Source: a bacterium
GTDB lineage: Bacteria > T1Sed10-126
Length of the DNA: 64,000 nucleotides
Direction of reading: 5' to 3'
Assembly (NCBI GenBank): GCA_003554945.1
Contig: PWHN01000099.1
Span: 9,289-73,288, forward strand
Positions 1 through 64,000 of this stretch are shown here, piece after piece. The notes beneath the pieces are model-generated. The model saw only the letters and a program-made list of their open reading frames with translations, did not search any database and was not told where the DNA came from. How positions within the stretch are numbered: position 1 is the first letter of the stretch; each line of letters opens with the position of its first letter. The position numbers and the translations under genes are program-made.

Positions 1-1557
1 GACGTCCTGATATTGACTCTTGGTGACGAGGCCGCCGAGCGGGTAATTGATCGTTACCTTGAACAGCCGTCGGCGGGCCGTTCTATCGTCAGCCGTGGGC
101 GAGGGGAGAAACCGGGGTTTCACCTGGAGTTCAGCAGCAAAATGTATCAAGCTTTCGACTGGGTGGAACAATTTGATGATGAGGAGATACCGGCTCCGGA
201 CTTTGGTCTGCACGGCTGGCTGGAAGATATGTATGAAATGGTTGATAGTTCAGTGGCTCATTTGATGATTGACGAGGGCCTGTTTCGAGTCGTCACTGAA
301 GCTCGATATCGTCCTGAAATAGAAGATCCATACTGGGAGGCAATACTCAGTGTTGAGGCGGGAGAAATAGAGTCGGTCAAATTTTTCCCCGAAGAAACAC
401 TTGCTTATTATGGGGCGCGTCTACCGGACGGAGAACAGCTTTTTGCCGGTTTGACCCAGATGATGGATGAGACGGTTTTTGACCAGGAAAATGACGATCA
501 TGCGGAGATGGCCCGGACGATGTTTGAACAGACGCTGAGCGGTCCCTTCGCCGACCTCGGGGAAGAAATTGCCGTGGGAATAAGTCTAAAACCTGAAACA
601 ATAGTAGAATTTGAAGAAAATCCCGCCGGGTTGCTGCGGGCGGTTTTGATCACTCTGCAGACAGAGACACCTGAAACTTACACGAACCTGTTAGAACAGT
701 TTCAGATGCTGCCCGGTGTAGAAGTCAGTGAAGACGAGTTAAAGGTTACAGAGGGGCTTGAGGAGCCCCTGTCTATCTATTACGACTACGTGGAAGGATT
801 CCTGATCTTTGCCGGGAGCCGGGATGAAATGGAGGCAGCCGCAGCTCGTTTTGACAGTAATGAGGGGCTTGTTACAACCGAACACTACAAAGACCTGGCG
901 GCTCGCACCACGGATAATTTAACCGGTAAAATTTATCTTACATTGACCCCATTCGCCGGTCCTATCCGGGACGGTCTAATCGAGGAGCTGGCTCCGGGGG
1001 CTTTAGAAGATGTGTCTGAAGAGCTGGCCGAGCGCGGCTACGAGATCGAGCCCGCCCCGGAAATAGCGGCAATGCTGGAAAAAATCCCCGGTTTATATGC
1101 TGCCGGCTGGTTTGAAGAGGGCGAACTGGTCAAAGGTCACTCAGAACTCTATTCCGGTCTACTGGCTGAAATGGGGCTCTTTTCGATTTTTAGTTACGCT
1201 GCAGTGCAGGACGATTTTGGCGAAGCTGTTTTAGGGGCGGGTGAAGCAGTCTGTGACGCCCAGGTTTCCTCCGCCAAGGGAGATATCGCTGTAATCCAGA
1301 CCGCCGCTGTCCAATGTCGAATGGCGGATGATTGTGACCTCGAGGCGGGGATGGGGGAGCAGTTGAGTAACTATCTGCCCGAACGGATCTGGAGCGCCGA
1401 CCAGGAGCCGGTTTTTGAGATCGATACCAGAGACGGCGAATTGACAGCAGTTTATGTCGATGACGTCGGCTGTCCTCACGGACCGGCAGGCGAACGGGGA
1501 ATGATGTATGACGTAGAAACCGGCGAGTTTGAGCCCTGGGCTGATGGAATTAATTAG
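1..1557 (+). CDS. Hypothetical highly acidic protein (5'-partial; reading frame is open to the window edge)
   Basis: Long ORF with no in-frame stop upstream of position 13, so the N-terminus is probably outside the window. D/E-rich. No motif recognised. Confidence 0.5.
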   Translation, partial: DVLILTLGDEAAERVIDRYLEQPSAGRSIVSRGRGEKPGFHLEFSSKMYQAFDWVEQFDDEEIPAPDFGLHGWLEDMYEMVDSSVAHLMIDEGLFRVVTEARYRPEIEDPYWEAILSVEAGEIESVKFFPEETLAYYGARLPDGEQLFAGLTQMMDETVFDQENDDHAEMARTMFEQTLSGPFADLGEEIAVGISLKPETIVEFEENPAGLLRAVLITLQTETPETYTNLLEQFQMLPGVEVSEDELKVTEGLEEPLSIYYDYVEGFLIFAGSRDEMEAAAARFDSNEGLVTTEHYKDLAARTTDNLTGKIYLTLTPFAGPIRDGLIEELAPGALEDVSEELAERGYEIEPAPEIAAMLEKIPGLYAAGWFEEGELVKGHSELYSGLLAEMGLFSIFSYAAVQDDFGEAVLGAGEAVCDAQVSSAKGDIAVIQTAAVQCRMADDCDLEAGMGEQLSNYLPERIWSADQEPVFEIDTRDGELTAVYVDDVGCPHGPAGERGMMYDVETGEFEPWADGIN

Positions 1558-1574
1558 TAAGGAGATTGTGAAAA

Positions 1575-4500
1575 TTGGATAAGCCAATCGATCTTTCGGA
1601 GCGCCAGGAAAAACCTGATTTTGGTATCAACTTCCGGCATTTTATAGTTGCCGGTGGTGTCCTGGCCCTGGTATTGATAGTTACAGTTCCGCTTTTCTGG
1701 GGATATTTTAATAATAAAGTAGATTCATATTTTCCTCCGGACGAAAGCATAGAAGATGATTCTGTTTCCGCTCCCGTGCCAGTGGAAGCGGTTCGCCCGA
1801 CAAAGAGAAAAACTAAGCAGGAGAGAGCCAAAGATAAACTGCCTGACCTGTCGCTACCAACAGATTATGAGAAAAAAGAAGCAGAACAGCAGATAACTTC
1901 TGAAACCGAAGATATATCTCCGGAAGAAGAAATTGAGGCAAAATTTGCCGTTGGCAAGCAGTTGTTTGAACTACTTTATCAGGATTTTGAAGAGGCGAGC
2001 GACTCCATCCGGACTTTTAAGATTGTTTATCCTTTTGATCCTGATGCCTCCGATACAAAGCCGTCGCGACAAATTGCTGATTTAATGGTTGATAGGGCAG
2101 AGGAGGGGCTTGATGTTCAGGTGCTAACCAGCGCTTCGGAAGTAGAGATTATAGATAAAGACATTGTTGACGCCGAGACCTTTTTTGGGCCTACCTCCGT
2201 TGATTTTCTCCGCGAACCAACATTAGAAAAACTAAAATTTGACGGGCAGTCGGTTTTAGAATCAAATCAAGGAGGTTCGATCATCTATGGTAACGCAGTG
2301 CTCATAGACAGTGAGATACTTTACCTGGGGAATTTTGTTTTGTCGGAAAATGACCTGGGAGCGCCAAACTCACCGGGGTTGCGCCTGCTTGGGAGTGAAA
2401 TTGATTCGATCACCGAACAGTTGACGAAACTTTTTGATGAACATTTTGCCGGTATACCACCACACTGGAGTCAGTCGAAAGTAATCGAAGTAGAAGACTT
2501 TGATATTTATTTTGCCGAAGATATCACAGGAGAAATCTACTCTATGGTAAAAGAGGCCGAAGAGCGGATTGACATCGGTCAATACCGGCTTAGTATGGCT
2601 CGCTTTCGGCGCTGGCGCAGCATTCTGGACGAGCTGGTGAAGGCCCACCATTTGCGGGACGTGGAAGTTAACGTAGGCGTTCATGAGTCTGAAAACGGTA
2701 GTTCGAAGGACATTGAATATTTAACCGAGCGGGGCTTACCTGTACATATTTACGACCATCCCGACAAACAATACCATCGATTCATGGTGGTGGATGGAGT
2801 ACAAGTTTACCTGGGGTCAAAAAAATTCTCTTCTGAACTGAGCGGCCGTGGGTATGGAATTAGCTTTATTGGACAATCTCCGCAGTTAGCCGGTCAGATT
2901 TCCGGCTATCTTGACTACTGGCTGGAGCAGAGTAAAAAGGTGGAGGCCGACACAGATCCCGAACTTTTACCGGAACCAGAACCAGAACCTGAACCTGAAC
3001 CAGAGCCTGAGCCAGAACCGGAGCCCGAGCCAGATAGGGAACCGGAGAAAATAACCCTGGAACATTTCAGAGAGGGGGACCTACCGGTGGGGGCGCAACC
3101 TGATTCCGAACAACCGGTTGGCAGGCTGGAACTTTCCAAACCGGAAAGATACAGGGAAGAACTGGATCTGGATGATTATACGAAGCTGGAAGCGGCGTCT
3201 GTTGGACTGGATTTTAACCGGCTGAGTCACGGGTGGGGGACTTACCGGCTTAATTTAGAGGTAAAAATTCCTCGCTACTCTCCGCTGGACTTCAATCGTC
3301 TTGTCCCGTTGACACACCTTTCCCGTTTTTATTGGGATAATTTTATAGACGTGCATAGAGATGAAGATATTTTAACGAGGACTCAAGGGAGATACTTGCT
3401 CTCCTCTCTCGGTTCCGCAAACAAATTTTCCCACCATCTTAATTTGGCTGAATTGCCCGAGCGGGTCAACGCCGTGGGAACACATCATTACTTAAAACCA
3501 ATTGAAGTTTCCGGAGTTTTGCTTTCGTTTGAAGAAGATTTGCCGTGGGAAATATCCTCGAGTGAAGTTGAGATACGAAATGTTAACGAGTCGGAGCTAA
3601 AGATAAGTCCGTTCAAAGATGGCGAATTACTGGGGGTAATAGGGTTTGACGAGGAGAGAGAGCGAATTTTTGGCAGCGCCTCTTTTTCGTCTAAAAATTC
3701 CGGCACCCTAAGAGTCAACTTTTTTGATGAACCTGAAGTTATGCTGCTGCTTGTGCTTAAAGATTATGAAAAAATTGCAAATCCATTTCAACTTAATTTC
3801 ACATCTAAAGTTGAAGTCCTGCCGGCCGAAGCCGGAGAAGAGATTAGTCTGCTGGGACAGGAGTTTAAGCTTGCTGAGGTCGAAAAAGCAAAATCTGCCG
3901 ATACCTCTTCAACCAGGGTTGTGGCCGAAGATAGGGATAGTGTTTTACACGGTCTGCTGGCCCGTGACCAGCAGGGCAACTATCTGAATCCCACTTCACA
4001 GAGCTGGGGGCGCGGGAGAAGAAACGGGTTTGGCTTTCGTTGGACTGCGACCTGGGACGGACTGGTCGATGAGTTAGAATTTTACGGTTTAGTAATAGAA
4101 GAGTTCAGTCAAGCTGATCACGAGCCCGGGGGAGAGCTTTTCGAGAAAACTGATTTGCCCCGTGAGGAGCCGGAGGAAGTAAAACAGGAAAAGTTAGAAA
4201 TAATTGACTATGATATAACAGCCCGGGGGCATGAACTCGTGCTGAAGTTTGAATACGATTATGAGCCGGGGACTGATGCCGAGCTGGCAGTCGTTCGATT
4301 TGATTCCGAATGGATGCAGAGGCAAGATTTTGAGTCACCACCCTTTTCGGGCCAGTTCGCCCGTGTGTTGCCACCGGGGCGTTCAACCGCCCGGTTGTGG
4401 ATAAGAGGGGCGGATAAGCCGGACCTGGAAGAACCGCACGTAGAGGGCTTAAAGCTTGAAAAGTTTGGACCTCCGTCCAGAACTTTACTGGAACTTGAGG

Positions 4501-4991
4501 ATTTCGAACATTCTTTTGAACCCCTTATTTTGTATGAAGACGACCGACCGGACAGTCCGGAAGTGAACGATATTGAGATAAATAATTTTGATCCCGATCC
4601 TTACTCTCCCACGGCTGATTTCACAGTCGATTACCGTTCTGATCACGGCCAGAGGATAATGATAATTGCTCGCGTTGATGACGAGGACCTGTCCGAAGTT
4701 GTCCCCGATCGACCGCTGTTTGCTGTCCTTAGCCATATGCTGGAGAGCAGTGAGGAGTTTTCTCTGGATCTTATCCCAACCCATAGGAGAGATTCAAAAT
4801 TAACTGAGCAAGAGTTAATTGAACGGCTGGACGAGGCCACAAATTTGACGATTGAAATTCATGCGCTGGAGGAACAGGACTGGAGTGAAATTCGTTCAGG
4901 CCCGCCCGAACCGTTGTATAGGAAAGGGGTCGATCTACAGGAACTGGAAGAGAGACAGGGTTTTATCGAGTATTTTTTAGACTTTTTGTGA
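1575..4991 (+). CDS. Large (1138 aa) membrane-anchored acidic protein with a (PE)n linker and a degenerate PLD/HKD-like motif
   Basis: TTG start 10 nt after an AAGGAG RBS. N-terminal hydrophobic helix (FIVAGGVLALVLIVTVPLFWGYF). Perfect PEPEPEPEPEPEPEPEPEPEP run, seen as the ccagaaccagaacctgaacct DNA repeat near 2975-3040. YHRFMVVDGVQVYLGSKKF resembles the H-x-K-x4-D...GS-x-N phospholipase-D signature, but with non-canonical spacing. Confidence 0.55.
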   Translation: MDKPIDLSERQEKPDFGINFRHFIVAGGVLALVLIVTVPLFWGYFNNKVDSYFPPDESIEDDSVSAPVPVEAVRPTKRKTKQERAKDKLPDLSLPTDYEKKEAEQQITSETEDISPEEEIEAKFAVGKQLFELLYQDFEEASDSIRTFKIVYPFDPDASDTKPSRQIADLMVDRAEEGLDVQVLTSASEVEIIDKDIVDAETFFGPTSVDFLREPTLEKLKFDGQSVLESNQGGSIIYGNAVLIDSEILYLGNFVLSENDLGAPNSPGLRLLGSEIDSITEQLTKLFDEHFAGIPPHWSQSKVIEVEDFDIYFAEDITGEIYSMVKEAEERIDIGQYRLSMARFRRWRSILDELVKAHHLRDVEVNVGVHESENGSSKDIEYLTERGLPVHIYDHPDKQYHRFMVVDGVQVYLGSKKFSSELSGRGYGISFIGQSPQLAGQISGYLDYWLEQSKKVEADTDPELLPEPEPEPEPEPEPEPEPEPEPDREPEKITLEHFREGDLPVGAQPDSEQPVGRLELSKPERYREELDLDDYTKLEAASVGLDFNRLSHGWGTYRLNLEVKIPRYSPLDFNRLVPLTHLSRFYWDNFIDVHRDEDILTRTQGRYLLSSLGSANKFSHHLNLAELPERVNAVGTHHYLKPIEVSGVLLSFEEDLPWEISSSEVEIRNVNESELKISPFKDGELLGVIGFDEERERIFGSASFSSKNSGTLRVNFFDEPEVMLLLVLKDYEKIANPFQLNFTSKVEVLPAEAGEEISLLGQEFKLAEVEKAKSADTSSTRVVAEDRDSVLHGLLARDQQGNYLNPTSQSWGRGRRNGFGFRWTATWDGLVDELEFYGLVIEEFSQADHEPGGELFEKTDLPREEPEEVKQEKLEIIDYDITARGHELVLKFEYDYEPGTDAELAVVRFDSEWMQRQDFESPPFSGQFARVLPPGRSTARLWIRGADKPDLEEPHVEGLKLEKFGPPSRTLLELEDFEHSFEPLILYEDDRPDSPEVNDIEINNFDPDPYSPTADFTVDYRSDHGQRIMIIARVDDEDLSEVVPDRPLFAVLSHMLESSEEFSLDLIPTHRRDSKLTEQELIERLDEATNLTIEIHALEEQDWSEIRSGPPEPLYRKGVDLQELEERQGFIEYFLDFL

Positions 4992-5133
4992 GTGTTTGGT
5001 TTTATTTTAAACTCTACCTGTTCTCATTAACAGCAGAGCGCTGGGCGCAGGGCGCGGGGCGTAAAATATCGGATGAGCGAAAGGCGAAGAGCGCTAAGGC
5101 AAAAGAAAAAAGCATAGTCATAGATGATAAGAA

Positions 5134-5478
5134 TTGATGATTCCGGCTCGGAGGCCGGAATGACGTCAAGTTCAAGATGGATTCCGGATCGCGCTCCCTT
5201 CGGTTGCTTGTCCGGAATGACGTCAAGTTCAAGAGCATGAGCGAGATTATGAGCACTTAATGAATTTGAATTAGCTTTCAGCTTTTGGCTTTGAGCTTTA
5301 AGCTGGTGTTTTCCGGCTCGGAGGCCGGAATGACGCGCAATTCATTTCACCCCCCTTTGTTTTTCCTCCCTTCAAGGGGGGAAAAGGAATGGGGGGATGG
5401 TTTTCGGGTCGCTTGTCCGGGGTGACGAAACACGGGATATTTTTTCAGGGCCACACTAAACAGGTATTCTGAAAGAAA
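5134..5478. repeat. Composite intergenic repeat, copy A (REP-like hairpins, TCAAG hexamer run, conserved ~90-nt core, 3' leader)
   Basis: Contains ttccggctcggaggccggaatgacg at 5140-5164 and 5311-5335; the long-hairpin variant ttccggatcgcgctccc..ccggaatgacg; the core tcaagttcaagagcatgagcgagattatgagcacttaatgaatttgaattagctttcagcttttggctttgagctttaagctggtg; and a 3' part acacgggatattttttcagg. It is about 90% identical to 7345-7580. Confidence 0.6.
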
Positions 5479-5488
5479 ATGGTGAAAT

Positions 5489-5878
5489 ATGAACTTATAT
5501 TATCTACTGGTGCTCATTGTTATTGCGGTGCTTGTTTTTGGCAGATATATATTAGCGGGGGCGAAATTTACCGCTGAAGATTTAGAGCAGTCAGACAACG
5601 ATTTATTGCCGCCTGAGGAGGACAGGGCAGAAAAAGTTCAAACAACGGGGAAAGAGTGGCCGATAATTGCCGAAAGTCCGCTGGACTATGAAATCCAGAC
5701 AATGAAAGCGCGGCTTGAGGCCGAAGAAATTCCGGTAGTTGTTGAAATTCAGAATCCAAACGTCACAAAAGGAGCGGCGAACCTGTTGAAGCACCGGCTG
5801 AGGGTTAAACCGGACCGCGTTCGGGAGGCTCTAAAACTGCTGCGGGAAGAAGGGTTAGACGATTATTTGAAGGAGTAA
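5489..5878 (+). CDS. Small protein with an N-terminal transmembrane helix, function unknown
   Basis: 129-aa ORF immediately after composite repeat copy A. Hydrophobic N-terminus LYYLLVLIVIAVLVFG. Confidence 0.45.
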   Translation: MNLYYLLVLIVIAVLVFGRYILAGAKFTAEDLEQSDNDLLPPEEDRAEKVQTTGKEWPIIAESPLDYEIQTMKARLEAEEIPVVVEIQNPNVTKGAANLLKHRLRVKPDRVREALKLLREEGLDDYLKE

Positions 5879-5964
5879 GTGGGAAAGTGTGAAAGTGTGA
5901 AAGTGGGAAAGTGTGAAAGTGTGAAAGTGGGAAAGTGTGAAAGTGTGAAAGTGGGAAAGTGTAG
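5879..5964. repeat. 24-bp tandem repeat (gggaaagtgtgaaagtgtgaaagt) x3 plus a partial copy
   Basis: Direct tandem copies at 5881-5904, 5905-5928 and 5929-5952, with a partial copy to 5964. No spacers, so it is not CRISPR-like. Confidence 0.8.
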
Positions 5965-6004
5965 TTGCGAAGAGGGCGATGGGGCGGTGAGGCGCAAGTT
6001 CGAG

Positions 6005-6125
6005 GGAATCAAGGTCAAAGTCACTGGATTCCGGCTCGGAGGCCGGAATGACGAGCGGGCAATCAAGGTCAAGATCAAAATCAAGTTCAAGAACATGAAC
6101 AAGATTATCAGCACTTAATGAATTG
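6005..6125. repeat. Partial copy of the composite intergenic repeat
   Basis: aatcaaggtcaaagtcactgga, hairpin ttccggctcggaggccggaatgacg (6029-6053), and caaggtcaagatcaaaatcaagttcaagaacatgaacaagattatcagcacttaatgaattg. Confidence 0.5.
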
Positions 6126-6322
6126 AGTCTTCTCCAAAAAGCCCTCTCCCTCGAAGGGGAGAGGAATTAAGCCAAAAACGGCTTGTAGTTTGCGATGACA
6201 GAATCATTGAGGTCTGGGCTGCCGAACTCTTTGCTGATATTACTGACAATTAATGTTAAAATTTTTTTGGTAAGTAATGACGATTAAAAACAGCAGAGGA
6301 ATCTCGAGTTAAGGAAGCGATT

Positions 6323-7201
6323 ATGGAAGCTATAAGTAAAGTTTGGACGGCCTGTTACAGGGTAGCCCGTCTTTTTAAGCTGGACCGGGTTATGTTGTTT
6401 TTTTTCTTTATGACCGGCAGTTACCTGGCCTTTTCTCCCGACGATGTAAATGGCGCGGTAGTTTTATATTTCTTGCCGCTTTCCTTTTTGCTGCACCTGC
6501 TATACATGCTCTATCTGGCGCGGACTAAGAATCCCGTCCCTTCAAGATCCAACGTAGCGGCGCGTAAAATATTTTCTTACATCACACCTGTGCTCGGAGA
6601 ACAGCCCTGGCTGGAACTGATACTGACACTGCTTTTTCTGGCAGTAATTTATTTTACCGGTTTCTACCCCTACTGGTCGCTGTTGTTAGCTTTTTTGTTT
6701 GTGCTCGGAGCTGCTTACCTCCAGTGCCGGAGGTTACTGGGTCCTGTTTTTTTGGGACTGACCTACGCCTTAACTGTGCCCGCCGGAGCTTTGCCGGCCG
6801 GCGGTGAGCTTTTTTCCGGAGAGCTTTTTTTACTTGCCGGGGTGCCCTTTTTCTGGGGGATAGCGTCAGACCTTTTCCGGCAGGCCATCGTTTCCTACCA
6901 CGGTGAAATATCGTCTCAAAATCTACTGGTAGAGATACTGGGTGACGGGGTTATACTCTGGCTGGTACGTATTCTATACGTTGTTGTTTTTCTATGCTGG
7001 CTGGCCTTCGCCCGGTTACAAAATATGACGGATGTTTATCTTGGAGCGGTTGTCCTGCTCGCAATATTTGTCTTTCTCCGACATTTTTATACGGATTACA
7101 GCAGTGTACGTTCAATGAGTTTGCAGCGTCGCCGGATAGGACCGCTGTTTGGTATTGGTTTTTTAATAATAAATTTTTTCCGGGCTATTTATGGTATTTA
7201 G
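6323..7201 (+). CDS. Polytopic integral membrane protein, function unknown
   Basis: 292-aa ORF with several long hydrophobic segments (LFFFFMTGSYLAF, LILTLLFLAVIYFTGFY, LLLAFLFVLGAAY, VVFLCWLAF, etc.). No catalytic motif recognised. Confidence 0.55.
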   Translation: MEAISKVWTACYRVARLFKLDRVMLFFFFMTGSYLAFSPDDVNGAVVLYFLPLSFLLHLLYMLYLARTKNPVPSRSNVAARKIFSYITPVLGEQPWLELILTLLFLAVIYFTGFYPYWSLLLAFLFVLGAAYLQCRRLLGPVFLGLTYALTVPAGALPAGGELFSGELFLLAGVPFFWGIASDLFRQAIVSYHGEISSQNLLVEILGDGVILWLVRILYVVVFLCWLAFARLQNMTDVYLGAVVLLAIFVFLRHFYTDYSSVRSMSLQRRRIGPLFGIGFLIINFFRAIYGI

Positions 7202-7344
7202 TCTTATTTTATGGGTTTGAATTCAAGATTGTCATTGCGGGCCCCGACCCGCAATCCATTTTCAGTTTTTAGTTATTGGCTTCAACCAGTAACTTGCACC
7301 CCGAAACCCGCAACTAATTTTTATGGTTTTGCACGAAAACCGCT

Positions 7345-7580
7345 TAAAATTCAAGATGGTTTCCGGATCGCGCTCCCTACGGTCGCTTGCCCGGAATGAC
7401 GTCAAAATCAAGTTCAAGAGCAAGAGCGAGGTTTTGAAAACTTAATGAATTTGAATTAGCTTTCAGCTTTTGGCTTTGAGCTTTAAGCTGGTGTATTCCG
7501 GGTCGCTTGTTTAGGATAACGGGACACGGGATATTTTGTCAGGATCACGCTAAAAAGTATTAATCGTCTGAAAGGCGGTA
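7345..7580. repeat. Composite intergenic repeat, copy B, immediately upstream of the OFOR alpha gene
   Basis: ttcaagatggtttccggatcgcgctccctacggtcgcttgcccggaatgacgtcaaaatcaagttcaagagc...cttaatgaatttgaattagctttcagcttttggctttgagctttaagctggtgtattccgggtcgcttg...acacgggatattttgtcagg. Near-identical in order and sequence to 5185-5478. Confidence 0.6.
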
Positions 7581-7584
7581 AAAC

Positions 7585-9405
7585 ATGTCGTCTGGTGCTC
7601 GTGAAGACCTGCAGATAGCCGTATTAACAGAAAACGGTGATTACAGCGTCTCTACGAACGATACCTTTGCACGGGTTCTGTATGATTTAGGGCTAAAGAC
7701 AACAACCCGTCGTATTTTCCCTTCCAATATAAAGGGAGCGCCAAGCCGGTATTTTATCAGAACCGGTCAGAACGCAAAAATGGCTCTCCGCTCCAATTCT
7801 GATATAGCCATAATTTTAATTGAAGAGCGAGCTGAACGTGTTTTGTCCCGTCTTCGTCCCGGAGGGCTGGTCATTTACGACCCCGACAGTTATATCGGAG
7901 AAAAAATAGACCCCGCCCGGGATGATAAAGATATCAGTTCAAGATTTTATCGTGATGCGCTTAATTACCGTGCGGTTCCGCTCAAAAAGTTGGCCGCCGA
8001 TAATTTTGAAGATTATTTAATGAAGCGAGTAATGCGGAACGTGATATACGTTGGATTTTTATCTTCACTGCTGGGGATTGGATTTACGGAAGCGAGCGAG
8101 GGATTTGCAGAAAATTTTGCAGACAAGGGAGAAAAAATAGTTGATAACAATTTAAAGGCTCTTAAATTGGGACGGGATTATGCTGAAAACTTAAATTCAT
8201 TAACTGATGAATTTCAATTGACCCGCAGCCGATGTGAAAGAGATACGCTATTTATGCGAGGAAACGATGCGACGGCGCTGGGGGCGGTAATGGGCGGTTG
8301 TACTTATGCCAGTTGGTATCCGATTACCCCGGCTACATCGCACGGTGAAAACCTCGAACGTTACGCTCAGAGATATCCCCTGGTAGTAGAACAGGGAGAA
8401 AACGAGGACTCATGTTTAGGTCGGGCTCTCGGAGCCGCCTGGGCGGGCGCCCGGGCCTCGGTATCAACCAGCGGTCCCGGTTTTTCAAACATGGCGGAGT
8501 TTGTAGGCTATAGTTCTTTTGCTGAAATTCCCGTAGTAATTTTTAACATACAGCGCTGCGGCCCCTCGACTGGTATGCCAACCCATACCAAGCAGGGAGA
8601 TCTACGTGCGGCGCTTCATATTAGCCACGACGAATCACCGCGGGTCGTTTTAACGCCGAGTACAGTCGAACAGCTTTACAGCTACTCCTGGCAGGCTTTT
8701 AACATAGCCGCCCGCTATCAGATGCCCGTAATTTTGCTTTCAGACCTGGAGCTGGGTTTATCCCATTTCACAACAGAAAAGTTGGATTATCCAGATGAAC
8801 CGGTTGATGAAGGAAAAGTTTTATCTCCGGCGGAACTGGAGGAGCTTGAGAAATACAGCCGCTATGAGGACGTTGACGGCGATGGCGTCTGTCCGCGAAC
8901 TTTACCGGGCCAGGGGCCGACCTACGTTACCCGTGGAGCTTATCATGCAGCGGACGGCAGGCTTTCGGAAGCGCCGGAAGATGCGCGAGAAAAGATGGAA
9001 AGACTTTTTAAAAAAATGACAACTATGAAAGAAAACAACGACCTGCCGGCGCCCGAGGTTGAAATTTGCAATTCAGCAGGAGCGGGGGCGATAGTTTTCG
9101 GGTCGACCCGTTACGCGTTTGAGGAGGCTCGGGAAAATTTGACGACGGAAGGAATAGAGCTCAGCCTGTTTGATTTACCGGTTTTATCCCCTTTCCCAAC
9201 GAAAGAGTTACACGAATTTTTGAATCAACACAAGAAGATTTTTATAATCGAACAGAACTACAGCGGTCAGCTAATGTCATTAATCCAAGAAAAAGTGAGC
9301 CACGACCACGATTTTCAGCCATTGCGTTCTTACGACGGCAGATATATGAACGCCAGCATAATTGAAGAAAGAGTGAAGGAGAGTTTGCTCAATGAGCGAA
9401 AATAG
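7585..9405 (+). CDS. 2-oxoacid:ferredoxin oxidoreductase, fused gamma/alpha subunit (KorA/PorA-type)
   Basis: GNDATALGAVMGGCTYASWYPITPATS and GRALGAAWAGARASVSTSGPGFSNM are typical of OFOR alpha subunits. The N-terminal ~180 aa looks like the gamma domain. The 3' end overlaps the next gene start, suggesting translational coupling. Confidence 0.85.
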   Translation: MSSGAREDLQIAVLTENGDYSVSTNDTFARVLYDLGLKTTTRRIFPSNIKGAPSRYFIRTGQNAKMALRSNSDIAIILIEERAERVLSRLRPGGLVIYDPDSYIGEKIDPARDDKDISSRFYRDALNYRAVPLKKLAADNFEDYLMKRVMRNVIYVGFLSSLLGIGFTEASEGFAENFADKGEKIVDNNLKALKLGRDYAENLNSLTDEFQLTRSRCERDTLFMRGNDATALGAVMGGCTYASWYPITPATSHGENLERYAQRYPLVVEQGENEDSCLGRALGAAWAGARASVSTSGPGFSNMAEFVGYSSFAEIPVVIFNIQRCGPSTGMPTHTKQGDLRAALHISHDESPRVVLTPSTVEQLYSYSWQAFNIAARYQMPVILLSDLELGLSHFTTEKLDYPDEPVDEGKVLSPAELEELEKYSRYEDVDGDGVCPRTLPGQGPTYVTRGAYHAADGRLSEAPEDAREKMERLFKKMTTMKENNDLPAPEVEICNSAGAGAIVFGSTRYAFEEARENLTTEGIELSLFDLPVLSPFPTKELHEFLNQHKKIFIIEQNYSGQLMSLIQEKVSHDHDFQPLRSYDGRYMNASIIEERVKESLLNERK

Positions 9406-10426
9406 AGGGAGTAAGAATAAATATAGTCCGGTGGATTACGAGACGAATAGCTCGGCCAACCTTTGTCCGGGGTGTGGGCATGCTCTTATAACCAGGGCGC
9501 TCAGGCAGGCAGTTTCGGAGTTGAATCTTCCGCCGGAGAAGCTCAACGTAGTCGCCGGGATCGGCTGCAGCGGTAAAACTGTGGCTGAAATTAAGGCGAA
9601 CGGCATTCATACACTGCACGGCTGTGCGGCCCCGGTGGCCATGGGCTCGCAGGTTGCCAACCCGGACCAGGAGCATATTTTGATAAGCGGAGACGGTGAC
9701 AGCTGGGCGATTGGGTCGGGGAAGATGATAGCCTTGCTGCGGACTAACCTTGATCTGCTTTACATCTGTGAAAACAACGGCACTTATGGTTTAACCCGGG
9801 GACAGTTATCGCCAACTACAAAAATTGATAGTCCGACACGCTGGGGAATGGTAAGCGATATACCGCCGGTAGACGGTATTGGGATTGCCATGGTAACGGG
9901 CGCCACTTACGTAGCCCGGGGTTTTTCTGCGCGGCAGGAGCTGTTGGTGGAGCAGATAAAAGGGGGGATTTTACACGACGGGCTGGCCTACCTGGAAGTT
10001 TTCAGCCCCTGTCGAACCTTTAATGACCACGAGGGTAGTCATCACAGCTACAAATACTGCCAGAGACATGCTGCCGACTTCCCCAAAATATCGGTCAACG
10101 ATATCGAAGCAGATTATCCGAGCGATTCAGAACTGGAGCACGAATTTACCTACGAGGAAGATGGGCGGCAGTTTGGACTGGAGTTCGACAACCTGGACGA
10201 GATGCCCGAATACGACCCGACCGATTTGAACCTGGCTCTTAAAACCTGGGAGGATTACTGGACTGAACAGATAATTCCACTTGGCTTGCTTTATATTGAC
10301 GAATCCCAGAAGGCTCATCACGAACGTTTTTACAGCGAAGAAGACGATTATATAGCTACTTTAGAACCGGAAGAAACACGTCCCTCCCGCGAGGATTTTT
10401 CAATCATACTTGACCAGTTCCGCTAA
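9392..10426 (+). CDS. 2-oxoacid:ferredoxin oxidoreductase, beta (TPP-binding) subunit
   Basis: CPGCGH motif (LCPGCGHALITRAL). A GDG..ngtYGlT TPP-binding region (ISGDGDSWAIGSG...CENNGTYGLT). Overlaps the alpha gene end. Confidence 0.85.
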   Translation: MSENRGSKNKYSPVDYETNSSANLCPGCGHALITRALRQAVSELNLPPEKLNVVAGIGCSGKTVAEIKANGIHTLHGCAAPVAMGSQVANPDQEHILISGDGDSWAIGSGKMIALLRTNLDLLYICENNGTYGLTRGQLSPTTKIDSPTRWGMVSDIPPVDGIGIAMVTGATYVARGFSARQELLVEQIKGGILHDGLAYLEVFSPCRTFNDHEGSHHSYKYCQRHAADFPKISVNDIEADYPSDSELEHEFTYEEDGRQFGLEFDNLDEMPEYDPTDLNLALKTWEDYWTEQIIPLGLLYIDESQKAHHERFYSEEDDYIATLEPEETRPSREDFSIILDQFR

Positions 10427-10444
10427 AAAATAAATCATTAAAAA

Positions 10445-11203
10445 TCAATCGTACCAGAACTTTTTGCAGGCGCTGCGGAAGAAGACAAGCCAGGGAGCGA
10501 GGATGAACTTAGCAAACCAGAGGAAAGACTGCAAACAGTTAAAACGGCGGAACTTGCGGGCTGATGTTTTTGCCGGTGGATCGACAATAAGTCCAAATCT
10601 TTTGTTCTGGTTCCAGGCTTTGCGTGCCAGACTCAGGGCCAGCCAGATTTCCTCAGAAGCGTAAACTTTTTCACTAAATTTACCCGCCTGAAAGAAGGCC
10701 TTATTTTCAACCCAGAAATAGCTGCCTGCGGCGAGGGGGAGAAGTTTCATCAGCACGTTCCAGCACCACAGGCCCAGGCGAGCATACCAGGGAGCGTGAC
10801 GGCGGAACTCCAATTGAGCGCCACCCGCCAGGTAGTCACCAGAGTTCATCTGTTGGATAGTTGCACGCAGCAGAGCCGGAGAGAGGTGGGTGTCGGCGTC
10901 GAGGAAAAGAAACCAGTCGCCCCGGGCCTGCTCGGCGCCGGCGTTTCTTACCCGTGAAATCTGTCTTTTTGGTTCCCGGACAAGGCGGGCACCGGCCTGC
11001 TGCGCTATTTTTGCTGTCTGATCCGTGGAGCCGTTATCGACGACAATAACTTCTGTTTTCAATTCAAGTCCCTCGACGCTATCGCGGAGAGCGTTTAAAG
11101 TTTGAGGGAGCTGTTCCGCCTCGTTATAGGCGGGTATAATTATACTGAGGAAGACATCATTTATTGGCCGGTCAGGCTGCGAAGCCTGAAAATTTTCTTT
11201 CAA
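10445..11203 (-). CDS. Family-2 glycosyltransferase (GT-A fold)
   Basis: LSIIIPAYNEAEQLPQTLNAL...VIVVDNGSTDQT and a DAD motif (FLFLDADTHL). Hydrophobic C-terminal segment. Confidence 0.75.
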   Translation of the reverse strand: MKENFQASQPDRPINDVFLSIIIPAYNEAEQLPQTLNALRDSVEGLELKTEVIVVDNGSTDQTAKIAQQAGARLVREPKRQISRVRNAGAEQARGDWFLFLDADTHLSPALLRATIQQMNSGDYLAGGAQLEFRRHAPWYARLGLWCWNVLMKLLPLAAGSYFWVENKAFFQAGKFSEKVYASEEIWLALSLARKAWNQNKRFGLIVDPPAKTSARKFRRFNCLQSFLWFAKFILAPWLVFFRSACKKFWYD

Positions 11204-11550
11204 CAGGTCAGGTGGAGAGCGGCAGCGGCGTCTACACCCTCGTCATCCAGTTCATTAAACTTCTTTACGGCCCGCGCCGTGGGCAGACTTTTAAAATCTA
11301 TCTTCTGTTCTTTTAACAGTTTTTTTGCGCTTGAAGTCAGGCTCATCCGGCTGTTAGCCCCTTCGCCGAAGACAATAAAGTCGGGCTCGCGGGCGATAAT
11401 TTTTTCAAGGTCCGCGGGAATCACCCGGTGACCGCTTTCTCGCCACCAGTCGTGTAGCCAGTCACGGTGCAGGATAAAATCACTGCTTTTGGTATTGCCG
11501 TCCACCTTAACCCGGCCAAAACTGTAATCGCTCAACCTCATTGGTATCAC
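11200..11550 (-). CDS. Small hypothetical protein (possibly Mth938/DUF498-like)
   Basis: 116-aa ORF whose stop overlaps the GT2 start by 4 nt, suggesting an operon. The Mth938-like assignment is a weak guess from size and the DFIVFGEGAN stretch. Confidence 0.35.
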   Translation of the reverse strand: MIPMRLSDYSFGRVKVDGNTKSSDFILHRDWLHDWWRESGHRVIPADLEKIIAREPDFIVFGEGANSRMSLTSSAKKLLKEQKIDFKSLPTARAVKKFNELDDEGVDAAAALHLTC

Positions 11551-11589
11551 CTCATAGTCTACAAAACCTTCCGCCGGTTTCTGTCATTT

Positions 11590-11960
11590 CCGGCAAACCA
11601 TCTTCTTCACCCCCCTTGTCTTTCCCCCCTTCAAGGGGGGGAAGAAAGAGACCCCCCGTTGTCTTTCCCCTTTCGAGGAAAAAGAGGTTTCCTTTATCTT
11701 TCCCCCTCAAGGGGAAAACAGGAGCTTATCCGTAATGACGTTAGAAGGTTTTGACAGTCTGAAGTAGGGCTATTTTTTTGTTTGCTTTAATGTTAAAATA
11801 CATATCAATTTTTGACCAGAAGATAGTTACTTATGACAAAAACGTCTATCAATTCCCTCTCCCCTGGGGGGAGAGGGTTAGTGAGAGGGGAAAACAGTCT
11901 TAAAACCGTAATTTCACCCCCCTTTGGGTTTCCCCCCGTCAAGGGGGGAAAGATGCGTTG
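11590..11960. repeat. Cluster of G/C-run palindromic hairpins in the 450-bp spacer upstream of glyA
   Basis: caccccccttgtctttcccccttcaaggggggaag, cccctttcgaggaaaaagagg, ccccctcaaggggaaaac, ctctcccctgggggagaggg, cacccccctttgggtttccccccgtcaaggggggaaag. Confidence 0.6.
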
Positions 11961-11996
11961 GAAGATTCTATACTTATGAAAAAATAATTTTAGGAG

Positions 11997-13286
11997 ATGA
12001 TCGAGTTGTTTTCTGATAGTGTTGGTGAAGTTGATCCGGAAGTAGCAGAAGCATTGGAGGCGGAAGTAGACAGACAGGAAAATAATATAGAACTGATTGC
12101 TTCCGAAAATTTTGTCAGCCGGGCAGTGCTTGAAGCCGCCGGCTCAGTGATGACTAACAAATACGCCGAGGGTTACCCCGGCAAGCGTTACTACGGTGGC
12201 TGTGAGAACATGGACACAGTCGAAGACCTGGCAATTGAAAGGGCCTGTGAACTTTTTGACTGCGAGTATGCCAACGTGCAGTCCCACTCGGGAAGCGGCG
12301 CTAACATGGCTACATACATGGCGCTGATTGAACCCGGGGATACAATCATGAGCATGGATCTCAGTCACGGTGGTCACCTGTCGCACGGTGCTCCGGTTAG
12401 CTTTAGTGGTGAGCTGTACAATATTGCCCACTATGGTGTGAACGAGGAGTCGGAAGTAATCGAAGCGGAGGAACTTTTTCGGGTGGCTGACGAATGTGAC
12501 CCGGATATTGTTCTTGCCGGTTACAGCGCTTATCCTCGTGAAATTCCTTTTGACGTCTTCCGTGAGGTGGCCGACAAACACGACGCTTATTTTGTGGTTG
12601 ACATAGCGCACATCGCCGGACTTGTTGCGACCGGTCATCATTCGAGCCCTTTCCCCGAGGCGGACGTTGTTACTTCCACTACTCACAAGACGCTACGAGG
12701 CGCTCGCGGTGGGCTCATTTTAACCAACAACGGTGAAATCGCTGAAAAAATTGATAAAACTATCTTTCCGGGCACCCAGGGTGGGCCTTTAATGCACCAG
12801 ATAGCAGCCAAGGCGGTTGCTTTCAAGGAGGCTCTGAAGCCGGAGTTTTCCGACTACCAGGAACAGGTTAAGAAAAACGCCGTTCGGTTCGGCGAGGAGC
12901 TTGCTGAGCGTAACTTTCACATCGTTTCCGGGGGCACCGACAACCACCTTCTGCTGGTCAATCTCAATCCTAAGGAGATAACCGGCAAAAAGGCGGAAAA
13001 CATTCTTGACGAGGTGGGTATCACGGCGAATAAAAATACTGTGCCGGGAGAGACACGTTCGCCTTTTGTTACCAGCGGAATAAGACTGGGCACTCCGGCA
13101 GTTACTACAAGAGGGATGAAAGAGGAGGAAATGGCCAAAATAGCAGAATTAATAGATCGAGTCGTTTCCAATCCGGAAGCGGAGGAAGAACACCGGGCAG
13201 TTGCCAGTGAAGTCAGTGAGCTGACCGCCAATTTTCCGCTTTATCCTTTTATTGAGGAAGGATTCGCTGCCGCCGGTATTAGTTGA
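11997..13286 (+). CDS. glyA: Serine hydroxymethyltransferase
   Basis: Canonical SHMT N-terminus ([40 protein letters not shown]) and the PLP-lysine region [14 protein letters not shown]. Confidence 0.9.
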
Positions 13287-13590
13287 AGTAGATCGCCGCA
13301 AGGACAATGTTCAGTTACAGTCGAAAATGTGATTGAGTCTGGTTGTCATTCCCGCGCAAGCGGGAATCCAGTGACGTTGATGTCTAACCGTTTATAGTCA
13401 ATAGTTAAAAGTCTATAGTTGAAATTCAAGGTCAAGTTCAAAGTCACTGGATTGCCCGGTCAAGACTTGGGACGTTATTGGTTCCGGGCAATGACGAGCT
13501 TGCGAGACTGGATTGTTCAGGCGAGTGGTCTGTAGGCGGTCATATTAGGTAAGTCAAGTTAGAGCGTAATCTAAAGGAGCGTGGGGAAAA

Positions 13591-13812
13591 ATGTTCAGTA
13601 ACTCGGTTGCGGGAATAAGTGACGCTTTTAGAAGACAGGCTGCGTCGGCAGAACGTCTGGCGGGCCTGGGAACTTCCGAAGCCGCCGGTGAGGTGGATCT
13701 TGCTGGGGAAACAACCGAACAGCTAATTAACAGGCATGCTGTTGCTGCAAATACGAGGGCGATAAACACCACCGACGAGATGCTGGGAGAGCTGCTGGAT
13801 ATTATCGGTTAG
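13591..13812 (+). CDS. Small hypothetical protein (73 aa)
   Basis: AAGGAG RBS about 12 nt upstream of the ATG. Its 3' end overlaps the convergent ftsH stop. No homology recognised; it could be non-coding. Confidence 0.25.
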   Translation: MFSNSVAGISDAFRRQAASAERLAGLGTSEAAGEVDLAGETTEQLINRHAVAANTRAINTTDEMLGELLDIIG

Positions 13813-15848
13813 TTCGCGTCTTCGTTTTCCTGCCGTTTTTTCTCTCTTTCTATAATCCCCTTGAGTTCATTGATTTTTTCTGCAACCGAATTATCTTCAG
13901 TTTCTGTTTTTTCTTCCTCTTCTTCGTCAATGGAGTCGGTTTCGGATTTTCCCGCGGATTCCTCTGCGTCTTGTTTTTCGTCCTCATCTTCGGTTTCCAT
14001 TGGCGGCAATTCTTCGCCTGCCATCAGGGCTTCTATTTCTTCCGCGTTAAGGGTCTCACGTTCGGAGAGGATTTCAATCAGGCGATCCAGCTTGTCCTCA
14101 TTTTCAATCATAATTCCCCGGGCGTGTTCAGTTGCTTCATCAATAATTTCCGAAACGGCCTGATCGATTTTCTGTGAAGTTTCCTCACTGTATTCCCGTT
14201 TGTGGCCCATTTCTTCCCCGAGAAAGACGTTGCCATTAGAGTCCTGGAAGGCAACATTGCCAAGAGCGGTGCTCATTCCCCACTGTAGAACCATTTTACG
14301 GGCCATTTTAGTAGCGCGGCGTAGATCGTCCTGGGCGCCGTTGGTGACAGTATCGAGTTTGAGCTGTTCGGCGACCCGCCCGGCCATCAGAACGGCCAGG
14401 CGATCCATCAGATCCTCCCGGGTATACATCTTTTTTTCTTCGAGAGGCAGCTGCTGAGTTGCCCCGAGAGCACGTCCACGGGGGATGATAGTAACTTTAT
14501 GAACGGGATCGGAATTTTCAGCACAGAAGGCGACAATAGTGTGGCCCGACTCATGAGTGGCCATTGTTTTCTTTTCTTCTTCGCTGATTGCCATTTCTTC
14601 CCTCTGCAGGCCCATAATCACTTTATCTCGAGCCTCGTCAAGAATTTCACGAGAAATTTCATCTACATCTTTCTCGGCAGCAAGCAGAGCAGCTTCATTT
14701 AGCAGGTTGCGTAAATCGGCGCCAGAAAATCCAGGAGTACCACTGGCAATTTCGTCCAGATCTACGTCGTCGCCCAGCGGTTTGTTTTCAGCGTGCAGAG
14801 AAAGTATTTGCCGCCGTTCCTTGAGGGTCGGCATTTCGAAGGTTATCTGTCGGTCAAAGCGTCCAGAACGTAGAAGAGCTGGGTCAAGAATGTCTGGGCG
14901 GTTAGTTGCAGCAAGTAGAATAACGCCAGTGTTGGGCTCAAAACCGTCCATCTCGGAGAGCAACTGGTTAAGAGTCTGTTCACGCTCATCGTGTCCGCCA
15001 CCCAGTCCAGCGCCCCGCTTGCGTCCGACGGAGTCAATTTCGTCGATAAATATTATTGCCGGGGCCAGTTCTTTGGCACGTTCAAAAAGATCACGGACGC
15101 GGCTGGCTCCAACACCGACGAACATTTCCATAAAATCTGAGCCTTCGGTAGAGAGAAAAGCAACGCCGGCTTCACCGGCGATTGCCCGTGCAGTAAGTGT
15201 TTTCCCCGTTCCAGGTGGGCCCACCATAAGGATACCTTTTGGAATTTCGCCGCCGAGCCGATCAAATTTTTCCGGTTCTTTAAGGAACTGGATCACCTGT
15301 TGAACTTCGTTTTTCGGCCCGGAATATCCGGCTACATTTTCAAAAGTAACGTCCGGTGTCTCTTCCTGGTAGAGTTTCGCCTTGCTTTCGCCAACTCCCA
15401 TCATCCCACCTCCGCCCATACTTTTCCTGGTTCGGTAAATGAAGTAGAGCCAGATACCGATTATGAGCAGTATGGGGAGAGAGTTTATCAAAAGCATGGT
15501 CCACCAGGTTTCTTCTTCTATCTCCGTTTTGATTTCTACGTCCATTTGACGCAGTTTATTGGTTATTTCTTCTCCCGTGCCGGGAAGGCTTAGCGGCGCA
15601 AGTTCAAACCTTGAATATCCTTCTACGTCGGTAGAATAAATCCCTTTAACATTACGAGCAAATCCCTCGGGCGAGGAGACAATGGTCACTTCGTCTAAGT
15701 TTCCTTCATCAATTTGTCGTTCAAATTCTGACCATGTGGGCTGGTGAATCTGACGGGTATCGGTGACGTAGTCATAGATCACCAGGACCAGTATTACCGA
15801 AGCTATTACAAAAACAATTCTTTTAACGTTGTCGTTCATTATTATCAA
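13809..15848 (-). CDS. ftsH: ATP-dependent zinc metalloprotease FtsH, with an acidic C-terminal tail
   Basis: N-terminal TM helices, Walker [15 protein letters not shown] region, and zinc-binding HESGH. The final ~70 aa are D/E-rich. Confidence 0.9.
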
Positions 15849-16009
15849 CCCTGATTTTATGAAAATGATAAACAGTTTTGTTAACGGCTTTCCCCCGAAT
15901 GAGGAAAGTAGGGAAGGGAGAATACCAGCTCTGGTAGGCCCTTCAAAATTACTAAATTCTACTTAGAAGCTGCTCGTATGTCAACCCCGCCACCACCAGA
16001 GGCAGAACC

Positions 16010-16250
16010 TACCGAAGCATCTCCCCTCCCCTGGAGGGAGGGGATTAAGGGGAGGGGGGAAAGATCTTTTGACTCCAAATTCAACCCCTTATCCCCCCAT
16101 CCTAACCTTCCCCCTCCAGGGGGGAAGGAATTTGGGAAGCCCTTCGGTAGGTTCTGAACCAGAGGTGAAACCTACTGACGTCATTCCCCCCTTTCTTGTC
16201 CCCCTTGAAGGGGGGAAAGACAAAGGGGGGGGAAAAATGGATTGCGGGTC
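16010..16250. repeat. Cluster of G/C-run palindromic hairpins in the ftsH/HD-GYP spacer
   Basis: ctcccctcccctggagggaggggattaaggggagggggg, ccccctccaggggggaagg, cccccctttcttgtcccccttgaaggggggaaag. There is also a CGTCATT-type element at 16178. Confidence 0.6.
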
Positions 16251-16319
16251 CAGCCTTGGGACGTTATTCGTTTCCGCAATAACTGGAGTTCGGTAGGTTA
16301 TGAATTAGCTTGGAAAGGT

Positions 16320-17459
16320 TTAAGTATCAACTATTTGGGGACCGGTTTCTGGAGTAATGGCGATTTCAGGTGGGTCAACTAATTTTTCGCCGTCACGGGA
16401 AAGGATACGAACTATTGGCCGGCCCTGGTGGTCATGGTCGCAGACGATGCCGTGTGATCCGTCGTCAAGGTCGACCTCCAGGCCGCGGGGAAAGGGTTCT
16501 ATAAATTCAAGGAAAAGCCGAAGTATTTCAGGGTCGAAGTGCCTGTCTTCAGCTTGCATGGTTTCCATTGTTTTCAATGCCCGTGAAGGCAGCAGGCCGT
16601 CGCGATAGGCGCGGTTAGAAGTCAGGGCAGAGTAGACGTCGCAGACGGCAACTATGCGTCCGTGGAGGTGAATTTGGTTTTCTTTTCGACCGGCAGGATA
16701 TCCCCCGCCGCCGTATTTTTCGTGGTGGTGGAGAGAAGCCTGCCGGACAAGGGGACGGATAATATTTTTTCGTCGTAGCTTTCTCAAAAAATTGGCGCCG
16801 AGCGAAGGATGGCGTTTCATCGCCTCCCACTCGTCGTCGGACAAGGGGCCCTCTTTAGTCAATATATAGCGGGGTATGCGCCACTTACCAATGTCGTGTA
16901 GAAGTGCTCCCAGCCCAAGATCTCTCAACCAGTATTTAAGTGTAAAGGAGGCGGAGGCACCTGTTTGTGAGGTTGCAAAACGATAGAACTTATCCTCGTA
17001 AGCCATAACAAAAAAGAGAGCCAGTCTTGCGACGTCAAGAGAGTGTTTGGCGGTGTAATCGTTATGAGACTTAAGTGAGGTGAAGGCGGCCTGAACAGGA
17101 GAGTTTTTAAGGCTTTCAATCAAACCTTCTACAGAATTATTCAAATTTTCTGCTGAAATTTGGTCAAGTTTTTCCTGACGGAAACCATCGACCGTCTTTT
17201 TCAGTTCGGCGTTAAGTTCCTCTTCGGCGGCGGCCAGTTCCTCGTCGTGGACTAATTCATCTAGATCAGCCGTTCTCTCGTCTTCAATGAAAAGATAACT
17301 CTGCCCCAGGGTTTTTAGCCGTTTCAGATCCCGCCGGGTGAGCGAACGTCCCACCGGCAGACGAAGCTTGTAGAGTGTTCCGGGATGTTCCGATTGAATT
17401 TTTACGTCGACAGCAAGTTCGTCGCCCGGTTGGACCTGGTCCAGAGGAATTCTTCTCAT
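16320..17459 (-). CDS. HD-GYP domain protein (probable c-di-GMP phosphodiesterase/sensor)
   Basis: HDIGK and HHHEKYGGGGYP match the HD-GYP signature (HD...HHE..DGSGYP). The ~170-aa N-terminal region is unassigned. Confidence 0.75.
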   Translation of the reverse strand: MRRIPLDQVQPGDELAVDVKIQSEHPGTLYKLRLPVGRSLTRRDLKRLKTLGQSYLFIEDERTADLDELVHDEELAAAEEELNAELKKTVDGFRQEKLDQISAENLNNSVEGLIESLKNSPVQAAFTSLKSHNDYTAKHSLDVARLALFFVMAYEDKFYRFATSQTGASASFTLKYWLRDLGLGALLHDIGKWRIPRYILTKEGPLSDDEWEAMKRHPSLGANFLRKLRRKNIIRPLVRQASLHHHEKYGGGGYPAGRKENQIHLHGRIVAVCDVYSALTSNRAYRDGLLPSRALKTMETMQAEDRHFDPEILRLFLEFIEPFPRGLEVDLDDGSHGIVCDHDHQGRPIVRILSRDGEKLVDPPEIAITPETGPQIVDT

Positions 17460-17532
17460 AGGTTACCTCAGCGAACAGAGAGTAAGAATTGCAACGGTCG
17501 GTTTTTTGCTTTTTCTCCCGCCGCCGAGGAGC

Positions 17533-18903
17533 TCAGGAGATACGCTGCCAGAGATCGCCGGCTATTTCGCGGCATTCCCGTGCAACTTCAGGAACGTCGA
17601 AGACTTTTACTTCTTTATCCTGCATCAGAATATTGCCGTTAACTATCGTGGTGTCAACGGTAGCGTCAACGAGACCGTAAATGAGATGTCCGAGGAAAGT
17701 ATCGCCGCTCAACTCGGTTGGCGCGCTGTAATCAAGAATAGCAAAATCAGCGGCCGCGCCGGGTTCTATCTTACCCAGTTCAACGGGGAACAGTCGGTTG
17801 GCTATTTCGACGTTATTTTGGATAAGTAGTTCAGGGGCTTCCACAAACGCGACGCGGGGGTCGGATTTGTCGAGTTGATGGAGCAGGTGAGCGACGCGCA
17901 TCTGGGAAGGCATGTCGGAGGCCATACCATCAGTGCCAAGCCCAACAGTAATTCCTTCCTCCAGCATTTCGAGAACGGGGGCAACGCCAACGGCGTTGTT
18001 CATGTTGGATTCAGGGTTATGAACTACCATAGTGCCGGTGTCGCGGATAAGCTCAATCTCTTTTTCATTCACGTTAACGCAGTGGATGTAAAGCGTATCA
18101 TCACCGCAAATATCGTTTTCAACAAGCCGTTCAACGGTGCGCATTCCGTAATTTTCAAGAGCGTCCTGATGGTCCTCAACACCCTCGGCGACGTGCAGGT
18201 GATAGCCGACATCAAACTCTTCGGCGACTTCCCGACAGCGGGCCAGTGTATCGTCGGAGACAGTGAGGGAGGCATGAATTCCAACCATGCCACCGATAAA
18301 TTCAGAGTCCCGTGAAGAAAGGCTGTCGAGGAAGCGTCGATTTTCCTCGACCCCCTGTCCGGGTTCGTTGCGGTCCGAAACTTCATAGCTGAGGTTAGCC
18401 CGTAAGCCGGCTTGTTCGACGGCGTCAGCCAGTATATCCAGGCTACCGTCAACACAGGAAGGGCTGGCGTGGTGGTCAAGAAAGGTGGTGGTTCCGTTAC
18501 GAATGCACTCAATCAGGGGAATGTAGGCGCTGTATTCAACTGCCTCTTCCGTTAGAGCGCGGTCAAGTTTCCACCATAATCTCTCCAGTATTTCCTCAAA
18601 AGTATAGGCCGGTTCACCGGGTGGAGTGAATCCCCGCGCCATGGTGCTGTAAAGGTGGTGATGGGCACAGATGAATCCGGGCATGACAACCTGGTCGGTT
18701 GCGTCAACTTTAACCGGACAGTCGTATTTTTCCTTGAGTTCTGCTGTTTTACCAACGTCCTCAATAGAACCATTTTTAACGTAGACTGCTCCATCGTCGA
18801 TAATCTCATCGTTATCGCCCAGCGTAACAACAGTTCCATTAGCTATTAGGTACTCGTCCATTGTAAAAAGCCTCCTCAGTAAATTATATTTACAAGAATC
18901 CAC
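17533..18903 (-). CDS. Metal-dependent amidohydrolase, ATZ/TRZ (SsnA/chlorohydrolase/deaminase-like) family
   Basis: N-terminal VMPGFICAHHHLYS metal-binding motif. Internal HLHVAEG, and the ...D..H..D pattern of amidohydrolases. Confidence 0.7.
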   Translation of the reverse strand: MDSCKYNLLRRLFTMDEYLIANGTVVTLGDNDEIIDDGAVYVKNGSIEDVGKTAELKEKYDCPVKVDATDQVVMPGFICAHHHLYSTMARGFTPPGEPAYTFEEILERLWWKLDRALTEEAVEYSAYIPLIECIRNGTTTFLDHHASPSCVDGSLDILADAVEQAGLRANLSYEVSDRNEPGQGVEENRRFLDSLSSRDSEFIGGMVGIHASLTVSDDTLARCREVAEEFDVGYHLHVAEGVEDHQDALENYGMRTVERLVENDICGDDTLYIHCVNVNEKEIELIRDTGTMVVHNPESNMNNAVGVAPVLEMLEEGITVGLGTDGMASDMPSQMRVAHLLHQLDKSDPRVAFVEAPELLIQNNVEIANRLFPVELGKIEPGAAADFAILDYSAPTELSGDTFLGHLIYGLVDATVDTTIVNGNILMQDKEVKVFDVPEVARECREIAGDLWQRIS

Positions 18904-18954
18904 TCCAAAAACTTACTTGTTTAGCGCCACCAGCGACGTTACAGGTATGATCTA

Positions 18955-19118
18955 TCGCTCGTCATTGCGGGCTTGACCCGCAATCCATTTTTACGGGGTT
19001 GATCTATAATCACGTCAAGTTCAACATGGATTCCGGCTCGGAGGCCGGAATGACGTCAAGTTCAAGAACATTAACAAAATTATGAGCACTTAATGAATTT
19101 GAATTAGCTTTCAGCATA
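18955..19118. repeat. REP-like hairpins plus a partial composite-repeat core
   Basis: gtcattgcgggcttgacccgcaatccattttt; ttccggctcggaggccggaatgacg (19031-19055); tcaagttcaagaacattaacaaaattatgagcacttaatgaatttgaattagctttcagc. Confidence 0.55.
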
Positions 19119-19159
19119 ACCAGTATTTGACAGTAGGCGCTAAACAGTTACAAATTTTT

Positions 19160-21712
19160 TCAACCTTCAGAAAGAAGTTCAGCCTCTTCAGCGGTGCGTT
19201 CTCGCATTTCAATGGCTCCCACGGGACAGAGTTTGTGACACATGCCACAACCGATACAGAGTTCGGCGTCTGTCTCGGGGTAATTTTCATCATCCATTTC
19301 AATAGCCAGGTAAGGACAGCGAGTGCAGTTTCCACACTGCACACAGAGGTCTCGATCCTGGTCGGAAATCGGTTTTTCATCGGACAGCTCCATAAAGTCG
19401 CGGACAGGTTCGGGCAGCATAACCCCGATGAGTTCGTCCATCGACTCGATACCACGTTCGGCCATCAAGTGACTGACACCGGAAGTAAGTTCTTTGACGA
19501 TGTCATAACCCATAGCCGTGGGCATGGTGCAGAACTGAGCTGTTTCACAGCCGAGAGCCAGGAAGTCAGCGGCCGTTTTGTAGTTCATCGGGCCGCCATT
19601 ACCGGATATGGCAACGTTAAGAGGCGTTGCTTTGGCCAGGGTGTGGTAGTTGATGTTGAGAACCCCGCGGCCACTCATGCCGGCGACAACTCCTTCTTCC
19701 CAGGTTTTCTCCTCGTTATCCTGCAGGGCAAGAGAAGGGAAGGTGTTGCCCAGTGTGATACCGGCTCGTTGTTCCGGATATTCAGCAAAGACTTCTTTAA
19801 TTCGATTGATTACAGTTTCGATTGCGGTTACGGCCGGAGTAAGTTTAAAAAGCTTGGGTACTTCGGGATCACTTTCGCTTAGCACCCACTCAATCACCTG
19901 TGCCGAGAGGTCGGGACTCTGGGCGACGATGTCACCCTCAGTGCCTTCGCCCCCCTGCGGACAGGAGAGGCTGTATTCAATCAGTTGAGCGCCGGCATCT
20001 TCCAGCCGCTTGGTGTTACTCTGCCAGCCTTTGGCGTCCTCGCTTTCATTACCGGTAACCGGTCCGCCAGTCGAGGCGGCAACCAGTTTGTCGGGAAATT
20101 CCTGGCGCAGTTCATCAATTTCTCCACAAACACGGTCAAGCAGGTGGCCGGAGACGTTGTCGCAGTTGGCATAAGTCTCGTCGTCGTATTGATACATGTA
20201 ATGACCGGGGATGTGGATAGGACCTTCAGCAAAAGAGGTTTTCATAATTCCGCCGGCCCAGCCTGCTTCAAAAGCCAGCTTCATCTGTTCGTAGCCGTCC
20301 GTCGGAGGCGCGGCGGATAGCAGGAAGGGGTGTTCAAGTTCCAGGTTGAAGAAAGTGGTGTTCAGCGGAACCGGATGTCTACCAAACCCGGGTATTTCTA
20401 TGGTGCTTTTAACGGCTCCAAACTCGTTACGCTCAAACTCGGGAATATTTTCACCGTCGAAATAGGCGCTGACCTGTTCAGCGGTGTTTTTTCCAGCGGC
20501 TGAACCTTCGACTACCGTGGTAGGACCTTCGGCACAGTCGCCAGCGTAAAAAATTGCGTCGTTGTCTGAGGTTTCTACCTCCGAGGTGGCGCCAATAGCG
20601 AAAATAACAGTGTCGATATCGTTACGGGTGATTTCCGAGTTGGGGATTGGCTCAATTGCGTCAAGCGAGAACTCATCGCCGTTTAATTCTATTTTTCGGG
20701 CTGTAATTCCAACTATCTTGTCGGAAGAGTTGGAGTGAATAGTATCCACCTGAACTCGACCGTTAACGTCAATTCCACTACCGGTTAGCTCATCCATTTC
20801 TTTGGCGGTGAGCGGCATCTCACTTAGTTTCTCCAGGGAAAACAGTTCTACTCTTTCAGCTCCCTGCTGGTCGGCCACAACTGCACAGTCGTAGGCTGTG
20901 GCACCGCCGCCAATAACCGCGACGTTATCGCCCAGTTCAAATTCTTCCGGTGATTCCAAAAACTCCAGCCCGGCAATTCCTAACTCCTGGTTCGGTATAC
21001 CCGGATAAAGTGGATTCCAGAGTCCAACAGCGACTACAACAGCCTCAAAATCGTCAAGAAGCTGTTCGGGGTCTTCAATTTCAACTCCGGTTTCAAGAGT
21101 GATATTGTCAAGTTCCAACAGCCACTCAATATCCGTGCGCAGAGTTTCATCGTCAAGTCGAAACTCAGGGATCAAACGGCACATACCACCGGGTTCGTCG
21201 GCCCGTTCATAAATTGTTACCGGATGACCTCGTTGAGCTAACAGAGCGGCGGCACCGAGTCCAGCGGGTCCGGAACCAATTACCGCAACCGGCTCGCCTG
21301 TGGCTTCCGGTGACTCCAGCACCGGCATAACGCCGAGCTGCTTGGCTTTTTCAACAACTGTTGCCTGGACGGCGGGTATTTCTACCGGACCGTCAAAATC
21401 TTTGTGAGTACATTGTGCCATGCAGTGTTTGTCAGGACAGACTAAACCACAAATGCCACCAAAAGGGTTGTAAGTCATTATTTCGGCGGCGGAGCGGCGG
21501 TAGTCGGCGTCTTCACCAACTTCAGCGGCTTTTATAAAGTCTGCGGGTGAACAGTCGGCGGGACAGCCGTCACGGCAAGGTTTTTCCTCACAATATTCAC
21601 ATTTCTCAATTTCAGCTTTAAGCTGTGCGTCGGTAAGAAAAAGGTTGGTGTGATAGACTGAATCGTCGGGATCACTGGGGATGGGTTCTCTCTGTTTTAT
21701 AATGTCACTCAC
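19160..21712 (-). CDS. Fused dihydropyrimidine-dehydrogenase-like Fe-S flavoprotein (PreT/GltD-like domain + PreA/DHODH-like barrel + 2x[4Fe-4S] ferredoxin)
   Basis: N-terminal Cys clusters (CEYCEEKPCRDGCP, NPFGGICGLVCPDKHCMAQC). Two GxGxxG Rossmann motifs (VAVIGSGPAGLGAA; VAVIGGGATAYDCA). DHODH/DPD-like SLSCPQ motif. C-terminal CVQCGNCTRCP and CIGCGMCHKLCP. Confidence 0.75.
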   Translation of the reverse strand: MSDIIKQREPIPSDPDDSVYHTNLFLTDAQLKAEIEKCEYCEEKPCRDGCPADCSPADFIKAAEVGEDADYRRSAAEIMTYNPFGGICGLVCPDKHCMAQCTHKDFDGPVEIPAVQATVVEKAKQLGVMPVLESPEATGEPVAVIGSGPAGLGAAALLAQRGHPVTIYERADEPGGMCRLIPEFRLDDETLRTDIEWLLELDNITLETGVEIEDPEQLLDDFEAVVVAVGLWNPLYPGIPNQELGIAGLEFLESPEEFELGDNVAVIGGGATAYDCAVVADQQGAERVELFSLEKLSEMPLTAKEMDELTGSGIDVNGRVQVDTIHSNSSDKIVGITARKIELNGDEFSLDAIEPIPNSEITRNDIDTVIFAIGATSEVETSDNDAIFYAGDCAEGPTTVVEGSAAGKNTAEQVSAYFDGENIPEFERNEFGAVKSTIEIPGFGRHPVPLNTTFFNLELEHPFLLSAAPPTDGYEQMKLAFEAGWAGGIMKTSFAEGPIHIPGHYMYQYDDETYANCDNVSGHLLDRVCGEIDELRQEFPDKLVAASTGGPVTGNESEDAKGWQSNTKRLEDAGAQLIEYSLSCPQGGEGTEGDIVAQSPDLSAQVIEWVLSESDPEVPKLFKLTPAVTAIETVINRIKEVFAEYPEQRAGITLGNTFPSLALQDNEEKTWEEGVVAGMSGRGVLNINYHTLAKATPLNVAISGNGGPMNYKTAADFLALGCETAQFCTMPTAMGYDIVKELTSGVSHLMAERGIESMDELIGVMLPEPVRDFMELSDEKPISDQDRDLCVQCGNCTRCPYLAIEMDDENYPETDAELCIGCGMCHKLCPVGAIEMRERTAEEAELLSEG

Positions 21713-22065
21713 GTTAACGCCTCCTTAAAAGATAGGTATTCATTTTCTACACCAGTAAATTATAATCACGAAGTATGGTAAAAAGTCAAGTCAGTAATAC
21801 GAAAATCGCAGAAAATAAATGAAGGTTATCCGCTAAAGTTCTGCCTGAAGAGCTAAAAAACTCATCTTGCATTACCTGCAAAAGGAGGAATGCATGGTAA
21901 CCGGTGTGCGAACATGAATTGCCGACTTAAGTCTGGCCTGACGTTATTTGAACGGGAACCGACAATTTCGGACTTCTTGGAGTGGGTTCAAAGTTTTTTT
22001 AGTGGTTGTGCTGTGATAAAATTAGTTTATCGCACAGATTTTTAATTTTCGGTGAGGAGAGTGCT

Positions 22066-22983
22066 ATGGAAAACAGAGATCTGGTTCGGATTGTTACTAA
22101 TTCAGACCTCGATGCAATTGTATCAGCAGTGCTATTGCGGCGTGTCCTGCCGGTGGGGGCGGTAAAATTTGTTCCCCTGGAAGACGTCAAAACGGGTAAG
22201 TTCAAGGTGAGTCCTGTAGACGTAGTTGTAAATATGCCCTATATTGAAGGATGCAGCCTCTGGTTTGACCATCACGCCAGCAACCGCGAACCGGATGAAT
22301 TTGAAGGGCGTTACAATCCTAAAGCACCGAGTGCCGCCCGGGTTATTTACAACTACTATCGCAAACGTGATCTTGCCACCAGGTTCGCCGGACTGGAACA
22401 CCTCTTGAAGGAGACCGACCGGGTAGATAACGCTGATTTTAAGCGTGACGATATCATAAATCCGAGTGGTGCTGTGTTGTTGAGTTTCCTTATCGATTCT
22501 CATCCACTGGCCAACCACAGCGTTGCTGAAAATCAGCTTCTGATTGAGCTATTGGATAAAGGTGGAGCTAAAGCTGCTCTCGATCATACCATTTTCAACA
22601 AAAGAGCCGAAAGATTTTTGAAGAATCTTGAACGAGGCAAAAAAATCATGGCCCAACATATCAGGAATGAAAACGGGCTGTTGATAATGGACTATCGTAA
22701 ATTGACCGAAAAACAGCGCCAGCTCTGTCAAAATAAATTTATCCCTTTTATCCTTGACCCTGAAGCACATTCGTTTCTCAGGATAAAAGAGCTTAATGAG
22801 AATAAAGTGAAACTGGGTTTAGGCTACAATATGTTTTGGCCTGAAGAAGAGTGTCCGGCCCATTTTGGTAATCTCCTGGCTCGTTTTGAGGGCGGCGGCC
22901 ACCGACGCGCCGCCGGTTGTGCAGTCAAAAAGTCCCGATTAAAAGTAGTGATTCAACAGATCAAGTCCGCCTTGAAAAAATAA
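22066..22983 (+). CDS. DHH/DHHA1-family phosphoesterase (NrnA-like)
   Basis: GGTGAGGAG RBS before the ATG at 22066; the upstream TTG/ATG alternative in the ORF track was rejected. NSDLDAIVSA (motif I), WFDHHASN (DHH) and a C-terminal GGGHRRAAG (DHHA1 GGGH). Confidence 0.55.
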   Translation: MENRDLVRIVTNSDLDAIVSAVLLRRVLPVGAVKFVPLEDVKTGKFKVSPVDVVVNMPYIEGCSLWFDHHASNREPDEFEGRYNPKAPSAARVIYNYYRKRDLATRFAGLEHLLKETDRVDNADFKRDDIINPSGAVLLSFLIDSHPLANHSVAENQLLIELLDKGGAKAALDHTIFNKRAERFLKNLERGKKIMAQHIRNENGLLIMDYRKLTEKQRQLCQNKFIPFILDPEAHSFLRIKELNENKVKLGLGYNMFWPEEECPAHFGNLLARFEGGGHRRAAGCAVKKSRLKVVIQQIKSALKK

Positions 22984-23015
22984 TTTGACTAATCTTTATT
23001 ACAGGAGTTTGACAC

Positions 23016-23606
23016 ATGTATTCATACGTTTGTGGCGAGTTGATAGAAAAAGGAAAAGATAGGGCTATAGTGGAAACCAAAGGTGGAATTGGCTACGAAC
23101 TTTTTATCGCCGACGGTGAACGGGCCCGTTTCCCTTCGGCCGGTGATCCCGTTAAGCTATATACTCATCTGTATGTGCGCGAGGATCAACAGAAACTGTA
23201 TGGATTTATTAAGCGTGCCAACCGGGATTTTTTTCGTCAGTTACAGCAGTTATCAGGAGTAGGGCCAAGCATGGCGCTGGCCGTTCTCTCCGATCTCGGG
23301 GCTGATCGTTTTCGGAAAGCCGTCCAGGAACAGGACCTGGATACCTTAAAAACAATAAAAGGGGTTGGCAAAAAAACAGCGCAGCGTTTGATTGTTGAGC
23401 TGGCCGAGAAATTACCTGCTCAACCAGTTGCCGCTGACAGCGGAACACAAAAGATGAGCGAAGAGGCTCTGGAGGCCCTGCTGGGCCTTGGTTTTCCACA
23501 GAAAGAAGCAACCCGTATGGTTAAAAAAGCGCTGGAGGCAGAGGACCACGAGACGCTTGAAGATCTAATAAGTGCGGCACTTCGGGGTTCGGAGACGGCC
23601 TCTTAA
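23016..23606 (+). CDS. ruvA: Holliday junction DNA helicase RuvA
   Basis: MYSYVCGELIEK...GIGYELFI... The HhH region LQQLSGVGPSMALAVLS and IKGVGKKTAQRLIVEL. Confidence 0.9.
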   Translation: MYSYVCGELIEKGKDRAIVETKGGIGYELFIADGERARFPSAGDPVKLYTHLYVREDQQKLYGFIKRANRDFFRQLQQLSGVGPSMALAVLSDLGADRFRKAVQEQDLDTLKTIKGVGKKTAQRLIVELAEKLPAQPVAADSGTQKMSEEALEALLGLGFPQKEATRMVKKALEAEDHETLEDLISAALRGSETAS

Positions 23607-23725
23607 ACTAACATTTCATTCAGATCAACAAGCAGTCGATAATCGTTACCAAGAGTGGTATGTCAAAATAGCCGGGAGATAATCCGGAAGATTAGATGGC
23701 GTGAAACGAATTAGGGAGGAAACAG

Positions 23726-24808
23726 ATGAGTGATTTCGAAAGTGCGAATATAAACGAATCCAGTGACTTTGAAGAGCCGCTTACACGAGACGTGGCAAGT
23801 CCGGAGGAGGCGCGGGGGGAGGAAACATTGCGCCCCGCCAAACTCGATGAGTTCATTGGTCAACAGACGGAGAAGGACAACCTGCGGGTATTTATCGAGG
23901 CGACGAGGCAGCGGGGGGAAGCGCTTGACCACGTCCTTTTGCACGGGCCGCCCGGTTTGGGGAAGACTACGCTTGCTCACATTATTGCCAATGAACTCGA
24001 GGTGCCGATTAAATCCACTGCCGGTCCAACGCTTGAACAACCGGGTGATCTGGCTGCCGTGTTGACAAATATTGAATCACGAAGCGTGTTGTTCATTGAT
24101 GAAATTCACCGGTTGTCCCACGTGGTGGAAGAATTTCTCTATCCGGCGATGGAAGATAAAAAAATTGATATTACGATTGGCGAGGGGCCCTCGGCTCGAG
24201 CGGTAAGTCTGGATCTCAACGAATTTACGCTTGTCGGCGCCACAACCCGGGCGGGGCTGTTGACTGAACCTCTCCGCTCTCGTTTTGGTGTCCATACCCG
24301 TCTCAGGTTTTACGAAGAGCCTGAAATGCGCCGAATTATCAGGCGCTCATCCAAAATTCTAGATATTGAGATTAAAGAAGAGGGGGTTGACGAGATAGCC
24401 CGACGTTCCCGGGGAACACCGCGAATAGCTAACCGTCTGTTACGAAGGGTGCGCGATTTTGCTGAAGTTGAGGGAGACGGTCTGATCGACAACGATATAG
24501 CTCAGCATGCTCTGGAGCGACTGGCCGTAGATCAGCAGGGTTTGAAGAGGATGGATAGGGAAATACTTTCCACAATTATTAATCATTTTGACGGGGGACC
24601 GGTAGGAATAAAGACCCTTGCGACAGCAGTTGGAGAAGAAGCCGGAACCATTGAGGAACTGCACGAACCATTTTTGATTCAATCCGGTTATCTTAAGCGA
24701 ACAACCCGGGGTCGAGTTACTACTCGCCGGGCTCGTGAACATCTCGGGATTAAAACAGAGGACAGCGGCCCGAGTCAACCCGGGGAGAGGAGTCTTTTTG
24801 ACGAGTAA
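23726..24808 (+). CDS. ruvB: Holliday junction ATP-dependent DNA helicase RuvB
   Basis: LDEFIGQQ...[23 protein letters not shown] and LFIDEIHRL. Confidence 0.9.
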
Positions 24809-26986
24809 ATGTTTTTAACCCGCCTGTTACTGCTCAGCCGTTTATATCTGGAAGTGAGGGGGCGCTGTCTTGAGTTTTTGCCGCTGGCGGTCCGTGATAT
24901 TATTTTTCCCCGCCCGGGAATTCCCTCGGTTTCACTGACGATTGTTTTAATATTGTCTGCTTTATTATTTGTGACGCCGCTTTATGGCGAAGGTTTTAGC
25001 TGGCCTCTTGGCGAACCGACCCAAATTTCGGGATCGTTTGCTGAAATTCGAGGACGCGGCCTGCATGACGGAATAGATTTCTCAACTTTCCATCAGTCCG
25101 GGCGGCGCGTTAAAGCCGTCAAATCCGGCTGGATTGACGAAGTCTATTTTGACCCGGTTCGTTACGGAAAAACGGTTGTGATCGAACATGAATCCGGTTA
25201 TAGAAGCTCCTATTCCCATCTGGCCGGGCTTGCTCCAGAAATAAAAGAAGAACTGCAGGAAGAAATACTACCACGTATGCATATACAGCCGGACAAGCGG
25301 ATAAAAATCAACCGAGGCCAGATTTTAGGTGAAGCCGGGGATACCGGCCGCGGGCCTGTTCACCTGCACTTCAGTTTGAGAGATCCGGAAGGCAATTTCG
25401 TCAATCCTGTCGGTTATTTCGATCCGCCACTTCCTTATAACCCCCGGCCACGAATAGAGGAGGTTGTTTTTATTCCTCTTGACGGTTCGAGTTGGGTTGA
25501 AAATCGCGGGCAGGTTGTCAGTGTCTCACCGACGCGAGAAGATCCCGTAACACTCTGGGGGCGTGTTGCTGTGGCTGTAAAACTCTATAATCTGCATCCG
25601 GGGTCAGCCAATCGTACTCTTCCATACAGGACAGAAATTTTTGTGGACGATGTACTGGTCGGCCACCGGACCTTTAATGAACTATCTCCTGAAGAGACAT
25701 CAGCCGGTGCCTCTGCCAATTATTTAAAAAATAGTTCAAATATTGGGCCGACTAAATATTTTCTTAAGTTAACCGAAGTTGGTCAGACCGACTCCGGGAA
25801 TCGGTATTTAAGTTTTTTTGAGGCTGGGAACAGCGGTGAAATTCGTATTGAGAGTCGTACTAAAACCGGAGAAAAAACCTCTGCAACTATTCCTTATGAA
25901 ACAAAATTACCGCCGCGTCCTCACGATTGGAGCTATCTGAGAAATCAAGCTGCTGAATCTACAGACGGCGGTGAGGGGGAATTTGTCACGACAACCATGA
26001 ACGCTCATCAGCGTGTGCAAAAACAATACTCGCCCCCCCTTGCAGAAGTAGCGGAAGAGACTACTACAATGGACCTTGATATAAGCCGGCTTCATAACCG
26101 GCTTGAGATTCTGGTTGATGTTGAGGGCGGCTGGAAAGACTTTCCAGATTTACATTTGAATAAAGGCGGAGAAACGGAAACGATTGATTTAATTCACAAG
26201 GAACCTGGACGTTTTATAGGCTGGTGGGCGCCGGATTACGACGAACAGGGGTGGTTTTCATTAAAAGCTTCTCTAGACGGTCCAGGCGGCCAAAATAATA
26301 CTGTATCTGATTCTGTTTATGTTCAGGCCATACGCCGCAACCGGCCCGGTGCAGTTGCCAGTCCTGACGGCACTTTTTCATTGTTCTCCGACGGTCGTGG
26401 GCTCAATCATAATTCATTGGTATTCTTTCAAGAACGACCTGAACTTCTCGATAAGGCTGAGGAAGGGCTGGAACCGGTTAGCAGTGCTTTTAAAATTTCT
26501 CCGTCTCATGTCCAGACAACCGGTGAGTTTTATCTGTATGCTTTTGTGCCTGATACTGTTGACCGGCCCAGGCAGGTGGGATTATATCGCTGGAACGAAA
26601 CCGCAGAACGCTGGGAAAACTTGACTTTTGAAAGTTACACCCGGGGGCCAAAGTGGGAACGGGAAGCCAGGGTTTCATCTCTGCCCACTGTGGCTCTGTT
26701 TCACGACCAGATTCCACCCGAAATAGAAGAAGTGAGTTTTCTTTCCGCCGGCCATGAGTTGAAGATTGGTCTCTCGGAGACGCCCTCCGGTTACCACGAC
26801 GAGGACCAGAAAGTATTGTATCAGGGACGAGAGCTTAGCGTTTACTACCACGAGAGCGAGAACAGTCTTATCGTTGATGCCCGACCTCTGGAAAGTGGCG
26901 GCGAAAACGAAGTGCTTGTTAAAGTAAAGGACCGAGCCAGCAACCTTGTTGAAGAAAAAATAACAGTGGAGTCCCGGCAGAATTAA
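24809..26986 (+). CDS. Large secreted M23-family metallopeptidase domain protein
   Basis: HDGIDFS ... GPVHLHFSL matches the M23 HxxxD / HxH zinc motifs. N-terminal hydrophobic segment. Long C-terminal beta-rich extension. Confidence 0.65.
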   Translation: MFLTRLLLLSRLYLEVRGRCLEFLPLAVRDIIFPRPGIPSVSLTIVLILSALLFVTPLYGEGFSWPLGEPTQISGSFAEIRGRGLHDGIDFSTFHQSGRRVKAVKSGWIDEVYFDPVRYGKTVVIEHESGYRSSYSHLAGLAPEIKEELQEEILPRMHIQPDKRIKINRGQILGEAGDTGRGPVHLHFSLRDPEGNFVNPVGYFDPPLPYNPRPRIEEVVFIPLDGSSWVENRGQVVSVSPTREDPVTLWGRVAVAVKLYNLHPGSANRTLPYRTEIFVDDVLVGHRTFNELSPEETSAGASANYLKNSSNIGPTKYFLKLTEVGQTDSGNRYLSFFEAGNSGEIRIESRTKTGEKTSATIPYETKLPPRPHDWSYLRNQAAESTDGGEGEFVTTTMNAHQRVQKQYSPPLAEVAEETTTMDLDISRLHNRLEILVDVEGGWKDFPDLHLNKGGETETIDLIHKEPGRFIGWWAPDYDEQGWFSLKASLDGPGGQNNTVSDSVYVQAIRRNRPGAVASPDGTFSLFSDGRGLNHNSLVFFQERPELLDKAEEGLEPVSSAFKISPSHVQTTGEFYLYAFVPDTVDRPRQVGLYRWNETAERWENLTFESYTRGPKWEREARVSSLPTVALFHDQIPPEIEEVSFLSAGHELKIGLSETPSGYHDEDQKVLYQGRELSVYYHESENSLIVDARPLESGGENEVLVKVKDRASNLVEEKITVESRQN

Positions 26987-27002
26987 ATATCTTCTGAAGT
27001 TT

Positions 27003-27791
27003 TTGCGCGGCTTGCTCGATTTAATTTTACCGGTTAAATGTCTGTTTTGTGACAAACCGGTCAGCTCAAAAAATATTATACCGCTGCCTATTTGTGCAGA
27101 ACACGAGCGTGAACTTCCCCGACTAAATCCGCCCCTTTGCAGATTGTGTGCGCTGCCCCTGGGTGCCCGGGTTGTTCGCCGTCCAAATGAAGCGTCCAGT
27201 CCAGAACCTGATATTAAAAAAATACCCCCCGAGGTCCCTCTCTGTGGAGATTGCCGGCTATCCGTCGTAAAATTTGATTTTGTGCTCGCCTCCTATGCTT
27301 ACTGTGACGAGTTGCGAACTATCGTCCACGACTGGAAATTTAACTCATTTAAATACTGGGGAAGCTGGCTGGGCAGACGCATGGCCCATCAGTTAGAGGG
27401 GGAGTTTGTTCCAGAAAAATGGGATTACCTGGTTCCGTTGCCCCTTTACTTCCGAAAACTCCGTCAGCGAGGCTTTAATCAGGCAGTTCAACTTGCCGAA
27501 CAACTCTCCTATCATTTTGAATTGCCCCTCTTGAAAGCACTGAGAAAGAGCCATGCCACACGCGCTCAGTCAGAGTTAAAATTTAGCGAGCGGTTGGCCA
27601 ACCTGGCCGGTTGTTTTTGCATTTTAGAAGAACAGAAAAGCAAAGTTGTGGACAGTTCCATACTGCTGGTAGACGATATTTATACGACGGGCGCTACCTT
27701 GAAGTGTGCCGCCGATGAACTTCAAAAAGCTGGGGCAAACAGAGTCGCCGGGTTAGTATTGGCCCGTTCGCTTCCTCCCGGTTTTGATTAA
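27003..27791 (+). CDS. comFC: ComF-family protein (ComFC-like phosphoribosyltransferase-domain competence protein)
   Basis: N-terminal Cys pairs (CLFCDKP...CAEH; CRLCALP...CGDC) and the PRTase motif LLVDDIYTTGATL. Confidence 0.7.
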   Translation: MRGLLDLILPVKCLFCDKPVSSKNIIPLPICAEHERELPRLNPPLCRLCALPLGARVVRRPNEASSPEPDIKKIPPEVPLCGDCRLSVVKFDFVLASYAYCDELRTIVHDWKFNSFKYWGSWLGRRMAHQLEGEFVPEKWDYLVPLPLYFRKLRQRGFNQAVQLAEQLSYHFELPLLKALRKSHATRAQSELKFSERLANLAGCFCILEEQKSKVVDSSILLVDDIYTTGATLKCAADELQKAGANRVAGLVLARSLPPGFD

Positions 27792-27977
27792 TTTTCAATA
27801 TAGTCGTTTCACCAGGTGACATTTCTTTCCTGAGTTTCCTCTAAAAAGCTTTTTTCCTCTGCGGAGGCGAGGAGAAAAAATTTTGAGCGAGAACTCTTTC
27901 CTTTTTTCTTTAGCTTTCTTGAATAGTGGCCGAAAATTAACTATGAAAACCACTATTATCGTCGGGAGGAATTTACC

Positions 27978-28472
27978 TTGAGCAAAGAAACGAAACTAAT
28001 AGAAAATTTAGAAGAACTCAATGAAAGACACGAAGTGCTCTTATCTCTACTGGATCGTAAGCTGGAAGCAGTAATTGAACGAGAAATAGATAAGCTTGCT
28101 GAGATTACTGAAGAGGGTAGGGGGCTGGTCAATGATATCAAGAGCTTGCACGAGACGAGGCGCAACCTCTGGGTTGAAGTTGGCGGCGAAGCGGTTATAA
28201 CGGTGGAAGATTTAAGTTCAGAGTTGGACTCGAAGACTGTTGAAAGACTGCAGTCGCTTGCGGAAGATTTACGCCGGAAAAACCGAAAAGTACAGCTCAA
28301 AACTGAACGTATTTCTGAGGTTTTACGCTCAAGAATAGGTGATATAGACCAGGTTTTTGAAACTGTTTTTGAGGTTTTAAACGGTGAGGGACAAGAACAG
28401 ACATACGATGAGAGCGGGCGAAAAAGCGACAAGGAGAACAAACAATCAATGGTTTTTGACGAGGCGGTGTAA
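27978..28472 (+). CDS. flgN: FlgN-like flagellar chaperone (position-based assignment)
   Basis: 164-aa coiled-coil acidic protein directly upstream of flgK. GGGAGG RBS then a TTG start. Confidence 0.5.
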   Translation: MSKETKLIENLEELNERHEVLLSLLDRKLEAVIEREIDKLAEITEEGRGLVNDIKSLHETRRNLWVEVGGEAVITVEDLSSELDSKTVERLQSLAEDLRRKNRKVQLKTERISEVLRSRIGDIDQVFETVFEVLNGEGQEQTYDESGRKSDKENKQSMVFDEAV

Positions 28473-28478
28473 GAGAAA

Positions 28479-31211
28479 ATGGCCGGTTTTCAGGCGATGG
28501 ACAACGCTCTGTCGGGGCTTTTAGCGTCCAGGAGGTCTCTGGACACCACCGCTCACAATATCGCCAATGCGGGTAATAAGAGTTATTCTCGTCAGCGGGC
28601 TGAACTACAGACCAACCGTCCCCAGGTTATTGGCGGGCTCACCATTGGGACCGGCGTTCATGTTGCTGAGATTACCCGGGCGCGCGATCATATGCTTGAT
28701 ACGCGCATGAGACAATCTACATCGACGCTTGATCGATACGATCAGTTAACTACACTTTACGATGATATAGAGACAGCTCTTAACGAACCATCGGACGAAG
28801 GGTTACGGGGAACTTTTGGTGATTTAAATGCCGCCATGCAGGAGCTGGCCAACGAGCCGGAAAACCGAGGCAGCCGGAGGACAGTTATCGGGCAGGCCGA
28901 AACTTTTGCCAGTGGGATAAGAAGGTTTTATCGGACTTTAAATGATATCGGCGGCGGTGAAGGTGAAAACAGTATAAATGTACAGATAGAATCCACTCTG
29001 GATGAGATAAATAATATCGCTGAGAATATTGCTTCGCTTAACAGAGAGATTAATGCCTCTGAGGCCCGCGGGACAAACCCGAACGATTTACTTGACCAAC
29101 GAACCGAATTGACCCGTGAGCTTTCCGAATATATAGACGTTACAGTTCAGGAAACATCGGAACAATTTCGCGTGAACGTTGCAGGTTTCACCCTTGTGCA
29201 GGGCAGTGAGTCCCATGAACTTGACTTTCGGCAGCCCGGCCCCGGAGAACCGCGCAAAATTGTTTATGATGATCATTTGGAAAGTGTTGTCACACCGCAA
29301 AATGGTAAGCTGAAAGCACTTATGGATATGCGGGAGGAAGGCATTCCAGACATTATTGACGATCTTAATGACCTGACTGTACGGCTGGTTGACCGTTTCA
29401 ACGACATCCACCGGAGCGGTTTTGGTATGCAGGAGCAGAGCCGCAACAACTTCTGGTCGGAGCTTCCGACCGCTGATGAGGGGATGTTCAGGTTTGAAGG
29501 TCTGGGAGACGTTGGTGGTGATTATCCGGAACGTAAGGCCGGTCACGTCGATGCACCGGACGAGCTTCTGTTTATTGACGGAGAGTCCGATGACGCCCGA
29601 GAAATGCCCCGTAATTTTGACGGTGACAGCGGGATATCAGATAACCCGGACGGAACGCTTTTAATTAACGGCCATTCAATTAATTACAACATGAAAGAGG
29701 ATTCGCTGGACGACATAATTGACCGCATTAATGAGTCGCCCAACCACGCACAGGCCTACTGGAGCGCCGATGAACGGCTGGTAATCACCGGAACACAGGA
29801 AAATGACTATCGAATTGACGAAATGCGTGATAACGGGCTTTTACTCGACAAAACCAATATTCTTTCCGTCGGCGGAAGCAATCGAAGCAGTTCGAGGTCC
29901 GTGGACGACGTGGAAGAAGACATTGCCTCTGAACTTGAAAGTTTTTTTGATGACGTGGATTATGCCGATGGGACGCTGGAGTTTTCTTCCCAACGTGAAG
30001 AAGACTTTACAATAAATTACGACGCTGAAGAGGATTCTCTGGTGGAATTGGTCGATAGAATCAACAACGCAAGCGAAGCGGCAGATTCAGACGTGGTTGC
30101 CTCGGTTACTAGTAACGACGAACTACGGTTGTTTACTGCTCATGAAGAAGAGCTTGATGAAGACGAAGGTCCTATTTATGGTGCTGGAGAAGAGATAGAC
30201 CTGCATGTTTCAAATGTTCATGACGTTCAACGGGGTGATACTGTTCGAGTCTCTGATAACGATGGAGCCGAAGAAGCTCGTGTTATTCATGTTAATCGTG
30301 ACGACGGTATCATTACGGTAGATGAACTTGACGAAGAGTATGATACTGGCGAAGACGCAGTAGTCCATATCAACAATAAACAGGACGATTTCAGGGTTAA
30401 TGACACGTCTAGTTTTGGTATTGATGATACGGACGTCGACGAGCATGATGACGAAGATTGGTATGGAATATATTTAACAGATGACGATGATTCCAGCAAT
30501 TTTACTGAAGGCGACACGGTGATAGTGGCGAATGACACTGAAACAGCGGGTGATGAGATCCGTGGCCGGGTGATGGAAGTCGACGACGAGGAGGGCATAG
30601 TCTACATTGATGAGGAGGTCGACGCAGCAGATATAGATGAGGGCGCAACAATAAGAAATACCAGGGATGAACATGAGACCCGTAATTTGTTGGCGGGCCT
30701 GGGAATGGACCGGCTTTATCGAGACGACAGCAGCTACGAGTATGCGATCACCGGTCAGTCGCAGCGGCCGCCCCTGGCCGATCAGGCGGCGGCTCTTGAG
30801 GTGGACAGCCTGATTGATGCCAATCCGGATCTGATTGCCGCTTCTGGCGGTGACGATATTGATAACACGGGAATTGCCGACACGATGAAAGGTGAAGGCG
30901 ACGGTTCAGTGATGAACGAACTGTCCAATCTTCACGATAAAAATGTAATGGCCCAGGGTGAAAAATCAATGGACGATCACCTGAGTGAAATGGCCGCTGA
31001 GATTGGCAGCGACTCCTCTCTGGTTCGCCGCGAAAAACGTGCATCTGAACAATTGGTTCATCAGCTTGAGGACCAGATACAGAGCGTCTCCGGCGTTAGC
31101 CTGGACGAAGAAATGAGCAAATTGATACGCGAACAGCAGGGGTTCCAGGCGGCCAGCCGGGTGATTGGGGCAGTGCGTGATATGTCTAATGAAATTATGC
31201 AGTTGATTTAA
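28479..31211 (+). CDS. flgK: Flagellar hook-associated protein 1 (FlgK) with a ~500-aa acidic insert
   Basis: N-terminal rod/hook signature MAGFQAMDNALSGLLASRRSLDTTAHNIANAGNKSYSRQRAEL, and a C-terminal conserved helix (QGFQAASRVIGAVRDMSNEIMQLI). Confidence 0.8.
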   Translation: MAGFQAMDNALSGLLASRRSLDTTAHNIANAGNKSYSRQRAELQTNRPQVIGGLTIGTGVHVAEITRARDHMLDTRMRQSTSTLDRYDQLTTLYDDIETALNEPSDEGLRGTFGDLNAAMQELANEPENRGSRRTVIGQAETFASGIRRFYRTLNDIGGGEGENSINVQIESTLDEINNIAENIASLNREINASEARGTNPNDLLDQRTELTRELSEYIDVTVQETSEQFRVNVAGFTLVQGSESHELDFRQPGPGEPRKIVYDDHLESVVTPQNGKLKALMDMREEGIPDIIDDLNDLTVRLVDRFNDIHRSGFGMQEQSRNNFWSELPTADEGMFRFEGLGDVGGDYPERKAGHVDAPDELLFIDGESDDAREMPRNFDGDSGISDNPDGTLLINGHSINYNMKEDSLDDIIDRINESPNHAQAYWSADERLVITGTQENDYRIDEMRDNGLLLDKTNILSVGGSNRSSSRSVDDVEEDIASELESFFDDVDYADGTLEFSSQREEDFTINYDAEEDSLVELVDRINNASEAADSDVVASVTSNDELRLFTAHEEELDEDEGPIYGAGEEIDLHVSNVHDVQRGDTVRVSDNDGAEEARVIHVNRDDGIITVDELDEEYDTGEDAVVHINNKQDDFRVNDTSSFGIDDTDVDEHDDEDWYGIYLTDDDDSSNFTEGDTVIVANDTETAGDEIRGRVMEVDDEEGIVYIDEEVDAADIDEGATIRNTRDEHETRNLLAGLGMDRLYRDDSSYEYAITGQSQRPPLADQAAALEVDSLIDANPDLIAASGGDDIDNTGIADTMKGEGDGSVMNELSNLHDKNVMAQGEKSMDDHLSEMAAEIGSDSSLVRREKRASEQLVHQLEDQIQSVSGVSLDEEMSKLIREQQGFQAASRVIGAVRDMSNEIMQLI

Positions 31212-31237
31212 TCATGCCAAAAAAGGAGGTGGTGTAA

Positions 31238-32899
31238 ATGGGGCGAGTCTCGTTCATAACTCAGTTTGAGCAGCCAAAAAGAAACCTGATGTCAAATACT
31301 AACGATATCCAGCAGACAATGGAACAAATATCGACCGGAAAACAGATTAGCAGACCGTCGGATAGCCCACCTGATATGGTGCGGCTGTTTGAACACCACA
31401 ACGAACAGGGAAGAATTGGCCAGTATAAAGACAATATAACCTCAGCCCGAAATGAACTTGAGACAGCCGAGGGTTCTCTGGGTGAAGTGACTAATCTGTT
31501 GCAACGCGTGCGAGAGCTTTCAGTCCAGGCGGCTAACGATTCTTTAAGTGACCGGGACAGGGAATTGATTAGTGCTGAAGTCGACGAGCGAATTGAGGAG
31601 TTGGTGGATGTTGCTAACAATCGACTGGCCGGGCAGTTCTTGTTTGGAGGCACAGAAACGGAAGACCTCGATCAGTTGTTCACTGTTGAAAGAGATGGCC
31701 AGGATCAAATCCAGGAAGTCCAATTTAACGGCGATTTCAACCCCACGAACAAACAAATTGGTGACGGGGAATTCATTCCCTCCAATTTAATTGGTAGCGA
31801 AATATTTCAGGCAACCAACGAGAGTGCCCGCGGAGATTTTGAAACAGTAGCTTTTGATACTGACCCCGATGTAGATGAATACGATTTTGCCGAAGACCCG
31901 TTAAAGGATCATAACAATATCCCCAAAAGCAAAGGTTACTTTCAGCTCAACGATAGGCAGGTTTACTACGATACAAACGAAGATACTATCATTGATGTCG
32001 CGGAACGTATTAACGACATGGGAATCACGGTTGAGTCAATGTTTGAAGAGGTGCGTGGGGTTCACGAAGATGACGTGGTAGACTTGGAAGATAACGAAAT
32101 AACTATCGCCCAGGATGACCTGCCGGTGGATGTTGAAGTCGGGGATAGGATTAGAATTAAGGATGACGACGGCGACCAGCAAATATTAAGGATAGAAGAG
32201 CTGGAGTTTGATGACGATGAAGATGAGGTTACTATTAGGTTAGACGATGATGTTGATGACCCGGACGATGTTCAAAGCGTTCAATTCATTGATTCGGCCG
32301 GGATTGAACACTCCCCGACTGAAGCGCGGGAACTTGATGAAGACAACCATGACGTCCAGTTCAAGCTCAAGTCTCGAACCCCTCATGAAATATATCTGCG
32401 AGATTTTGACCGCAATCCGGCCAACGGTGACGGCGAGCAGGGGCTGCTGAATGATCTTGGAATAATCGGCCAGAACGGCGAACCCCCTGAACCTCGGGAG
32501 AGACAAAATTATCCTGTTGAATACCACGACGGTGCTTTCCGGGAAGGAAAATCAATTTTTGATACCTTAATTGATTTCAGAAATACCCTCCAGGGTGAGC
32601 CGCCGGCAGACGTTGAAAATGAGGCGGAGGGTTTCCAGCAGTCTATTGAAGAGATTCAACTGGGGGTCGAAAACATACTGGTTCACCGCAGTATTGCCGG
32701 TGCTCGTGTTAACAGATTGGATTCGGCTGAAAACCGGATTGAAGACCGGGAATTGCATACGCAGGAATTAATATCACAGCTTGAGGACGCTGATCTGGCG
32801 GAAGTAATAACTGAACACGAGCGTTTGCGGACAGTTCAGGAGGCTTCGCTTCAAATGTCCTCAAATATTATGCAACTGAGCCTGGCAAATTTTATCTAA
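31238..32899 (+). CDS. flgL: Flagellar hook-associated protein 3 (FlgL) with an acidic insert
   Basis: TGKQISRPSDSPPDMV, and LQRVRELSVQAANDSLSDRDRELISAEVDERIEEL, which is the flagellin-type N-domain. C-terminal LRTVQEASLQMSSNIMQLSLANFI. Confidence 0.75.
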   Translation: MGRVSFITQFEQPKRNLMSNTNDIQQTMEQISTGKQISRPSDSPPDMVRLFEHHNEQGRIGQYKDNITSARNELETAEGSLGEVTNLLQRVRELSVQAANDSLSDRDRELISAEVDERIEELVDVANNRLAGQFLFGGTETEDLDQLFTVERDGQDQIQEVQFNGDFNPTNKQIGDGEFIPSNLIGSEIFQATNESARGDFETVAFDTDPDVDEYDFAEDPLKDHNNIPKSKGYFQLNDRQVYYDTNEDTIIDVAERINDMGITVESMFEEVRGVHEDDVVDLEDNEITIAQDDLPVDVEVGDRIRIKDDDGDQQILRIEELEFDDDEDEVTIRLDDDVDDPDDVQSVQFIDSAGIEHSPTEARELDEDNHDVQFKLKSRTPHEIYLRDFDRNPANGDGEQGLLNDLGIIGQNGEPPEPRERQNYPVEYHDGAFREGKSIFDTLIDFRNTLQGEPPADVENEAEGFQQSIEEIQLGVENILVHRSIAGARVNRLDSAENRIEDRELHTQELISQLEDADLAEVITEHERLRTVQEASLQMSSNIMQLSLANFI

Positions 32900-33092
32900 C
32901 AATTTTATCTAAATTATTCAGACTGACAAAATCAGCTAAAGGGGGGAGACAAAAGGGGAGAAAAGATGGCTTGCCGGGTCAAGCAGCGTCATGCCGGACT
33001 TGATCCGGTATCGAAAGTGATGAAATCGTTGGAAAGTCTGAGTTGCATTTTATCACTATTTTGTATAAACTTATATTAACAGCTTAACAGAT

Positions 33093-33590
33093 ATGCGGAA
33101 AGGGTTTGATCAAACCGTGAAAATTAAGTCGAAGCCCTACGGCGAAATTGAAATTGACAGGGATAAAATAGTTACAGTCCGAGGCGGACTGTTTGGGTTT
33201 GAAGACCAGGAGGAATACGTAATCATAGGAAGAGAGAGCGAACAGCCCTTTGAGTGGTTACAGGCGGTAAACGATCCCGACCTGGCTTTTGTTGTAGTGC
33301 CTCCTAACCTCATACGACCGGATTACGAGCTTTCTATTCTGCCGGAAGATCTCAAGCAGATAGAAGCGGATTCGACCGACGATTTGATGCTTTATTCGAT
33401 CGTGGTTGTGCCACAAAATCCGGACGCGATGACAATTAACTTTCGCGGACCGGTAATAGTAAATCAGGAAAATTTTCTGGCCAAACAGGTGATTAACCAG
33501 GTAGATGAATATACGGTGCGTCATCGGGTTCTTGATGAGCTGGAAGCTTCCGGTCGGCAGGGACTGGTCGCGAAGGGCGGGAGCGAGTAA
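33093..33590 (+). CDS. fliW: Flagellar assembly factor FliW
   Basis: [49 protein letters not shown] is typical of FliW. Confidence 0.85.
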
Positions 33591-33841
33591 TGCTTGTTCT
33601 TACCCGAAAAGTTGACGAACGCGTTATGATTGGCGACGACATTGAGATTATGATTGTCGATCAGGACGGCGATCAGGTCAAACTGGGAATTGAAGCACCG
33701 CGTGAGATACCGATTCATCGCCGCGAGGTTTATGAAGAAATCCAGAAAGAAAACATCGAAGCAGCCCGCGCAAGCGGGGAGGAGACCCGTTCTGTGGCAG
33801 AGTTTCTTAAACAACAAAGTGAAGAAAAAAAAGAATCTTAA
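33590..33841 (+). CDS. csrA: Carbon storage regulator CsrA
   Basis: [51 protein letters not shown]. Its start overlaps the fliW stop. Confidence 0.9.
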
Positions 33842-33849
33842 AAAAATAT

Positions 33850-33878
33850 TTGACAAACGGCGATTGATGTCCGATAAT
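33850..33878 (+). promoter_or_regulatory. Sigma70-like promoter (TTGACA-N17-GATAAT) immediately after the csrA stop
   Basis: TTGACA at 33850-33855, a 17-nt spacer, and GATAAT at 33873-33878. Confidence 0.45.
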
Positions 33879-33884
33879 TAGATT

Positions 33885-34021
33885 GACATAAGAAAAAGTC
33901 AGCAAGGATGCTGGCTGGAGGACAATTTTTTCACATGGAGGTTTGATAATATTACACTTGTAAACTTAGCCTATTCTTGGTGTGCAGTCTCGGACTGCGC
34001 AGGCAGGGGTAGGTTTTTTTT
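33885..34021 (+). ncRNA. Candidate small RNA with multiple GGA motifs (possible CsrA-titrating sRNA)
   Basis: Bounded by the promoter at 33850-33878 and a T8 run at 34013-34020 preceded by GC-rich structure. Contains the hairpin gtcagcaAGGAtgctggc with AGGA in its loop, plus ctGGAGGAcaa, catGGAGgtt and caGGcaGGGGtaGG. Confidence 0.3.
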
Positions 34022-34185
34022 GTGCACCATGTTGTATACGCGCTTTTTTTGGGGCTCATGAGAGTTAAAGTTGGATTAGTAGTATTTGTAGTAACTCTGG
34101 ATTGATCTTTTTTCTTTTTTGCTCTACGGGGTAAACGGTTCGACGTCATTTGACGGCCGGACTGAAGCTCTTTGACATTCAAATA

Positions 34186-34210
34186 TAGTCGATAGGTTGA
34201 GACAGCCTGG
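34186..34210. repeat. Upstream arm of the inverted repeat bracketing flagellin gene 1 (partner at 35315-35340)
   Basis: tagtcgataggttgagacagcctgg versus downstream cccgggctgtctcgcctatcggctat. About 22 of 25 positions are complementary, with one indel. Confidence 0.6.
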
Positions 34211-34350
34211 ACGCCGGTATGGTGGTTGTATCCTCCGCCGCTTTAGTGGGGAACAACTGCTGTTACCGGACTGTTTTACCACGTTTTTTTTACATCATTA
34301 GTGCTTGACTGCACAGGACTATCAGTACAATTTAGCACAATCTTAGCACA

Positions 34351-34390
34351 ATTCGAATCAAGGACGATTCGATCTTAACTCCAGGAGGGA
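34351..34390 (+). promoter_or_regulatory. 5'UTR CsrA-binding-type hairpin (tcgaatc-AAGGAC-gattcga) plus SD ccaggaggga for flagellin 1
   Basis: Perfect 7-bp stem with a GGA-containing loop at 34353-34372. A second GGA lies in the SD at 34381-34390. The same module occurs before flagellins 3 and 4. Confidence 0.6.
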
Positions 34391-34401
34391 GTGTTCTACC
34401 G

Positions 34402-35295
34402 ATGGGTGGTATGTTTAGAATTAACACTAACGTTCAGGCTACATTTGCACAACGACAGTTACACAGAAGTTCTGGTGATCTTGACCAGGCGCAGGAGCGT
34501 CTGTCCAGTGGTTTACGTATTAACGTGGCTGCTGATGACGCCGCTGGACTGGCCATTGCTGAGAAATTGAGCATGGCCGGCCGTGGTCTTGACCAGGCGC
34601 AGTCTAACGCTCAGGACGGTATATCAGTACTTCAGACCGCCGAGGGTGGTCTTGAGTCTATTGGTGACGACCTGCAGCGGATGCGTGAGCTGGCTGTTCA
34701 GGCAGCTAACGACAGCTTGACTGACGATGACCGTGAACTGATCCAGACTGAGATTTCTCAGCTGGTAGATGAGGTTGACCGAACCGCCTCCACGGTTCAG
34801 TTTAACCAGCGTCAACTGCTTACCAATCAATTTGGTGAAGTTGACGAGGCTGGACGAGCTACTGCTGGAGAGGCATCACTGACTTTCCACATTGGCGCTA
34901 ACCGTGACGAGACAATCACGGTGGCCATGGGAGACGGTCAAGCTATTCAGACGGCTACCTCGCAAGCGCTTGGTATTCGTGTCGACGACGCCCCGATAAG
35001 CGTTGAATCACGTGAGGGTGCTGAATCGGCGATCGAAACGGTTACCCAGGCGATTAACGAAGTTTCGGAAACTCGCGCTAACATTGGTGCCGTTCAGAAC
35101 CGTCTCGAGGGAGCTGTTGACTTCCTGCAGATCCAGGGAGAGAACACCGAGGCTTCCGAGAGCGCGATTCGTGACGCTGACATTGCCGCGGAAGCGGTCA
35201 ACCAGACCCGAGCTAACATCTTGACTCAAGCCGGTACTTCCGTGCTTGCACAGGCCCAGCAGACGCCGCAGATGGCGCTGCAGTTGCTCGGTTAA
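34402..35295 (+). CDS. fliC: Flagellin (paralog 1, 297 aa)
   Basis: MFRINTNVQATFAQRQL...LSSGLRINVAADDAAGLAIAEKL and a C-terminal ANILTQAGTSVLAQAQQTPQMALQLLG. Confidence 0.9.
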   Translation: MGGMFRINTNVQATFAQRQLHRSSGDLDQAQERLSSGLRINVAADDAAGLAIAEKLSMAGRGLDQAQSNAQDGISVLQTAEGGLESIGDDLQRMRELAVQAANDSLTDDDRELIQTEISQLVDEVDRTASTVQFNQRQLLTNQFGEVDEAGRATAGEASLTFHIGANRDETITVAMGDGQAIQTATSQALGIRVDDAPISVESREGAESAIETVTQAINEVSETRANIGAVQNRLEGAVDFLQIQGENTEASESAIRDADIAAEAVNQTRANILTQAGTSVLAQAQQTPQMALQLLG

Positions 35296-35314
35296 CTTTT
35301 TTAGTTCTTTTTTA

Positions 35315-35340
35315 CCCGGGCTGTCTCGCCTATCGGCTAT
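35315..35340. repeat. Downstream arm of the flagellin-1 inverted repeat
   Basis: Reverse complement atagccgataggcgagacagcccggg matches 34186-34210. Confidence 0.6.
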
Positions 35341-35402
35341 CTTTTATTTTTACGAAAAACTGCTGGTGCGGTTTATGCCACAGCGGATGGGAATGAGATG
35401 AA

Positions 35403-35792
35403 ATGAATCATGGGACCGGAGCGATTGAGGGACCCGAGTTTCAAAATAGTTTGATCCAAAATAATAATTTGAACAGAGCCGAAACTACGGCTGAAACAGA
35501 CCGACCGGATAACTCTGCCGGAGCAGCGGTCGAGCGACCGGTTGCTGAGACTACCGTAAGTGTAGAGGATCAGGCAGTTGCCGAAGCTGTTGAAGAACTC
35601 GATCAGGCGGCCGCCGAAGCCTCTTTTTACGGGATTGATTTTAATATCTTGCCCGATGACAACCTGGTCCAGGCACGGTTGATCAGCCAGGAGAATGAGG
35701 AGTTGATTCGCGCTATCCCGCCTGATGAACTGCTGGAAATAAGGCAGCGCGTTGACGCTTTCATAGGACTGTTGTTTGATGTGACAAGATAA
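35403..35792 (+). CDS. flaG: FlaG-like flagellar protein
   Basis: C-terminal IRAIPPDELLEIRQRVDAFIGLLFDV matches the FlaG IPPEELL signature. Lies between flagellin genes. Confidence 0.6.
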   Translation: MNHGTGAIEGPEFQNSLIQNNNLNRAETTAETDRPDNSAGAAVERPVAETTVSVEDQAVAEAVEELDQAAAEASFYGIDFNILPDDNLVQARLISQENEELIRAIPPDELLEIRQRVDAFIGLLFDVTR

Positions 35793-35861
35793 CAAAACTT
35801 CATCGCCGCCCGGGTCACGGAAGACCTGGTTAAAAATCTCCAGGAGGGAGCTGAAGCCGCT

Positions 35862-36752
35862 ATGGGCGGTTTATTTCGTGTTAACACCAATACGCAGGCG
35901 ACCTTTATTGAGCGCCAGCTCTATCGCAATACCCGGCAACTGGATCGGGCGCAGGAACGTCTGGCCAGTGGCTTCAGGATTAATCGGGCAGCTGACGATG
36001 CAGCCGGGCTGGCTATTTCTGAAAAGTTGCGCATGGCCGAGCGCGGCCTGAGTCAGGCTCAGGCCAACGCTCAGGACGGGATCTCACTCCTTCAGACTGC
36101 CGAAGGTGGTATGGAGACAGTTACAGAAGATTTACAGAGAATTCGTGAGCTCAGCTTACAAGCGGCCAACGACAGTCTTACCGACTCCGATCGTGAATTA
36201 ATTCAGGCTGAAATAAATCAACTTGTCCAGGAGATAGACCGTACGGCCTCTACCGTGCAGTTTAACCAGCGTCAGCTGCTTAAAAATGATTTTGGAACTG
36301 TTGATGCTGGCGGTCGGGTCCAGGATGACGGCCGAGCTTCCCTTGCTTTCCACATTGGTGCCAACCGTAACGAAATTATCAGGGTTACTACAAACGAATT
36401 AGGAACTACTACCTCACGTTCTTTGAACCTGAGAACCGAGGATACTTCGCTAAGTATCAGTACACGCGAGGCCGCCGAGTCGGCAATCGAAGTGGCTACC
36501 CGGGCAATTAACCAGGTCTCCCGGCAGAGGGCTAATATTGGAGCACTTCAGAATCGACTCGAGGGTGCGGTCGATTTTCTCCAAATTCAAGAAGAAAATA
36601 CTCAACGTGCCGACAGCCGCATACGTGACGCTGACATCGCCCGGGAGACGATGAATATGACCCGCTCTCAAATTCTTGTCCAGGCCGGCACCTCGCTGCT
36701 TGCCCAGGCCCAGGAACTGCCCCGCACCATCCTCCAAATACTGGGCATCTAA
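35862..36752 (+). CDS. fliC: Flagellin (paralog 2, 296 aa)
   Basis: MGGLFRVNTNTQATFIERQL...LASGFRINRAADDAAGLAISEKL and a C-terminal QILVQAGTSLLAQAQELPRTILQILGI. Confidence 0.9.
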   Translation: MGGLFRVNTNTQATFIERQLYRNTRQLDRAQERLASGFRINRAADDAAGLAISEKLRMAERGLSQAQANAQDGISLLQTAEGGMETVTEDLQRIRELSLQAANDSLTDSDRELIQAEINQLVQEIDRTASTVQFNQRQLLKNDFGTVDAGGRVQDDGRASLAFHIGANRNEIIRVTTNELGTTTSRSLNLRTEDTSLSISTREAAESAIEVATRAINQVSRQRANIGALQNRLEGAVDFLQIQEENTQRADSRIRDADIARETMNMTRSQILVQAGTSLLAQAQELPRTILQILGI

Positions 36753-37034
36753 CTTTTTTCTTTTTTCTAAAGCTATCTTTGAAGTTTTTAGATTCCAGTT
36801 CCAGGTTTTAACTCGCAACACGCAACACGCAATAAGGTTTATGGTTTTGAAGTTTGATTTCAACTTTAAACTAAAAACTATAAACTGGAAACTAATTTTA
36901 TCCCGCAACTACACTTTTACACTTTCCCACTTTCTAACTTTCCCACTAACAAATTTCTCCACTCAAGATTTTTCCTCCGTAGTCGATAATTAAGAACAGG
37001 ATTATTACGAGACGACAGGGATCTTTGACATGTG

Positions 37035-37063
37035 AATACAGCCGGCGAACGGGGACCTGGCCC
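37035..37063. repeat. Upstream arm of the inverted repeat bracketing flagellin gene 3 (partner at 38061-38090)
   Basis: aatacagccggcgaacggggacctggccc. The downstream reverse complement is aatacagccggcgaacggagacctggcccg (29 of 30). Confidence 0.75.
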
Positions 37064-37093
37064 TTTTGTAGCATCAGTACGACCGTTGAACTT

Positions 37094-37132
37094 CGAATCA
37101 AGGATGATTCGATTCTAAAATTCCAGGAGGGA
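37094..37132 (+). promoter_or_regulatory. 5'UTR hairpin tcgaatc-AAGGAT-gattcga plus SD ccaggaggga for flagellin 3
   Basis: Same module as at 34351-34390, with one loop substitution. Confidence 0.6.
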
Positions 37133-37143
37133 GTGTTCTAATT

Positions 37144-38043
37144 ATGGGAGGTCTATTTCGAATCAACACAAACGTGCAGGCCACGTTCTCTCAACGTCAA
37201 CTGCACAGAAGTTCCGCTGATCTTGACAGAGCACAGGAGCGTTTGTCCAGCGGGTTAAGGATTAACGTCGCCGCAGACGATGCCGCAGGACTGGCTATTG
37301 CTGAGAAGTTAGAAATGGCTGGCCGCGGTTTAAGCCAAGCCCAGGACAACGCTCAGGACGGTATATCCGTCCTGCAAACCGCTGAGGGTGGTCTTGAATC
37401 CATTGGAGACGACCTGCAGCGGATGCGTGAGCTGGCCGTGCAAGCTGCTAACGACAGTTTGACTGACGACGATCGTGAACTGATCCAGACTGAGATTTCT
37501 CAGCTGGTCGATGAGATCGATCGCACAGCTTCCACGGTGCAGTTCAACCAGCGTCAGCTTTTAACCAACGAGTTTACAACCGTTGACGAATCTGGCGAGG
37601 CCCAAGAAGGTGAAGGCCCGGGTTCGCTTTCTTTTCACATTGGAGCGAACCGTGACGAGGTCATTACCGTGGACGTGGAAGACGACATTCAGACCGCAAC
37701 TGCTACAGCACTCGGTATTCGCGACGCTGACACGGGAGAACCCGTGAGCGTTGAAACCCGAGAACTTGCCGAATCCACGATCCAAACCGTTTCCGAGGCG
37801 ATTAACGAGGTCTCGGAAAGTCGGGCCAACATCGGTGCCGTTCAGAATCGGCTCGAAGGTGCCGTCGATTTTCTCCAGATTCAGTATGAGAATACCGAGG
37901 CATCGGAGAGCGCGATTCGTGACGCTGACATTGCCGAAGAAGCTGTTAACCAGACAAGGGCCAACATTTTGACCCAGGCCGGTACTTCCGTTCTTGGTCA
38001 GGCACAGCAAACGCCACAGATGGCCCTGCAGCTTCTGCAGTAG
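37144..38043 (+). CDS. fliC: Flagellin (paralog 3, 299 aa)
   Basis: MGGLFRINTNVQATFSQRQL...; N- and C-termini near-identical to paralog 1. Confidence 0.9.
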   Translation: MGGLFRINTNVQATFSQRQLHRSSADLDRAQERLSSGLRINVAADDAAGLAIAEKLEMAGRGLSQAQDNAQDGISVLQTAEGGLESIGDDLQRMRELAVQAANDSLTDDDRELIQTEISQLVDEIDRTASTVQFNQRQLLTNEFTTVDESGEAQEGEGPGSLSFHIGANRDEVITVDVEDDIQTATATALGIRDADTGEPVSVETRELAESTIQTVSEAINEVSESRANIGAVQNRLEGAVDFLQIQYENTEASESAIRDADIAEEAVNQTRANILTQAGTSVLGQAQQTPQMALQLLQ

Positions 38044-38060
38044 TTTTTTACTGACCTTTC

Positions 38061-38090
38061 CGGGCCAGGTCTCCGTTCGCCGGCTGTATT
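38061..38090. repeat. Downstream arm of the flagellin-3 inverted repeat
   Basis: cgggccaggtctccgttcgccggctgtatt, 18 nt after the stop codon. Confidence 0.75.
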
Positions 38091-38125
38091 TTTGAGCTGA
38101 TTTTCTCCAAGGGAGTTTTATTTCC

Positions 38126-39088
38126 ATGAAAGTAACTTTTTCTTCTGAACAGCCGCTTGAAATTGAAGCGCCTGACCCCGAGCAGAAGCTGGGAGATTAT
38201 ATCGATTTTGTAAATAAAAAATTAAGCGATGTAAACCGGTTTATTTTTTCTGCCGAGGTCGACGGCGAACAAATTACAGAAGAACGCTGCCGGCAGAAAT
38301 GTGATTCGTTTGAAGAATTAAAGCTGGAAGCCCGCTCTTTCGAAGAGATGACCATCGACACCATTGGCCGCTTAGGAGCTTATTGCCAGGAATACCTGGC
38401 TAAACTTCCACAGGTCATTGACGAGTGGAAAAAAAAGAGCGACGAAGAGAAAAATGCATTGCGTCGTCAAGTGCTTGAAGCTATAAATCTGGCCGGTAAG
38501 GTTCTGGACTCGATTGATGATTTTCTTGACGTCGCAGTGGAAGAACATGACACAATAAAAAGCAGAACAGAAAAATTGGCGGGGCAGTTTCGTGAGGCAG
38601 GGAGAGAAGAATTGAAGTCCTTGCTAACAGAGCAGGGGAGCGAATATTTTTCTGAATTATTTGACCACCTCAGAGCTGTACTGGATTACGTTGACGGGCA
38701 AAAAGATGCTGAGTCAGACCAGCTTTCACGTCTGGGCCGCCAGCTCGATGAACTGCACGAAGAACTAACCAACCTTATTAATAAATTCCAGGGCGGGGAT
38801 ATTGCCGACGCTTACGACCAATTGACTGATCGAGCTACTGAAATAGATGAATTGCTTGCTGTTATCGGCGGGTTGGACAAGACTGGTTTCCTCAAACGTA
38901 ATTTCACACCGGAAACTCAGGACGAATTAAGTCAGGCCCATACAGAACTTCACCGCGGTCTCACCGAATTACTTCAGGCCGTGGAGGAGCGCGATCCGAT
39001 AATGGTCTGCGACATACTTGAGTATGAGTTTTTACCCTACCTTGAATCTCTCCAAAAACTCTTTGGCAGCGTCGACGAAGCGGAATAG
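38126..39088 (+). CDS. Hypothetical acidic coiled-coil protein embedded in the flagellin array
   Basis: 320-aa ORF with no recognisable motif. It sits between flagellins 3 and 4 and lacks the CsrA-type leader. Confidence 0.5.
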   Translation: MKVTFSSEQPLEIEAPDPEQKLGDYIDFVNKKLSDVNRFIFSAEVDGEQITEERCRQKCDSFEELKLEARSFEEMTIDTIGRLGAYCQEYLAKLPQVIDEWKKKSDEEKNALRRQVLEAINLAGKVLDSIDDFLDVAVEEHDTIKSRTEKLAGQFREAGREELKSLLTEQGSEYFSELFDHLRAVLDYVDGQKDAESDQLSRLGRQLDELHEELTNLINKFQGGDIADAYDQLTDRATEIDELLAVIGGLDKTGFLKRNFTPETQDELSQAHTELHRGLTELLQAVEERDPIMVCDILEYEFLPYLESLQKLFGSVDEAE

Positions 39089-39093
39089 ATCGC

Positions 39094-39122
39094 TAAAGAA
39101 TTTTTTTAATCAAACCGATAAT
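39094..39122 (+). promoter_or_regulatory. Sigma28 (FliA)-type promoter candidate for flagellin 4
   Basis: TAAAGAAT-N13-CCGATAAT, against the consensus TAAAGTTT-N11-GCCGATAA. Confidence 0.4.
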
Positions 39123-39172
39123 ATAACTCAAAGCTAAGTACTATACCTCAATAAAACTATGTTCTCTGACAA

Positions 39173-39208
39173 TTAAATACGGCCGGTGTGACGTTTCCTC
39201 TCCCGGAG
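39173..39208. repeat. Upstream arm of the inverted repeat bracketing flagellin gene 4 (partner at 40298-40331)
   Basis: aaatacggccggtg is a perfect 14-nt core. An imperfect extension CCTCTCCCGGAG matches CCTCTCGCCGGTG in the partner arm. Confidence 0.6.
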
Positions 39209-39273
39209 TTGTTCTTTTTTTAGCATTTATTTATCTTTTTTATCCTTTTTGGAACAGCTCTCTGCTGTTCCAA

Positions 39274-39313
39274 TCGAATCAAGGACGATTCGATTACACT
39301 CCATAGAGGGAGG
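39274..39313 (+). promoter_or_regulatory. 5'UTR hairpin tcgaatc-AAGGAC-gattcga plus SD agagggagg for flagellin 4
   Basis: Same module again. It is preceded by another palindrome, ggaacagctctctgctgttcc (39251-39271). Confidence 0.6.
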
Positions 39314-39321
39314 CATGTACT

Positions 39322-40290
39322 ATGTCAGAACTTTTTCGTATTCAGAATAACATTGCCGCTCAGTTTGCACAGCGGCAACTTAACCGCTCTGATTCTACAT
39401 TAAACGAAGCCCAGGAAAGGCTTTCCAGTGGTTACAGAATTAACACCGCCTCGGACGATGCTGCCGGTCTTGCTATTTCGGAACGACTGCGAATGGCAGA
39501 CCGAGGCCTCGGTCAGGCGGAGAGAAACGCACAGGACGCTATTTCAGTTCTGCAGACCGCCGAAGGAGGCCTGGAAACTATTGGCGATAACCTTCAGCGG
39601 ATGCGCGAACTGGCCGTTCAAGCGGCTAACGACAGCCTGACCTGGGATGACCGGAGGTTGATCCAGACTGAGGTTGATCAGCTGGTCGAGGAGATCGATC
39701 GTAGTGCCTCGAGCGTGCAGTTCAACCAGCGACAGCTTCTTAAGAACGACTTTGGAACTGTCGACGCGTCTGGTGAAACTGAAGAAGGTTCGGGATCATT
39801 AGTCTTTCACGTCGGGGCTAACCGGGATGAAGTCATGGAGATTACAACCGATGAACTGCGAACCATGACTTCGGTTAACCTTGGTCTCCGACTCACGGAA
39901 GACCGGAATGAGATCATTGAATATCCCGGCGGTACTCTCTTGTATGGCCCCGACGATCAGTATTATGCTCTCAGTCTTTACCGGGACTCAGCCGGTAATT
40001 TGGATCGTAATGCTGCTGAATCCGCTATCGAGCGGATTACCCGGGCCATTGACCAGGTTTCAGACTCGAGAGCACGAATTGGTGCTGTTCAGAACCGTGT
40101 TGAGTCTACTATTGACTTCCTGCAACTTCAGCAGGAGAACACGCAGGCTTCTGAAAGCAGAATTCGTGACGCTGATTTGGCGGAAGAGTCCGTCCGACGG
40201 ACTCAAGCCGACATCCTGATGCAGGCCGGTACTTCCGTGCTTGCCCAGGCTAATCAGCAGCCTCAACTGGCATTACAGTTGTTGGCTTAG
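39322..40290 (+). CDS. fliC: Flagellin (paralog 4, 322 aa, divergent with a central insert)
   Basis: LSSGYRINTASDDAAGLAISERL and a C-terminal ADILMQAGTSVLAQANQQPQLALQLLA. Confidence 0.85.
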   Translation: MSELFRIQNNIAAQFAQRQLNRSDSTLNEAQERLSSGYRINTASDDAAGLAISERLRMADRGLGQAERNAQDAISVLQTAEGGLETIGDNLQRMRELAVQAANDSLTWDDRRLIQTEVDQLVEEIDRSASSVQFNQRQLLKNDFGTVDASGETEEGSGSLVFHVGANRDEVMEITTDELRTMTSVNLGLRLTEDRNEIIEYPGGTLLYGPDDQYYALSLYRDSAGNLDRNAAESAIERITRAIDQVSDSRARIGAVQNRVESTIDFLQLQQENTQASESRIRDADLAEESVRRTQADILMQAGTSVLAQANQQPQLALQLLA

Positions 40291-40297
40291 AAAGAAT

Positions 40298-40331
40298 TTT
40301 CACCGGCGAGAGGTTCGCCACCGGCCGTATT
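40298..40331. repeat. Downstream arm of the flagellin-4 inverted repeat
   Basis: ttcaccggcgagaggttcgccaccggccgtattt, starting 8 nt after the stop. Confidence 0.6.
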
Positions 40332-40415
40332 TCTTTCCTTATTTTCGCCTTTTCGCTATACTTACAGACCACCGATTACCGATCACCGAATACTGACACA
40401 GAAGGAGCCTTTAGT

Positions 40416-42023
40416 TTGCAATATCCGACTCAAATTATTAAAACCGTTGTTAATAATTTCAAAAATCAATATCCAGAAATTGAGCAAATTCCCGCCGGTA
40501 TAGAACCGCCACCCGAAACAGAAACCGGGGATCTGGCCGTTGCCTTACCAATGCGAGCAGCCGGTGCTCTTCAGCGCTCCCCCCGGGAAATTGCCACCGA
40601 GCTGTCAGAAATGCTAAAGCAACGCTCTGAACTCAAATCGGTTGAAGTGGCCGGTCCCGGTTTTGTTAATTGTACCTTCACTGATTCTTTTCTCTTAAAA
40701 AGCGTTGCGAAGATTATCGAACAACAAACGGTAGAATTTCCTGAACCTGGTTCAAACAAACGGGTGCTGATAGAATTTGTTAGTGCTAACCCGACCGGAC
40801 CGTTGCACGTGGGCCACGGTCGCGGGGCTATCTATGGCGACGTGCTCGCCCGTTTGTTTGAAGTCTTTGGCTATCAGGTTGAGCGGGAGTATTACGTCAA
40901 TGACGGTGGTTCTCAAATTGAGCGGCTCGCCGAAAGTATGCTCTTGCGGTCCCGGCAGGCAGAGGGCGAAGCTGTGGAATTATCCGAGGACCACTACCGG
41001 GGCGACTATTTAAAAGAAATAGTCGCTGATTCTGGTATTAGTCCCGGGGATTCTATTGAAACAGTTGCCCGCCGGGGAAAAGAGGAAATAATTGCCTGGA
41101 TTTTTTCGACCCTTGAACGGTTCCGGATAAATTTTGACAACACTGTTTATGAATCTGAAGTGGCACCTCCAGAGGCGGTAGGTGAGCTGGTCAAACGTCT
41201 GGAAGCGGAGGGGCTGGTTCGCCGGGAAGACGGCGCTACTTACTTGTCCACCTCGAAGCTGGGCGACGATAAGGACCGCGTGCTCATACGCAGCAACGGT
41301 GAGCCGACATACTTTGCCAATGACCTGGTCTATCATCTGGACAAGTATAACCGGGGAGCTGATCAGTTTATAGATATCTGGGGGCACGACCATCACGGCT
41401 ATCAGCAGCGCCTTCGCTCGGGATTACAGGCGCTGGGCTGCGCTACTGAACGGTTGGAGATCGAGCTCTATCAGCTCGTCGACCTTTACCGTGGAGGTGA
41501 GCCGCTGCAGATGTCTACCCGCCGGGGTGAATTTGTCACTCTGGACGAGTTGATTGATGAAGTCGGGGTGGACGCTGTTCGTTTTAACTTTTTGACTAAA
41601 AATCATAACAGTCCGCTTGATTTTGATATTGAGGTCGCCACCTCGCAGAGCGAGGACAATCCCGTCTATTACGTTCAATACGCTCACACCCGCCTGGCCG
41701 GCATTCTACGAAAAGCCGACGGGCAGTTTGACGACGTTGAACCGGAGGATAGTCTCTCCGAAGCTGGCCACAGACTGGTCTTCAAAGCGCTCGGGTTTGT
41801 TCCCTTCCTGCAACAGACTCTGGCCGGCCGTGAACCGCATCGTATAACCTTCTGGCTTCGAGAGTTGGCCCGCCATTTTCATACCTATTATACTGCGCAT
41901 CGGGTTGTTGACCCGTCGGCGCCGGCGATTAGTGCCCGCCGGCTGGAGCTGGTTAAATTTCTCAAAATAATCTTTAAGACCGGCCTGGACCTGCTCGACG
42001 TTAATGCGCCGGAGCGCATGTGA
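40416..42023 (+). CDS. argS: Arginine--tRNA ligase
   Basis: Class-I HIGH region (ANPTGPLHVGHGRGAIYGDVLARL), the ArgS anticodon-binding C-terminus, and ...QMSTRRGEFVTLDELIDE replacing KMSKS as in ArgS. Confidence 0.9.
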   Translation: MQYPTQIIKTVVNNFKNQYPEIEQIPAGIEPPPETETGDLAVALPMRAAGALQRSPREIATELSEMLKQRSELKSVEVAGPGFVNCTFTDSFLLKSVAKIIEQQTVEFPEPGSNKRVLIEFVSANPTGPLHVGHGRGAIYGDVLARLFEVFGYQVEREYYVNDGGSQIERLAESMLLRSRQAEGEAVELSEDHYRGDYLKEIVADSGISPGDSIETVARRGKEEIIAWIFSTLERFRINFDNTVYESEVAPPEAVGELVKRLEAEGLVRREDGATYLSTSKLGDDKDRVLIRSNGEPTYFANDLVYHLDKYNRGADQFIDIWGHDHHGYQQRLRSGLQALGCATERLEIELYQLVDLYRGGEPLQMSTRRGEFVTLDELIDEVGVDAVRFNFLTKNHNSPLDFDIEVATSQSEDNPVYYVQYAHTRLAGILRKADGQFDDVEPEDSLSEAGHRLVFKALGFVPFLQQTLAGREPHRITFWLRELARHFHTYYTAHRVVDPSAPAISARRLELVKFLKIIFKTGLDLLDVNAPERM

Positions 42024-43516
42024 AAAAGGAACGCTTTCTCCGTCGGCTGCGGCAGCAGAAAAAAACACTGGGCCGGACTGAACTATATTCCCTGTTTCAA
42101 TACCACCTTTTGATTCGTCAGTGGGATAATTATCCACGCTTTAAATTCCAACCAAAGCCGCCGCCGGCTAAAGTTGAAAATATGCTTGTCGTTCAGCTCA
42201 GCTCTATTGGTGACGTTACCTGCACAATCCCGGCCCTCTTTGCTCTTAAGGAGCGCTTCCCGGCCGCGGAGTTGCATTTTTTGACCGAAGCTGAATCTAC
42301 CGTTGGCGTGCTAAATCATCCGGCTATAGATAAACTCTGGACTTTACCTGCGGAGAGTTGGATTGGACTGCTGAAATCAGGTCAAAAACAAAATTTTGTT
42401 TCTGAACTGCGCGCCTGGCTTCATCAATTGAAAAAGCAGCGGTTTGATTTTTTACTTAATCTGCACAGCTCGCCGCTCTCCGCTCTAATTGGTAATCTGC
42501 TCGACCCGGACAGCTACTCTGGTTGCCTGATCGATAATAATCTACAGCCGGTTGTAATCGGCAGTCCGCATCAGTTTGCCCGCTATCTGGATCAGCCACC
42601 GCCCGTGCACACTCTGGGAGCCACCTGTCTTTACGCTGACGCTGTTCCCGAAAAGATGCAGTTTTATCGTCGTCAAGACGATAAAATAGAAAACAAAGTG
42701 GAAGAAATTTTTGCAAATAAACATCAGGACAATCGCCCGCACGTCTTGATAAATACAGGCTCCCGCATGAAGGGGCGTGTCTGGCCGCCCGACCACTGCT
42801 CGCAGGTGGTTGAGCAGTTGCTGGAAGCAGGCTGTGAAGTCGGTTTGATCGGTGGCCCCAGTGATTTTGAACGACTTGAGAAAATAGACAAACAAATTAA
42901 AAATCCACGTTTAATTAGCTGGTATAAAATTAACGATAGCTTGCTTGCGGACTTACACCTGTCTGACCAAGCTAACCTAACTGTTACTACTGATTCGGGT
43001 CCCCAGCACCTGATATCCGCCCGGGATAACCGCTGCTTGGTTTTGGCCGGAGACATCTGGGTTGGCCCCTGGACGGACCGCAGCTTAACGTTACAATCTA
43101 CTGAAAAGAAGATTGGGAGTTTGCCGGTAGAATTAATTGTTCAAACGGTCCTGGCACAATTGGAGCATGGTGAGCCCCCACAGCCCGGGGCAGGCGTTGA
43201 TTTGTTTCGCGGAGTAGGAGGGCGAAGCTTCTGGTTTCGTAACATACCGGTTGGTCAGAAAAGTTCGAATGAAACAAAAATGCGGCGCTGGCTTAAAAAG
43301 ATTTATCTTTACTCACTGCTGGAACAGGTCGGCAGCAGCCTGGGTTGGAAAGGGCTGGGGGAGTCCCCCCTGGAGCACCTGGAGGAATTATACGAGCTAT
43401 ACTGGTCGGTCGAGAAGCCTGATATACCTTACCCGAAAATTGATCAAGTGCTGCCCCCGGGACTATCTTTTCTGGCGGAAGATTACGAACTTAAATGGAG
43501 TTATGAAGATGGCTAA
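42020..43516 (+). CDS. GT9-family glycosyltransferase (heptosyltransferase-like) with a C-terminal extension
   Basis: MLVVQLSSIGDVTCTIPALFALKERFPAAELHFLTE is typical of the GT9 N-terminus. Its start overlaps the argS stop. Confidence 0.6.
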   Translation: MKKERFLRRLRQQKKTLGRTELYSLFQYHLLIRQWDNYPRFKFQPKPPPAKVENMLVVQLSSIGDVTCTIPALFALKERFPAAELHFLTEAESTVGVLNHPAIDKLWTLPAESWIGLLKSGQKQNFVSELRAWLHQLKKQRFDFLLNLHSSPLSALIGNLLDPDSYSGCLIDNNLQPVVIGSPHQFARYLDQPPPVHTLGATCLYADAVPEKMQFYRRQDDKIENKVEEIFANKHQDNRPHVLINTGSRMKGRVWPPDHCSQVVEQLLEAGCEVGLIGGPSDFERLEKIDKQIKNPRLISWYKINDSLLADLHLSDQANLTVTTDSGPQHLISARDNRCLVLAGDIWVGPWTDRSLTLQSTEKKIGSLPVELIVQTVLAQLEHGEPPQPGAGVDLFRGVGGRSFWFRNIPVGQKSSNETKMRRWLKKIYLYSLLEQVGSSLGWKGLGESPLEHLEELYELYWSVEKPDIPYPKIDQVLPPGLSFLAEDYELKWSYEDG

Positions 43517-45203
43517 TATAAACCAACAGCTAAAACCGGCTGAGGAACTGGGGCAAAAACTAAAACAGGCGGGGGTCAAGAAAAAAGAACTATCCGTTCT
43601 GAGTCAAATTTCAGCACGGACTCCACAGGCAGGTTATAGAAGCGCGGAGGCAACCGCCGGTGTTGAGGCTCTAAAGACTCCTTTGCTGGTCTTTTGCGGT
43701 GTTGAAAATTTTCCTTTGATGCAGACCAGTGACCCTCGAGCGCGCATGAGTTCCGTGGTTCTGGTCGAGCCCGAGCTTGATTATTTTAAAGATTTTCTTG
43801 AAAATTTCGATCTGCTTTCTCTTCTGCGTGAACGGACTGTTTTTATTGTGCTCGGAGATCGTGTTGATCGCTTGGGCGACGAGCTTGAGTGCTTGTTTGG
43901 TCTTGCTGCCAGCAATGAAGTCTGTACTGTCAAACCTATTCCCTCCCGCTCATCGCAGTTTAATGAGGCCCTGGACAGCTTTGAGAAGTTCAAGCAGATA
44001 TCGAGCAGTAACATTGATACAATGGATAAGTTTCTTGAAGACTGGCATCTTAATTTTGCCGCTAATCTACCCCGGTATTTAAGCGAAAAAAATCTCCGCT
44101 CTCTCGAAGGTGCTCTGTCCGGTCAGACGGCTCTCCTTATTGGTCCCGGGCCGACCCTTGAGAAACGGCGTCCCTATATTGAAAAATTAAAAGACAGACC
44201 CGTTATTGCTCTCGATACAGCTCTGCCCACCCTGATTAATATAGGTGTTGAGCCTGATTTTGTGGTCAGTGTTGACGTCGGCGAGAGCAACCTGAAATAC
44301 TTGCGTGAAATACCTGACTCTACTGCACTTGTCGCTCCCGCTTATATGCGTCCCGACGTGCTGGAAAGAGCTGCGGAAAATTATCTTTTTGAACCTAACT
44401 TTCCGCCCGCCACCTGGCTGACGCCGGAGCTCGACTCGCCCGGTTTTCTTGCCGTCTCCGGGACGGTAGCCGTCACGGCCATTGACCTCGTCAGGCTGCT
44501 TGCCCCGGCCGAATGTTTTATGATCGGGGTTGACCTTAGCTATCCCGATGCTCTTGCTGTTAGTCGCCTCAGCCCTGTTTACAACGACTATGTTTCTAAA
44601 CTCAATCGCTTCAAGACGCTGCCCGCCCAGAATCTGGCTAAAATATCTGAAAAAGAGCCCATTACCGTTGAGGTTGACGGAGAAAATTTATTGACTTCGG
44701 TCCCGTTTTATCGCTGGAGGCGTTTTTTTGATTATCTGATCGGTGAGATGGAGACAAAATTTTATCGTGACACAAAATTAGTCCTGCCGGTGGAAAATAC
44801 ACACCCTTTCCCCCCGCTGACCAGCCTTGAAGAAAACGCAGAGTCTGAACTTAAAGTAAAATCTTTTAGCTCAAAAACGGATGTATCATCCCTGAAGCGT
44901 CGCCTGAAGCAATTTGAGCAAGATTTACGTCAGCTTGAAATGGATCTTAAACCACTGGCGGTCTTTCAGCAGCGGAACGAGGAGATGTTTCTCAATCGCT
45001 GGCTTCAGTTCACACGTTTGCTGGTAGCTTTTGATGAAGTGGTCCGTTACTTTCACTGGGAAGTGGACCGTTTAACACGGGAACTGCAGGAAATAAACTC
45101 TGAAAATAAGCTGGCGTTTTTTCAGCGCCAGTACGAACGGTGGAAAAAATTGATTACTCAGACACGCAAAGGAGTTGAACAGGGTTTAAATTCCCTCGAA
45201 TGA
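43503..45203 (+). CDS. DUF115 / Maf-like (motility-accessory-factor, MptE-like) protein, a putative flagellin glycan transferase
   Basis: GQTALLIGPGPTLEKRRPYIEKLKDRPVIALDTALPTLINIGVEPDFVVSVD matches the DUF115 Rossmann core. The ATG at 43503 overlaps the GT9 stop; the longer 43251 start would run through the GT9 gene in another frame and was rejected. Confidence 0.55.
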   Translation: MKMANINQQLKPAEELGQKLKQAGVKKKELSVLSQISARTPQAGYRSAEATAGVEALKTPLLVFCGVENFPLMQTSDPRARMSSVVLVEPELDYFKDFLENFDLLSLLRERTVFIVLGDRVDRLGDELECLFGLAASNEVCTVKPIPSRSSQFNEALDSFEKFKQISSSNIDTMDKFLEDWHLNFAANLPRYLSEKNLRSLEGALSGQTALLIGPGPTLEKRRPYIEKLKDRPVIALDTALPTLINIGVEPDFVVSVDVGESNLKYLREIPDSTALVAPAYMRPDVLERAAENYLFEPNFPPATWLTPELDSPGFLAVSGTVAVTAIDLVRLLAPAECFMIGVDLSYPDALAVSRLSPVYNDYVSKLNRFKTLPAQNLAKISEKEPITVEVDGENLLTSVPFYRWRRFFDYLIGEMETKFYRDTKLVLPVENTHPFPPLTSLEENAESELKVKSFSSKTDVSSLKRRLKQFEQDLRQLEMDLKPLAVFQQRNEEMFLNRWLQFTRLLVAFDEVVRYFHWEVDRLTRELQEINSENKLAFFQRQYERWKKLITQTRKGVEQGLNSLE

Positions 45204-45224
45204 CAGATTTTTACTTGACAATAG

Positions 45225-45253
45225 CTTTTTTTGTAAGTATATTTAGTTAGCTC
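45225..45253 (+). promoter_or_regulatory. Sigma70-like promoter (TTGACA-N17-TATATT)
   Basis: TTGACA at 45225-45230 and TATATT at 45248-45253, about 80 nt upstream of the CBS-HTH gene. Confidence 0.4.
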
Positions 45254-45331
45254 TTAGACATTCCTGCCATTACTGTTGTATCAGAGTTAATTTATTCTTC
45301 TCTTCGGACGAGGGAAATCCAACTGAAGCCT

Positions 45332-46063
45332 ATGCAAATAAATAGCCCGGACGAGCTTATGGGACTCTTTTTCAAGCATCGAATTAATGAGCTCCCCGTA
45401 GTTGATGAGGGGGAAGTTCGAGGTAGTATTAAGAAGAATGATCTGGTCGGTCGGCTCCGGAAGACAGACCAGTTTTCCCGCGATGTGGTTAAGATTATAG
45501 ACGATCTTCTTAAACCGGCCGACAAAAAGACGCTGGATAGATTGCGGGCCAAACTTAAACGTGGTGAGATTAGCGGTATACCGGTTATTAATCCCGCTGG
45601 TAAGATTCAGCGTGTTATCACGCCCGGTATTTTGCAGGCTGAGGCCAGGGCGGGTAAGTTTTTAGATCAGACTGAACAGTGTGCAGTCTTTGAAAAATTA
45701 CTGGCCGGTTTTCCTTTCCCGATTAAACTGGAGGAAAACGGGCAGGAAATTTTTGTGAATAAAGCTTTTGAATCGAAAAAATTGGAGTCGGACGGGCTAA
45801 ACTGGGAAAAAGTTGAATTTGAAGAGGGAAAATACTCCATAAATATTTTCATGCCCGCGGCCGTTTTCTCTTTACATCAGGCTTTCAATTCAATCGCTAA
45901 CGCTGGCAGTTTTGATTTAAGAGAACTGCTGGAAGAAATTGAATTGAACTTACTTGAGCAGGCGCAGCAGAACGCTGAGACTGTTAAAGAGGCGGCCCGA
46001 ATGGTTGGGCTGCCCAGGCAGACCTACAATTATCGTCTCAACAAAGACAGGAAGGACAGCTAA
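45332..46063 (+). CDS. CBS-domain protein with a C-terminal Fis-type HTH
   Basis: CBS-like INELPVVDEGEVRGSIKKNDL and ISGIPVINPAGKIQRVIT. C-terminal KEAARMVGLPRQTYNYRLNK resembles the HTH_8/Fis helix-turn-helix. Confidence 0.55.
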   Translation: MQINSPDELMGLFFKHRINELPVVDEGEVRGSIKKNDLVGRLRKTDQFSRDVVKIIDDLLKPADKKTLDRLRAKLKRGEISGIPVINPAGKIQRVITPGILQAEARAGKFLDQTEQCAVFEKLLAGFPFPIKLEENGQEIFVNKAFESKKLESDGLNWEKVEFEEGKYSINIFMPAAVFSLHQAFNSIANAGSFDLRELLEEIELNLLEQAQQNAETVKEAARMVGLPRQTYNYRLNKDRKDS

Positions 46064-46161
46064 CATCGAAAATTTTCCCAACTGGCACGAGTGGCTGCAA
46101 GAGGTAAAAGACAGCGGTGGTATTAATTTTGACTGGCTGGAAAAATACTTTCCCCTTGAAA

Positions 46162-46757
46162 AAATGGAGGATAGCCAGGAAATTGAAGCGCTTCGCTATT
46201 CACTTCAGTCATGTCAGTCGCCACTGGTCTGTCTGGAAGATGAGACTCGCCAGTTCTTTGCTTTAAATCCACGGGATAGCTGGGAGGTTTTTGAATTTAC
46301 CGGCAGTGGTGAGGAGCGAGAGATCGCCCGGTTCTTACGTTACTTAATAAATACTGAAAAAATTGTTTCGGCTGCGATTGAGAGTAGGGGAAGGGGGAAC
46401 TATTATTCTGTTGATCCCCTGATTTATAGCGCCGAATATTGGCTTAATCGGGTTTGCCCTGAAGAATTTTCTGTTCATGATAGCGATAAATTTAAATTAG
46501 CTCTGCTCCTTTTTATGAGACCTCGGCGCGAGCAGATTTTTGAATTGATCGGCCGGCTTGATAATTCATCCCGGCCCGGTTTTGTCGGGGGCAACATTGC
46601 TGTTATTACTCCGTTTAACGATAGATCTGAGCTGCGTAAAATCGCCAGGAAAATTGGTCGTGATTTAGAGATCAAAGGAACACGTAACTGGGTTTTAGGC
46701 GAAGAAATCCAAAATACTCACGAGTTAAAAAGTAGAGTGAAGAAATATAATGACTGA
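46162..46757 (+). CDS. Hypothetical protein (start uncertain)
   Basis: The ORF is open from 45954 but overlaps the previous gene for 110 nt. The first in-frame ATG after that gene's stop is at 46162. No motif recognised. Confidence 0.35.
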
Positions 46758-47466
46758 ACTCAGCGATCAAACTGGTCAAATCGAGAAATATAGTCTTTAT
46801 GGTTTTGAACCCCTGGAGCTGGAAAATTTTTCTGAAGTAGAGGAAATTTTGTTAAAACTGGCGTCAAGGTTGCGTAAGAGCGGTGCCTGTTATGATATAA
46901 GCTGGCGTGGCGCAAAAACACCTTTTCGATTGCGCAGTGAGACTCCGGTGAGTGAAAATACCACTGAAATAAGCCGGGTTACGTCCCGGGGGGGACGGAT
47001 TACCCTGAGGATAAGCGGTATTTCTGAAACTGTTAAAAAGGCTCTGGTTCAGGAACTGGAACTGCTTTTTCACCTGCCTGCCGGGCCTTTTCAGGAACGC
47101 CAGGAAAAAGATCTTAATTTGCTCTTTCCTGGCGCCTTTGAGGCCGAGGTGAAGATTGAGTTTAGCCGCTGGCATGAATATGAACTTCCCTTCTGGTTGC
47201 TGCGACTGGAATTGTCCGAACAGCTCCAGTGGAGACGGGTTACAAAAACTTTAAAACATGCTTCCAGCCTTCGTGATAAGATCTGTAAGGTCACCGATCA
47301 GTTGCTGTTGATTCTTTTTAGAGCTCGTTCTTATGAGGAAAGGCTGGATACTGAATTAAATACCCGGCTTAACCGTCAGCATTCCGCCCAAAAATTTAAA
47401 CTGCTCTCGTTACATGTGCCGGAAAGTTGTGAAGATTGGAATGAAATCAAGAACTTTATGAGATAA
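46750..47466 (+). CDS. Hypothetical protein
   Basis: 238-aa ORF overlapping the upstream gene by 8 nt, suggesting an operon. No motif recognised. Confidence 0.45.
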   Translation: MTELSDQTGQIEKYSLYGFEPLELENFSEVEEILLKLASRLRKSGACYDISWRGAKTPFRLRSETPVSENTTEISRVTSRGGRITLRISGISETVKKALVQELELLFHLPAGPFQERQEKDLNLLFPGAFEAEVKIEFSRWHEYELPFWLLRLELSEQLQWRRVTKTLKHASSLRDKICKVTDQLLLILFRARSYEERLDTELNTRLNRQHSAQKFKLLSLHVPESCEDWNEIKNFMR

Positions 47467-47479
47467 TAACCCAAACTTA

Positions 47480-47570
47480 CTACTCACCTTATCTTTCCCC
47501 CCCTTGAAGGGGGAAAAACAAAGGGGGGTGACCCCCGGCCCTCTCCCTCCAGGGGAGAGGGGATAGATGA
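47480..47570. repeat. G/C-run palindromic hairpins upstream of rho
   Basis: ctttcccccccttgaagggggaaaaac and ccctctccctccaggggagagggg. Confidence 0.6.
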
Positions 47571-47601
47571 GTAGTTATAACTCAAATTTTGTAATAAAGG
47601 A

Positions 47602-48897
47602 GTGGCTGCAAAGATGTCAGGAGAATCGATTAATCTGCAGAAAATTAGCATCGAAGAGTTGAATAATATGGAGCGTGATGAGCTCGACTCGCTGGCCGCA
47701 AGTGTCGGCGTGGAAGAACTTGAAGACAAGAACCACAAAGAGGTTGCTTTTGAAGTTCTTCGGGCCAAAGCCCATGACAATGGAAACCGTTTTGGCAAGG
47801 GGGTATTGGAAATTTTGCCCGATGGATTCGGTTTCTTGCGCCGTGAAGCTCAGAGCTATGTTCCCGGTGAAGATGACATCTATATTTCCCCTTCACAGGT
47901 AAAAAGATTTTCTCTGCGGATGGGGGATACCGTTGTCGGCCAAATTAGACCGCCCAAAAAAAGTGAACGGTTCTATGCTCTCTTAAGGGTGGAAGCTGTT
48001 AACGGCCGCGATCCGGAGCTTGCCTCCCGGCGGACCGATTTTGACAAATTGACACCACTATATCCGGAACAAAGGCTTCAGCTTGAAACTACCAAGGAAG
48101 AGGTATCAACCCGGATTATTGATCTCTTTACTCCGATTGGTAAGGGTCAGCGTGGTCTCATCGTTTCTCCGCCGCGAACCGGGAAGACCATACTTCTGCA
48201 GAAAGCTGCTAATAGCATTCACGCCAACCATCCCGAGTGTTATATTATTATCCTGCTTATCGACGAGCGACCGGAGGAGGTCACCGACATGGAGCGCAAT
48301 GTCGGCGCCGCTGAAGTCATATCGTCAACTTTTGATGAACAGGCGGAGAGGCACACTCGCGTAGCTGAAATGGTTATTGAAAAGGCCAAACGGCTGGTTG
48401 AATACCAGCAGGACGTTGTGATTTTTCTCGATAGTATTACCCGTCTGGCTAGAGCTTATAACCTTACAGTACCGACCAGCGGCAAAGTTCTTTCCGGTGG
48501 TGTGGACTCTAATGCTTTACATAAACCGAAAAGATTCTTCGGCGCCGCCCGCAACATAGAGGAGGGAGGCAGTCTCACAATTCTGTCCACCGCTCTAATT
48601 GAAACCGGAAGCCGCATGGATGACGTTATTTTTGAAGAGTTCAAGGGCACCGGTAACATGGAGATTAATCTCATACGGGAACTGGCCAACAAGCGAATTT
48701 ATCCGGCGATCGATTTGAATCGCTCAGGCACGCGAAAAGAGGAACTGCTGCTTGAAGATGGCGAGCTGCGTAAGGTCTATGCCCTGCGTAAAGCTCTCAG
48801 TCAATTGCCCCCTGCGGATAGCATGGAGATGGTGCTGGAAAAGATGTATGAAAGTGAAAATAATGAAAAGTTTCTGGAAATGGTAAACTCGGGTTAG
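47602..48897 (+). CDS. rho: Transcription termination factor Rho
   Basis: N-terminal domain with the OB-fold RNA-binding region ([37 protein letters not shown]). Walker [14 protein letters not shown]-terminal ...[22 protein letters not shown]. Confidence 0.9.
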
Positions 48898-49820
48898 ATT
48901 ACTTTACTTAACACGGAGAGCGCCTGCTGCTCGCGCTTTTGAAACATCTTGCCGCTGCCCTGGTAGTAATGTCCCATGCACACGGATTTTAACTTGACCC
49001 AGCCGTCGGCGCAGCGGACAAGTGGCCCGCTGTCTGTCGCTTTAATGCTCCCAGGGCTGGCCTTCTGCTCAAAATCCGCTCTCTCCACTTCGTAAATTTT
49101 TAACTCCGCACCGCGGAATGTTGTCTGAGCCCCAAAAAATGGGTTGCCCGCCCTAACATGGGCCTCAATCTCTTCGTATTTTTTATTCCAGTCAATTCTC
49201 AGGTGCTTCTCTTGAACCCGCGGTGCCTGCGGAAGATTTTCCACCTCTCGCTGTTTTTTTGCCTCTGGCATCCCGTCGTCGTTTATCTGCTTGAGCAGCT
49301 CAACTATTAACGTGCACCCCAGTTCGTTCAAAGTATAAAATAACTCGCCTACCGTTTCCGTCAAATCAAGCTCTACCCTGTGTCTGCTCAATATCGGCCC
49401 GGTGTCAAAGTTTTCGTCCATCAGGTGTAAAGTTGCTCCTGAATAAGGTTCGCGATTTTTTATCACCCAAAAATAAGGGTTGGCACCACGGTATTCGGGC
49501 AGCAGGGCCGGATGCATGTTGACTGTCCCCAGGGGTGGCGTTTCAATGAGAAATTTAGGCAGAAGCTTGTCGTAACCTACTGATATGGCTATATCTGGTT
49601 TTTTCTCCTGCAACCATTTTTTAACCCGGGGACTATCCAGCTCCGACGGAATAGAGTAGGGGATATTTGCTTCTTCCAAAAAATTACGCTGGTCTGTAGT
49701 TTCGGTGGGAAATTTTTCCGGGAGAAAAGCTCCACTGACCTGGACAGAATTGAGCTCATTTAGCTCCCTTAACAGCATCATTCCCGATATCGGTAGTAAA
49801 TAAAGGACAACTTTCAACAT
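48894..49820 (-). CDS. Formyltransferase-family protein (methionyl-tRNA formyltransferase-like)
   Basis: [16 protein letters not shown] matches the N(I/M)H.SLLP.yRG formyltransferase motif. Size fits Fmt. Its stop overlaps the rho stop by 4 nt on the opposite strand. Confidence 0.65.
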
Positions 49821-49897
49821 ATCTTAAACTCCTCTCCGAATATTGACGAAAATAAATTAGAAGCTTTAACCCACAACTAAAGGAGTCAAACGTACTA

Positions 49898-50965
49898 TTG
49901 AATAAGAAAAAATATAAGCGACCACGAAATTTTAACAGTAATATTTTGAAAATTGCAGGTAGTCTGATAGCGATTGGTTTGTTATTTTATTTTTCTCTCG
50001 GATATTTTGGTCAAACAGGAGCACAAGACCGACGATTTGAACAGAACGTTGGCCGTGATCTCATGATTGCCGGCCCGGAAGCTGCACTCCATCCAACCGG
50101 GTCAAAAAATGCCGAAGGTACAGAAACGGGTGGTCCTGAACGTATTAACGGGTTGAATGGGTTTATTACTCCCTCGACTGATTATATTGATCCCTTTGAG
50201 CAGCACGAAGTGCTGGAATATATTACTCATGAAGTAAAACCCGGCGAAAGTCTCTGGGCGATTTCCAACCTTTACGGCCGCCGCCAGTATACGATCGCAT
50301 CAGCAAATTACGACCTCCTGCGCCGATATAATTCTCTGCCGGTAGGAATAGAGTTAAGAATACCGAATAGAGATGGCGTTGTAACTGAATTAAGTCATGG
50401 ACAGACGCTATCGGATATTTATCTCGCCTATGGAGTAAGTCCGGATGAGATACTTGAATTTAACGAGCTGGACGATGCCGGACGACTCAGCGTTGGCCAG
50501 GAGCTCTTTATTCCCGGAGCCGAGCCGCTTAACCGCTTTGCTTTACGTTTTGACCACGGTAACAACAGTGACTATATATGGCCGCTACCGGTTGACAATC
50601 CACGGATAACCTCCGGATTTGGCGATCGGATTCATCCTGTCAAAGAAAGAGAAATTTTTCATACCGGTATAGATATTGCCGCTGCTCATGGAAAGAAAGC
50701 CTATTCAGCCAGAGACGGTCGAGTAAACTTTGTCGGTGTAATACCTGGCTACGGTAACGTTGTTACCGTTATACATTCTAACCGCTACAAGACCCTGTAT
50801 GCTCACCTTTTGGAACAGCTAGTCAGGCCAAATCAGTTCGTCGAACAGGGCCAGCCGATAGGTCGAGTCGGAGCAACCGGCTATGCTACAGGCCCTCACC
50901 TTCATTTTGAAATTAGGCGTTCAGGTAATCCCGTTAATCCCCTGGAGTATCTTCCCGACCGCTAA
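49898..50965 (+). CDS. LysM-domain M23 peptidase
   Basis: Two LysM-like segments (HEVKPGESLWAISNLYG; HGQTLSDIYLAYGVSPDEILEFNEL). M23 motifs HTGIDIAA and GPHLHFEI. Confidence 0.75.
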   Translation: MNKKKYKRPRNFNSNILKIAGSLIAIGLLFYFSLGYFGQTGAQDRRFEQNVGRDLMIAGPEAALHPTGSKNAEGTETGGPERINGLNGFITPSTDYIDPFEQHEVLEYITHEVKPGESLWAISNLYGRRQYTIASANYDLLRRYNSLPVGIELRIPNRDGVVTELSHGQTLSDIYLAYGVSPDEILEFNELDDAGRLSVGQELFIPGAEPLNRFALRFDHGNNSDYIWPLPVDNPRITSGFGDRIHPVKEREIFHTGIDIAAAHGKKAYSARDGRVNFVGVIPGYGNVVTVIHSNRYKTLYAHLLEQLVRPNQFVEQGQPIGRVGATGYATGPHLHFEIRRSGNPVNPLEYLPDR

Positions 50966-50977
50966 ATAATATCACCT

Positions 50978-52609
50978 TTAGAGATAACCAAGGTCGGTTA
51001 ACGCCTCTTTTAGCTCCTCGTTTTCGTTAGCACTTAATTTTTTATCTTCTTTTGAACGCTGTTTTTCTACTTCTTCCGGTTCTGGAAATCTCTTGTTTAG
51101 TCTTTTTTCTAATTCCTCTGCTACTTTTTGATAACTCGGCTCCGGCGGTTTTCTCCCCAGTAAATTGTCTCTCTCCAGGTGATCTTCCCGCCAGCGTGTT
51201 AGCGTTGGCGAGTGAAAATTACGTTGTTGGTCAAGTCTTAAAACAAATTTTTCTCGCTCCTGCCGGCTGTCGTTAGCTCTAAGTTCATCTGAATATTTAT
51301 TAATTACCGTCTCGTCCGGTTGAACGAGCAGACGTTTCATAAAAGCTGTTTCCACAAATTTTTCAACTGGTAATTCATAATCTTTTTCCTTTAACGGAAG
51401 ACCCGCCCGGGTAAATTTATATCCCCCGGCAGTTAAGATCGTCTCCCAGTTTATAAAAGCCTCGCGTGGGAAATCATCCTTCGATTTATTTTTGTCGTCA
51501 CTATATTCGCTGTAAAGTGATCTTTCTTCAGTGATGGTTTTTAAAAGATTATAACCAGAAAAATTTTGATTATTGCTGTCCAGGCCGTGTAATCCAAGCA
51601 GAGTAGGGGCCAGGTCAACCATCGAGCTGTAGCTTATCTCATCAACTGTTAGAAGCTCTTCACCGGCTGTATACAGCAGTCCGGGTATACGAATAAGATC
51701 CTGGTCGGGGGGACCAGAATGTTCAAAGCCGAGCAGATCAGAGTTTTCTCGTATTGTCTCTCCGTGGTCGGCCGTGAGAAGAAAATTTGTATTTTTACCG
51801 TGCTCATCCTCAAACAGAAAATCAACCAGGGGAGCCAGTGAGTGGGCGTCGAAATGATTAACACCTTCCACATACCAGTTGGCCATGTATTCAATTGGAT
51901 TGTCAATCTTTTGATCCCGTTTTATGTGGATGTGATAGGCGGTTTTTAAGAACTGCCAGAGCAGCTGGTCGCCGCTCGCTCGAAAGGGATAATCTTCCCC
52001 CCGCGCTCTCTCCAACGCGTCACTTCGTTTGAAATTGTAGTCAAAACCAAGTAGTTCAGCTAACTCCGTCGCCTTCTCAATTGCCCGGTCATGATAGCTA
52101 CGGTTTGGTGGATAATGAGACAGCAGGTAAGGGTGGTGGACGTCCATCGTGTGATAATATATAAAGACCGGCCGGTTATTTTCGTTATGACGTTTTATTT
52201 CCTCGATCAATCGGTTCACAGGACCTTCAAGATAGTGGTCGAATCTATCACCAAGACCATTATGTTTCAGTAATTTTATGCCGTTAAATATAATTGTGAC
52301 GTAGCCGGATTCTTTGAAGTAGTCGGCGAGAGTTTTTGTTTCTTCAAAAATTTCGCACTGAAACCCGTAAAGACCGTGTTCGCGCGGATATTTACCCGTC
52401 ATAAGACTTGCCACGGCGGGCGGTGTCGCTGTGTAAGACGTGTGCAGGCGGGGGATGATCGAGCCTTTTTCGACTAATTTTTGCAGGTTTTTTAGCTCTA
52501 ATTTTTCTATCAAGTCATGTTTGGCCAGCACGCCCTGGTCTTGTTCAGAGTCGGGAAGGACGTCAAAACGGAGCGAATCAACCAGGAAAAGAAGACAATT
52601 TTTTTTCAA
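50978..52609 (-). CDS. Sulfatase / alkaline-phosphatase-superfamily protein with a basic C-terminal tail
   Basis: N-terminal LLFLVDSLRFDVL metal-binding region. Internal ...DHGE... and HHPY. Confidence 0.6.
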   Translation of the reverse strand: MKKNCLLFLVDSLRFDVLPDSEQDQGVLAKHDLIEKLELKNLQKLVEKGSIIPRLHTSYTATPPAVASLMTGKYPREHGLYGFQCEIFEETKTLADYFKESGYVTIIFNGIKLLKHNGLGDRFDHYLEGPVNRLIEEIKRHNENNRPVFIYYHTMDVHHPYLLSHYPPNRSYHDRAIEKATELAELLGFDYNFKRSDALERARGEDYPFRASGDQLLWQFLKTAYHIHIKRDQKIDNPIEYMANWYVEGVNHFDAHSLAPLVDFLFEDEHGKNTNFLLTADHGETIRENSDLLGFEHSGPPDQDLIRIPGLLYTAGEELLTVDEISYSSMVDLAPTLLGLHGLDSNNQNFSGYNLLKTITEERSLYSEYSDDKNKSKDDFPREAFINWETILTAGGYKFTRAGLPLKEKDYELPVEKFVETAFMKRLLVQPDETVINKYSDELRANDSRQEREKFVLRLDQQRNFHSPTLTRWREDHLERDNLLGRKPPEPSYQKVAEELEKRLNKRFPEPEEVEKQRSKEDKKLSANENEELKEALTDLGYL

Positions 52610-52961
52610 AATTTTCCTCCTTGATCCAAATATTGTGTGTTTAAGAGTAGGAAGCTTGATTCAGCAACTAAATAATATACGCTAATCTGCACAAGAGCAA
52701 CAGTCTCAATCGCAGAACCTACCAACATGGCCTTAGACTGGAGGATTTACCATTAAAAAGCATGAACCCACTTTAACCAATGTTGAGCCGGAAGAACTGA
52801 CCGAAATAATTGATAAGCTGAGCAAGGTCGAACAATCCCTCGGGTTTTCTCTGCCGGAACCTGCTGATAGAGGTTTTTATAGTTTTGGCAAGTGGATAGT
52901 CCCGGCTGATTACCTGGACTGGCTTTCTAAGGACAGGAAAGAGCAGGACGCTACAGCGGAG

Positions 52962-53954
52962 TTGAAAGAGATAGATGGGATAATTAGTCAGTTGCATCAC
53001 GAAAGCGGAGGGATACCGGATTATGAGAGTGAATTAATCGACAGCTATAAACTGCATGCGCCGCTGGTTTTTGTCGGTCCTTATCGACGCGGCCGCCAGT
53101 TCGCCCGTCTCTTCTATTTTCAACCGCAACTCGCATCGGTTAAGGTGGGACTGGAGGGAGATAAAGCCGATCAACTTCTGCATAGAGAAGTGGAGGTTAG
53201 ATTGATTTTTGAAGAGATTGCTCCTGAGTTGATAACTCCCAATCTTTTTCAGGCAAAACTTGACCATGAGCCTCCATTCTATGCTGAACCGGTAATTAAT
53301 TTTCGTACGTTTGATTTAAAACGGGACATACATCTTTTGCGCAGTCAGTTTTTACCTGCCTACACACGGCTGCAGAGAACCTGGGGAGTTGATGTTAAGC
53401 CTGTAAGTTCATTCTTTACCGATTTTGCTTCAGGAGAAGATGATGAGGCAGTAAAACCCCCCGGTTTAATTGATGTTTTAAAACTCTTCAAGGAGATAAC
53501 CTGGCAGCCCTGCTGGGTTGAACCTCAGAAGATGGCCGAGCAGTTGGTTACTATTTTTAACAGCGACAAAAAACTACTGATTGGCTTAATTCATGGTGAT
53601 GTTCATACATCAAATTTCCTGGTTGACGAGAACAATTCTATTCTTTATTTCATTGATTGGGAGGACGCCCGGGTCTCTTATCTATTTTATGACTGGTATA
53701 AAATGCTCAGGTATTTCCCGTCGTCTGTTGCTATTGATCTGATAGCAACAAATCATATGCTTCTTAGCGCTGAATTTCCTGATGAAGATGTCCTTGACTG
53801 GCAGTCGCAGTTAATTATATTTTTCTATCAGCAGCTTCGATACAGCGTTGAGTCCAGGCAAAAGCAGATGGAAGAAAAAATAGATATGGACTGGTTAGAG
53901 AGTAATTTAAAAAAGATCGACTATATCGATCAGTTGTTAAAGTTAAGAGAATAA
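52962..53954 (+). CDS. Aminoglycoside-phosphotransferase/choline-kinase-fold kinase (true start probably upstream)
   Basis: LIHGDVHTSNFLVDENNSILYFIDWEDARVSYLFYDWY carries the catalytic HGD and the DWE motif. The frame is open and protein-like back to about 52737 without an ATG/GTG. Confidence 0.55.
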   Translation: MKEIDGIISQLHHESGGIPDYESELIDSYKLHAPLVFVGPYRRGRQFARLFYFQPQLASVKVGLEGDKADQLLHREVEVRLIFEEIAPELITPNLFQAKLDHEPPFYAEPVINFRTFDLKRDIHLLRSQFLPAYTRLQRTWGVDVKPVSSFFTDFASGEDDEAVKPPGLIDVLKLFKEITWQPCWVEPQKMAEQLVTIFNSDKKLLIGLIHGDVHTSNFLVDENNSILYFIDWEDARVSYLFYDWYKMLRYFPSSVAIDLIATNHMLLSAEFPDEDVLDWQSQLIIFFYQQLRYSVESRQKQMEEKIDMDWLESNLKKIDYIDQLLKLRE

Positions 53955-54143
53955 GCAGTAAATCTCTCCGGGGATATTGTTTATGGCCCCGCTGATCCCA
54001 CCAATTTAGTTCACCCGTCCGCTGCCGGTTTGTAACCATAAACACGTGAGGCAGTGGAGTTTGAACCAGGTATTGAACGAATATGACGGGAACATGATAT
54101 TAGGGCAGGAAGTTGAGATTATTTTCCGTTACTTCCGATAAGT

Positions 54144-54195
54144 TATATTATGTAAAATCGGAGATATGCAATTATCTCCGATTTTACATAATATA
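54144..54195. repeat. Perfect 23-bp inverted repeat with a 6-nt spacer between convergent genes
   Basis: tatattatgtaaaatcggagata-tgcaat-tatctccgattttacataatata. Confidence 0.8.
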
Positions 54196-54232
54196 GTGGC
54201 AAACCTAACCCGGAATCCATCTATCTATCGGG

Positions 54233-54442
54233 TTATGACCATAGAAAGGTCAACAAAACCACGAGCTGGCTGCCCAGCGCCGTTGCTAATATTACTATCA
54301 GGACAGTCAATACAGCCCATTTGCTGTCGGAATCGCTCTCTTTGCTAAATTGATAGTCCTCGTGTCCGGGAACTCCTGTGAGCTGGCGTTTTCCGTTGCG
54401 TCTCTTTTCGCTGCGGTCTAGCGCCTCTTTAATCAGTGACAT
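54233..54442 (-). CDS. Small membrane protein downstream of the exeA-like gene
   Basis: 69-aa ORF overlapping the exeA-like stop. C-terminal TM helix WAVLTVLIVILATALGSQLVVLL. Confidence 0.3.
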   Translation of the reverse strand: MSLIKEALDRSEKRRNGKRQLTGVPGHEDYQFSKESDSDSKWAVLTVLIVILATALGSQLVVLLTFLWS

Positions 54443-56243
54443 CCCTGTCGCTTAACCTCCTTATAAAAGACTTTATTTCCTCTCCTGTCCAATCTGGTTC
54501 TCCGCGTCCCGATTCACTCAACAGCAGCGCCAGGGTCTCTTGGTCAATCTCTCCACTTGGTTCTAAGCCAACCTCATTCTGAAAATCCACTACAGAATTT
54601 TCGGTTTGTGGCCCAAAAAATTCAGTTCCAGGCAGATCATAGTCGCCGACTAAATTTAGTAATTCCTGAATCTCTTTAATTTCCTCTGTTTCCATCCAGA
54701 TGCTGTAAGTTGTCTCCGGGTCGACTATGAGTTCATCCGGGAAGACAATAATTTCTTTTTGCCATTTTTTGTCTGCTGTGTCACCGTTCAAATCAGTCCA
54801 GCCATAAATTGGGTCCCAGGCCCGGTCATCAGCCCCTGGTGTTATTAATACATAACGACTTTTTTCTTCGCCCCACAAACCAAGTAGCGGTATATCTACT
54901 TCCGATAAGTTATCCGCACTTAGCTTTAGGTATGTCGGTGTAGATGTCAATATTTCCGGAAAATATTCTTCAAATTCTGCTTCTTTTATATAATTATCGC
55001 TGTCAATGTTTTGTTCATCAACTTTTTGGTCGGAGTATGCACTTATCAGTCTACTCAAACTTAAAAATTTCCCCCGGTCCCCCGGCAGTTGGTCTGCTTC
55101 CACCGGTTCTATTTTTAACGGATTGGGTAGCGGCTCTTCTTCCTTTTCCTTTTTCTCTTTCTCTTCTTCCTCTGTTTTTGAAACAATCCCCTCCTCTACT
55201 TCACTCGTGCTGATTACCGGTGCATCAGACGATAGGATTGTTTGCATCTGATTTATCACCCAGCCCAGGCCGGCTCCCAGGAATAAGACGACAAGGGCTG
55301 CTGCTAACGCTCTTAAAAGCCAACCGGGGTTTGATAACCTGTCGCGCAAACACGACGAGTTAATCAGTGAGCGTAGTCTCCGTATTGCTCGTGAGCTGGT
55401 TAAATAACCGTTTTTATATCCTTCGCCGTCCGCCAACAGCTCCTCGGCCGCCGTAACCAGGTGCTGCTTGTTGATCAGGTGTGTCTCCTCAACGTAAGCT
55501 GCCATCAGGGCACGGTCGCAGATTAAGTTTATCAGTCGCGGATTGCCGCGAGTTACCTGGTAAAGTTTTTTAAATACATCGCGACTTACCTTTAACGGTT
55601 TTTCAGGCTGGGCTACTTCCAACCGATGCAGCACATACTCCCGGGTTTCTTCTCTGTCAAGATTCGACAGGTGACTGCGCACCGCAATTCTCTGTTTTAA
55701 CTGGCGCAGCTCTTTTTCCCCCAGCAGGCTGTTTAGTTCTGGCTGTCCGACCAATACAATCTGAAATAGTTTCTCTTTGTCCGTCTCAAAATTAGACAAA
55801 AGACGCAGGTTCTCCAGCACGTCGTAGTCCAAATTCTGTGCTTCGTCAATAACCAGACAGACGTTATTGCCCCGTTCATACTGGTCGATTACAAACTCCT
55901 GTAATAGATCGATTACTTCCTTTTTTGTCGGGTTCTCTGGCAGTTTTATACCCAGGTCTTCGGCAATTGTCAGCAGAAGTTCGTTGAAATTCATGGTTGA
56001 ATTTAAGACAAGCGCAGTTTTTACTGATTCGTCCAGTTCCTTTAAAAAGGCCCTACATACTGTGGTTTTCCCCGTCCCCACCCGCCCGGTTACCAGCACG
56101 AAACCCTTGCGCTCCTGCACGCCATACATCATGTGCGCGAGGGCTTCCTTGTGCTGGTCGCTGTAATAGAGAAAGTCGGGATCTGGTGTAACGTTGAACG
56201 GCTTGTTCTTAAAACCAAAATAATTTTCGTAAACTTCGCGCAT
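54429..56243 (-). CDS. ExeA/GspA-like AAA ATPase with a C-terminal peptidoglycan-binding domain
   Basis: N-terminus YFGFKNKPFNVTPDPDFLYYSDQHKEALAHMMYGVQERKGFVLVTGRVGTGKTT (AAA_22). A TM segment ALAAALVVLFLGAGLGWV. C-terminal VVDFQNEVGLEPSGEIDQETLALL (PG_binding_1-like). Confidence 0.7.
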   Translation of the reverse strand: MREVYENYFGFKNKPFNVTPDPDFLYYSDQHKEALAHMMYGVQERKGFVLVTGRVGTGKTTVCRAFLKELDESVKTALVLNSTMNFNELLLTIAEDLGIKLPENPTKKEVIDLLQEFVIDQYERGNNVCLVIDEAQNLDYDVLENLRLLSNFETDKEKLFQIVLVGQPELNSLLGEKELRQLKQRIAVRSHLSNLDREETREYVLHRLEVAQPEKPLKVSRDVFKKLYQVTRGNPRLINLICDRALMAAYVEETHLINKQHLVTAAEELLADGEGYKNGYLTSSRAIRRLRSLINSSCLRDRLSNPGWLLRALAAALVVLFLGAGLGWVINQMQTILSSDAPVISTSEVEEGIVSKTEEEEKEKKEKEEEPLPNPLKIEPVEADQLPGDRGKFLSLSRLISAYSDQKVDEQNIDSDNYIKEAEFEEYFPEILTSTPTYLKLSADNLSEVDIPLLGLWGEEKSRYVLITPGADDRAWDPIYGWTDLNGDTADKKWQKEIIVFPDELIVDPETTYSIWMETEEIKEIQELLNLVGDYDLPGTEFFGPQTENSVVDFQNEVGLEPSGEIDQETLALLLSESGRGEPDWTGEEIKSFIRRLSDRDVTD

Positions 56244-56245
56244 TA

Positions 56246-57085
56246 TTAGTTCAGCTCCCTGTGCTGGAGGGCCGGCAGTTTCCGGCGTATCTCATTTATT
56301 CTGTTTCTATTTATTGTGAAATTTAACAGTCCCGGGCGTCTTTTTTTCTCAGCCACCACTTGCCCCCAGGGATCAACCACCAGGCTGTTACCATGGCTGT
56401 CGACGCCGTTAATTCTATTTTTTCCTGTCTGTGCCGGTGCAATCACGTAACATTGATTTTCAATAGCTCGAGCTTGCAGCAGTGGCCGCCAGTGGACCTT
56501 TCCTGTCTCATCGGTGAAGCAGGCCGGCACGAAAATAACTTCCGCCCCCGCTTTGCTCAGTTGCCGAAAAAGTTCTGGAAAGCGGAGGTCGTAGCAGATA
56601 CCGACACCGCACTTGAACCCGTCAAAATCCACTACCGCAACCTCTTTCCCCGGCTTTAAATAGTCCGCCTCTCTTAGCTTGAACTCATCCGCAAGCTCAA
56701 TGTCGAACAGATGTATTTTTCGGTAAAAGGCGCTAATTTCACCGGTGCTGTCTATAAAATAGGCCGTGTTATAAAATCCTCCCGCCTCGCCGACCGGTTC
56801 CGGAATTGATCCGGCAATAATATTTATCTTCTCTTCTTTTGCTTTTTTTCTTAGCTGTTTTAGTCCTTCTTCTCCCGCTTTATAACCAAGAGTTCTAATG
56901 GTATCACCGTCACCCCGCAGCAGGAAGTTTTCGGGAAAAGCAATCAGCGAGCAGCCGTCTGTCCGCGCCGACTCAATCAAATTCAGTGTCTGCCGGAGGT
57001 TATCTTCAAAGTCCCCTGATGCGTCGACCTGAGCCAGAGACCAGCGACGCTGGTTCTTTTGTTCAAATTTGCTGTTTTCGACCAT
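56246..57085 (-). CDS. Carbon-nitrogen hydrolase (nitrilase superfamily)
   Basis: SLIAFPENFL carries the catalytic Glu; KIHLFD carries the Lys; GVGICYDLRFPE carries the Cys. Confidence 0.8.
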   Translation of the reverse strand: MVENSKFEQKNQRRWSLAQVDASGDFEDNLRQTLNLIESARTDGCSLIAFPENFLLRGDGDTIRTLGYKAGEEGLKQLRKKAKEEKINIIAGSIPEPVGEAGGFYNTAYFIDSTGEISAFYRKIHLFDIELADEFKLREADYLKPGKEVAVVDFDGFKCGVGICYDLRFPELFRQLSKAGAEVIFVPACFTDETGKVHWRPLLQARAIENQCYVIAPAQTGKNRINGVDSHGNSLVVDPWGQVVAEKKRRPGLLNFTINRNRINEIRRKLPALQHRELN

Positions 57086-57091
57086 AAATCA

Positions 57092-57766
57092 TCATTCGAT
57101 GCCGCGACTAAAGTGTGTCTGGCCCGGCTGTAGAACAATCACTTCTGCTTCGTAGCCGACCAGCTTTTTGAACTTTTCCGGGTCCTGGCTTATCGGTTCA
57201 AAAGTGTTGTAGTGCATTGGTATTACCTGGCTAACGCCCAGCATCTCGACGGCGCGGCTTGCGCTCGGGGGCCCCATGGTAAAGCGATCTCCGATCGGCA
57301 GTAGCGCAAGCTCGGGTTCAAGCATCTCGCCGATCAGCTCCATGTCGGAGAACAGTCCCGTGTCTCCGGCGTGATAGACGTTTAACTCAGGTGTTTCAAT
57401 GACAAAGCCGCACTGGTGACCGAGGGCGCCGGAAGAATGTAGTGCTTCGGTCATGTGAAATTTGACCTCTTCACCGCTAACACTCCCCCCAATATTCATC
57501 GGTTCTACATCGCTAACCCCCTGCTCGCTGGCGTCGACGGTAATTTCATAATTGGCAACCAGTGTTGCCCCGGTATTTTTGCAAATTTTCACCGCCTGTC
57601 CGTAGTGGTCATCGTGGCCGTGGGTAACCGTTACGTAGTCGGCCGACTTTATTTCATCAACTTCTATTGGACAGAGCTCGTTGCCTTCGATGAACGGATC
57701 CACGTAAATTTTGTCATTCTCAGTCTCCAATTTAAAAAAGGCGTGACCGTACCATGTTACTTCCAC
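57092..57766 (-). CDS. Metallo-beta-lactamase-fold metal-dependent hydrolase (UPF0173-like)
   Basis: MEVTWYGHAFFKLE...IYVDPF and HGHDDHYG (the HxHxDH motif). Confidence 0.7.
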   Translation of the reverse strand: MEVTWYGHAFFKLETENDKIYVDPFIEGNELCPIEVDEIKSADYVTVTHGHDDHYGQAVKICKNTGATLVANYEITVDASEQGVSDVEPMNIGGSVSGEEVKFHMTEALHSSGALGHQCGFVIETPELNVYHAGDTGLFSDMELIGEMLEPELALLPIGDRFTMGPPSASRAVEMLGVSQVIPMHYNTFEPISQDPEKFKKLVGYEAEVIVLQPGQTHFSRGIE

Positions 57767-58153
57767 TGCAATTCACCTCTAAAATAAATGTTAGACGCAG
57801 ATAAACTATGTCGGGATAAAATGAAGGTTGGGGTAAGAGGATTTGAAGACAGGAGTGCGCCGCTCTCTTCTACAATCGACATTTTTTGTCCCACCGGTAT
57901 TTTCTGGTATATTCGTTCTCTCTTCTCTGGCTGCTGTGTCTAAGGCTGTCTTTGTCGATCTATTTTCGTCTATTTATAGTTTACAATCTATTCCGAGAAA
58001 TTTCCAGTTTTGATTTTATCAGAACCCTCCACCGATTTCGTCATTGCCGGGCTTGACCCGGCAATCCATCTTGAATATACCATAGATTCCGGGTCTGCGG
58101 TCGCTACGCTCCCTTGCCCGGAATGACGTTGGAAGGTTTTGTGATTTTATTTT

Positions 58154-59152
58154 TCATTTTTTTATCACTAAATCGTTCCAGATATACTCTGGTTCCATGC
58201 ACAAACCGACGCGCAGATTTTCTACCGGCAGCCAGTTTAAGAATTTGCGGTAGGCTGCCGTTCGGCGAAAACGCGGGTATCTGTATTTGCCGTCCGGCCC
58301 CCGCACAAACTCGTCCCGAATAAAATCACGCCCCGGGAATCGCTTCTCAATTGTTTGATCAAGACCGGCCGGGAAACGAAAACAACCCAAAATGATATAC
58401 TGCAGTTGTTTGGGGTTTATTTCTGCGAAAATATGTTCCACCAACTGTCGGTATTCTTCTTCCCAGTCTCTTTGAAGAATAATTGGATCCAGTCGCAAGG
58501 CGCAGTTAAAACCGGCCTCGGCCAGGCGCTTGAGTGCCTTTATACGCTCTTTGGGCGCCGCGGTTCGAAGCTCAATACGGCGGGCAACCGATGGCGGGCT
58601 TAGTGTCCAGGCAAAAGTAACGTTTTTCAGCGGCATCAATTCTCTAAGCACCGGCCCTACATTTATGCTTTTACTCCGAATTTCAAGCCTTACCTGTTCG
58701 TTTTTTTGAAACAAGTTCCAGATGAAGGGCAAAAAATGCATTACCGGCTCCAGCTCTAATCCGTCACTCAGCTCACCGAGACTGAAGTATTTCTCGCCCG
58801 TTTTTATCCGCTGCTCTATTTCCTGATAGATAAGCTCATAATTTACAGTCGCTCTCGGTACCGATTCCTGCAGGTAAGTCAGCAGGTAGCAGTAGCAGCA
58901 GTCAAAGGGACAGCCTTCTACCGGGCTGATACAGTTTTCGGCCCGGTCAGGCAGGGGCGGGTGGTGTTCCCATTTATTTACGTGTGAACTCGAAACTGCG
59001 TTTAACACCAGGCTCTGTCTGGAATTCTGCTCAATCTCATCCGGACTCAACACCTCTATACCCAGCCGTTCGGCACGTTCAATTATTTCGCGGCCCCGTT
59101 TTGTATTTCTGGCCTCCCGTTCCACCAGAAGACGTTTAAGTCCGGTTTTCAA
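58154..59152 (-). CDS. Spore-photoproduct-lyase-like radical SAM protein
   Basis: The CPFDCCYCYL cluster gives a Cx3Cx2C arrangement. Overall length and acidic/basic pattern resemble SplB-family DNA-repair radical SAM enzymes. Confidence 0.55.
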   Translation of the reverse strand: MKTGLKRLLVEREARNTKRGREIIERAERLGIEVLSPDEIEQNSRQSLVLNAVSSSHVNKWEHHPPLPDRAENCISPVEGCPFDCCYCYLLTYLQESVPRATVNYELIYQEIEQRIKTGEKYFSLGELSDGLELEPVMHFLPFIWNLFQKNEQVRLEIRSKSINVGPVLRELMPLKNVTFAWTLSPPSVARRIELRTAAPKERIKALKRLAEAGFNCALRLDPIILQRDWEEEYRQLVEHIFAEINPKQLQYIILGCFRFPAGLDQTIEKRFPGRDFIRDEFVRGPDGKYRYPRFRRTAAYRKFLNWLPVENLRVGLCMEPEYIWNDLVIKK

Positions 59153-60060
59153 ACCAGATCAAACAGCCGGCGACATTTTTTGATTGCGCGGAGGAGCTTC
59201 TCAAAATCTTCCTCTTTTGACCAGCGAAAAGAAAAATCGAGGTAATCTCCTTCAAAATTTTGTGGCGGTTTTACATTTATTCGCCCGTCAAGATCCAGCT
59301 CCTCCAATTTTTTAGAAAAATTTTCTCGGTAGTTGGTAAGTTCTGGGTAAGCTCTTTTGTTAATTCCATTAAGCAGCTTTTCAGTCTGTTTTTTTAGGTC
59401 ATCTTTTGATTCTAAACAGCTGCGAGCAAGACCGATAATTTCAGGTAATTCGTCTCTGGGCAGCCGCCGCACGGCTGTGCTTAACTGCCTTGCTTCCTGC
59501 ACTGTCAGCCGCAGTCGCTGTTCGGCCAGTGCTTGTGTTAGAAGCGTAAACAGCTCTTCAGGAAGGTCATTCAGCTGATAGAAGAGGTTGATGCTGATCT
59601 GCTCGTCCTGCAGCTGTTTTTGCAGCTCTGAGGGCAATTGTGGGAAAGCGAGGTATGTCTCAATCCACTGCTCAGCAGGGGGGATTTGCAGTGATTGACT
59701 GGCCAGTTGTTTCAGTTGGCTTGTTGTAGATTTTTTTTTATTTTTTAAAAAATTGAGCACATATCCCTTTTCCAGGGCACTAATTCGGTCGACTTGTTGC
59801 CACAGTTCGAGTGTCAACTCAATATGGGAAGGTTGAGTCTCTTCAACCAGCAGCAGCGGCCCTCTGTTTTCGCTCGTTTGGGCGAATTTTCGCGGCTGCC
59901 AGAGGACTTTCAATTCAGACCCTTCATCGACCACCCAGGTGGGAAGCAGTTTTTGCTGTTCAGCTCTTTTTTCATCTGATAATTTTTCTTGTCTGGCGTA
60001 ATCCAGCAGAGGGCTGGTTTTAAGCTGGCCGTTCGCTTGGGAAATGGCGGTAATTTTCAT
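59149..60060 (-). CDS. Hypothetical protein
   Basis: 303-aa ORF overlapping the downstream radical-SAM gene by 4 nt. No motif recognised. Confidence 0.5.
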   Translation of the reverse strand: MKITAISQANGQLKTSPLLDYARQEKLSDEKRAEQQKLLPTWVVDEGSELKVLWQPRKFAQTSENRGPLLLVEETQPSHIELTLELWQQVDRISALEKGYVLNFLKNKKKSTTSQLKQLASQSLQIPPAEQWIETYLAFPQLPSELQKQLQDEQISINLFYQLNDLPEELFTLLTQALAEQRLRLTVQEARQLSTAVRRLPRDELPEIIGLARSCLESKDDLKKQTEKLLNGINKRAYPELTNYRENFSKKLEELDLDGRINVKPPQNFEGDYLDFSFRWSKEEDFEKLLRAIKKCRRLFDLV

Positions 60061-60079
60061 TCGGGTTTCAGATTAGAAG

Positions 60080-60463
60080 TCAAGAAGAGACCCCGGGAGA
60101 AAATTCAGGGGCCCTGAGTGCCTCTTCCAGGTCGAGAACGTCATCAAAATCCTCAATGCTGTCCTCGTCTTGTTTGGTCATCAGTCCGGCATCAATGAGC
60201 AGGTAGACAATTTCGCCGAGATCGCTGGTTGAAAATACGCCCCATTCCTGGAAAACAGTGTGAGCCAAATCGCCAAACTCCTGGCGGGCGTAAGCGACCA
60301 GCATCTCGGTAAATTCCTGGCCGCTTAAATGACGTCGTTGGCCCAGTTCGACAAAAGACCACTGGATCCCGTTGAGGACGAACAGAAGTGCCTCGCGGGG
60401 ATAACGCTTGTCACGTTGAGAGAGCTCTGTCATTTTTTGTAATATGTCTCCATTGTTACTCAT
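60080..60463 (-). CDS. Hypothetical small acidic protein
   Basis: 127-aa ORF between nadK and the 303-aa ORF, on the same strand and tightly spaced. Confidence 0.45.
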   Translation of the reverse strand: MSNNGDILQKMTELSQRDKRYPREALLFVLNGIQWSFVELGQRRHLSGQEFTEMLVAYARQEFGDLAHTVFQEWGVFSTSDLGEIVYLLIDAGLMTKQDEDSIEDFDDVLDLEEALRAPEFSPGVSS

Positions 60464-60484
60464 CTTATCATCATACTCCTCTGT

Positions 60485-61333
60485 TTACGTTCTTCCGCTC
60501 CATTGGAGTTTTGAGGCCAGAAGCTCATAAAAACTGAGCTCTGGTGGAACTATGAGCGAGGTCGTGCAGTCAGCTTTCCTAACCCGGGCAATGTCACCAT
60601 TGCTCAGGTTAGTTATTTTTTTTTGGCCATCGGCAATCAGGTGACACCTGTCGTCGGTCAGTAACTCCAGTTCTATCTCACTGTCCGGCGGCAGTATTAA
60701 CGGCCGGTTGGTCAATGTGTGCGGGCAGATGGGGTTCAGGATAAGAGAATCCATCTCCGGGTGAACAATCGGTCCGTTGGCCGCTAGATTATAAGCGGTG
60801 GAACCGGTCGGTGTACTGATTAATATACCGTCGCAGACAAAACGAGTTACCAAATCGTCATTCACCCGCGCCTCTATTTCAACCACTCTACCATGCTTTT
60901 CGCGGCTTAATACCATGTCGTTCAAAGCCAGCATTTCACTTCCGTTATCGCTGGTTTGACCGCGCAACATTGAACGTTCGCTAACTTTGTATTTATTGTT
61001 TATTATTCGAGGCAACGCCGTTTCCAGACCCTCCAGGGTTGTCTCCGTTAAAAACCCTAACTGACCGGAATTTATTCCTAAAATTGGCGTCCCTGCCTCG
61101 GCCAACTGGGCCGCTATTCTCAGGATTGAGCCGTCGCCACCAAACACAATCACTACTTCACAGGTTTTTCCAATCTCTTCAACACTTAATTTTTCCAGCT
61201 CTGCCCCTGTTTTCTCAGGCGCCTCCTCCTCAACGTAAACTTCGCAGTCCTTCTCTACCAGCCAGTTAATCGCTTGCTCGACCCGGTCATAAACTTCAAT
61301 TTTTTTAGGATTGAGCACAATACCTATTTTCAT
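60485..61333 (-). CDS. nadK: NAD kinase
   Basis: VIVFGGDGSILR carries the GGDG motif; NDMVLSR; a DGILISTPTGSTAYNLAANGPI-type region. Confidence 0.85.
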   Translation of the reverse strand: MKIGIVLNPKKIEVYDRVEQAINWLVEKDCEVYVEEEAPEKTGAELEKLSVEEIGKTCEVVIVFGGDGSILRIAAQLAEAGTPILGINSGQLGFLTETTLEGLETALPRIINNKYKVSERSMLRGQTSDNGSEMLALNDMVLSREKHGRVVEIEARVNDDLVTRFVCDGILISTPTGSTAYNLAANGPIVHPEMDSLILNPICPHTLTNRPLILPPDSEIELELLTDDRCHLIADGQKKITNLSNGDIARVRKADCTTSLIVPPELSFYELLASKLQWSGRT

Positions 61334-61534
61334 TTATGAACTTACCTTTCTCGGTTTGTATCCCGCTGAGGCTCTCTTGCTCAAATATTATATCAAACCA
61401 GCCGTAAAAGCCCAGACAGTAAACTTTCAAAACCTTTTTTCTAACTAAAGCTTTGTGTTTTGCAAGCAAGATAGTCTATATCTTTCTCTATGCGTTTATT
61501 TTTGGTCAAGTAGAGATTGGACCCTAATTTGTAA

Positions 61535-61680
61535 AAAAAGAAGCAGTAGTTCTGAGGACCGATGTGTTTCTGACGGATTTATAACGACCTCAGACCCCAG
61601 GATGGGGTTGTTTTGAGGTCTTTATACCTCGGAAGTGGCCTGGAGGGCCACGAGAATGATGTCAGAAATATATCGGTCCT
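61535..61680. other. Large structured inverted-repeat element (candidate ncRNA or cruciform) next to the DnaA-box cluster
   Basis: Outer arms agtagttctgaggaccgatgtgtttctgac and gtcagaaatatatcggtcctcagaacgggg. Inner hairpins gacctcagaccccaggatggggttgttttgaggtc and gtggcctggagggccac. Confidence 0.35.
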
Positions 61681-61722
61681 CAGAACGGGGAAACTGCAAA
61701 ACTTGAGTTTCTAAACAAGCCT

Positions 61723-61806
61723 GTGGATAAACTGTGAATAAGACGGCGGTCACTTGTGAGTTGGTCTGTGGATAAAACCTATATTTTGTTGATAAACTGT
61801 GGATAA
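61723..61806. promoter_or_regulatory. Cluster of same-orientation DnaA boxes (TGTGGATAA = reverse complement of TTATCCACA)
   Basis: Perfect boxes at 61723-61731, 61767-61775 and 61798-61806. One-mismatch boxes TGTGAATAA at 61733-61741 and TGTTGATAA at 61787-61795. An AT-rich stretch follows at about 61810-61950. Confidence 0.55.
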
Positions 61807-62092
61807 ATTGTAAACAACTGCTCTGTTTTCGGATTCGCTAATTATTTTCGGTTTTGATAATCGAAAAATTGTCATTATCAGGATGTAATTCACTTAAAGC
61901 TTTTTATAGCTATTAACATGTAAAAAGCGCTTATGCGGGATTTAGGTGTTTTGATATAGGAAAACATTTAGTAATTACTGCGAAACGAGGGATCAATTTT
62001 AGTCGGAGTTTAAAGGGCCACCGGCGGGGCGGGCGGATTTTGGGGAGAGGTTCTTTGAGTGAGTTCAGAAAAAAAGGAGGGGCAGTTAACTA

Positions 62093-62512
62093 TCAGGTTA
62101 TTTTTTCTCCGGTGGTGGACATGGAAAGTTTTGCATGAATTACCCCTTTCGTGCTTCGCAGTCTGTTGCTAACTTCTTTTAATTTATCAGCCGGGCCGCT
62201 AACTGCTAAAACTTCAAGACAGTTGTGGGCGTCCAGATGAATATGTGTGCTGGAGATTATTTCATCCGTGTAATCGTGTTGTATACTGGTAAGTTGTGAC
62301 AATAATTCGCGTGTGTGATGGTTGTAAACTAAGGATATTGTGCCAACACAGCGTTCGTTCCCCTCTTTCCATTCGGAGTGAACCAGGGCCTCGCGAATCA
62401 GGTCGCGGATTGCCTCGGAACGGCTGGAGTAGTTTTGGCTTTCAATTAATTTATCAAATTCATTCAAGAGTTGTTCGGACAGGGAAACGCCAAATCTTTT
62501 CGTTTCTCCCAT
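62093..62512 (-). CDS. nikR: Nickel-responsive regulator NikR
   Basis: RHH N-terminus MGETKRFGVSLSEQLLNEFDKLI, and C-terminal metal-binding histidines (HHTRE...HIHLDAHNCLEV). An AGGAGG RBS 7 nt upstream of this ATG is why the longer TTG start was rejected. Confidence 0.8.
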   Translation of the reverse strand: MGETKRFGVSLSEQLLNEFDKLIESQNYSSRSEAIRDLIREALVHSEWKEGNERCVGTISLVYNHHTRELLSQLTSIQHDYTDEIISSTHIHLDAHNCLEVLAVSGPADKLKEVSNRLRSTKGVIHAKLSMSTTGEKIT

Positions 62513-62526
62513 TTTTTGACCTCCTA

Positions 62527-63555
62527 TCAACAGATACGGGGTAGTTGTTCTCCGCTTTTAACTTCCAGCACTCTGTCAACACCAAAGGCGCTGCGGGCGC
62601 TGACCAGGTTTTTGTTATCTGCTGTAACTTCGCCAATTGTGGTTGCATCCTGCGTGACTTCCAATTGAGATAAAACTTTGATAGTTTTATCTTCCTCATC
62701 GGGCGGTACGACGACTACCATGCGACCCTCACAGGCTGAGTAAAAGGGGTCCAGGCCTAAAATTTCACAGACGGCGGCCACCTCTTTCTTGACGGGGACA
62801 GCTTCCCGGTCAATACTTATTCCGATTTTTTTGTTGAGCAGCTCGTTTAAGTTAGTGGCCAGTCCTCCGCGTGTCAAATCTCTCATACAGCGCGGCTCTA
62901 TTCCGGCTTTTATAAGCGCCTCAACTGCCGGCCAGAGCGGCGCACAGTCACTTTTTATCTCGCTTTCAAATTCCAGACCTTCACGACGCGACAGCACGGC
63001 CATGCCGTGACTTCCGACGTCTCCGCTCAATACTATTTTATCGCCTGCTTTAATTGCCGCGGGTCCGGAATTTTCTTTTAACAGCACCTCCCCTACTCCA
63101 GCCGTGTTAATGTAGATGCCGTCCGCTTTGCCACGTTCGACTACTTTTGTGTCCCCGGTGACTATTTTTGTCCCGGCAACCTCTGCTGCGTGTTGCATCG
63201 ACTCTATAATTTTTTTAAACTTTTCAAGGGAAAAACCTTCCTCGATTATCAGACCAGCGCTTAGCAGGCGGGGGCGGGCTCCACACATTGCCAGGTCATT
63301 TACGGTTCCCCAGACGGCCAGCTTACCGATGTCTCCGCCCGGAAAAAATAGTGGTGTGACGACAAAGGAATCCGTGGTAAAAGCCAGCCGTTTATTTTCG
63401 GTTTCAAAGACTGCCCCGTCGTGCCTCTGCCGGAGATGTTCGTTGTCAAAATTTGGAAAAATCAATCCCTCCAGCAGTTGGTGGGTAAGCTTCCCGCCGC
63501 CGCCGTGGGAAAGCTGGACTTCATCATACTTTTCAACAGAACTTACCGATGACAT
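62527..63555 (-). CDS. hypE: Hydrogenase maturation protein HypE
   Basis: PurM-like fold, a glycine-rich N-terminus (LSHGGGGKL), and the invariant C-terminal ...PRIC. Confidence 0.85.
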   Translation of the reverse strand: MSSVSSVEKYDEVQLSHGGGGKLTHQLLEGLIFPNFDNEHLRQRHDGAVFETENKRLAFTTDSFVVTPLFFPGGDIGKLAVWGTVNDLAMCGARPRLLSAGLIIEEGFSLEKFKKIIESMQHAAEVAGTKIVTGDTKVVERGKADGIYINTAGVGEVLLKENSGPAAIKAGDKIVLSGDVGSHGMAVLSRREGLEFESEIKSDCAPLWPAVEALIKAGIEPRCMRDLTRGGLATNLNELLNKKIGISIDREAVPVKKEVAAVCEILGLDPFYSACEGRMVVVVPPDEEDKTIKVLSQLEVTQDATTIGEVTADNKNLVSARSAFGVDRVLEVKSGEQLPRIC

Positions 63556-63740
63556 TCCGGATCACCGAGCACTCAATCGAGAGCGCAGGCTACAAGTAAC
63601 GTCAAACATAGCCGTCACCCCGATGAAAATGGATAGTTGTTTTTTAGCCTGGTTAAACGGCATCTTTTGAATTTGCCTCGGAGTTTTCAGGATCGATTGA
63701 GTGCATCGGGTAGTTTCGGAATCAATGGTCTCAGTTTTTT

Positions 63741-64000
63741 TCATTTCGTCGCTATTGCCTCGATTTCCAGATTGACTCCCCTGGGTAGGGCTTTAACCTC
63801 AACTACTGAGCGAGCCGGCAGTGATTTGGCAAAATAATCGCTGTATATTTCGTTCAACTCATCGTAAAGCGAAAGGTCGGTCAGATATACAGTTGTCTTT
63901 ACAATACTTTCTCGCGAGCCTCCCCCCGCTTCCACCACGGCCAGCAGATTTTCAAGTACCTGCCGGGCCTCTTCTCGAAAACTTCCCGTCACTAACTCTC
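63741..64000 (-). CDS. ridA: RidA/YjgF/L-PSP family protein (N-terminal part lies beyond the window end)
   Basis: ARQVLENLLAVVEAGGGSRESIVKTTVYLTDLSLYDELNEIYSDYF...ARSVVEVKALPRGVNLEIEAIA. The frame is open to position 64000. Confidence 0.7.
   Translation of the reverse strand, partial: ELVTGSFREEARQVLENLLAVVEAGGGSRESIVKTTVYLTDLSLYDELNEIYSDYFAKSLPARSVVEVKALPRGVNLEIEAIATK

Follow-up and report, generated by a model that had tools for sequence, protein, structure and literature searches.

Is CsrA in a FliW-controlled bacterium also held in check by an RNA of its own? Gammaproteobacteria use sponge sRNAs against CsrA, and lineages with the ancestral FliW system are said to be without them (PMC7652899, PMC13407953). 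A 2020 review stated that the joint action of FliW and sRNA routes "remains to be determined" (PMC7652899), and a paper of May 2026 still lists FliW organisms without such sRNAs (PMC13407953). The question is raised by a flagellar locus within a 64-kb stretch of metagenome-assembled DNA (the whole stretch analysed, hereafter the window), in which the spacer downstream of csrA had been predicted to encode a GGA-rich RNA of the CsrB/RsmY/RsmZ type. That prediction held that no such sRNA is generally known in FliW–CsrA organisms, and the papers up to May 2026 agree (PMC7652899, PMC13407953). Our analysis upholds a non-coding, structured RNA gene with predicted CsrA-type sites beside csrA in a FliW organism, and gives up both the multi-site sponge and the strict tie to csrA.

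The late-flagellar locus in the window runs flgN, flgK, flgL, fliW, csrA, spacer, flagellin, flaG and three further flagellin genes (Table 1). It has what defines a FliW-type Csr system, as fliW adjoins csrA and the CsrA protein is extended at its C-terminus and carries Asn55, along with R44 (N55 and R44 were read from the translation). N55 is the FliW-contact residue of CsrA, and a C-terminal extension together with Asn55 is typical of FliW-controlled CsrA (PMC13407953). The listed fliW reading frame (165 aa, ATG at 33093) is 8–9 residues longer than those of relatives (156–157 aa), and translation probably starts at the GTG near 33117. The product of the first flagellin gene is 60–87% identical to flagellins at the equivalent position in relatives, whose flagellins match Pfam Flagellin_N and Flagellin_C; in the window itself, direct Pfam matches were obtained for the paralogue at 39322–40290. 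A 320-aa ORF amid the flagellin genes (38126–39088) is without a firm Pfam match, and its counterparts in two loci of a sister clade (L020 and L021) show weak TP0873_N and DUF8042 matches.

The source lineage is uncultured, and identical or related contigs are all metagenome-assembled. With RuvB as the marker, the same unclassified clade appears at 66–79% identity and Bacteroidota come next at ~65%, while FliW identity is 56–92% within the clade and then falls sharply to about 42–46% (Spirochaetota-like, Tissierellia). FlgK (910 aa) and FlgL (553 aa), encoded at 28479–32899, contain long, very acidic (D/E-rich) insertions, which fit halophily and the soda-lake or hypersaline origin suggested by the isolate names of related MAGs.

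The spacer between the csrA stop codon (33839–33841) and the first flagellin gene measures 560 nt (33842–34401), somewhat more than the 520 bp first given. It had been described as free of ORFs, and indeed no ORF is common to the copies of the RNA, which hence have no conserved coding sequence. A coding reading was rejected, as a minus-strand 76-aa ORF and a plus-strand 34-aa ORF are kept only in a 92%-identical relative. The near-consensus sigma-70 promoter described 9 nt past the csrA stop is there: it matches the consensus at 11 of 12 positions, is the best sigma-70-like site within 32800–38200 (5.4 kb), and is kept in all 12 sequences discussed below. A sigma-28 reading of the same promoter (TCCGATAA resembles GCCGATAA) was rejected for the window clade because all that relatives retain at N17 from TTGACA is nAnAnT, and a TAAA −35 box is missing. 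At the other end, the terminator hairpin consists of 13 plus 9 bp and is imperfect (33968–34014); it was missed by a simple terminator scan and found by folding. The T8 tract after the structured region was correctly noted, although it begins one base later than stated, and a second T7 reported near 34045 is present (34043–34049) but not conserved in relatives. The 139-nt stretch folds with a minimum free energy (MFE) of −45.8 kcal/mol, compared with −31.1 ± 3.4 in shuffles (z = −4.4), and none of 200 shuffles does as well.

Table 1 Features of the csrA–flagellin region in the window and of the sister-clade copies.
Feature	Position	Strand	Remarks
flgN	27978-28472		
flgK	28479-31211		
flgL	31238-32899		
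fliW, partner-switch protein antagonising CsrA	33093..33590	+	Pfam FliW, E = 1e-35
csrA, 83 aa, FliW-type	33590..33841	+	Pfam CsrA, E = 2e-25
Sigma-70-type promoter TTGACA-N17-GATAAT	33850..33878	+	TTGACA 33850-33855, GATAAT 33873-33878
Predicted non-coding RNA, ~136 nt	33885..34021	+	5' end placed from the -10 box, 3' end from the U-run
Hairpin 1, A-GUCAGCA / AGGA / UGCUGGC-U	33897..33916	+	8 bp including one G-U; AGGA loop
Predicted CsrA-type site 1, CAAGGAUG	33903-33910	+	In the loop of hairpin 1; GGA = 33906-33908
GGAGGA outside the conserved element	33917..33922	+	L003-L018 lack it or have it altered; paired in the MFE fold
Single-stranded conserved block CACAUGGAGGUUUGAUAA	33932..33949	+	Unpaired in the RNAalifold consensus
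Predicted CsrA-type site 2, CAUGGAGG	33934-33941	+	Inside block 33932-33949
Intrinsic terminator, extended hairpin + U8	33968..34021	+	U8 = 34014-34021
Conserved box GGGGCTCATGAGA / GGGGCYCATGAGA	34051..34063	+	3' of the terminator; single occurrence in the window
Flagellin promoter-like motif TTGACA-N10-GTCGAT	34172..34193	+	Conserved in relatives
Flagellin leader, hairpin with CAAGGACG in loop	34353..34390	+	GGAGG Shine-Dalgarno 22 nt downstream
Flagellin gene 1 of four	34402..35295	+	
flaG	35403-35792		
Three other flagellin genes	begin 35862, 37144, 39322		
Sister-clade copy A	L021 3775-3886; L020 3818-3935		Past csrA, 5' of flaG
Sister-clade copy B	L021 5718-5834; L020 5835-5954		80-100 nt 5' of flagellin gene

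Loci of relatives were gathered through FliW together with a DNA pattern scan. The unit of promoter, hairpin, site 2 and terminator is found in 12 distinct sequences (the window, L003–L008, L011, L013 and L016–L018), which come from uncultured, unclassified MAGs with FliW proteins 58–92% identical. All 12 have TTGAC(A/T), exactly 17 nt, and an nAnAnT hexamer (A2 and T6 kept) at a fixed distance 5' of the hairpin. The consensus fold, calculated from a MAFFT alignment, comprises the 8-bp hairpin and the 13-bp base of the terminator, with the stretch between them unpaired. In the structure-blind alignment, 94% of cells are paired, compared with 33–53% when the partner is slid by 1–3 columns; eight pairs in total carry changes in both partners, and not one of the observed measures was attained in 500 shuffles. 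Double changes affect three of the eight pairs of hairpin 1, so the AGGA-loop hairpin that had been pointed out is both present and covarying, with a stem of 8 bp (one of them G–U) rather than 7. Compensatory changes are seen at five of the 13 consensus pairs of the terminator, and a U7–U8 run follows it in all 16 copies known from the two clades. Comparison among relatives, which the original prediction envisaged as a covariance search, finds the unit conserved in the 12 sequences and, with a covariance model, at two sister-clade loci with two copies each. The spacer that flanks the unit is otherwise mostly unalignable, save for two short motifs, the box at 34051–34063 and the flagellin promoter-like motif. 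With its own promoter, an intrinsic terminator, no ORF and a covarying structure, the sequence has the features of an independent sRNA gene, and on this footing the predicted RNA gene is genuine, conserved and previously undescribed.

The first of the two short motifs, the box, lies 30–100 nt past the terminator of the csrA-proximal RNA copy at every locus and is absent after copy B of the sister clade, where the box has the form GCCCGTGAGAGAG (L020 ~3983, L021 ~3931). It could serve to bind a protein, belong to a promoter or mark the 5' end of an RNA.

We built two covariance models, the first from the 12 copies and the second with the sister-clade copies included. The window RNA scores 119 and 105 bits with them and is the sole copy in the window. 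A pattern scan of metagenomes for extra copies returned one contig, identical to L005, and the lineage therefore appears to be rare. Outgroup loci (L022–L024, Spirochaetota-like, FliW about 42% identical) gave no model match up to E = 10. A weak model match at 5299–5364 of the window was rejected as a further copy, since it is a dispersed, REP-like hairpin that has nothing to do with the locus. This palindromic hairpin, TTCCGGCTCGGAGGCCGGAA, has GGA in its loop and occurs in four identical copies (5141–5160, 5311–5330, 6029–6048 and 19031–19050) as an intergenic repeat, often with ATGACG after it; it is the best spurious model match (19 bits). Elsewhere in the window, the gap between an ORF ending at 15848 and one starting at 16320 contains, at 16033–16117, a pair of 9-bp hairpins rich in G/C, each with a CTGGA loop: tcccctccc-CTGGA-gggagggga and, on the minus strand, ccttccccc-CTGGA-gggggaagg.

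Outside the terminator, invariance across the 16 copies of two clades is confined to GCA.GGA.GC, which sits in the hairpin loop, and to CA.GGA.G of the single-stranded block, where the window's site 2 pattern CA.GGA(G)G is invariant or nearly so. Both invariant octamers are instances of CANGGANG, the high-affinity CsrA/RsmE motif (PMC4894983). The GGA of site 1 is unpaired in 16 of 16 MFE folds, the consensus fold leaves site 2 unpaired, and the two sites are 23–31 nt apart across all copies (31 nt in the window). Theirs is the only pair of CANGGANG octamers 10–45 nt apart on both strands of the window (128 kb; expected 0.24 ± 0.49). At both predicted sites the motif is present, exposed and conserved, as would be expected of high-affinity CsrA sites.

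The remaining GGA motifs fare differently. At least four had been claimed and five are counted in 137 nt, but only two sites are conserved, the others being paired, within the terminator stem or absent from relatives. Dinucleotide shuffles give 2.9 ± 1.2 (p ~0.085), and GGA enrichment was accordingly rejected as evidence. The GGAGGA that had been taken as part of the element is neither conserved in relatives nor free in the MFE fold, and the "GGGG-AGG run", also listed as a GGA motif, forms the 3' side of the stem of the terminator. Exposure of the GGA sites in the predicted fold therefore holds for site 1, in its loop, and for the single-stranded site 2, and not for the other GGAs. Additionally, the block past site 2 (GGAGGU-N1-3-GAUAA) is conserved beyond what a CsrA site requires, which hints at an additional partner.

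The same two-site arrangement is found in front of the flagellin genes. In four of four flagellin leaders of the window, a 7–9-bp hairpin presents CA(A/C)GGA(C/A/U)G in its loop and a GGAGG Shine-Dalgarno sequence follows 22–26 nt downstream; the layout of the first leader recurs at 35819, 37102 and 39283 for the other three genes. CsrA represses targets of the hag/flaA type through this combination of a GGA in a hairpin loop and a Shine-Dalgarno site (PMC13443453, PMC4894983). When the whole window was scanned for a loop GGA plus a second site, the RNA, the four flagellin leaders and a few weak, chance-level matches came up. With filters off, three of the window's flagellin leaders and those of relatives score 11–18 bits with the RNA model, which places flagellin leaders among the few next-best matches, beside the 19-bit REP-like hairpin and other chance-level matches. 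The RNA has two full CANGGANG octamers, whereas each flagellin leader has one and a weaker Shine-Dalgarno site (CCAGGAGG). Judged as a flagellin-leader-type CsrA target, the unit has the loop GGA site and lacks the translated gene, as neither a start codon nor an ORF was found 3' of site 2. It is leader-like and yet no leader, because its Shine-Dalgarno-like GGAGG comes without a start codon or conserved ORF and the terminator follows 20–30 nt later. What we observe directly is that the gene exists, is conserved and structured, has these invariant sites and parallels the flagellin leaders.

The promoters of the RNA and of flagellin also differ. The motif (T)CTTTGACA-N10-GYCGRT lies 5' of three flagellin genes (34172–34193, 37025–37046 and 39166–39187), has four matches where 0.98 are expected, and lacks a sigma-70 −10 box at N17. 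This lineage may use it as a late-flagellar, sigma-28-like promoter with an unusual −35, where we infer the choice of sigma factor. The sigma-70-type promoter of the RNA is of another kind, so that in the window clade the RNA and flagellin look like separate transcription units.

We propose a decoy role for the RNA because the invariant bases outside its terminator spell only CsrA-type octamers. Specifically, the ~136-nt sRNA would mimic a flagellin leader and take up one CsrA dimer per molecule in competition with the four flagellin mRNAs, a reading that we consider evenly poised between right and wrong. That the RNA is transcribed, binds CsrA and acts in the cell by titration is our inference. 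The RNA would be transcribed from its own housekeeping-type promoter and end at the strong intrinsic terminator, and it would probably form the tail of the csrA message as well. With site 1 held in a stable hairpin loop and site 2 single-stranded 23–31 nt downstream, its geometry would be that of a flagellin leader clamped by one CsrA dimer at an upstream hairpin site and a Shine-Dalgarno site, here without a coding sequence. One dimer would bridge sites 1 and 2 and thereby be withheld from the flagellin mRNAs. The RNA would in this way set a CsrA threshold to be exceeded before flagellin translation is repressed, as an RNA antagonist added to the Hag–FliW–CsrA partner switch and working alongside it. 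It probably soaks up CsrA, then, in a lineage thought to be controlled by FliW only. A multi-site sponge is disfavoured, and we prefer a two-site leader mimic since one molecule could hold one CsrA dimer.

Several points weigh on this proposal. The paralogous copies in the sister clade would support it by analogy, as Csr/Rsm sRNA families often show such copies. Against it, two sites per molecule mean that titration requires abundant RNA, the GGA content is not enriched, conservation extends past site 2, and copy B of the sister clade is placed in front of flagellin. Furthermore, FliW of B. subtilis inhibits CsrA allosterically at near-equimolar ratios (PMC7652899), and the need for an RNA antagonist is therefore not obvious.

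The sister subclade (L020 and L021; FliW 59–64% identical over 87% of its length) has two paralogous copies per locus, which the second model scores at 55–77 bits. Copy B is preceded in L021 by TTGACA-N17-GATAGT (L021 5630–5658) and in L020 by a perfect sigma-28 consensus, TAAAGTTT-N11-GCCGATGT (L020 5752–5781), and no sigma-70-type promoter is recognisable between copy B and the flagellin start codon at either locus. Copy B may be an RNA derived from a 5' leader or a part of the flagellin 5' leader, and in the sister clade the unit may act as a 5' leader or an attenuator. Weak model matches (8–14 bits) also occur just 5' of flgL (L021 96–162, L019 547–651, L020 614–681), which suggests that sister-clade flgL leaders too carry the hairpin-GGA plus GGAGG arrangement.

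These positions bear on an unlikely alternative, in which the unit is the upstream module of a long flagellar 5' leader, or an attenuator, that strengthens or gates CsrA control in cis instead of titrating the protein. Read-through transcripts would then hold four CsrA sites, and the extra high-affinity pair would recruit or tether CsrA to the flagellin or flaG message. Such a role is favoured by the sister-clade copies, which lie 80–150 nt 5' of flaG or flagellin with no sigma-70-like promoter between, and by L020 copy B, which comes after TAAAGTTT-N11-GCCGATGT; the distance from unit to flagellin is also fairly constant (220–380 nt), whereas that to csrA varies from 9 to 380 nt. However, flagellin in the window clade has a conserved promoter-like motif of its own, placed 3' of the terminator and 5' of the leader, and two more flagellin genes share this motif without a unit in front of them. 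The terminator, moreover, is long and covarying and has its U7–U8 run in 16 of 16 copies, and the consensus fold contains no conserved antiterminator, the best found by eye being a 5-bp AGGUU/AGCCU helix that is far too weak.

The position of the unit relative to csrA raises a second alternative, namely that it is chiefly the 3' UTR and terminator of fliW–csrA, through which CsrA autoregulates the stability or synthesis of its own mRNA, with the internal promoter secondary. The unit's terminator is the first past csrA at every locus, and in the window the promoter starts only 9 nt past the stop codon. As no terminator lies between csrA and the unit, fliW–csrA read-through transcripts should end with the unit. 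The RNA had been placed next to csrA, which is true of the window; in L016 and L018, however, it lies 380 nt and 270 nt past csrA, with unrelated sequence and no terminator between, and the second copy of the sister clade is near flagellin and unlinked to csrA. The promoter has moved with the RNA in L016 and L018, which makes the unit more than a terminator of csrA: TTGACA-N17-nAnAnT stays fixed relative to the hairpin in all 12 sequences, even 270–380 nt from csrA. In L019, which belongs to the clade, an aminotransferase gene lies 130 nt past csrA, and 4.9 kb of this locus hold no model match at E < 0.1, the one match being a marginal 14 bits (E = 0.13). We regard the 3' UTR explanation as quite unlikely.

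A third alternative takes the conserved block CACAUGGAGGUUUGAUAA as the seed of a base-pairing sRNA with C/U-rich targets, for which CsrA would be at most a chaperone. CsrA is reportedly the chaperone of a base-pairing sRNA in B. subtilis, where SR1 pairs with ahrC. Consistent with this idea, the block is unpaired and conserved over 17–18 nt in the window clade, more than CsrA needs, and the GAUAA past site 2 is conserved likewise. Across both clades, however, only CA.GGA.G is fixed within the block, and no convincing complementary target was found within the 64-kb window, where the best non-self duplex (−20 kcal/mol) is with the opposite strand within CDS-span coordinates; base pairing as the main function is thus improbable. 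That the unit is a chance promoter-plus-terminator or a functionless, decaying remnant of a flagellin leader, as its unenriched GGA content and leader-like architecture might suggest, is hardly credible given covariation-backed conservation at only about 58–67% FliW identity, the sister-clade paralogues and the invariant octamers.

How does the proposed leader-mimic decoy relate to RNAs already known to antagonise CsrA? CsrB/Rsm sRNAs carry roughly 5–22 GGA sites. We took membership of the CsrB/RsmZ family to mean a score at the gathering threshold (Rfam CL00106), at least five exposed GGA motifs and a GacA/UvrY box, TGTAAG-N6-CTTACA. The window RNA fails on each count. No Rfam family matches at the gathering threshold in the whole window, or at E ≤ 10 on 33500–34500, and the best score, for CsrB, is 15.4 bits against a gathering score of 71 and covers the GGA hairpin only; the GacA/UvrY box is absent throughout the window, and what lies 5' of the RNA promoter is the csrA coding region. 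With two conserved sites, GGA content at p ~0.085, a CsrB score of 15 bits vs 71 and no GacA/UvrY box, the GGA-rich sponge of the CsrB/RsmY/RsmZ type that had been proposed is not borne out. Like CsrB/CsrC and RsmX/Y/Z of Gammaproteobacteria, the RNA is non-coding, has GGA in a loop or single strand, ends in a Rho-independent terminator and occurs in paralogous copies, and it would presumably sequester CsrA by competition; unlike them, it has two conserved sites and no GacA/UvrY box, and shares neither sequence nor structure homology. Its host also differs from theirs in having FliW and an extended CsrA, features reported to be anti-correlated with CsrB/Rsm-type sRNAs (PMC7652899).

The nearest precedent is the flaA leader of Campylobacter jejuni, which has two GGA loops 21 nt apart and titrates CsrA alongside FliW (Dugar et al. 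2016, PMC4894983). Both belong to a FliW-type Csr system, have two CANGGANG-type GGA sites (~21 nt apart vs 23–31 nt) and are linked to flagellin. Titration is reported for the flaA leader, whereas for the window RNA it is proposed from sequence. The flaA leader is part of a translated mRNA for which titration is a second role, whereas the window RNA would stand alone as a terminated, non-coding transcript with its own promoter and no start codon past site 2. The hag leader of Bacillus subtilis contains two stem-loop GGA sites (Yakhnin 2007, cited in PMC7652899 and PMC13443453). The window resembles it in the order fliW–csrA–flagellin and in pairing a loop GGA with a Shine-Dalgarno-like GGAGG at a distance that one dimer could bridge. 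In contrast, the hag leader is a target and no separate gene, while the window lineage has true leaders plus an extra copy without an ORF. The RNA shares with McaS and other few-site sRNAs a short length and a small number of GGA sites. McaS is an E. coli RNA found in Enterobacteria that binds and titrates CsrA and has a dual function, with Hfq-dependent base pairing; neither homology to it nor a link to Hfq is evident for the window RNA. For Geobacter there are only unverified computational predictions of CsrB-like RNAs (PMC11934962).

The locus offers a concrete candidate for an RNA of this kind: placed between csrA and the main targets of CsrA, it has the conserved architecture of a flagellin leader without the ORF, and is equipped with a promoter and a terminator of its own. 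What is new relative to the precedent is a stand-alone non-coding gene in place of a segment of translated flaA mRNA. It may represent the first dedicated RNA antagonist of FliW-type CsrA, a small family of leader-mimic decoys, present once or twice at each flagellar locus, that together with FliW fix the level of free CsrA, although we put this broader claim slightly below an even chance. Recombinant 83-aa protein and 136-nt RNA suffice for work in vitro, which matters as the host is uncultured. If true, the proposal would answer, within one organism, the question that the 2020 review raised about FliW and sRNAs. If the RNA does bind CsrA, decoy RNAs would have arisen outside Proteobacteria and independently of the CsrB/Rsm families, which would suggest that such sRNAs originate from the leaders of their targets, and a tunable threshold would be added to the Hag–FliW–CsrA homeostat.

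Follow-up and report, generated by a model that had tools for sequence, protein, structure and literature searches.

Base pairing between the two untranslated ends of one bacterial mRNA is a rare arrangement. In Bacillus subtilis, the very highly expressed hbs mRNA (~400 nt) carries a 14-bp 5'/3'-UTR interaction that adjoins a single-stranded RNase Y site, modulates ribonuclease access and modulates RNase Y cleavage, as was shown by mutation for one gene in one species (Braun, Durand and Condon 2017, PMC5737220). In Staphylococcus aureus, both icaR and RNAIII have 5'-3' UTR interactions, and in icaR an anti-Shine-Dalgarno sequence of the 3' UTR (UCCCC) blocks the ribosome-binding site and promotes decay (PMC7821165). 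In E. coli, RNAs have also been made more stable by engineering inverted repeats onto their flanks (Nakashima et al. 2006, PMC1635301).

Here we have analysed a window of 64 kb (the whole stretch of DNA under study) in which three flagellin genes, fla1, fla3 and fla4, each have their own complementary 5' arm and 3' arm. In the reading that we consider probable, conserved RNA helices join both ends of each flagellin mRNA, and would define and protect these ends.

Arm pairs around three flagellin genes

The three genes encode flagellins of type a (fla1, 34402-35295, 297 aa; Pfam Flagellin_N and Flagellin_C are found on orthologues), type c (fla3, 37144-38043, 299 aa) and type d (fla4, 39322-40290, 322 aa), and they lie on the + strand, as do all the arms, hairpins, motifs, T-runs and promoters located below. 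In fla1, the 5' arm (34181-34210) pairs with a 3' arm that starts 21 nt after the stop codon (35316-35344), through 25 Watson-Crick and 3 G-U pairs with 1 mismatch and 1 bulge. The arms of fla3 (37034-37063 and 38062-38091) pair over 30 positions, 28 Watson-Crick and 2 G-U, and the 3' arm runs into a short T-run (to 38093). In fla4, a perfect 14-nt core (39175-39188 with 40319-40332) is continued by an imperfect extension that reaches 39217 on one side and 40291 on the other, so that the 5' arm covers 39175-39217 and the 3' arm 40291-40332, or 40291-40339 with its T-rich tail; in the minimum-free-energy fold the 5' arm makes 34 long-range pairs with a mean probability of 0.97. The helices span 24-44 positions with few mismatches or bulges, and the stem halves of the window pairs are ~1.0-1.15 kb apart. 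In each case, complementary sense-strand segments enclose a single coding region, the arrangement expected of 5'UTR-3'UTR pairing of the hbs/icaR type.

The 5' arms end 192 (fla1), 81 (fla3) and 105 (fla4) nt before the ATG and the 3' arms begin 1-21 nt past the stop codon. All three pairs had been reported in the first-pass annotation to within a few bases; its distance of 100-215 nt from the upstream arm to the start codon is slightly off for fla3. It had also correctly placed the 5' arms upstream of the CsrA-type leader hairpin, a TCGAATC-AAGGAY-GATTCGA element that, together with CCAGGAGGGAG, precedes fla1, fla3 and fla4. With AAGGA in its loop, this hairpin lies at 34353-34372 in fla1, where it is CsrA BS1-like and inside the predicted closed loop, at 37093-37112 in fla3 and at 39273-39292 in fla4. 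Pfam FliW is present in the window, and both CsrA and FliW in orthologous loci. The flagellin leaders thus match the FliW-CsrA-controlled type in their fliW/csrA context, GGA hairpin and GGA-containing Shine-Dalgarno, with CsrA binding predicted.

The 5'/3' complementarity was scored with a plain DNA scoring, using the window genes and non-cognate arm combinations as controls. The scores were 32 for fla1, 53 for fla3 and 28 for fla4, against 13-20 for the other 35 window genes save one at 31, an outlier caused by dispersed repeats. Across all loci, cognate pairs scored 26-53 and non-cognate 5'/3' combinations 17.4 on average (sd 4.2), and within the cluster intergenic regions pairing was confined to cognate neighbours. 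No arm pair was found at fla2, in agreement with the first-pass annotation: fla2 and the stand-alone flagellins score 14-18, at background.

Each arm pair is unique to its own gene, and the REP-like family of the window has a different sequence. The first-pass annotation had granted the pairs a loose GC-rich, CCGG-containing likeness, and not a common origin as copies of one repeat. They are in fact related, since their outer 12-16 bp are homologous (AAATAYRGYCGR / YCGRCYRTATTT), and the arms were therefore duplicated along with the gene; beyond the outer 12 bp the three window pairs differ in sequence.

Compensatory change in related genomes

Besides the window, the comparison took in six further related assemblies, which represent about five other uncultured relatives. 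There, all ancestral flagellins of the cluster, whether of type a, c or d, are surrounded by an arm pair, which with the window gives 18 flagellin genes with pairs (15 non-redundant). Across the 18 genes the 3' arm lies 0-24 nt after the stop codon, and 81-192 nt separate the 5' arm from the ATG. Arms are lacking at fla2, a recent addition, and at the stand-alone flagellins. Orthologous arms diverge and each is still complementary to its own partner, with many two-sided changes; even the quite different arms of L014 type a, L016 types a and d, and L013, L017 and L021 type d remain paired in this way. Compensatory changes, which the first-pass annotation had suggested seeking in aligned orthologous loci, are thus present.

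In the outer 16-bp helix, aligned over 11 genes, 86% of cells are paired, compared with 36-50% when the partner is slid; 8 pairs have changed on both sides and 0/500 shuffles reach the covariation score. In the type c helix (fla3 and its relatives, 5 orthologues, 30 pairs), 88% of cells are paired and two-sided change is seen in 9/30 pairs, where 3.6 are expected, again with 0/500 shuffles. Overall, the slid-partner controls give 35-50% paired against 86-88% observed; these covariation counts come from ~six uncultured species, some of them closely related, and are not fully independent. This compensatory change across orthologues and paralogues shows that the pairing is kept by selection. Under a scoring that gives G-U no advantage, the mismatches comprise 15 G-T (G-U on the sense strand) and 3 A-C (p = 0.0075). 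This predominance of G-U on the sense strand indicates that it is the RNA on which selection acts.

Some bacteria vary the phase of their flagella by inverting DNA, as in Salmonella hin and the Clostridioides difficile flgB switch, and one of the two meanings offered by the first-pass annotation was that the arms are recombination or inversion sites, or duplication scars. In such a DNA-level role, the repeats would be inversion or deletion sites of single flagellin cassettes, serving phase or antigenic variation. Whole genes are indeed flanked by inverted repeats, the likeness to hin/hix and flgB being that inverted repeats stand at flagellar genes, and as the candidate promoters of fla3 and fla4 lie outside the repeats, inversion would turn the gene off. 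In the hin/hix and flgB switches, however, the repeats are short and identical, are recognised by a recombinase of their own and enclose a promoter or leader segment, whereas the pairs described here differ from each other, flank a whole gene and have an RNA-type mismatch bias, and no recombinase was found nearby. Every pair differs in sequence and orthologous arms diverge freely, which leaves no common recombinase site, and the arms tolerate G-T rather than A-C mismatches, an asymmetry that is meaningless for DNA. Diverging arms of 25-30 bp held complementary via G-U are unlike DNA recombination sites, and this length is the lower limit for RecA-dependent exchange. In the consensus assemblies (the window and six further), all 18 cluster flagellin genes are oriented like their neighbours. 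A Pfam scan of window ORFs of at least 180 aa found no recombinase or invertase domain, only RuvA and RuvB, and the syntenic loci likewise showed no such gene; no inverted copy was found. With differing pairs, a single orientation in the consensus assemblies and no recombinase gene among the ORFs scanned in the 64 kb, we find this reading hardly credible. The first-pass annotation had also noted that GTCGATAG in the fla1 arm resembles a sigma-28 -10, and had taken this to favour recombination. In orthologues this element is GTCGGTAG, GCCGACAG or GCCAGCAG, and the 3' arm changes to match; because it mutates with compensation, it is not a promoter element and lends no support to recombination. 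The fla1 5' arm shows compensatory changes in orthologues and pairs with a probability of 0.97 in the full-length fold.

The same comparison bears on the idea that the arms are non-functional remnants, duplication scars or the terminal repeats of mobile elements, kept alike by gene conversion between arms. Such an origin would be in keeping with the homology of the outer 12-16 bp among the three pairs, and dispersed REP-like palindromic intergenic repeats do produce the score of 31 around an unrelated gene. The arms, however, are gene-specific, do not match the REP-like family and do not occur in multiple copies as MITE or IS ends would; their changes are compensatory and G-U-biased, and the pairing persists between species whose flagellins are 60-70% identical and whose arm sequences have fully turned over. 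The lack of arms at the recently added fla2 and at the stand-alone flagellins also speaks against scars. We consider that this explanation has only a very slim chance of being correct.

Probable transcript ends and predicted folding of the mRNAs

Upstream of fla3, a sigma-28-type promoter can be read from the sequence at 36963-36989 (TCAAGA ... GTCGATAA); type c orthologues retain its CGATAA box, and the one in L012 has the full TAAAGTTT-N11-GCCGATAA. A second candidate, CTAAAG-N16-CCGATAAT, precedes fla4 at 39093-39122 and is conserved in type d orthologues. In types c and d, TAAAG-N-CCGATAA boxes stand a few tens of nt ahead of the 5' arm, where they would function as promoters. For type a (fla1), no sigma-28 box was found between the terminator of a putative small RNA and the 5' arm, and we assume, by likeness to types c and d, that the fla1 5' arm is transcribed. 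A conserved motif lies directly 5' of the arms, as TCTTTGACA in fla1 (34169-34177) and fla3 (37022-37030) and as TCTCTGACA in fla4 (39163-39171). In the form TCTYTGA(C/A)A, it is found just upstream of the 5' arm in 13/15 non-redundant type a, c and d genes, and in the remaining 2/15 the arm, as delimited, opens with CTTTGAAA or CTGACA. The TCTTTGACA motif before the fla1 arm was also considered as a sigma-70 promoter, and was rejected for having no -10 partner at 16-18 nt.

At the other end, most 3' arms lead into T-runs. In fla1, the run overlaps and follows the arm (35342-35351), and 9 of the 12 nt that come after the final G/C of the arm are T. On average these 12 nt contain 7.7 T, compared with 4.0 in control intergenic 12-mers, and at least 8 T are present in 9/15 genes (6.5% expected). 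Little or no run is seen in the type c genes of L003 and L014 and the type d gene of L021, and the run is weaker in type c genes, which DUF8042 follows (beginning at 38126, downstream of the fla3 3' arm, in the window). The intergenic regions of the cluster are T-rich in any case. In the window 3' flanks of fla1, fla3 and fla4, the sole local terminator-like candidate, a hairpin of 6 bp that overlaps the stop codon of fla3, is weak, and the fla4 3' arm with its T-rich tail is the only terminator-like signal ahead of argS (40416). Two outgroup flagellin genes (48-51% identity) are armless and have an ordinary local hairpin and T-run after the stop codon. No strong terminator was found between the arms of the window pairs and, taken with the sigma-28-type boxes before the fla3 and fla4 5' arms, this suggests that both arms belong to one transcript.

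When the complete mRNAs of ~1.1-1.2 kb were folded, the helices held at pair probabilities of 0.97-0.99, in thermodynamic folds that ignore ribosomes and co-transcriptional kinetics; the first-pass annotation had put forward co-folding of the UTR pairs as a check. Its other meaning, long-range 5'-3' pairing of the mRNA, is the one favoured by the covariation of the arms, the G-U mismatches, the candidate promoters upstream and these folds. In most cases ~10 nt or more lie between the stop codon and the strong, GC-rich portion of the helix, so that terminating ribosomes would probably not melt it.

We propose that the two ends of the mRNAs of the ancestral flagellins fla1 (type a), fla3 (type c) and fla4 (type d) pair with each other. 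The 5' UTR arm, directly after the conserved UCUYUGACA motif in all cases and, in fla3 and fla4, a few tens of nt downstream of a sigma-28-type promoter, would form a GC-rich helix of 25-40 bp with the 3' arm that begins within about 25 nt past the stop codon, and a U-run would then follow. The ~1 kb loop would enclose the entire ORF along with its ribosome-binding site and the leader to which CsrA is predicted to bind. The helix may define the 3' end by acting like a terminator, a stem and U-tract for which the 5' UTR provides the 5' half of the stem or, alternatively, may stop 3' exonucleases. It would also sequester the 5' region, any 5' tail being trimmed at the conserved single-stranded motif. 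The trimmed mRNA would have paired termini, resist exonucleases and be insulated from downstream genes, with the CsrA sites and the ribosome-binding site left free for FliW-CsrA control.

A more novel form of this proposal, which we put forward tentatively and consider rather unlikely, is a split intrinsic terminator, in which the 5' half of the terminator stem of each flagellin gene lies in its own 5' UTR. If so, RNA polymerase would be released at the U-run only once the newly made 3' arm has paired with an unoccupied 5' arm ~1 kb upstream. Both termination and the resulting insulation from flaG-fla2, DUF8042 and argS would hinge on the state of the 5' UTR, and each mRNA would already have paired termini on release.

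The helix might instead be chiefly an RNase III substrate, either a processing stalk, as in rRNA precursors, by which flagellin mRNAs are cut out of longer transcripts (fla1-flaG-fla2, fla3-DUF8042), or a decay signal, as in icaR, that limits flagellin mRNA. With 25-40 bp of nearly perfect dsRNA, more than two helical turns, it exceeds the at least ~20 bp that characterise such substrates, and co-oriented genes closely follow fla1 and fla3 without a visible promoter. B. subtilis RNase III cuts many long-range (>100 nt) intramolecular mRNA duplexes (PMC11780869), and the icaR 5'-3' UTR duplex is RNase III-cleaved (PMC7821165). A decay role, however, fits poorly with the very high demand for flagellin, and RNase III sites are not marked by features such as the conserved T-run that follows the 3' arm or the conserved single-stranded motif that precedes the 5' arm; we take this explanation seriously and nevertheless judge it unlikely as the main role. 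It is partly compatible with ends joined by a helix, as the cleaved stalk halves could still hold them together. A perfect helix of ~30 bp is, moreover, what RNase III cuts best, and could destabilise the mRNA instead.

A further possibility concerns translation. The stop codon is 0-24 nt away from the 3' arm, and the helix would bring it as close as about 80-190 nt to the start codon. Terminating ribosomes could then re-initiate on the mRNA they have just translated, which would raise flagellin output, and a strong helix part that mostly lies ~10 nt or more past the stop codon would suit such a closed loop. This scheme leaves the T-run and the conserved motif unexplained, and the leader between arm and ATG varies in length from 81 to 192 nt. 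We know of no bacterial precedent for re-initiation of this kind, and give it a small chance of being right.

Comparison with known systems

Like hbs, the flagellin mRNAs carry complementary UTR segments within one mRNA. The flagellin helices differ in being 25-40 bp long, in closing ~1 kb, in occurring in three paralogues and ~six species, and in that their 5' arm is preceded by a conserved motif and their 3' arm followed by a U-run; they are known by covariation, not by mutation. In icaR and RNAIII, intramolecular UTR pairing gives dsRNA open to RNase III cutting (PMC7821165), as it would here. Unlike the icaR duplex, the flagellin helix does not occupy the ribosome-binding site or the CsrA hairpin, both of which lie downstream of it, and no consistent anti-Shine-Dalgarno pairing was found in the flagellin mRNAs examined.

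In the stalks of rRNA precursors and the RNase III duplexes of B. subtilis, flanks pair over hundreds to thousands of nt through a helix of more than 20 bp, as in the flagellin mRNAs (PMC11780869). In contrast to rRNA stalks, the enclosed RNA is a coding mRNA with a regulatory leader and the helix ends in a U-run. The engineered RNAs with paired termini also owe their double-stranded ends to flanking inverted repeats; those are synthetic antisense RNAs in E. coli, and the flagellin case would be their natural, conserved mRNA counterpart. With an intrinsic terminator, the flagellin 3' end shares the order of A-rich segment, GC-rich stem and U-tract, the U-tract being directly 3' of the stem, and the helix occupies the site where the outgroup flagellin genes have an ordinary terminator. 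It differs in that its stem halves are ~1 kb apart, with no short hairpin loop. Taken together, the best reading is that the flagellin helix represents a new, unusually long form of the rare UTR interaction known from hbs and icaR.

Gene order and the paired arms of the flagellin genes

The region studied is a flagellar late-gene cluster with every gene on the + strand: flgK (28479-31211), a flgL-like gene (31238-32899), fliW (33093-33590), csrA (33590-33841), fla1 (34402-35295), flaG (35403-35792), fla2 (35862-36752), fla3 (37144-38043), a DUF8042 gene (38126-39088), fla4 (39322-40290) and argS (40416-42023). Syntenic loci were taken from six further assemblies (loci with L numbers below), and in the other genomes the order is type a flagellin, flaG, type c flagellin, DUF8042 and type d flagellin, the window's representatives of the three types being fla1, fla3 and fla4. 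The ancestral order is csrA, type a, flaG, type c, DUF8042, type d and argS; fla2, which lies directly after flaG, is confined to the window and its closest relative (L001/L002), has neither promoter nor leader (CsrA) hairpin nor arms, and is a lineage-specific addition. The lineage of these flagellins is uncultured, with Rho identities of 76-96% inside the clade and ~65% against proteins from diverse phyla. It is rare in the collections scanned with the leader hairpin TCGAATCAAGGAYGATTCGA: among genomes the only matches were two related MAGs already identified and one unrelated sequence, and the four matches of the metagenome scan were all unrelated.

The first-pass annotation had described a pair of inverted repeats around each of fla1, fla3 and fla4, and none around fla2. 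Our results agree on both points, the three pairs being recovered by repeat search and/or gapped, pairing-aware alignment, and the score of fla2 being that of the background. In the inverted-repeat search, the fla3 pair (37035-37063 / 38062-38090; 29 nt, 97% complementary) is the best of the region, and fla4 has a perfect 14-nt core (39175-39188 / 40319-40332). Alignment of the 330 nt upstream with the 120 nt downstream of each gene delimited a 5' arm before the ATG and a 3' arm after the stop codon at 34181-34210 / 35316-35344 (fla1), 37034-37063 / 38062-38091 (fla3) and 39175-39217 / 40291-40332 (fla4), all on the + strand. The plain DNA scores of these genes are 32, 53 and 28, respectively, against 13-20 for the 35 other genes of the window with a single exception, the gene at 6323-7201 (score 31), the only non-flagellin gene with raised 5'/3' complementarity, whose score is due to dispersed REP-like palindromes on either side of it. 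This intergenic repeat family (5100-5420, 5880-5965, 6020-6140, 7220-7520 and also 36770-36960) comprises palindromic TTCCGGCTCGGAGGCCGGAATGACG units, a longer 'ttaatgaatttgaattagctttcagcttttggctttgagctttaagctgg' unit and a GTGGGAAAGTGTGAAAGTG tandem tract; the fla2-fla3 spacer contains a reverse complement-like copy of this tract.

Intergenic regions of the cluster are complementary only where two of them flank the same flagellin gene, and helices bracketing flaG-fla2 or DUF8042, when sought, scored at or near background. All type a, c and d genes examined (18 genes, 15 non-redundant) possess a cognate pair, that is, 5' and 3' arms of the same gene, with RNA-aware scores of 39-78; the scores are 22-28 for fla2, its orthologue and three stand-alone flagellins found elsewhere in these genomes, and 27-29 for outgroup flagellins (48-51% identity). 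When all 5' regions were compared with all 3' regions, the DNA scores of cognate combinations were 26-53 and those of non-cognate ones averaged 17.4 (sd 4.2), the high non-cognate values coming from orthologues of close species. The stand-alone flagellins of this lineage share a different promoter-like element, CTTGAC...TATAGTGGATATTTT (L015 5680-5715; L019 9840-9875), and lack both the TCTTTGACA motif and paired arms.

Compensatory change and the level at which the arms pair

Arm sequences differ between species yet stay complementary. The fla1 segment CGATAGG / CCTATCG becomes CGGTAGG / CCTGCCG in L003 and CGACAGG / CCTGTCG in L012, and the fla3 segment AACGGGGACC / GGTCTCCGTT becomes AACAGAGGCC / GGCCTCTGTT in L003. 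Compensatory changes in orthologous arms, which the first-pass annotation had suggested looking for, are frequent. When the outer 16-bp helix was compared among 11 genes covering types a, c and d, 86% of cells were paired, whereas sliding the partner by 1-3 columns left 36-50% paired; both sides have changed in 8 of the 16 pairs, and the observed covariation score was reached by 0/500 shuffles. For the whole type c helix (30 pairs, 5 species), 88% of cells pair and both sides have changed in 9 pairs against 3.6 expected (0/500 shuffles), counts that, as in the outer helix, come from few and related sequences and are supportive rather than a formal probability. Several orthologues (type a of L014, types a and d of L016, and type d of L013, L017 and L021) have arms that are unrecognisably different from those of the window and still pair over 24-44 positions.

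A G-T mismatch corresponds to a G-U pair in the sense-strand RNA, and an A-C mismatch to a G-U pair on the antisense strand only; processes acting on DNA predict no bias between the two. Under a scoring that weighs all mismatches equally, the non-redundant helices contain 15 G-T versus 3 A-C mismatches (binomial p = 0.0075). This RNA-type bias argues against the other reading offered by the first-pass annotation, in which the arms would be recombination or inversion sites, or duplication scars. Moreover, the sequences of the three pairs differ from one another, the pairing survives complete turnover of the arm sequences, 18 of 18 cluster flagellin genes are oriented like their neighbours in the consensus assemblies, and no recombinase was found among the ORFs of at least 180 aa in the 64-kb window, so that we consider a role of the arm pairs in DNA inversion, or their being repeat scars, very unlikely. 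When the three presumed mRNAs (1.1-1.2 kb) were folded at full length, 25, 30 and 34 long-range pairs were kept, with mean probabilities of 0.97-0.99. With the covariation and the G-U-biased mismatches, these folds support the long-range 5'-3' mRNA pairing that had been proposed. Taken together, our comparative analysis shows that each ancestral flagellin mRNA has a predicted sense-strand helix, maintained by selection, from its 5' UTR to the start of its 3' UTR.

Leaders, conserved motif and 3' ends

Type c and d genes have good sigma-28-type promoters a few tens of nt upstream of the 5' arm (TCAAGA-N15-GTCGATAA at 36963-36989 for fla3 and CTAAAG-N16-CCGATAAT at 39093-39122 for fla4, both on the + strand), and L012 type c has the full sigma-28 form TAAAGTTT-N11-GCCGATAA; from these promoters we infer that the 5' arm of both types would lie inside the 5' UTR. 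For type a, no sigma-28 box was found between the small-RNA-like unit that follows csrA and the 5' arm. The octamer GTCGATAG in the fla1 arm, previously read as a sigma-28 -10, was rejected as such because it is not conserved and in orthologues changes together with its 3' partner.

The small-RNA-like unit directly after csrA (33850-34025, +) consists of a TTGACA-17-GATAAT promoter, a hairpin with AAGGA in the loop, an invariant CACATGGAGGTTTGATAA and a long terminator stem followed by T8. It is kept in five genomes, with a consensus structure of 41 pairs, 5 of which have changed on both sides. No match in the window reached the Rfam gathering score; by E-value there is a single weak CsrB match adjoining csrA, at this unit (E = 0.56). 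The unit may represent either a small RNA that binds CsrA, in a system of the FliW type, or a fla1 leader subject to attenuation. The fla1 leader itself has, between the 5' arm and the CsrA hairpin (34213-34292, +), a long stem followed by T8 that resembles a terminator or attenuator within the 5' UTR, the T-run being interrupted in L001.

The only strongly sequence-conserved element of the flagellin unit is TCTYTGA(C/A)A, which lies shortly before the 5' arm in 13 of the 15 non-redundant genes of types a, c and d; in the remaining two, the arm as delimited here starts with CTTTGAAA or CTGACA. Nothing at the 3' end is complementary to the motif, and its TTGACA was rejected as a sigma-70 -35, there being no -10-like hexamer 16-18 nt downstream in the 15 genes. 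The motif may be a single-stranded site at the base of the helix where the RNA is recognised or cleaved; B. subtilis RNase Y favours a G/A step in AU-rich unstructured RNA (PMC11780869).

The loop of the helix encloses the CsrA BS1-like leader hairpin (its own loop carrying AAGGA), a Shine-Dalgarno sequence containing GGA, and the ORF. A role of the 5' arm as an anti-Shine-Dalgarno that is freed once the 3' arm is made was considered, the CCUGG of type a and c arms being complementary to CCAGG of the Shine-Dalgarno region; as a general mechanism this lacks support: when 5' UTRs were folded by themselves, such pairing appeared in only 2 of 15 genes (L012 type c and window type d).

At the other end, the 3' arm is followed in most genes by a T-run: the 12 nt past the last G/C hold 7.7 T on average, compared with 4.0 for intergenic 12-mers taken as controls, and 9 of 15 genes reach at least 8 T against 6.5% expected; the 5' arm starts with a matching AAATA. 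The arrangement resembles an intrinsic terminator split so that its 5' half lies in the 5' UTR, a reading that we regard as quite unlikely. Two outgroup flagellins (48-51% identity) have an ordinary local hairpin and T-run after the stop codon. In a consensus scan of the window, the sequences downstream of fla1 and fla4 gave no local terminator, and that downstream of fla3 gave just one weak hairpin, of 6 bp and overlapping the stop codon; the absence of local terminators is a weak argument, because a stricter scan is so insensitive that it also misses the evident outgroup terminators. Several genes form a small hairpin from the last flagellin codons, followed by T6 across the stop codon (window 38026-38049, +; L013 4169-4193; L017 3635-3662; for example CTGCAGCTTCTGCAG-TAG-TTTTTT), which adds a further, weak terminator-like signal at a position just within the long-range helix.

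The T-run is weaker in type c genes, where the co-oriented DUF8042 gene begins 70-115 nt later, which fits partial read-through. No dedicated promoter is visible for DUF8042, and its expression therefore probably relies on transcripts that read through beyond the fla3 helix. In every related locus this gene separates the type c flagellin from the type d flagellin; its orthologues match Pfam PF26154, and one of them also matches TP0873_N.

Function of the helix and comparison with known systems

We propose that the helix probably serves to define and protect the ends of the flagellin mRNAs. Its strong, GC-rich part mostly starts ~10 nt or more past the stop codon, and terminating ribosomes would for this reason leave it unmelted. 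At the 3' end, the stem with its U-tract would terminate transcription or block 3' exonucleases; at the 5' end, the helix would block 5'-dependent decay, possibly once the 5' tail has been trimmed at the conserved motif. The outcome would be a stable, monocistronic and highly translated flagellin mRNA, insulated from flaG-fla2, DUF8042 and argS. In the main rival explanation, the helix is chiefly an RNase III site for processing or decay; long-range RNase III duplexes in B. subtilis mRNAs offer an analogue (PMC11780869), and we judge this explanation unlikely. A closed-loop role in translation has no support, and we consider it very unlikely.

End protection by such a helix would be the clearest comparative evidence that selection builds paired-termini mRNAs for a very highly expressed protein. 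The flagellin genes provide a concrete, clonable case in which to ask whether long-range helices can terminate transcription, how end-pairing shields an mRNA from exonucleases, and how it is combined with the regulation of flagellin by FliW-CsrA. The design rule (arm, leader plus ORF, arm plus U-run) could also serve mRNA stabilisation in engineered bacteria.

To our knowledge, few bacterial mRNAs have 5'-3' UTR pairing, namely hbs, icaR and RNAIII. Their helices are short and each is defined in one species, whereas the flagellin helix is 25-40 bp long, encloses a whole gene, and is found in three paralogues and ~six species with compensatory change. Analogues of the flagellin helix are the 14-bp 5'/3'-UTR interaction of hbs (PMC5737220), icaR and RNAIII (PMC7821165), and engineered paired-termini RNAs (PMC1635301). 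Our literature search turned up no earlier account in which flagellin genes or their mRNAs are flanked by inverted repeats or have paired ends. The 5'UTR-3'UTR interaction is a known kind of element and its flagellin form is not: this form is new in its much greater length, the enclosure of a whole gene, its presence in three paralogues and its support by phylogenetic covariation, as well as in having a U-run where relatives have a normal terminator and a conserved flanking motif.

Follow-up and report, generated by a model that had tools for sequence, protein, structure and literature searches.

A 64,000-nucleotide stretch of DNA from an uncultured bacterium (hereafter the window) carries a dense cluster of DnaA boxes between nadK and nikR, which raises the question of whether this site is a replication origin or a locus at which DnaA acts in another capacity. 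A sequence-only reading of the window had proposed both, a candidate oriC or a DnaA-regulatory locus (a datA/DARS-like site or a promoter), and had counted a large structured element next to the boxes as part of the same site. Examples of DnaA acting as a transcription factor, buffered by box clusters outside the origin, have so far come from a handful of model bacteria, and the array described here is a comparatively supported case in an uncultured lineage. This lineage is deep-branching: its ArgRS is 52-61% identical to those of its relatives, and the next matches, at most 47% identical, belong to Aquificae and Thermodesulfobacteria.

Five DnaA boxes in a single orientation precede nadK

Pfam assignments confirmed that the array lies between nadK, which encodes NAD kinase (60485..61333, - strand), and nikR (62093..62530, - strand). 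The intergenic spacer that holds it measures 759 bp from the nikR stop codon to the nadK start codon. Within 85 bp of this spacer, we found five DnaA boxes in one orientation, three of them perfect copies of TTATCCACA and two with one mismatch, as had been noted from the letters of the sequence, save that the first coordinate had been one off (61722, not 61723). All five lie on the - strand. Read toward nadK, the first tandem pair consists of box a (61798..61806; TTATCCACA, perfect), its distal member, and box b (61787..61795; TTATCAACA, one mismatch), which starts 11 bp from box a. A single perfect box in the middle, box c (61767..61775; TTATCCACA), is followed by the second tandem pair, formed by box d (61733..61741; TTATTCACA, one mismatch) and box e (61722..61730; TTATCCACA, perfect), the box closest to nadK. 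Both pairs have the same start-to-start distance of 11 bp, a 9-mer plus a 2-bp gap, and on the coding strand of nadK the sequence of each box runs 5'-TTATCCACA-3', pointing to nadK.

Perfect boxes number four in the 64-kb window, where 0.39 would be expected, a count that none of 100 shuffles attained. The fourth perfect box (4396-4404) is isolated and lies inside a 1138-aa ORF (1575-4991).

The DNA on the other side of the boxes is AT-rich, as the earlier reading had stated, with 68.5% AT across 61807..61990 compared to a window mean of 52%; its richest 60-mer falls in the top 0.16% of the window. This flank is 5' of all boxes in the TTATCCACA sense, is shared in part with the sister species L003, and carries a repeated CCGAAA motif. 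Two copies of this motif, which reads TTTCGG on the + strand and CCGAAA in gene sense, are spaced about 19-23 nt apart at 61826-61861, 20-50 nt before the first box. It recurs in L003 (~3205-3235) and L007 (~9765-9800), is present once in L005 and is not found in L092. The motif may be a site for a second factor.

The array is conserved upstream of nadK while its other neighbor changes

We collected nadK loci of relatives from one genome-contig scan with NadK, which contributed one locus (L003), and from exact-protein look-ups of NadK homologues. The array is present in the nadK 5' flank of nine of the ten scorable lineages, whose NadK proteins are 51-100% identical to that of the window; it is absent from a high-GC member of the clade (L090/L091), and L006 was left unscored since an assembly gap falls at the array position. 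Among 80 distant nadK loci (NadK 34-42% identical), none had a cluster of three or more boxes. These controls came from a metagenome scan with the clade NadK alignment, and the conserved peptides chosen for it are universal, so that it returned distant NadKs only.

In L003 (NadK 92%), four perfect boxes lie at 3254/3265/3319/3330, and a 309-aa sulfotransferase-like gene stands between the boxes and nadK. Counted from the nadK start, the boxes of the other lineages lie at -214 to -158 in L092 (NadK 66%; upstream gene ridA), at -130, -119 and -74 in L005 (69%; sulfotransferase), at -179 to -123 in L007 and -171 to -115 in L147 (both 51%; FapA), at -94, -83 and -50 in L088, where the spacer is only 108 bp, and at -116 to -41 in L089 (both 51%; HhH-GPD gene), and at -134 to -46 in the 194-bp spacer of L146 (52%; HhH-GPD gene). 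The array is thus found 40-220 nt before the nadK start in seven lineages, 0.39 kb away in the window and 1.5 kb away in L003. Its upstream neighbor varies from lineage to lineage among nikR, ridA, sulfotransferase, FapA and HhH-GPD genes, with nikR found there in the window lineage only. Genes for SHMT, a PALP enzyme and an HhH-GPD glycosylase are found upstream of nadK in several relatives; the SHMT gene of the window is 48 kb distant (11997-13286).

All boxes of a locus share one orientation in each of the nine array-bearing lineages. Eight of these nine have 2-4 copies per locus of the consensus, matched at all nine positions including the 5' TTAT, with a single perfect copy in each of L088 and L146. 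Box e is perfect in eight of the nine lineages, box a is kept in L003, L092, L005, L007, L089 and L088 in a seven-lineage alignment (A4), and the L003 counterpart of box c is TTGTCCACG, in unchanged register. The only invariant columns of alignment A4 are those of the two tandem box pairs, while the AT-rich flank and the rest vary. When the window is compared with L003, 41 of 45 box columns are identical as against 158 of 263 other aligned intergenic columns (Fisher p = 1.9e-5). Since the box columns are conserved above their flank while the upstream neighbors change, the boxes are the selected feature and nadK is their constant partner. The comparison of loci supports a clade-conserved DnaA-box cluster that is tied to the nadK 5' flank, and with it the regulatory half of the earlier proposal.

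The array lies ahead of a conserved operon

Downstream of the array, nadK is the first gene of a conserved operon (Pfam). The string of genes that follows (54429-61333 in the window) is conserved in L005, L007, L088, L089, L090, L146 and L147. Its members are apbC/mrp (in most relatives), a Minf_1886-family protein (TIGR04138), a protein of ~300 aa without a family match, an SPL-like radical SAM enzyme, a metallo-beta-lactamase-fold protein, a CN hydrolase, and an ATPase that combines AAA_22 and peptidoglycan-binding domains.

A scan for sigma-70 promoters and terminators across 61200-62200 reported no sites, and the sole match of a laxer promoter scan was an extended -10 near nadK. This predicted proximal nadK promoter (61387..61395, - strand; TGATATAAT), a match to the consensus only, lies ~59 nt before the start codon and is also conserved in L003. 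In L003, L092, L007 and L147, promoter-like sites follow the last box after 30-75 nt; for L005, L088 and L089, a promoter was predicted weakly or not at all.

To the right, the locus could be followed into L001, a JGI sediment-metagenome contig that is identical to the window over a 5,959-bp overlap and adds 4.8 kb. This extension carries ridA, recQ and a PLD-like gene, all of which share the strand of nikR and nadK. All genes from 54.4 kb to at least 68.8 kb are on the - strand, and most genes at 1-53 kb are on the + strand. Downstream of the last gene of the - strand block, at 54144-54195, is an inverted repeat (TATATTATGTAAAATCGGAGATA / TATCTCCGATTTTACATAATATA) whose 23-nt arms match perfectly around a loop of 6 nt; it could be a terminator or an operator.

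The array may control the nadK operon, titrate DnaA, or both

We favor the reading, at a probability of roughly 65%, that the array is a non-origin DnaA-box cluster of the nadK operon 5' flank that controls transcription of the operon and/or titrates DnaA. The core of the array is two tandem pairs of high-affinity DnaA boxes, to which the window lineage adds the fifth box in the middle. We infer that DnaA binds these strong boxes and would form a short cooperative oligomer on each pair. The 2-bp gap between boxes is the spacing of the cooperative low-affinity DnaA sites at E. coli oriC (PMC6070618), and since the 9-mer plus 2-bp arrangement of the array matches this spacing, each pair could hold such an oligomer. 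In most relatives, the array lies directly upstream of the nadK promoter region or overlaps it. Bound DnaA may then modulate an operon that includes nadK, often apbC/mrp, the Minf_1886-family protein, the hypothetical protein and the SPL-like radical SAM enzyme, although both the target and the direction of this regulation are predictions. The supply of NADP would thereby follow the cell's replication-initiator status, so that, if the model is true, NADP(H) supply would be coupled to the state of replication initiation. We speculate that one plausible link in this coupling is the NADPH that feeds ribonucleotide reduction. Sequestration of DnaA by the array, as in the DnaA-box clusters of B. 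subtilis, may be a by-product or a second role.

The window lineage departs from this arrangement, since an unrelated structured repeat of ~210 nt has been inserted between the array and the nadK promoter, placing the array at about -390. Judging from the conserved box columns, the boxes of the window are still under purifying selection despite this insertion. Since the boxes are intact while lying 0.39 kb (window) and 1.5 kb (L003) from nadK, a position-tolerant role is favored, such as titration or control of another or the first downstream transcript. Direct promoter control of nadK is doubtful in these two lineages, and it is here that a simple promoter model is weakest.

The same two lineages speak for the strongest alternative, in which the array would be a locus devoted to DnaA control, similar in type to datA or the B. 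subtilis clusters and selected for titration or inactivation of DnaA, and its position at nadK would be incidental. Selection on the boxes has persisted in the window and L003 although insertions shifted the array 0.39-1.5 kb from nadK, and a group of high-affinity intergenic boxes fits how datA, with its five boxes, and the B. subtilis clusters are defined (PMC3245932). On the other hand, a pure titration site needs neither a fixed orientation nor closeness to the nadK start, both of which are seen in most lineages, and we consider this alternative unlikely.

A cluster of non-origin DnaA boxes is of a known kind; its putative target gene here is new and its lineage unstudied, and a full-text literature search returned no paper mentioning both DnaA boxes and nadK. 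The array resembles E. coli datA and DARS1/2, which are non-coding DnaA-box clusters and act on DnaA without being origins. In DARS, the core DnaA boxes I and II face opposite ways and are accompanied by a box III; the array does not have this core, since its boxes all share one orientation in nine of nine lineages. In datA, an IHF site between high-affinity boxes is essential, and ATP hydrolysis on DnaA is promoted. Unlike both datA and DARS, the array is tied to a promoter, and it has the same number of boxes as datA (five; PMC3245932).

Precedents for DnaA-box clusters that regulate their neighbors and/or titrate DnaA are the B. subtilis clusters (PMC3245932) and P. aeruginosa oriCII-gidA (PMC13438810). 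Like the B. subtilis clusters, which lie away from the origin and additionally dampen initiation through their binding of DnaA (PMC3245932), the array consists of intergenic consensus DnaA boxes, here probably outside the origin as well, beside genes on whose transcription they could act. The array differs from them in its neighbor, nadK, and in its lineage, and is smaller and very regular, with two tandem pairs in one orientation. P. aeruginosa oriCII, upstream of gidA, is likewise an origin-like DnaA-box cluster that precedes an operon promoter, and it acts as a DnaA-dependent control region (PMC13438810). However, oriCII lies in a classical origin neighborhood (gidAB-parAB), whereas the array lies among metabolic genes without an origin marker.

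Box orientation and comparative context argue against an origin

The second alternative is that the array is the chromosomal oriC of this lineage, relocated beside nadK, with the AT-rich flank as its unwinding element. The array has four to five strong DnaA boxes in phased tandem pairs, the DNA adjoining them is unusually AT-rich, and the locus is conserved across a deep clade, as origins are. It is also similar to the basal unwinding system (PMC8287927, PMC6669920) in having tandem, near-consensus boxes in the same orientation with a 2-bp gap. The B. subtilis unwinding scaffold reads 5'-TTATCCACA-A-ATCCACAG-GCC-CTACTATTACTTCTACTA, and that of E. coli is given in the same sense (PMC8287927 supplement). 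Because both scaffolds are ordered in this way, trios and AT-rich DNA lie 3' of TTATCCACA (PMC8287927), and reversing the proximal boxes renders the B. subtilis origin inactive (PMC6669920).

For every box of the array, the 3' side is the nadK side. Here we found no DnaA-trio array, the longest NTN runs being 1-3 in seven lineages, which is the chance level, and the nadK start codon follows the last box after 41-74 nt in L088, L089 and L005. The AT-rich flank is on the 5' side, opposite to that of the unwinding module, so that all boxes face away from it, and it is missing in L088. The array is therefore unlike the basal unwinding system in having no 3' trio array, in having its AT-rich DNA 5', and in a 3' side that runs into the nadK start codon in several relatives. 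In favor of an origin, ~15% of predicted origins have no box-trio module (PMC8287927). The whole spacer of L088, at 108 bp, has no AT-rich flank, and that of L146 is 194 bp.

The gene content and gene direction around the array also speak against an origin. The sequence-only reading had stated that the site is not next to dnaA or dnaN in the window, and with Pfam neither was found among the ~50 window genes; gidA, parAB, rpmH, gyrB and hemE were likewise not found among these genes and those of the 4.8-kb extension, so that the ~62 kb left of the array and the 7 kb right of it hold no origin marker gene. Genes running through the site are co-directional in all lineages, for at least 7 kb each way in the window, and a fork leaving the array would meet most genes at 1-53 kb head-on.

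An origin-type sign switch was looked for in GC skew at four-fold sites. Gene strand confounds plain GC skew when the window is taken alone, and the four-fold values, which come from short contigs with large scatter from gene to gene, are too noisy to decide by themselves. With the non-nadK side given first and the nadK side second, the values are -0.05/+0.14 in the window, +0.01/+0.13 in L003, +0.04/+0.19 in L146, +0.18/+0.19 in L007, +0.09/+0.02 in L088 and +0.09/-0.10 in L005. Skew on the nadK side exceeds that of the far side in the window, L003, L146 and L147, as it would at an origin, but scatter is large and the far side is near zero rather than negative. L007, L088 and L005 have no switch or the wrong polarity, again on noisy and short contigs, and across these contigs there is no consistent origin-type sign switch.

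Together, an unwinding side without trios, an AT-rich flank on the other side, the 108-bp spacer of L088, co-directional flanking genes, the lack of origin marker genes and the lack of a consistent skew switch in relatives leave the oriC half of the earlier proposal unsupported, and we regard it as improbable. These findings carry a warning for origin-prediction pipelines: dense perfect boxes next to very AT-rich DNA are insufficient to call an origin, and it is box orientation and comparative context that discriminate against one here.

A further alternative, that the repeats are bound by another regulator, such as a winged-helix response regulator of the OmpR/PhoB type, for which direct repeats with 10-11-bp periodicity are the hallmark, would suit the head-to-tail repeats in their exact 11-bp register, but it is very unlikely, since all nine positions fit the near-universal DnaA-box consensus including the 5' TTAT, the variable part is just 2 bp compared to the 6-7 conserved plus 4-5 AT-rich bases usual for winged-helix sites, and no response-regulator gene linked to the locus was found.

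A duplicated structured repeat separates the array from nadK in the window lineage

Between the array and the nadK promoter lies a structured repeat of ~210 nt (copy B; 61493..61703, - strand), present at this place in the window lineage only. Its 138-nt core (61549-61686) is Y-shaped, with outer arms of 26 nt (61549-61574 and 61661-61686) that are 92% complementary, with two hairpins between them. Folding gives a minimum free energy of -85.9 kcal/mol (z -10.7) for the + strand and -74.9 kcal/mol (z -10.3) for the - strand. The element of the earlier description, with 26-nt complementary arms and two internal hairpins, is real. The element does not, however, belong to a DnaA-box locus, as had been supposed: it is a duplicated repeat, absent from the other array-bearing lineages at this position, and is unrelated to the array.

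A second copy lies 2.7 kb away in the recQ-ridA spacer, at 4428-4565 of L001 (~64234-64371 in window coordinates, just outside the window). L003 has the recQ-ridA copy in the corresponding position (931-1068), again with the T7 run after it, and has no copy between its boxes and nadK. BLAST of the element against all fetched loci found copies only in the window genome and L003. The element has been duplicated into the array-nadK spacer in the window lineage. The three copies are 95% identical on average, and their homology extends over ~210 nt, comprising ~15 nt before the stem, the 138-nt core, the T7 run and ~45 nt beyond.

A T7 run follows the structure in all three copies, 5-9 nt past the main stem (in copy B at 61535-61541 on the gene-sense strand), and a short extra helix closes the gap between stem and run (GCAGU/ACUGC in copy B, GCG/CGC in copy A). 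Read on the - strand, the element would resemble an oversized terminator; no terminator was reported by the scan. The evidence on strand is conflicting, with two conserved G-U pairs in the outer stem favoring the + strand and the T7 run and one G-U variant favoring the - strand. With respect to mobile-element (MITE) features, the element has 26-nt inverted arms, homology continues 15-45 nt past the arms, there is no target duplication, and two copies occur in ~69 kb.

Rfam yielded no match in the window at the gathering score, and the best match below it was a spurious microRNA hairpin (26 bits against a gathering score of 89). An attC site, a retron RNA, 6S RNA and Y RNA were rejected on shape or sequence, with no partner gene or Rfam match. 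A scan of viral contigs gave 53 single 14-mer matches, attributable to chance, and none with both arms. Candidate identities for it are a terminator-like element, a small RNA gene or simply a local structured repeat. We have little expectation of either of two more far-reaching outcomes, namely a true origin that breaks the box-trio rule and is unlinked to dnaA/dnaN or, independently, a new class of structured RNA represented by the 138-nt Y-shaped element.

Other inserts and features of the window

A different hairpin is present in L003 (4647-4775), made of G/C tracts with 19-nt inverted arms. It lies exactly in the -10 region of the nadK promoter, where the window has no such hairpin, and is bordered by a TATAATA duplication of the kind that a small mobile insertion would have. 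In the window, a 30-nt imperfect inverted repeat of G/C tracts (CCCCTGGAGGGAGGGGATTAAGGGGAGGGG ...) lies in an intergenic spacer at 16028-16122. We rejected the grouping of these two G/C-tract elements as one family, since they share only the short GGGGATTAAGGGG and BLAST was unsupportive.

The + strand skew at four-fold sites is positive for genes at 1-22 kb and negative at 35-61 kb, whatever the strand of the gene. The change, at ~33000-35000, would represent either a terminus-type polarity change or an old inversion breakpoint. Finally, the window encodes four tandem flagellin paralogues (34402-40290, with starts at 34402, 35862, 37144 and 39322), which are preceded by flgN, flgK, a gene for a flagellin-N-domain protein (possibly FlgL) and fliW.
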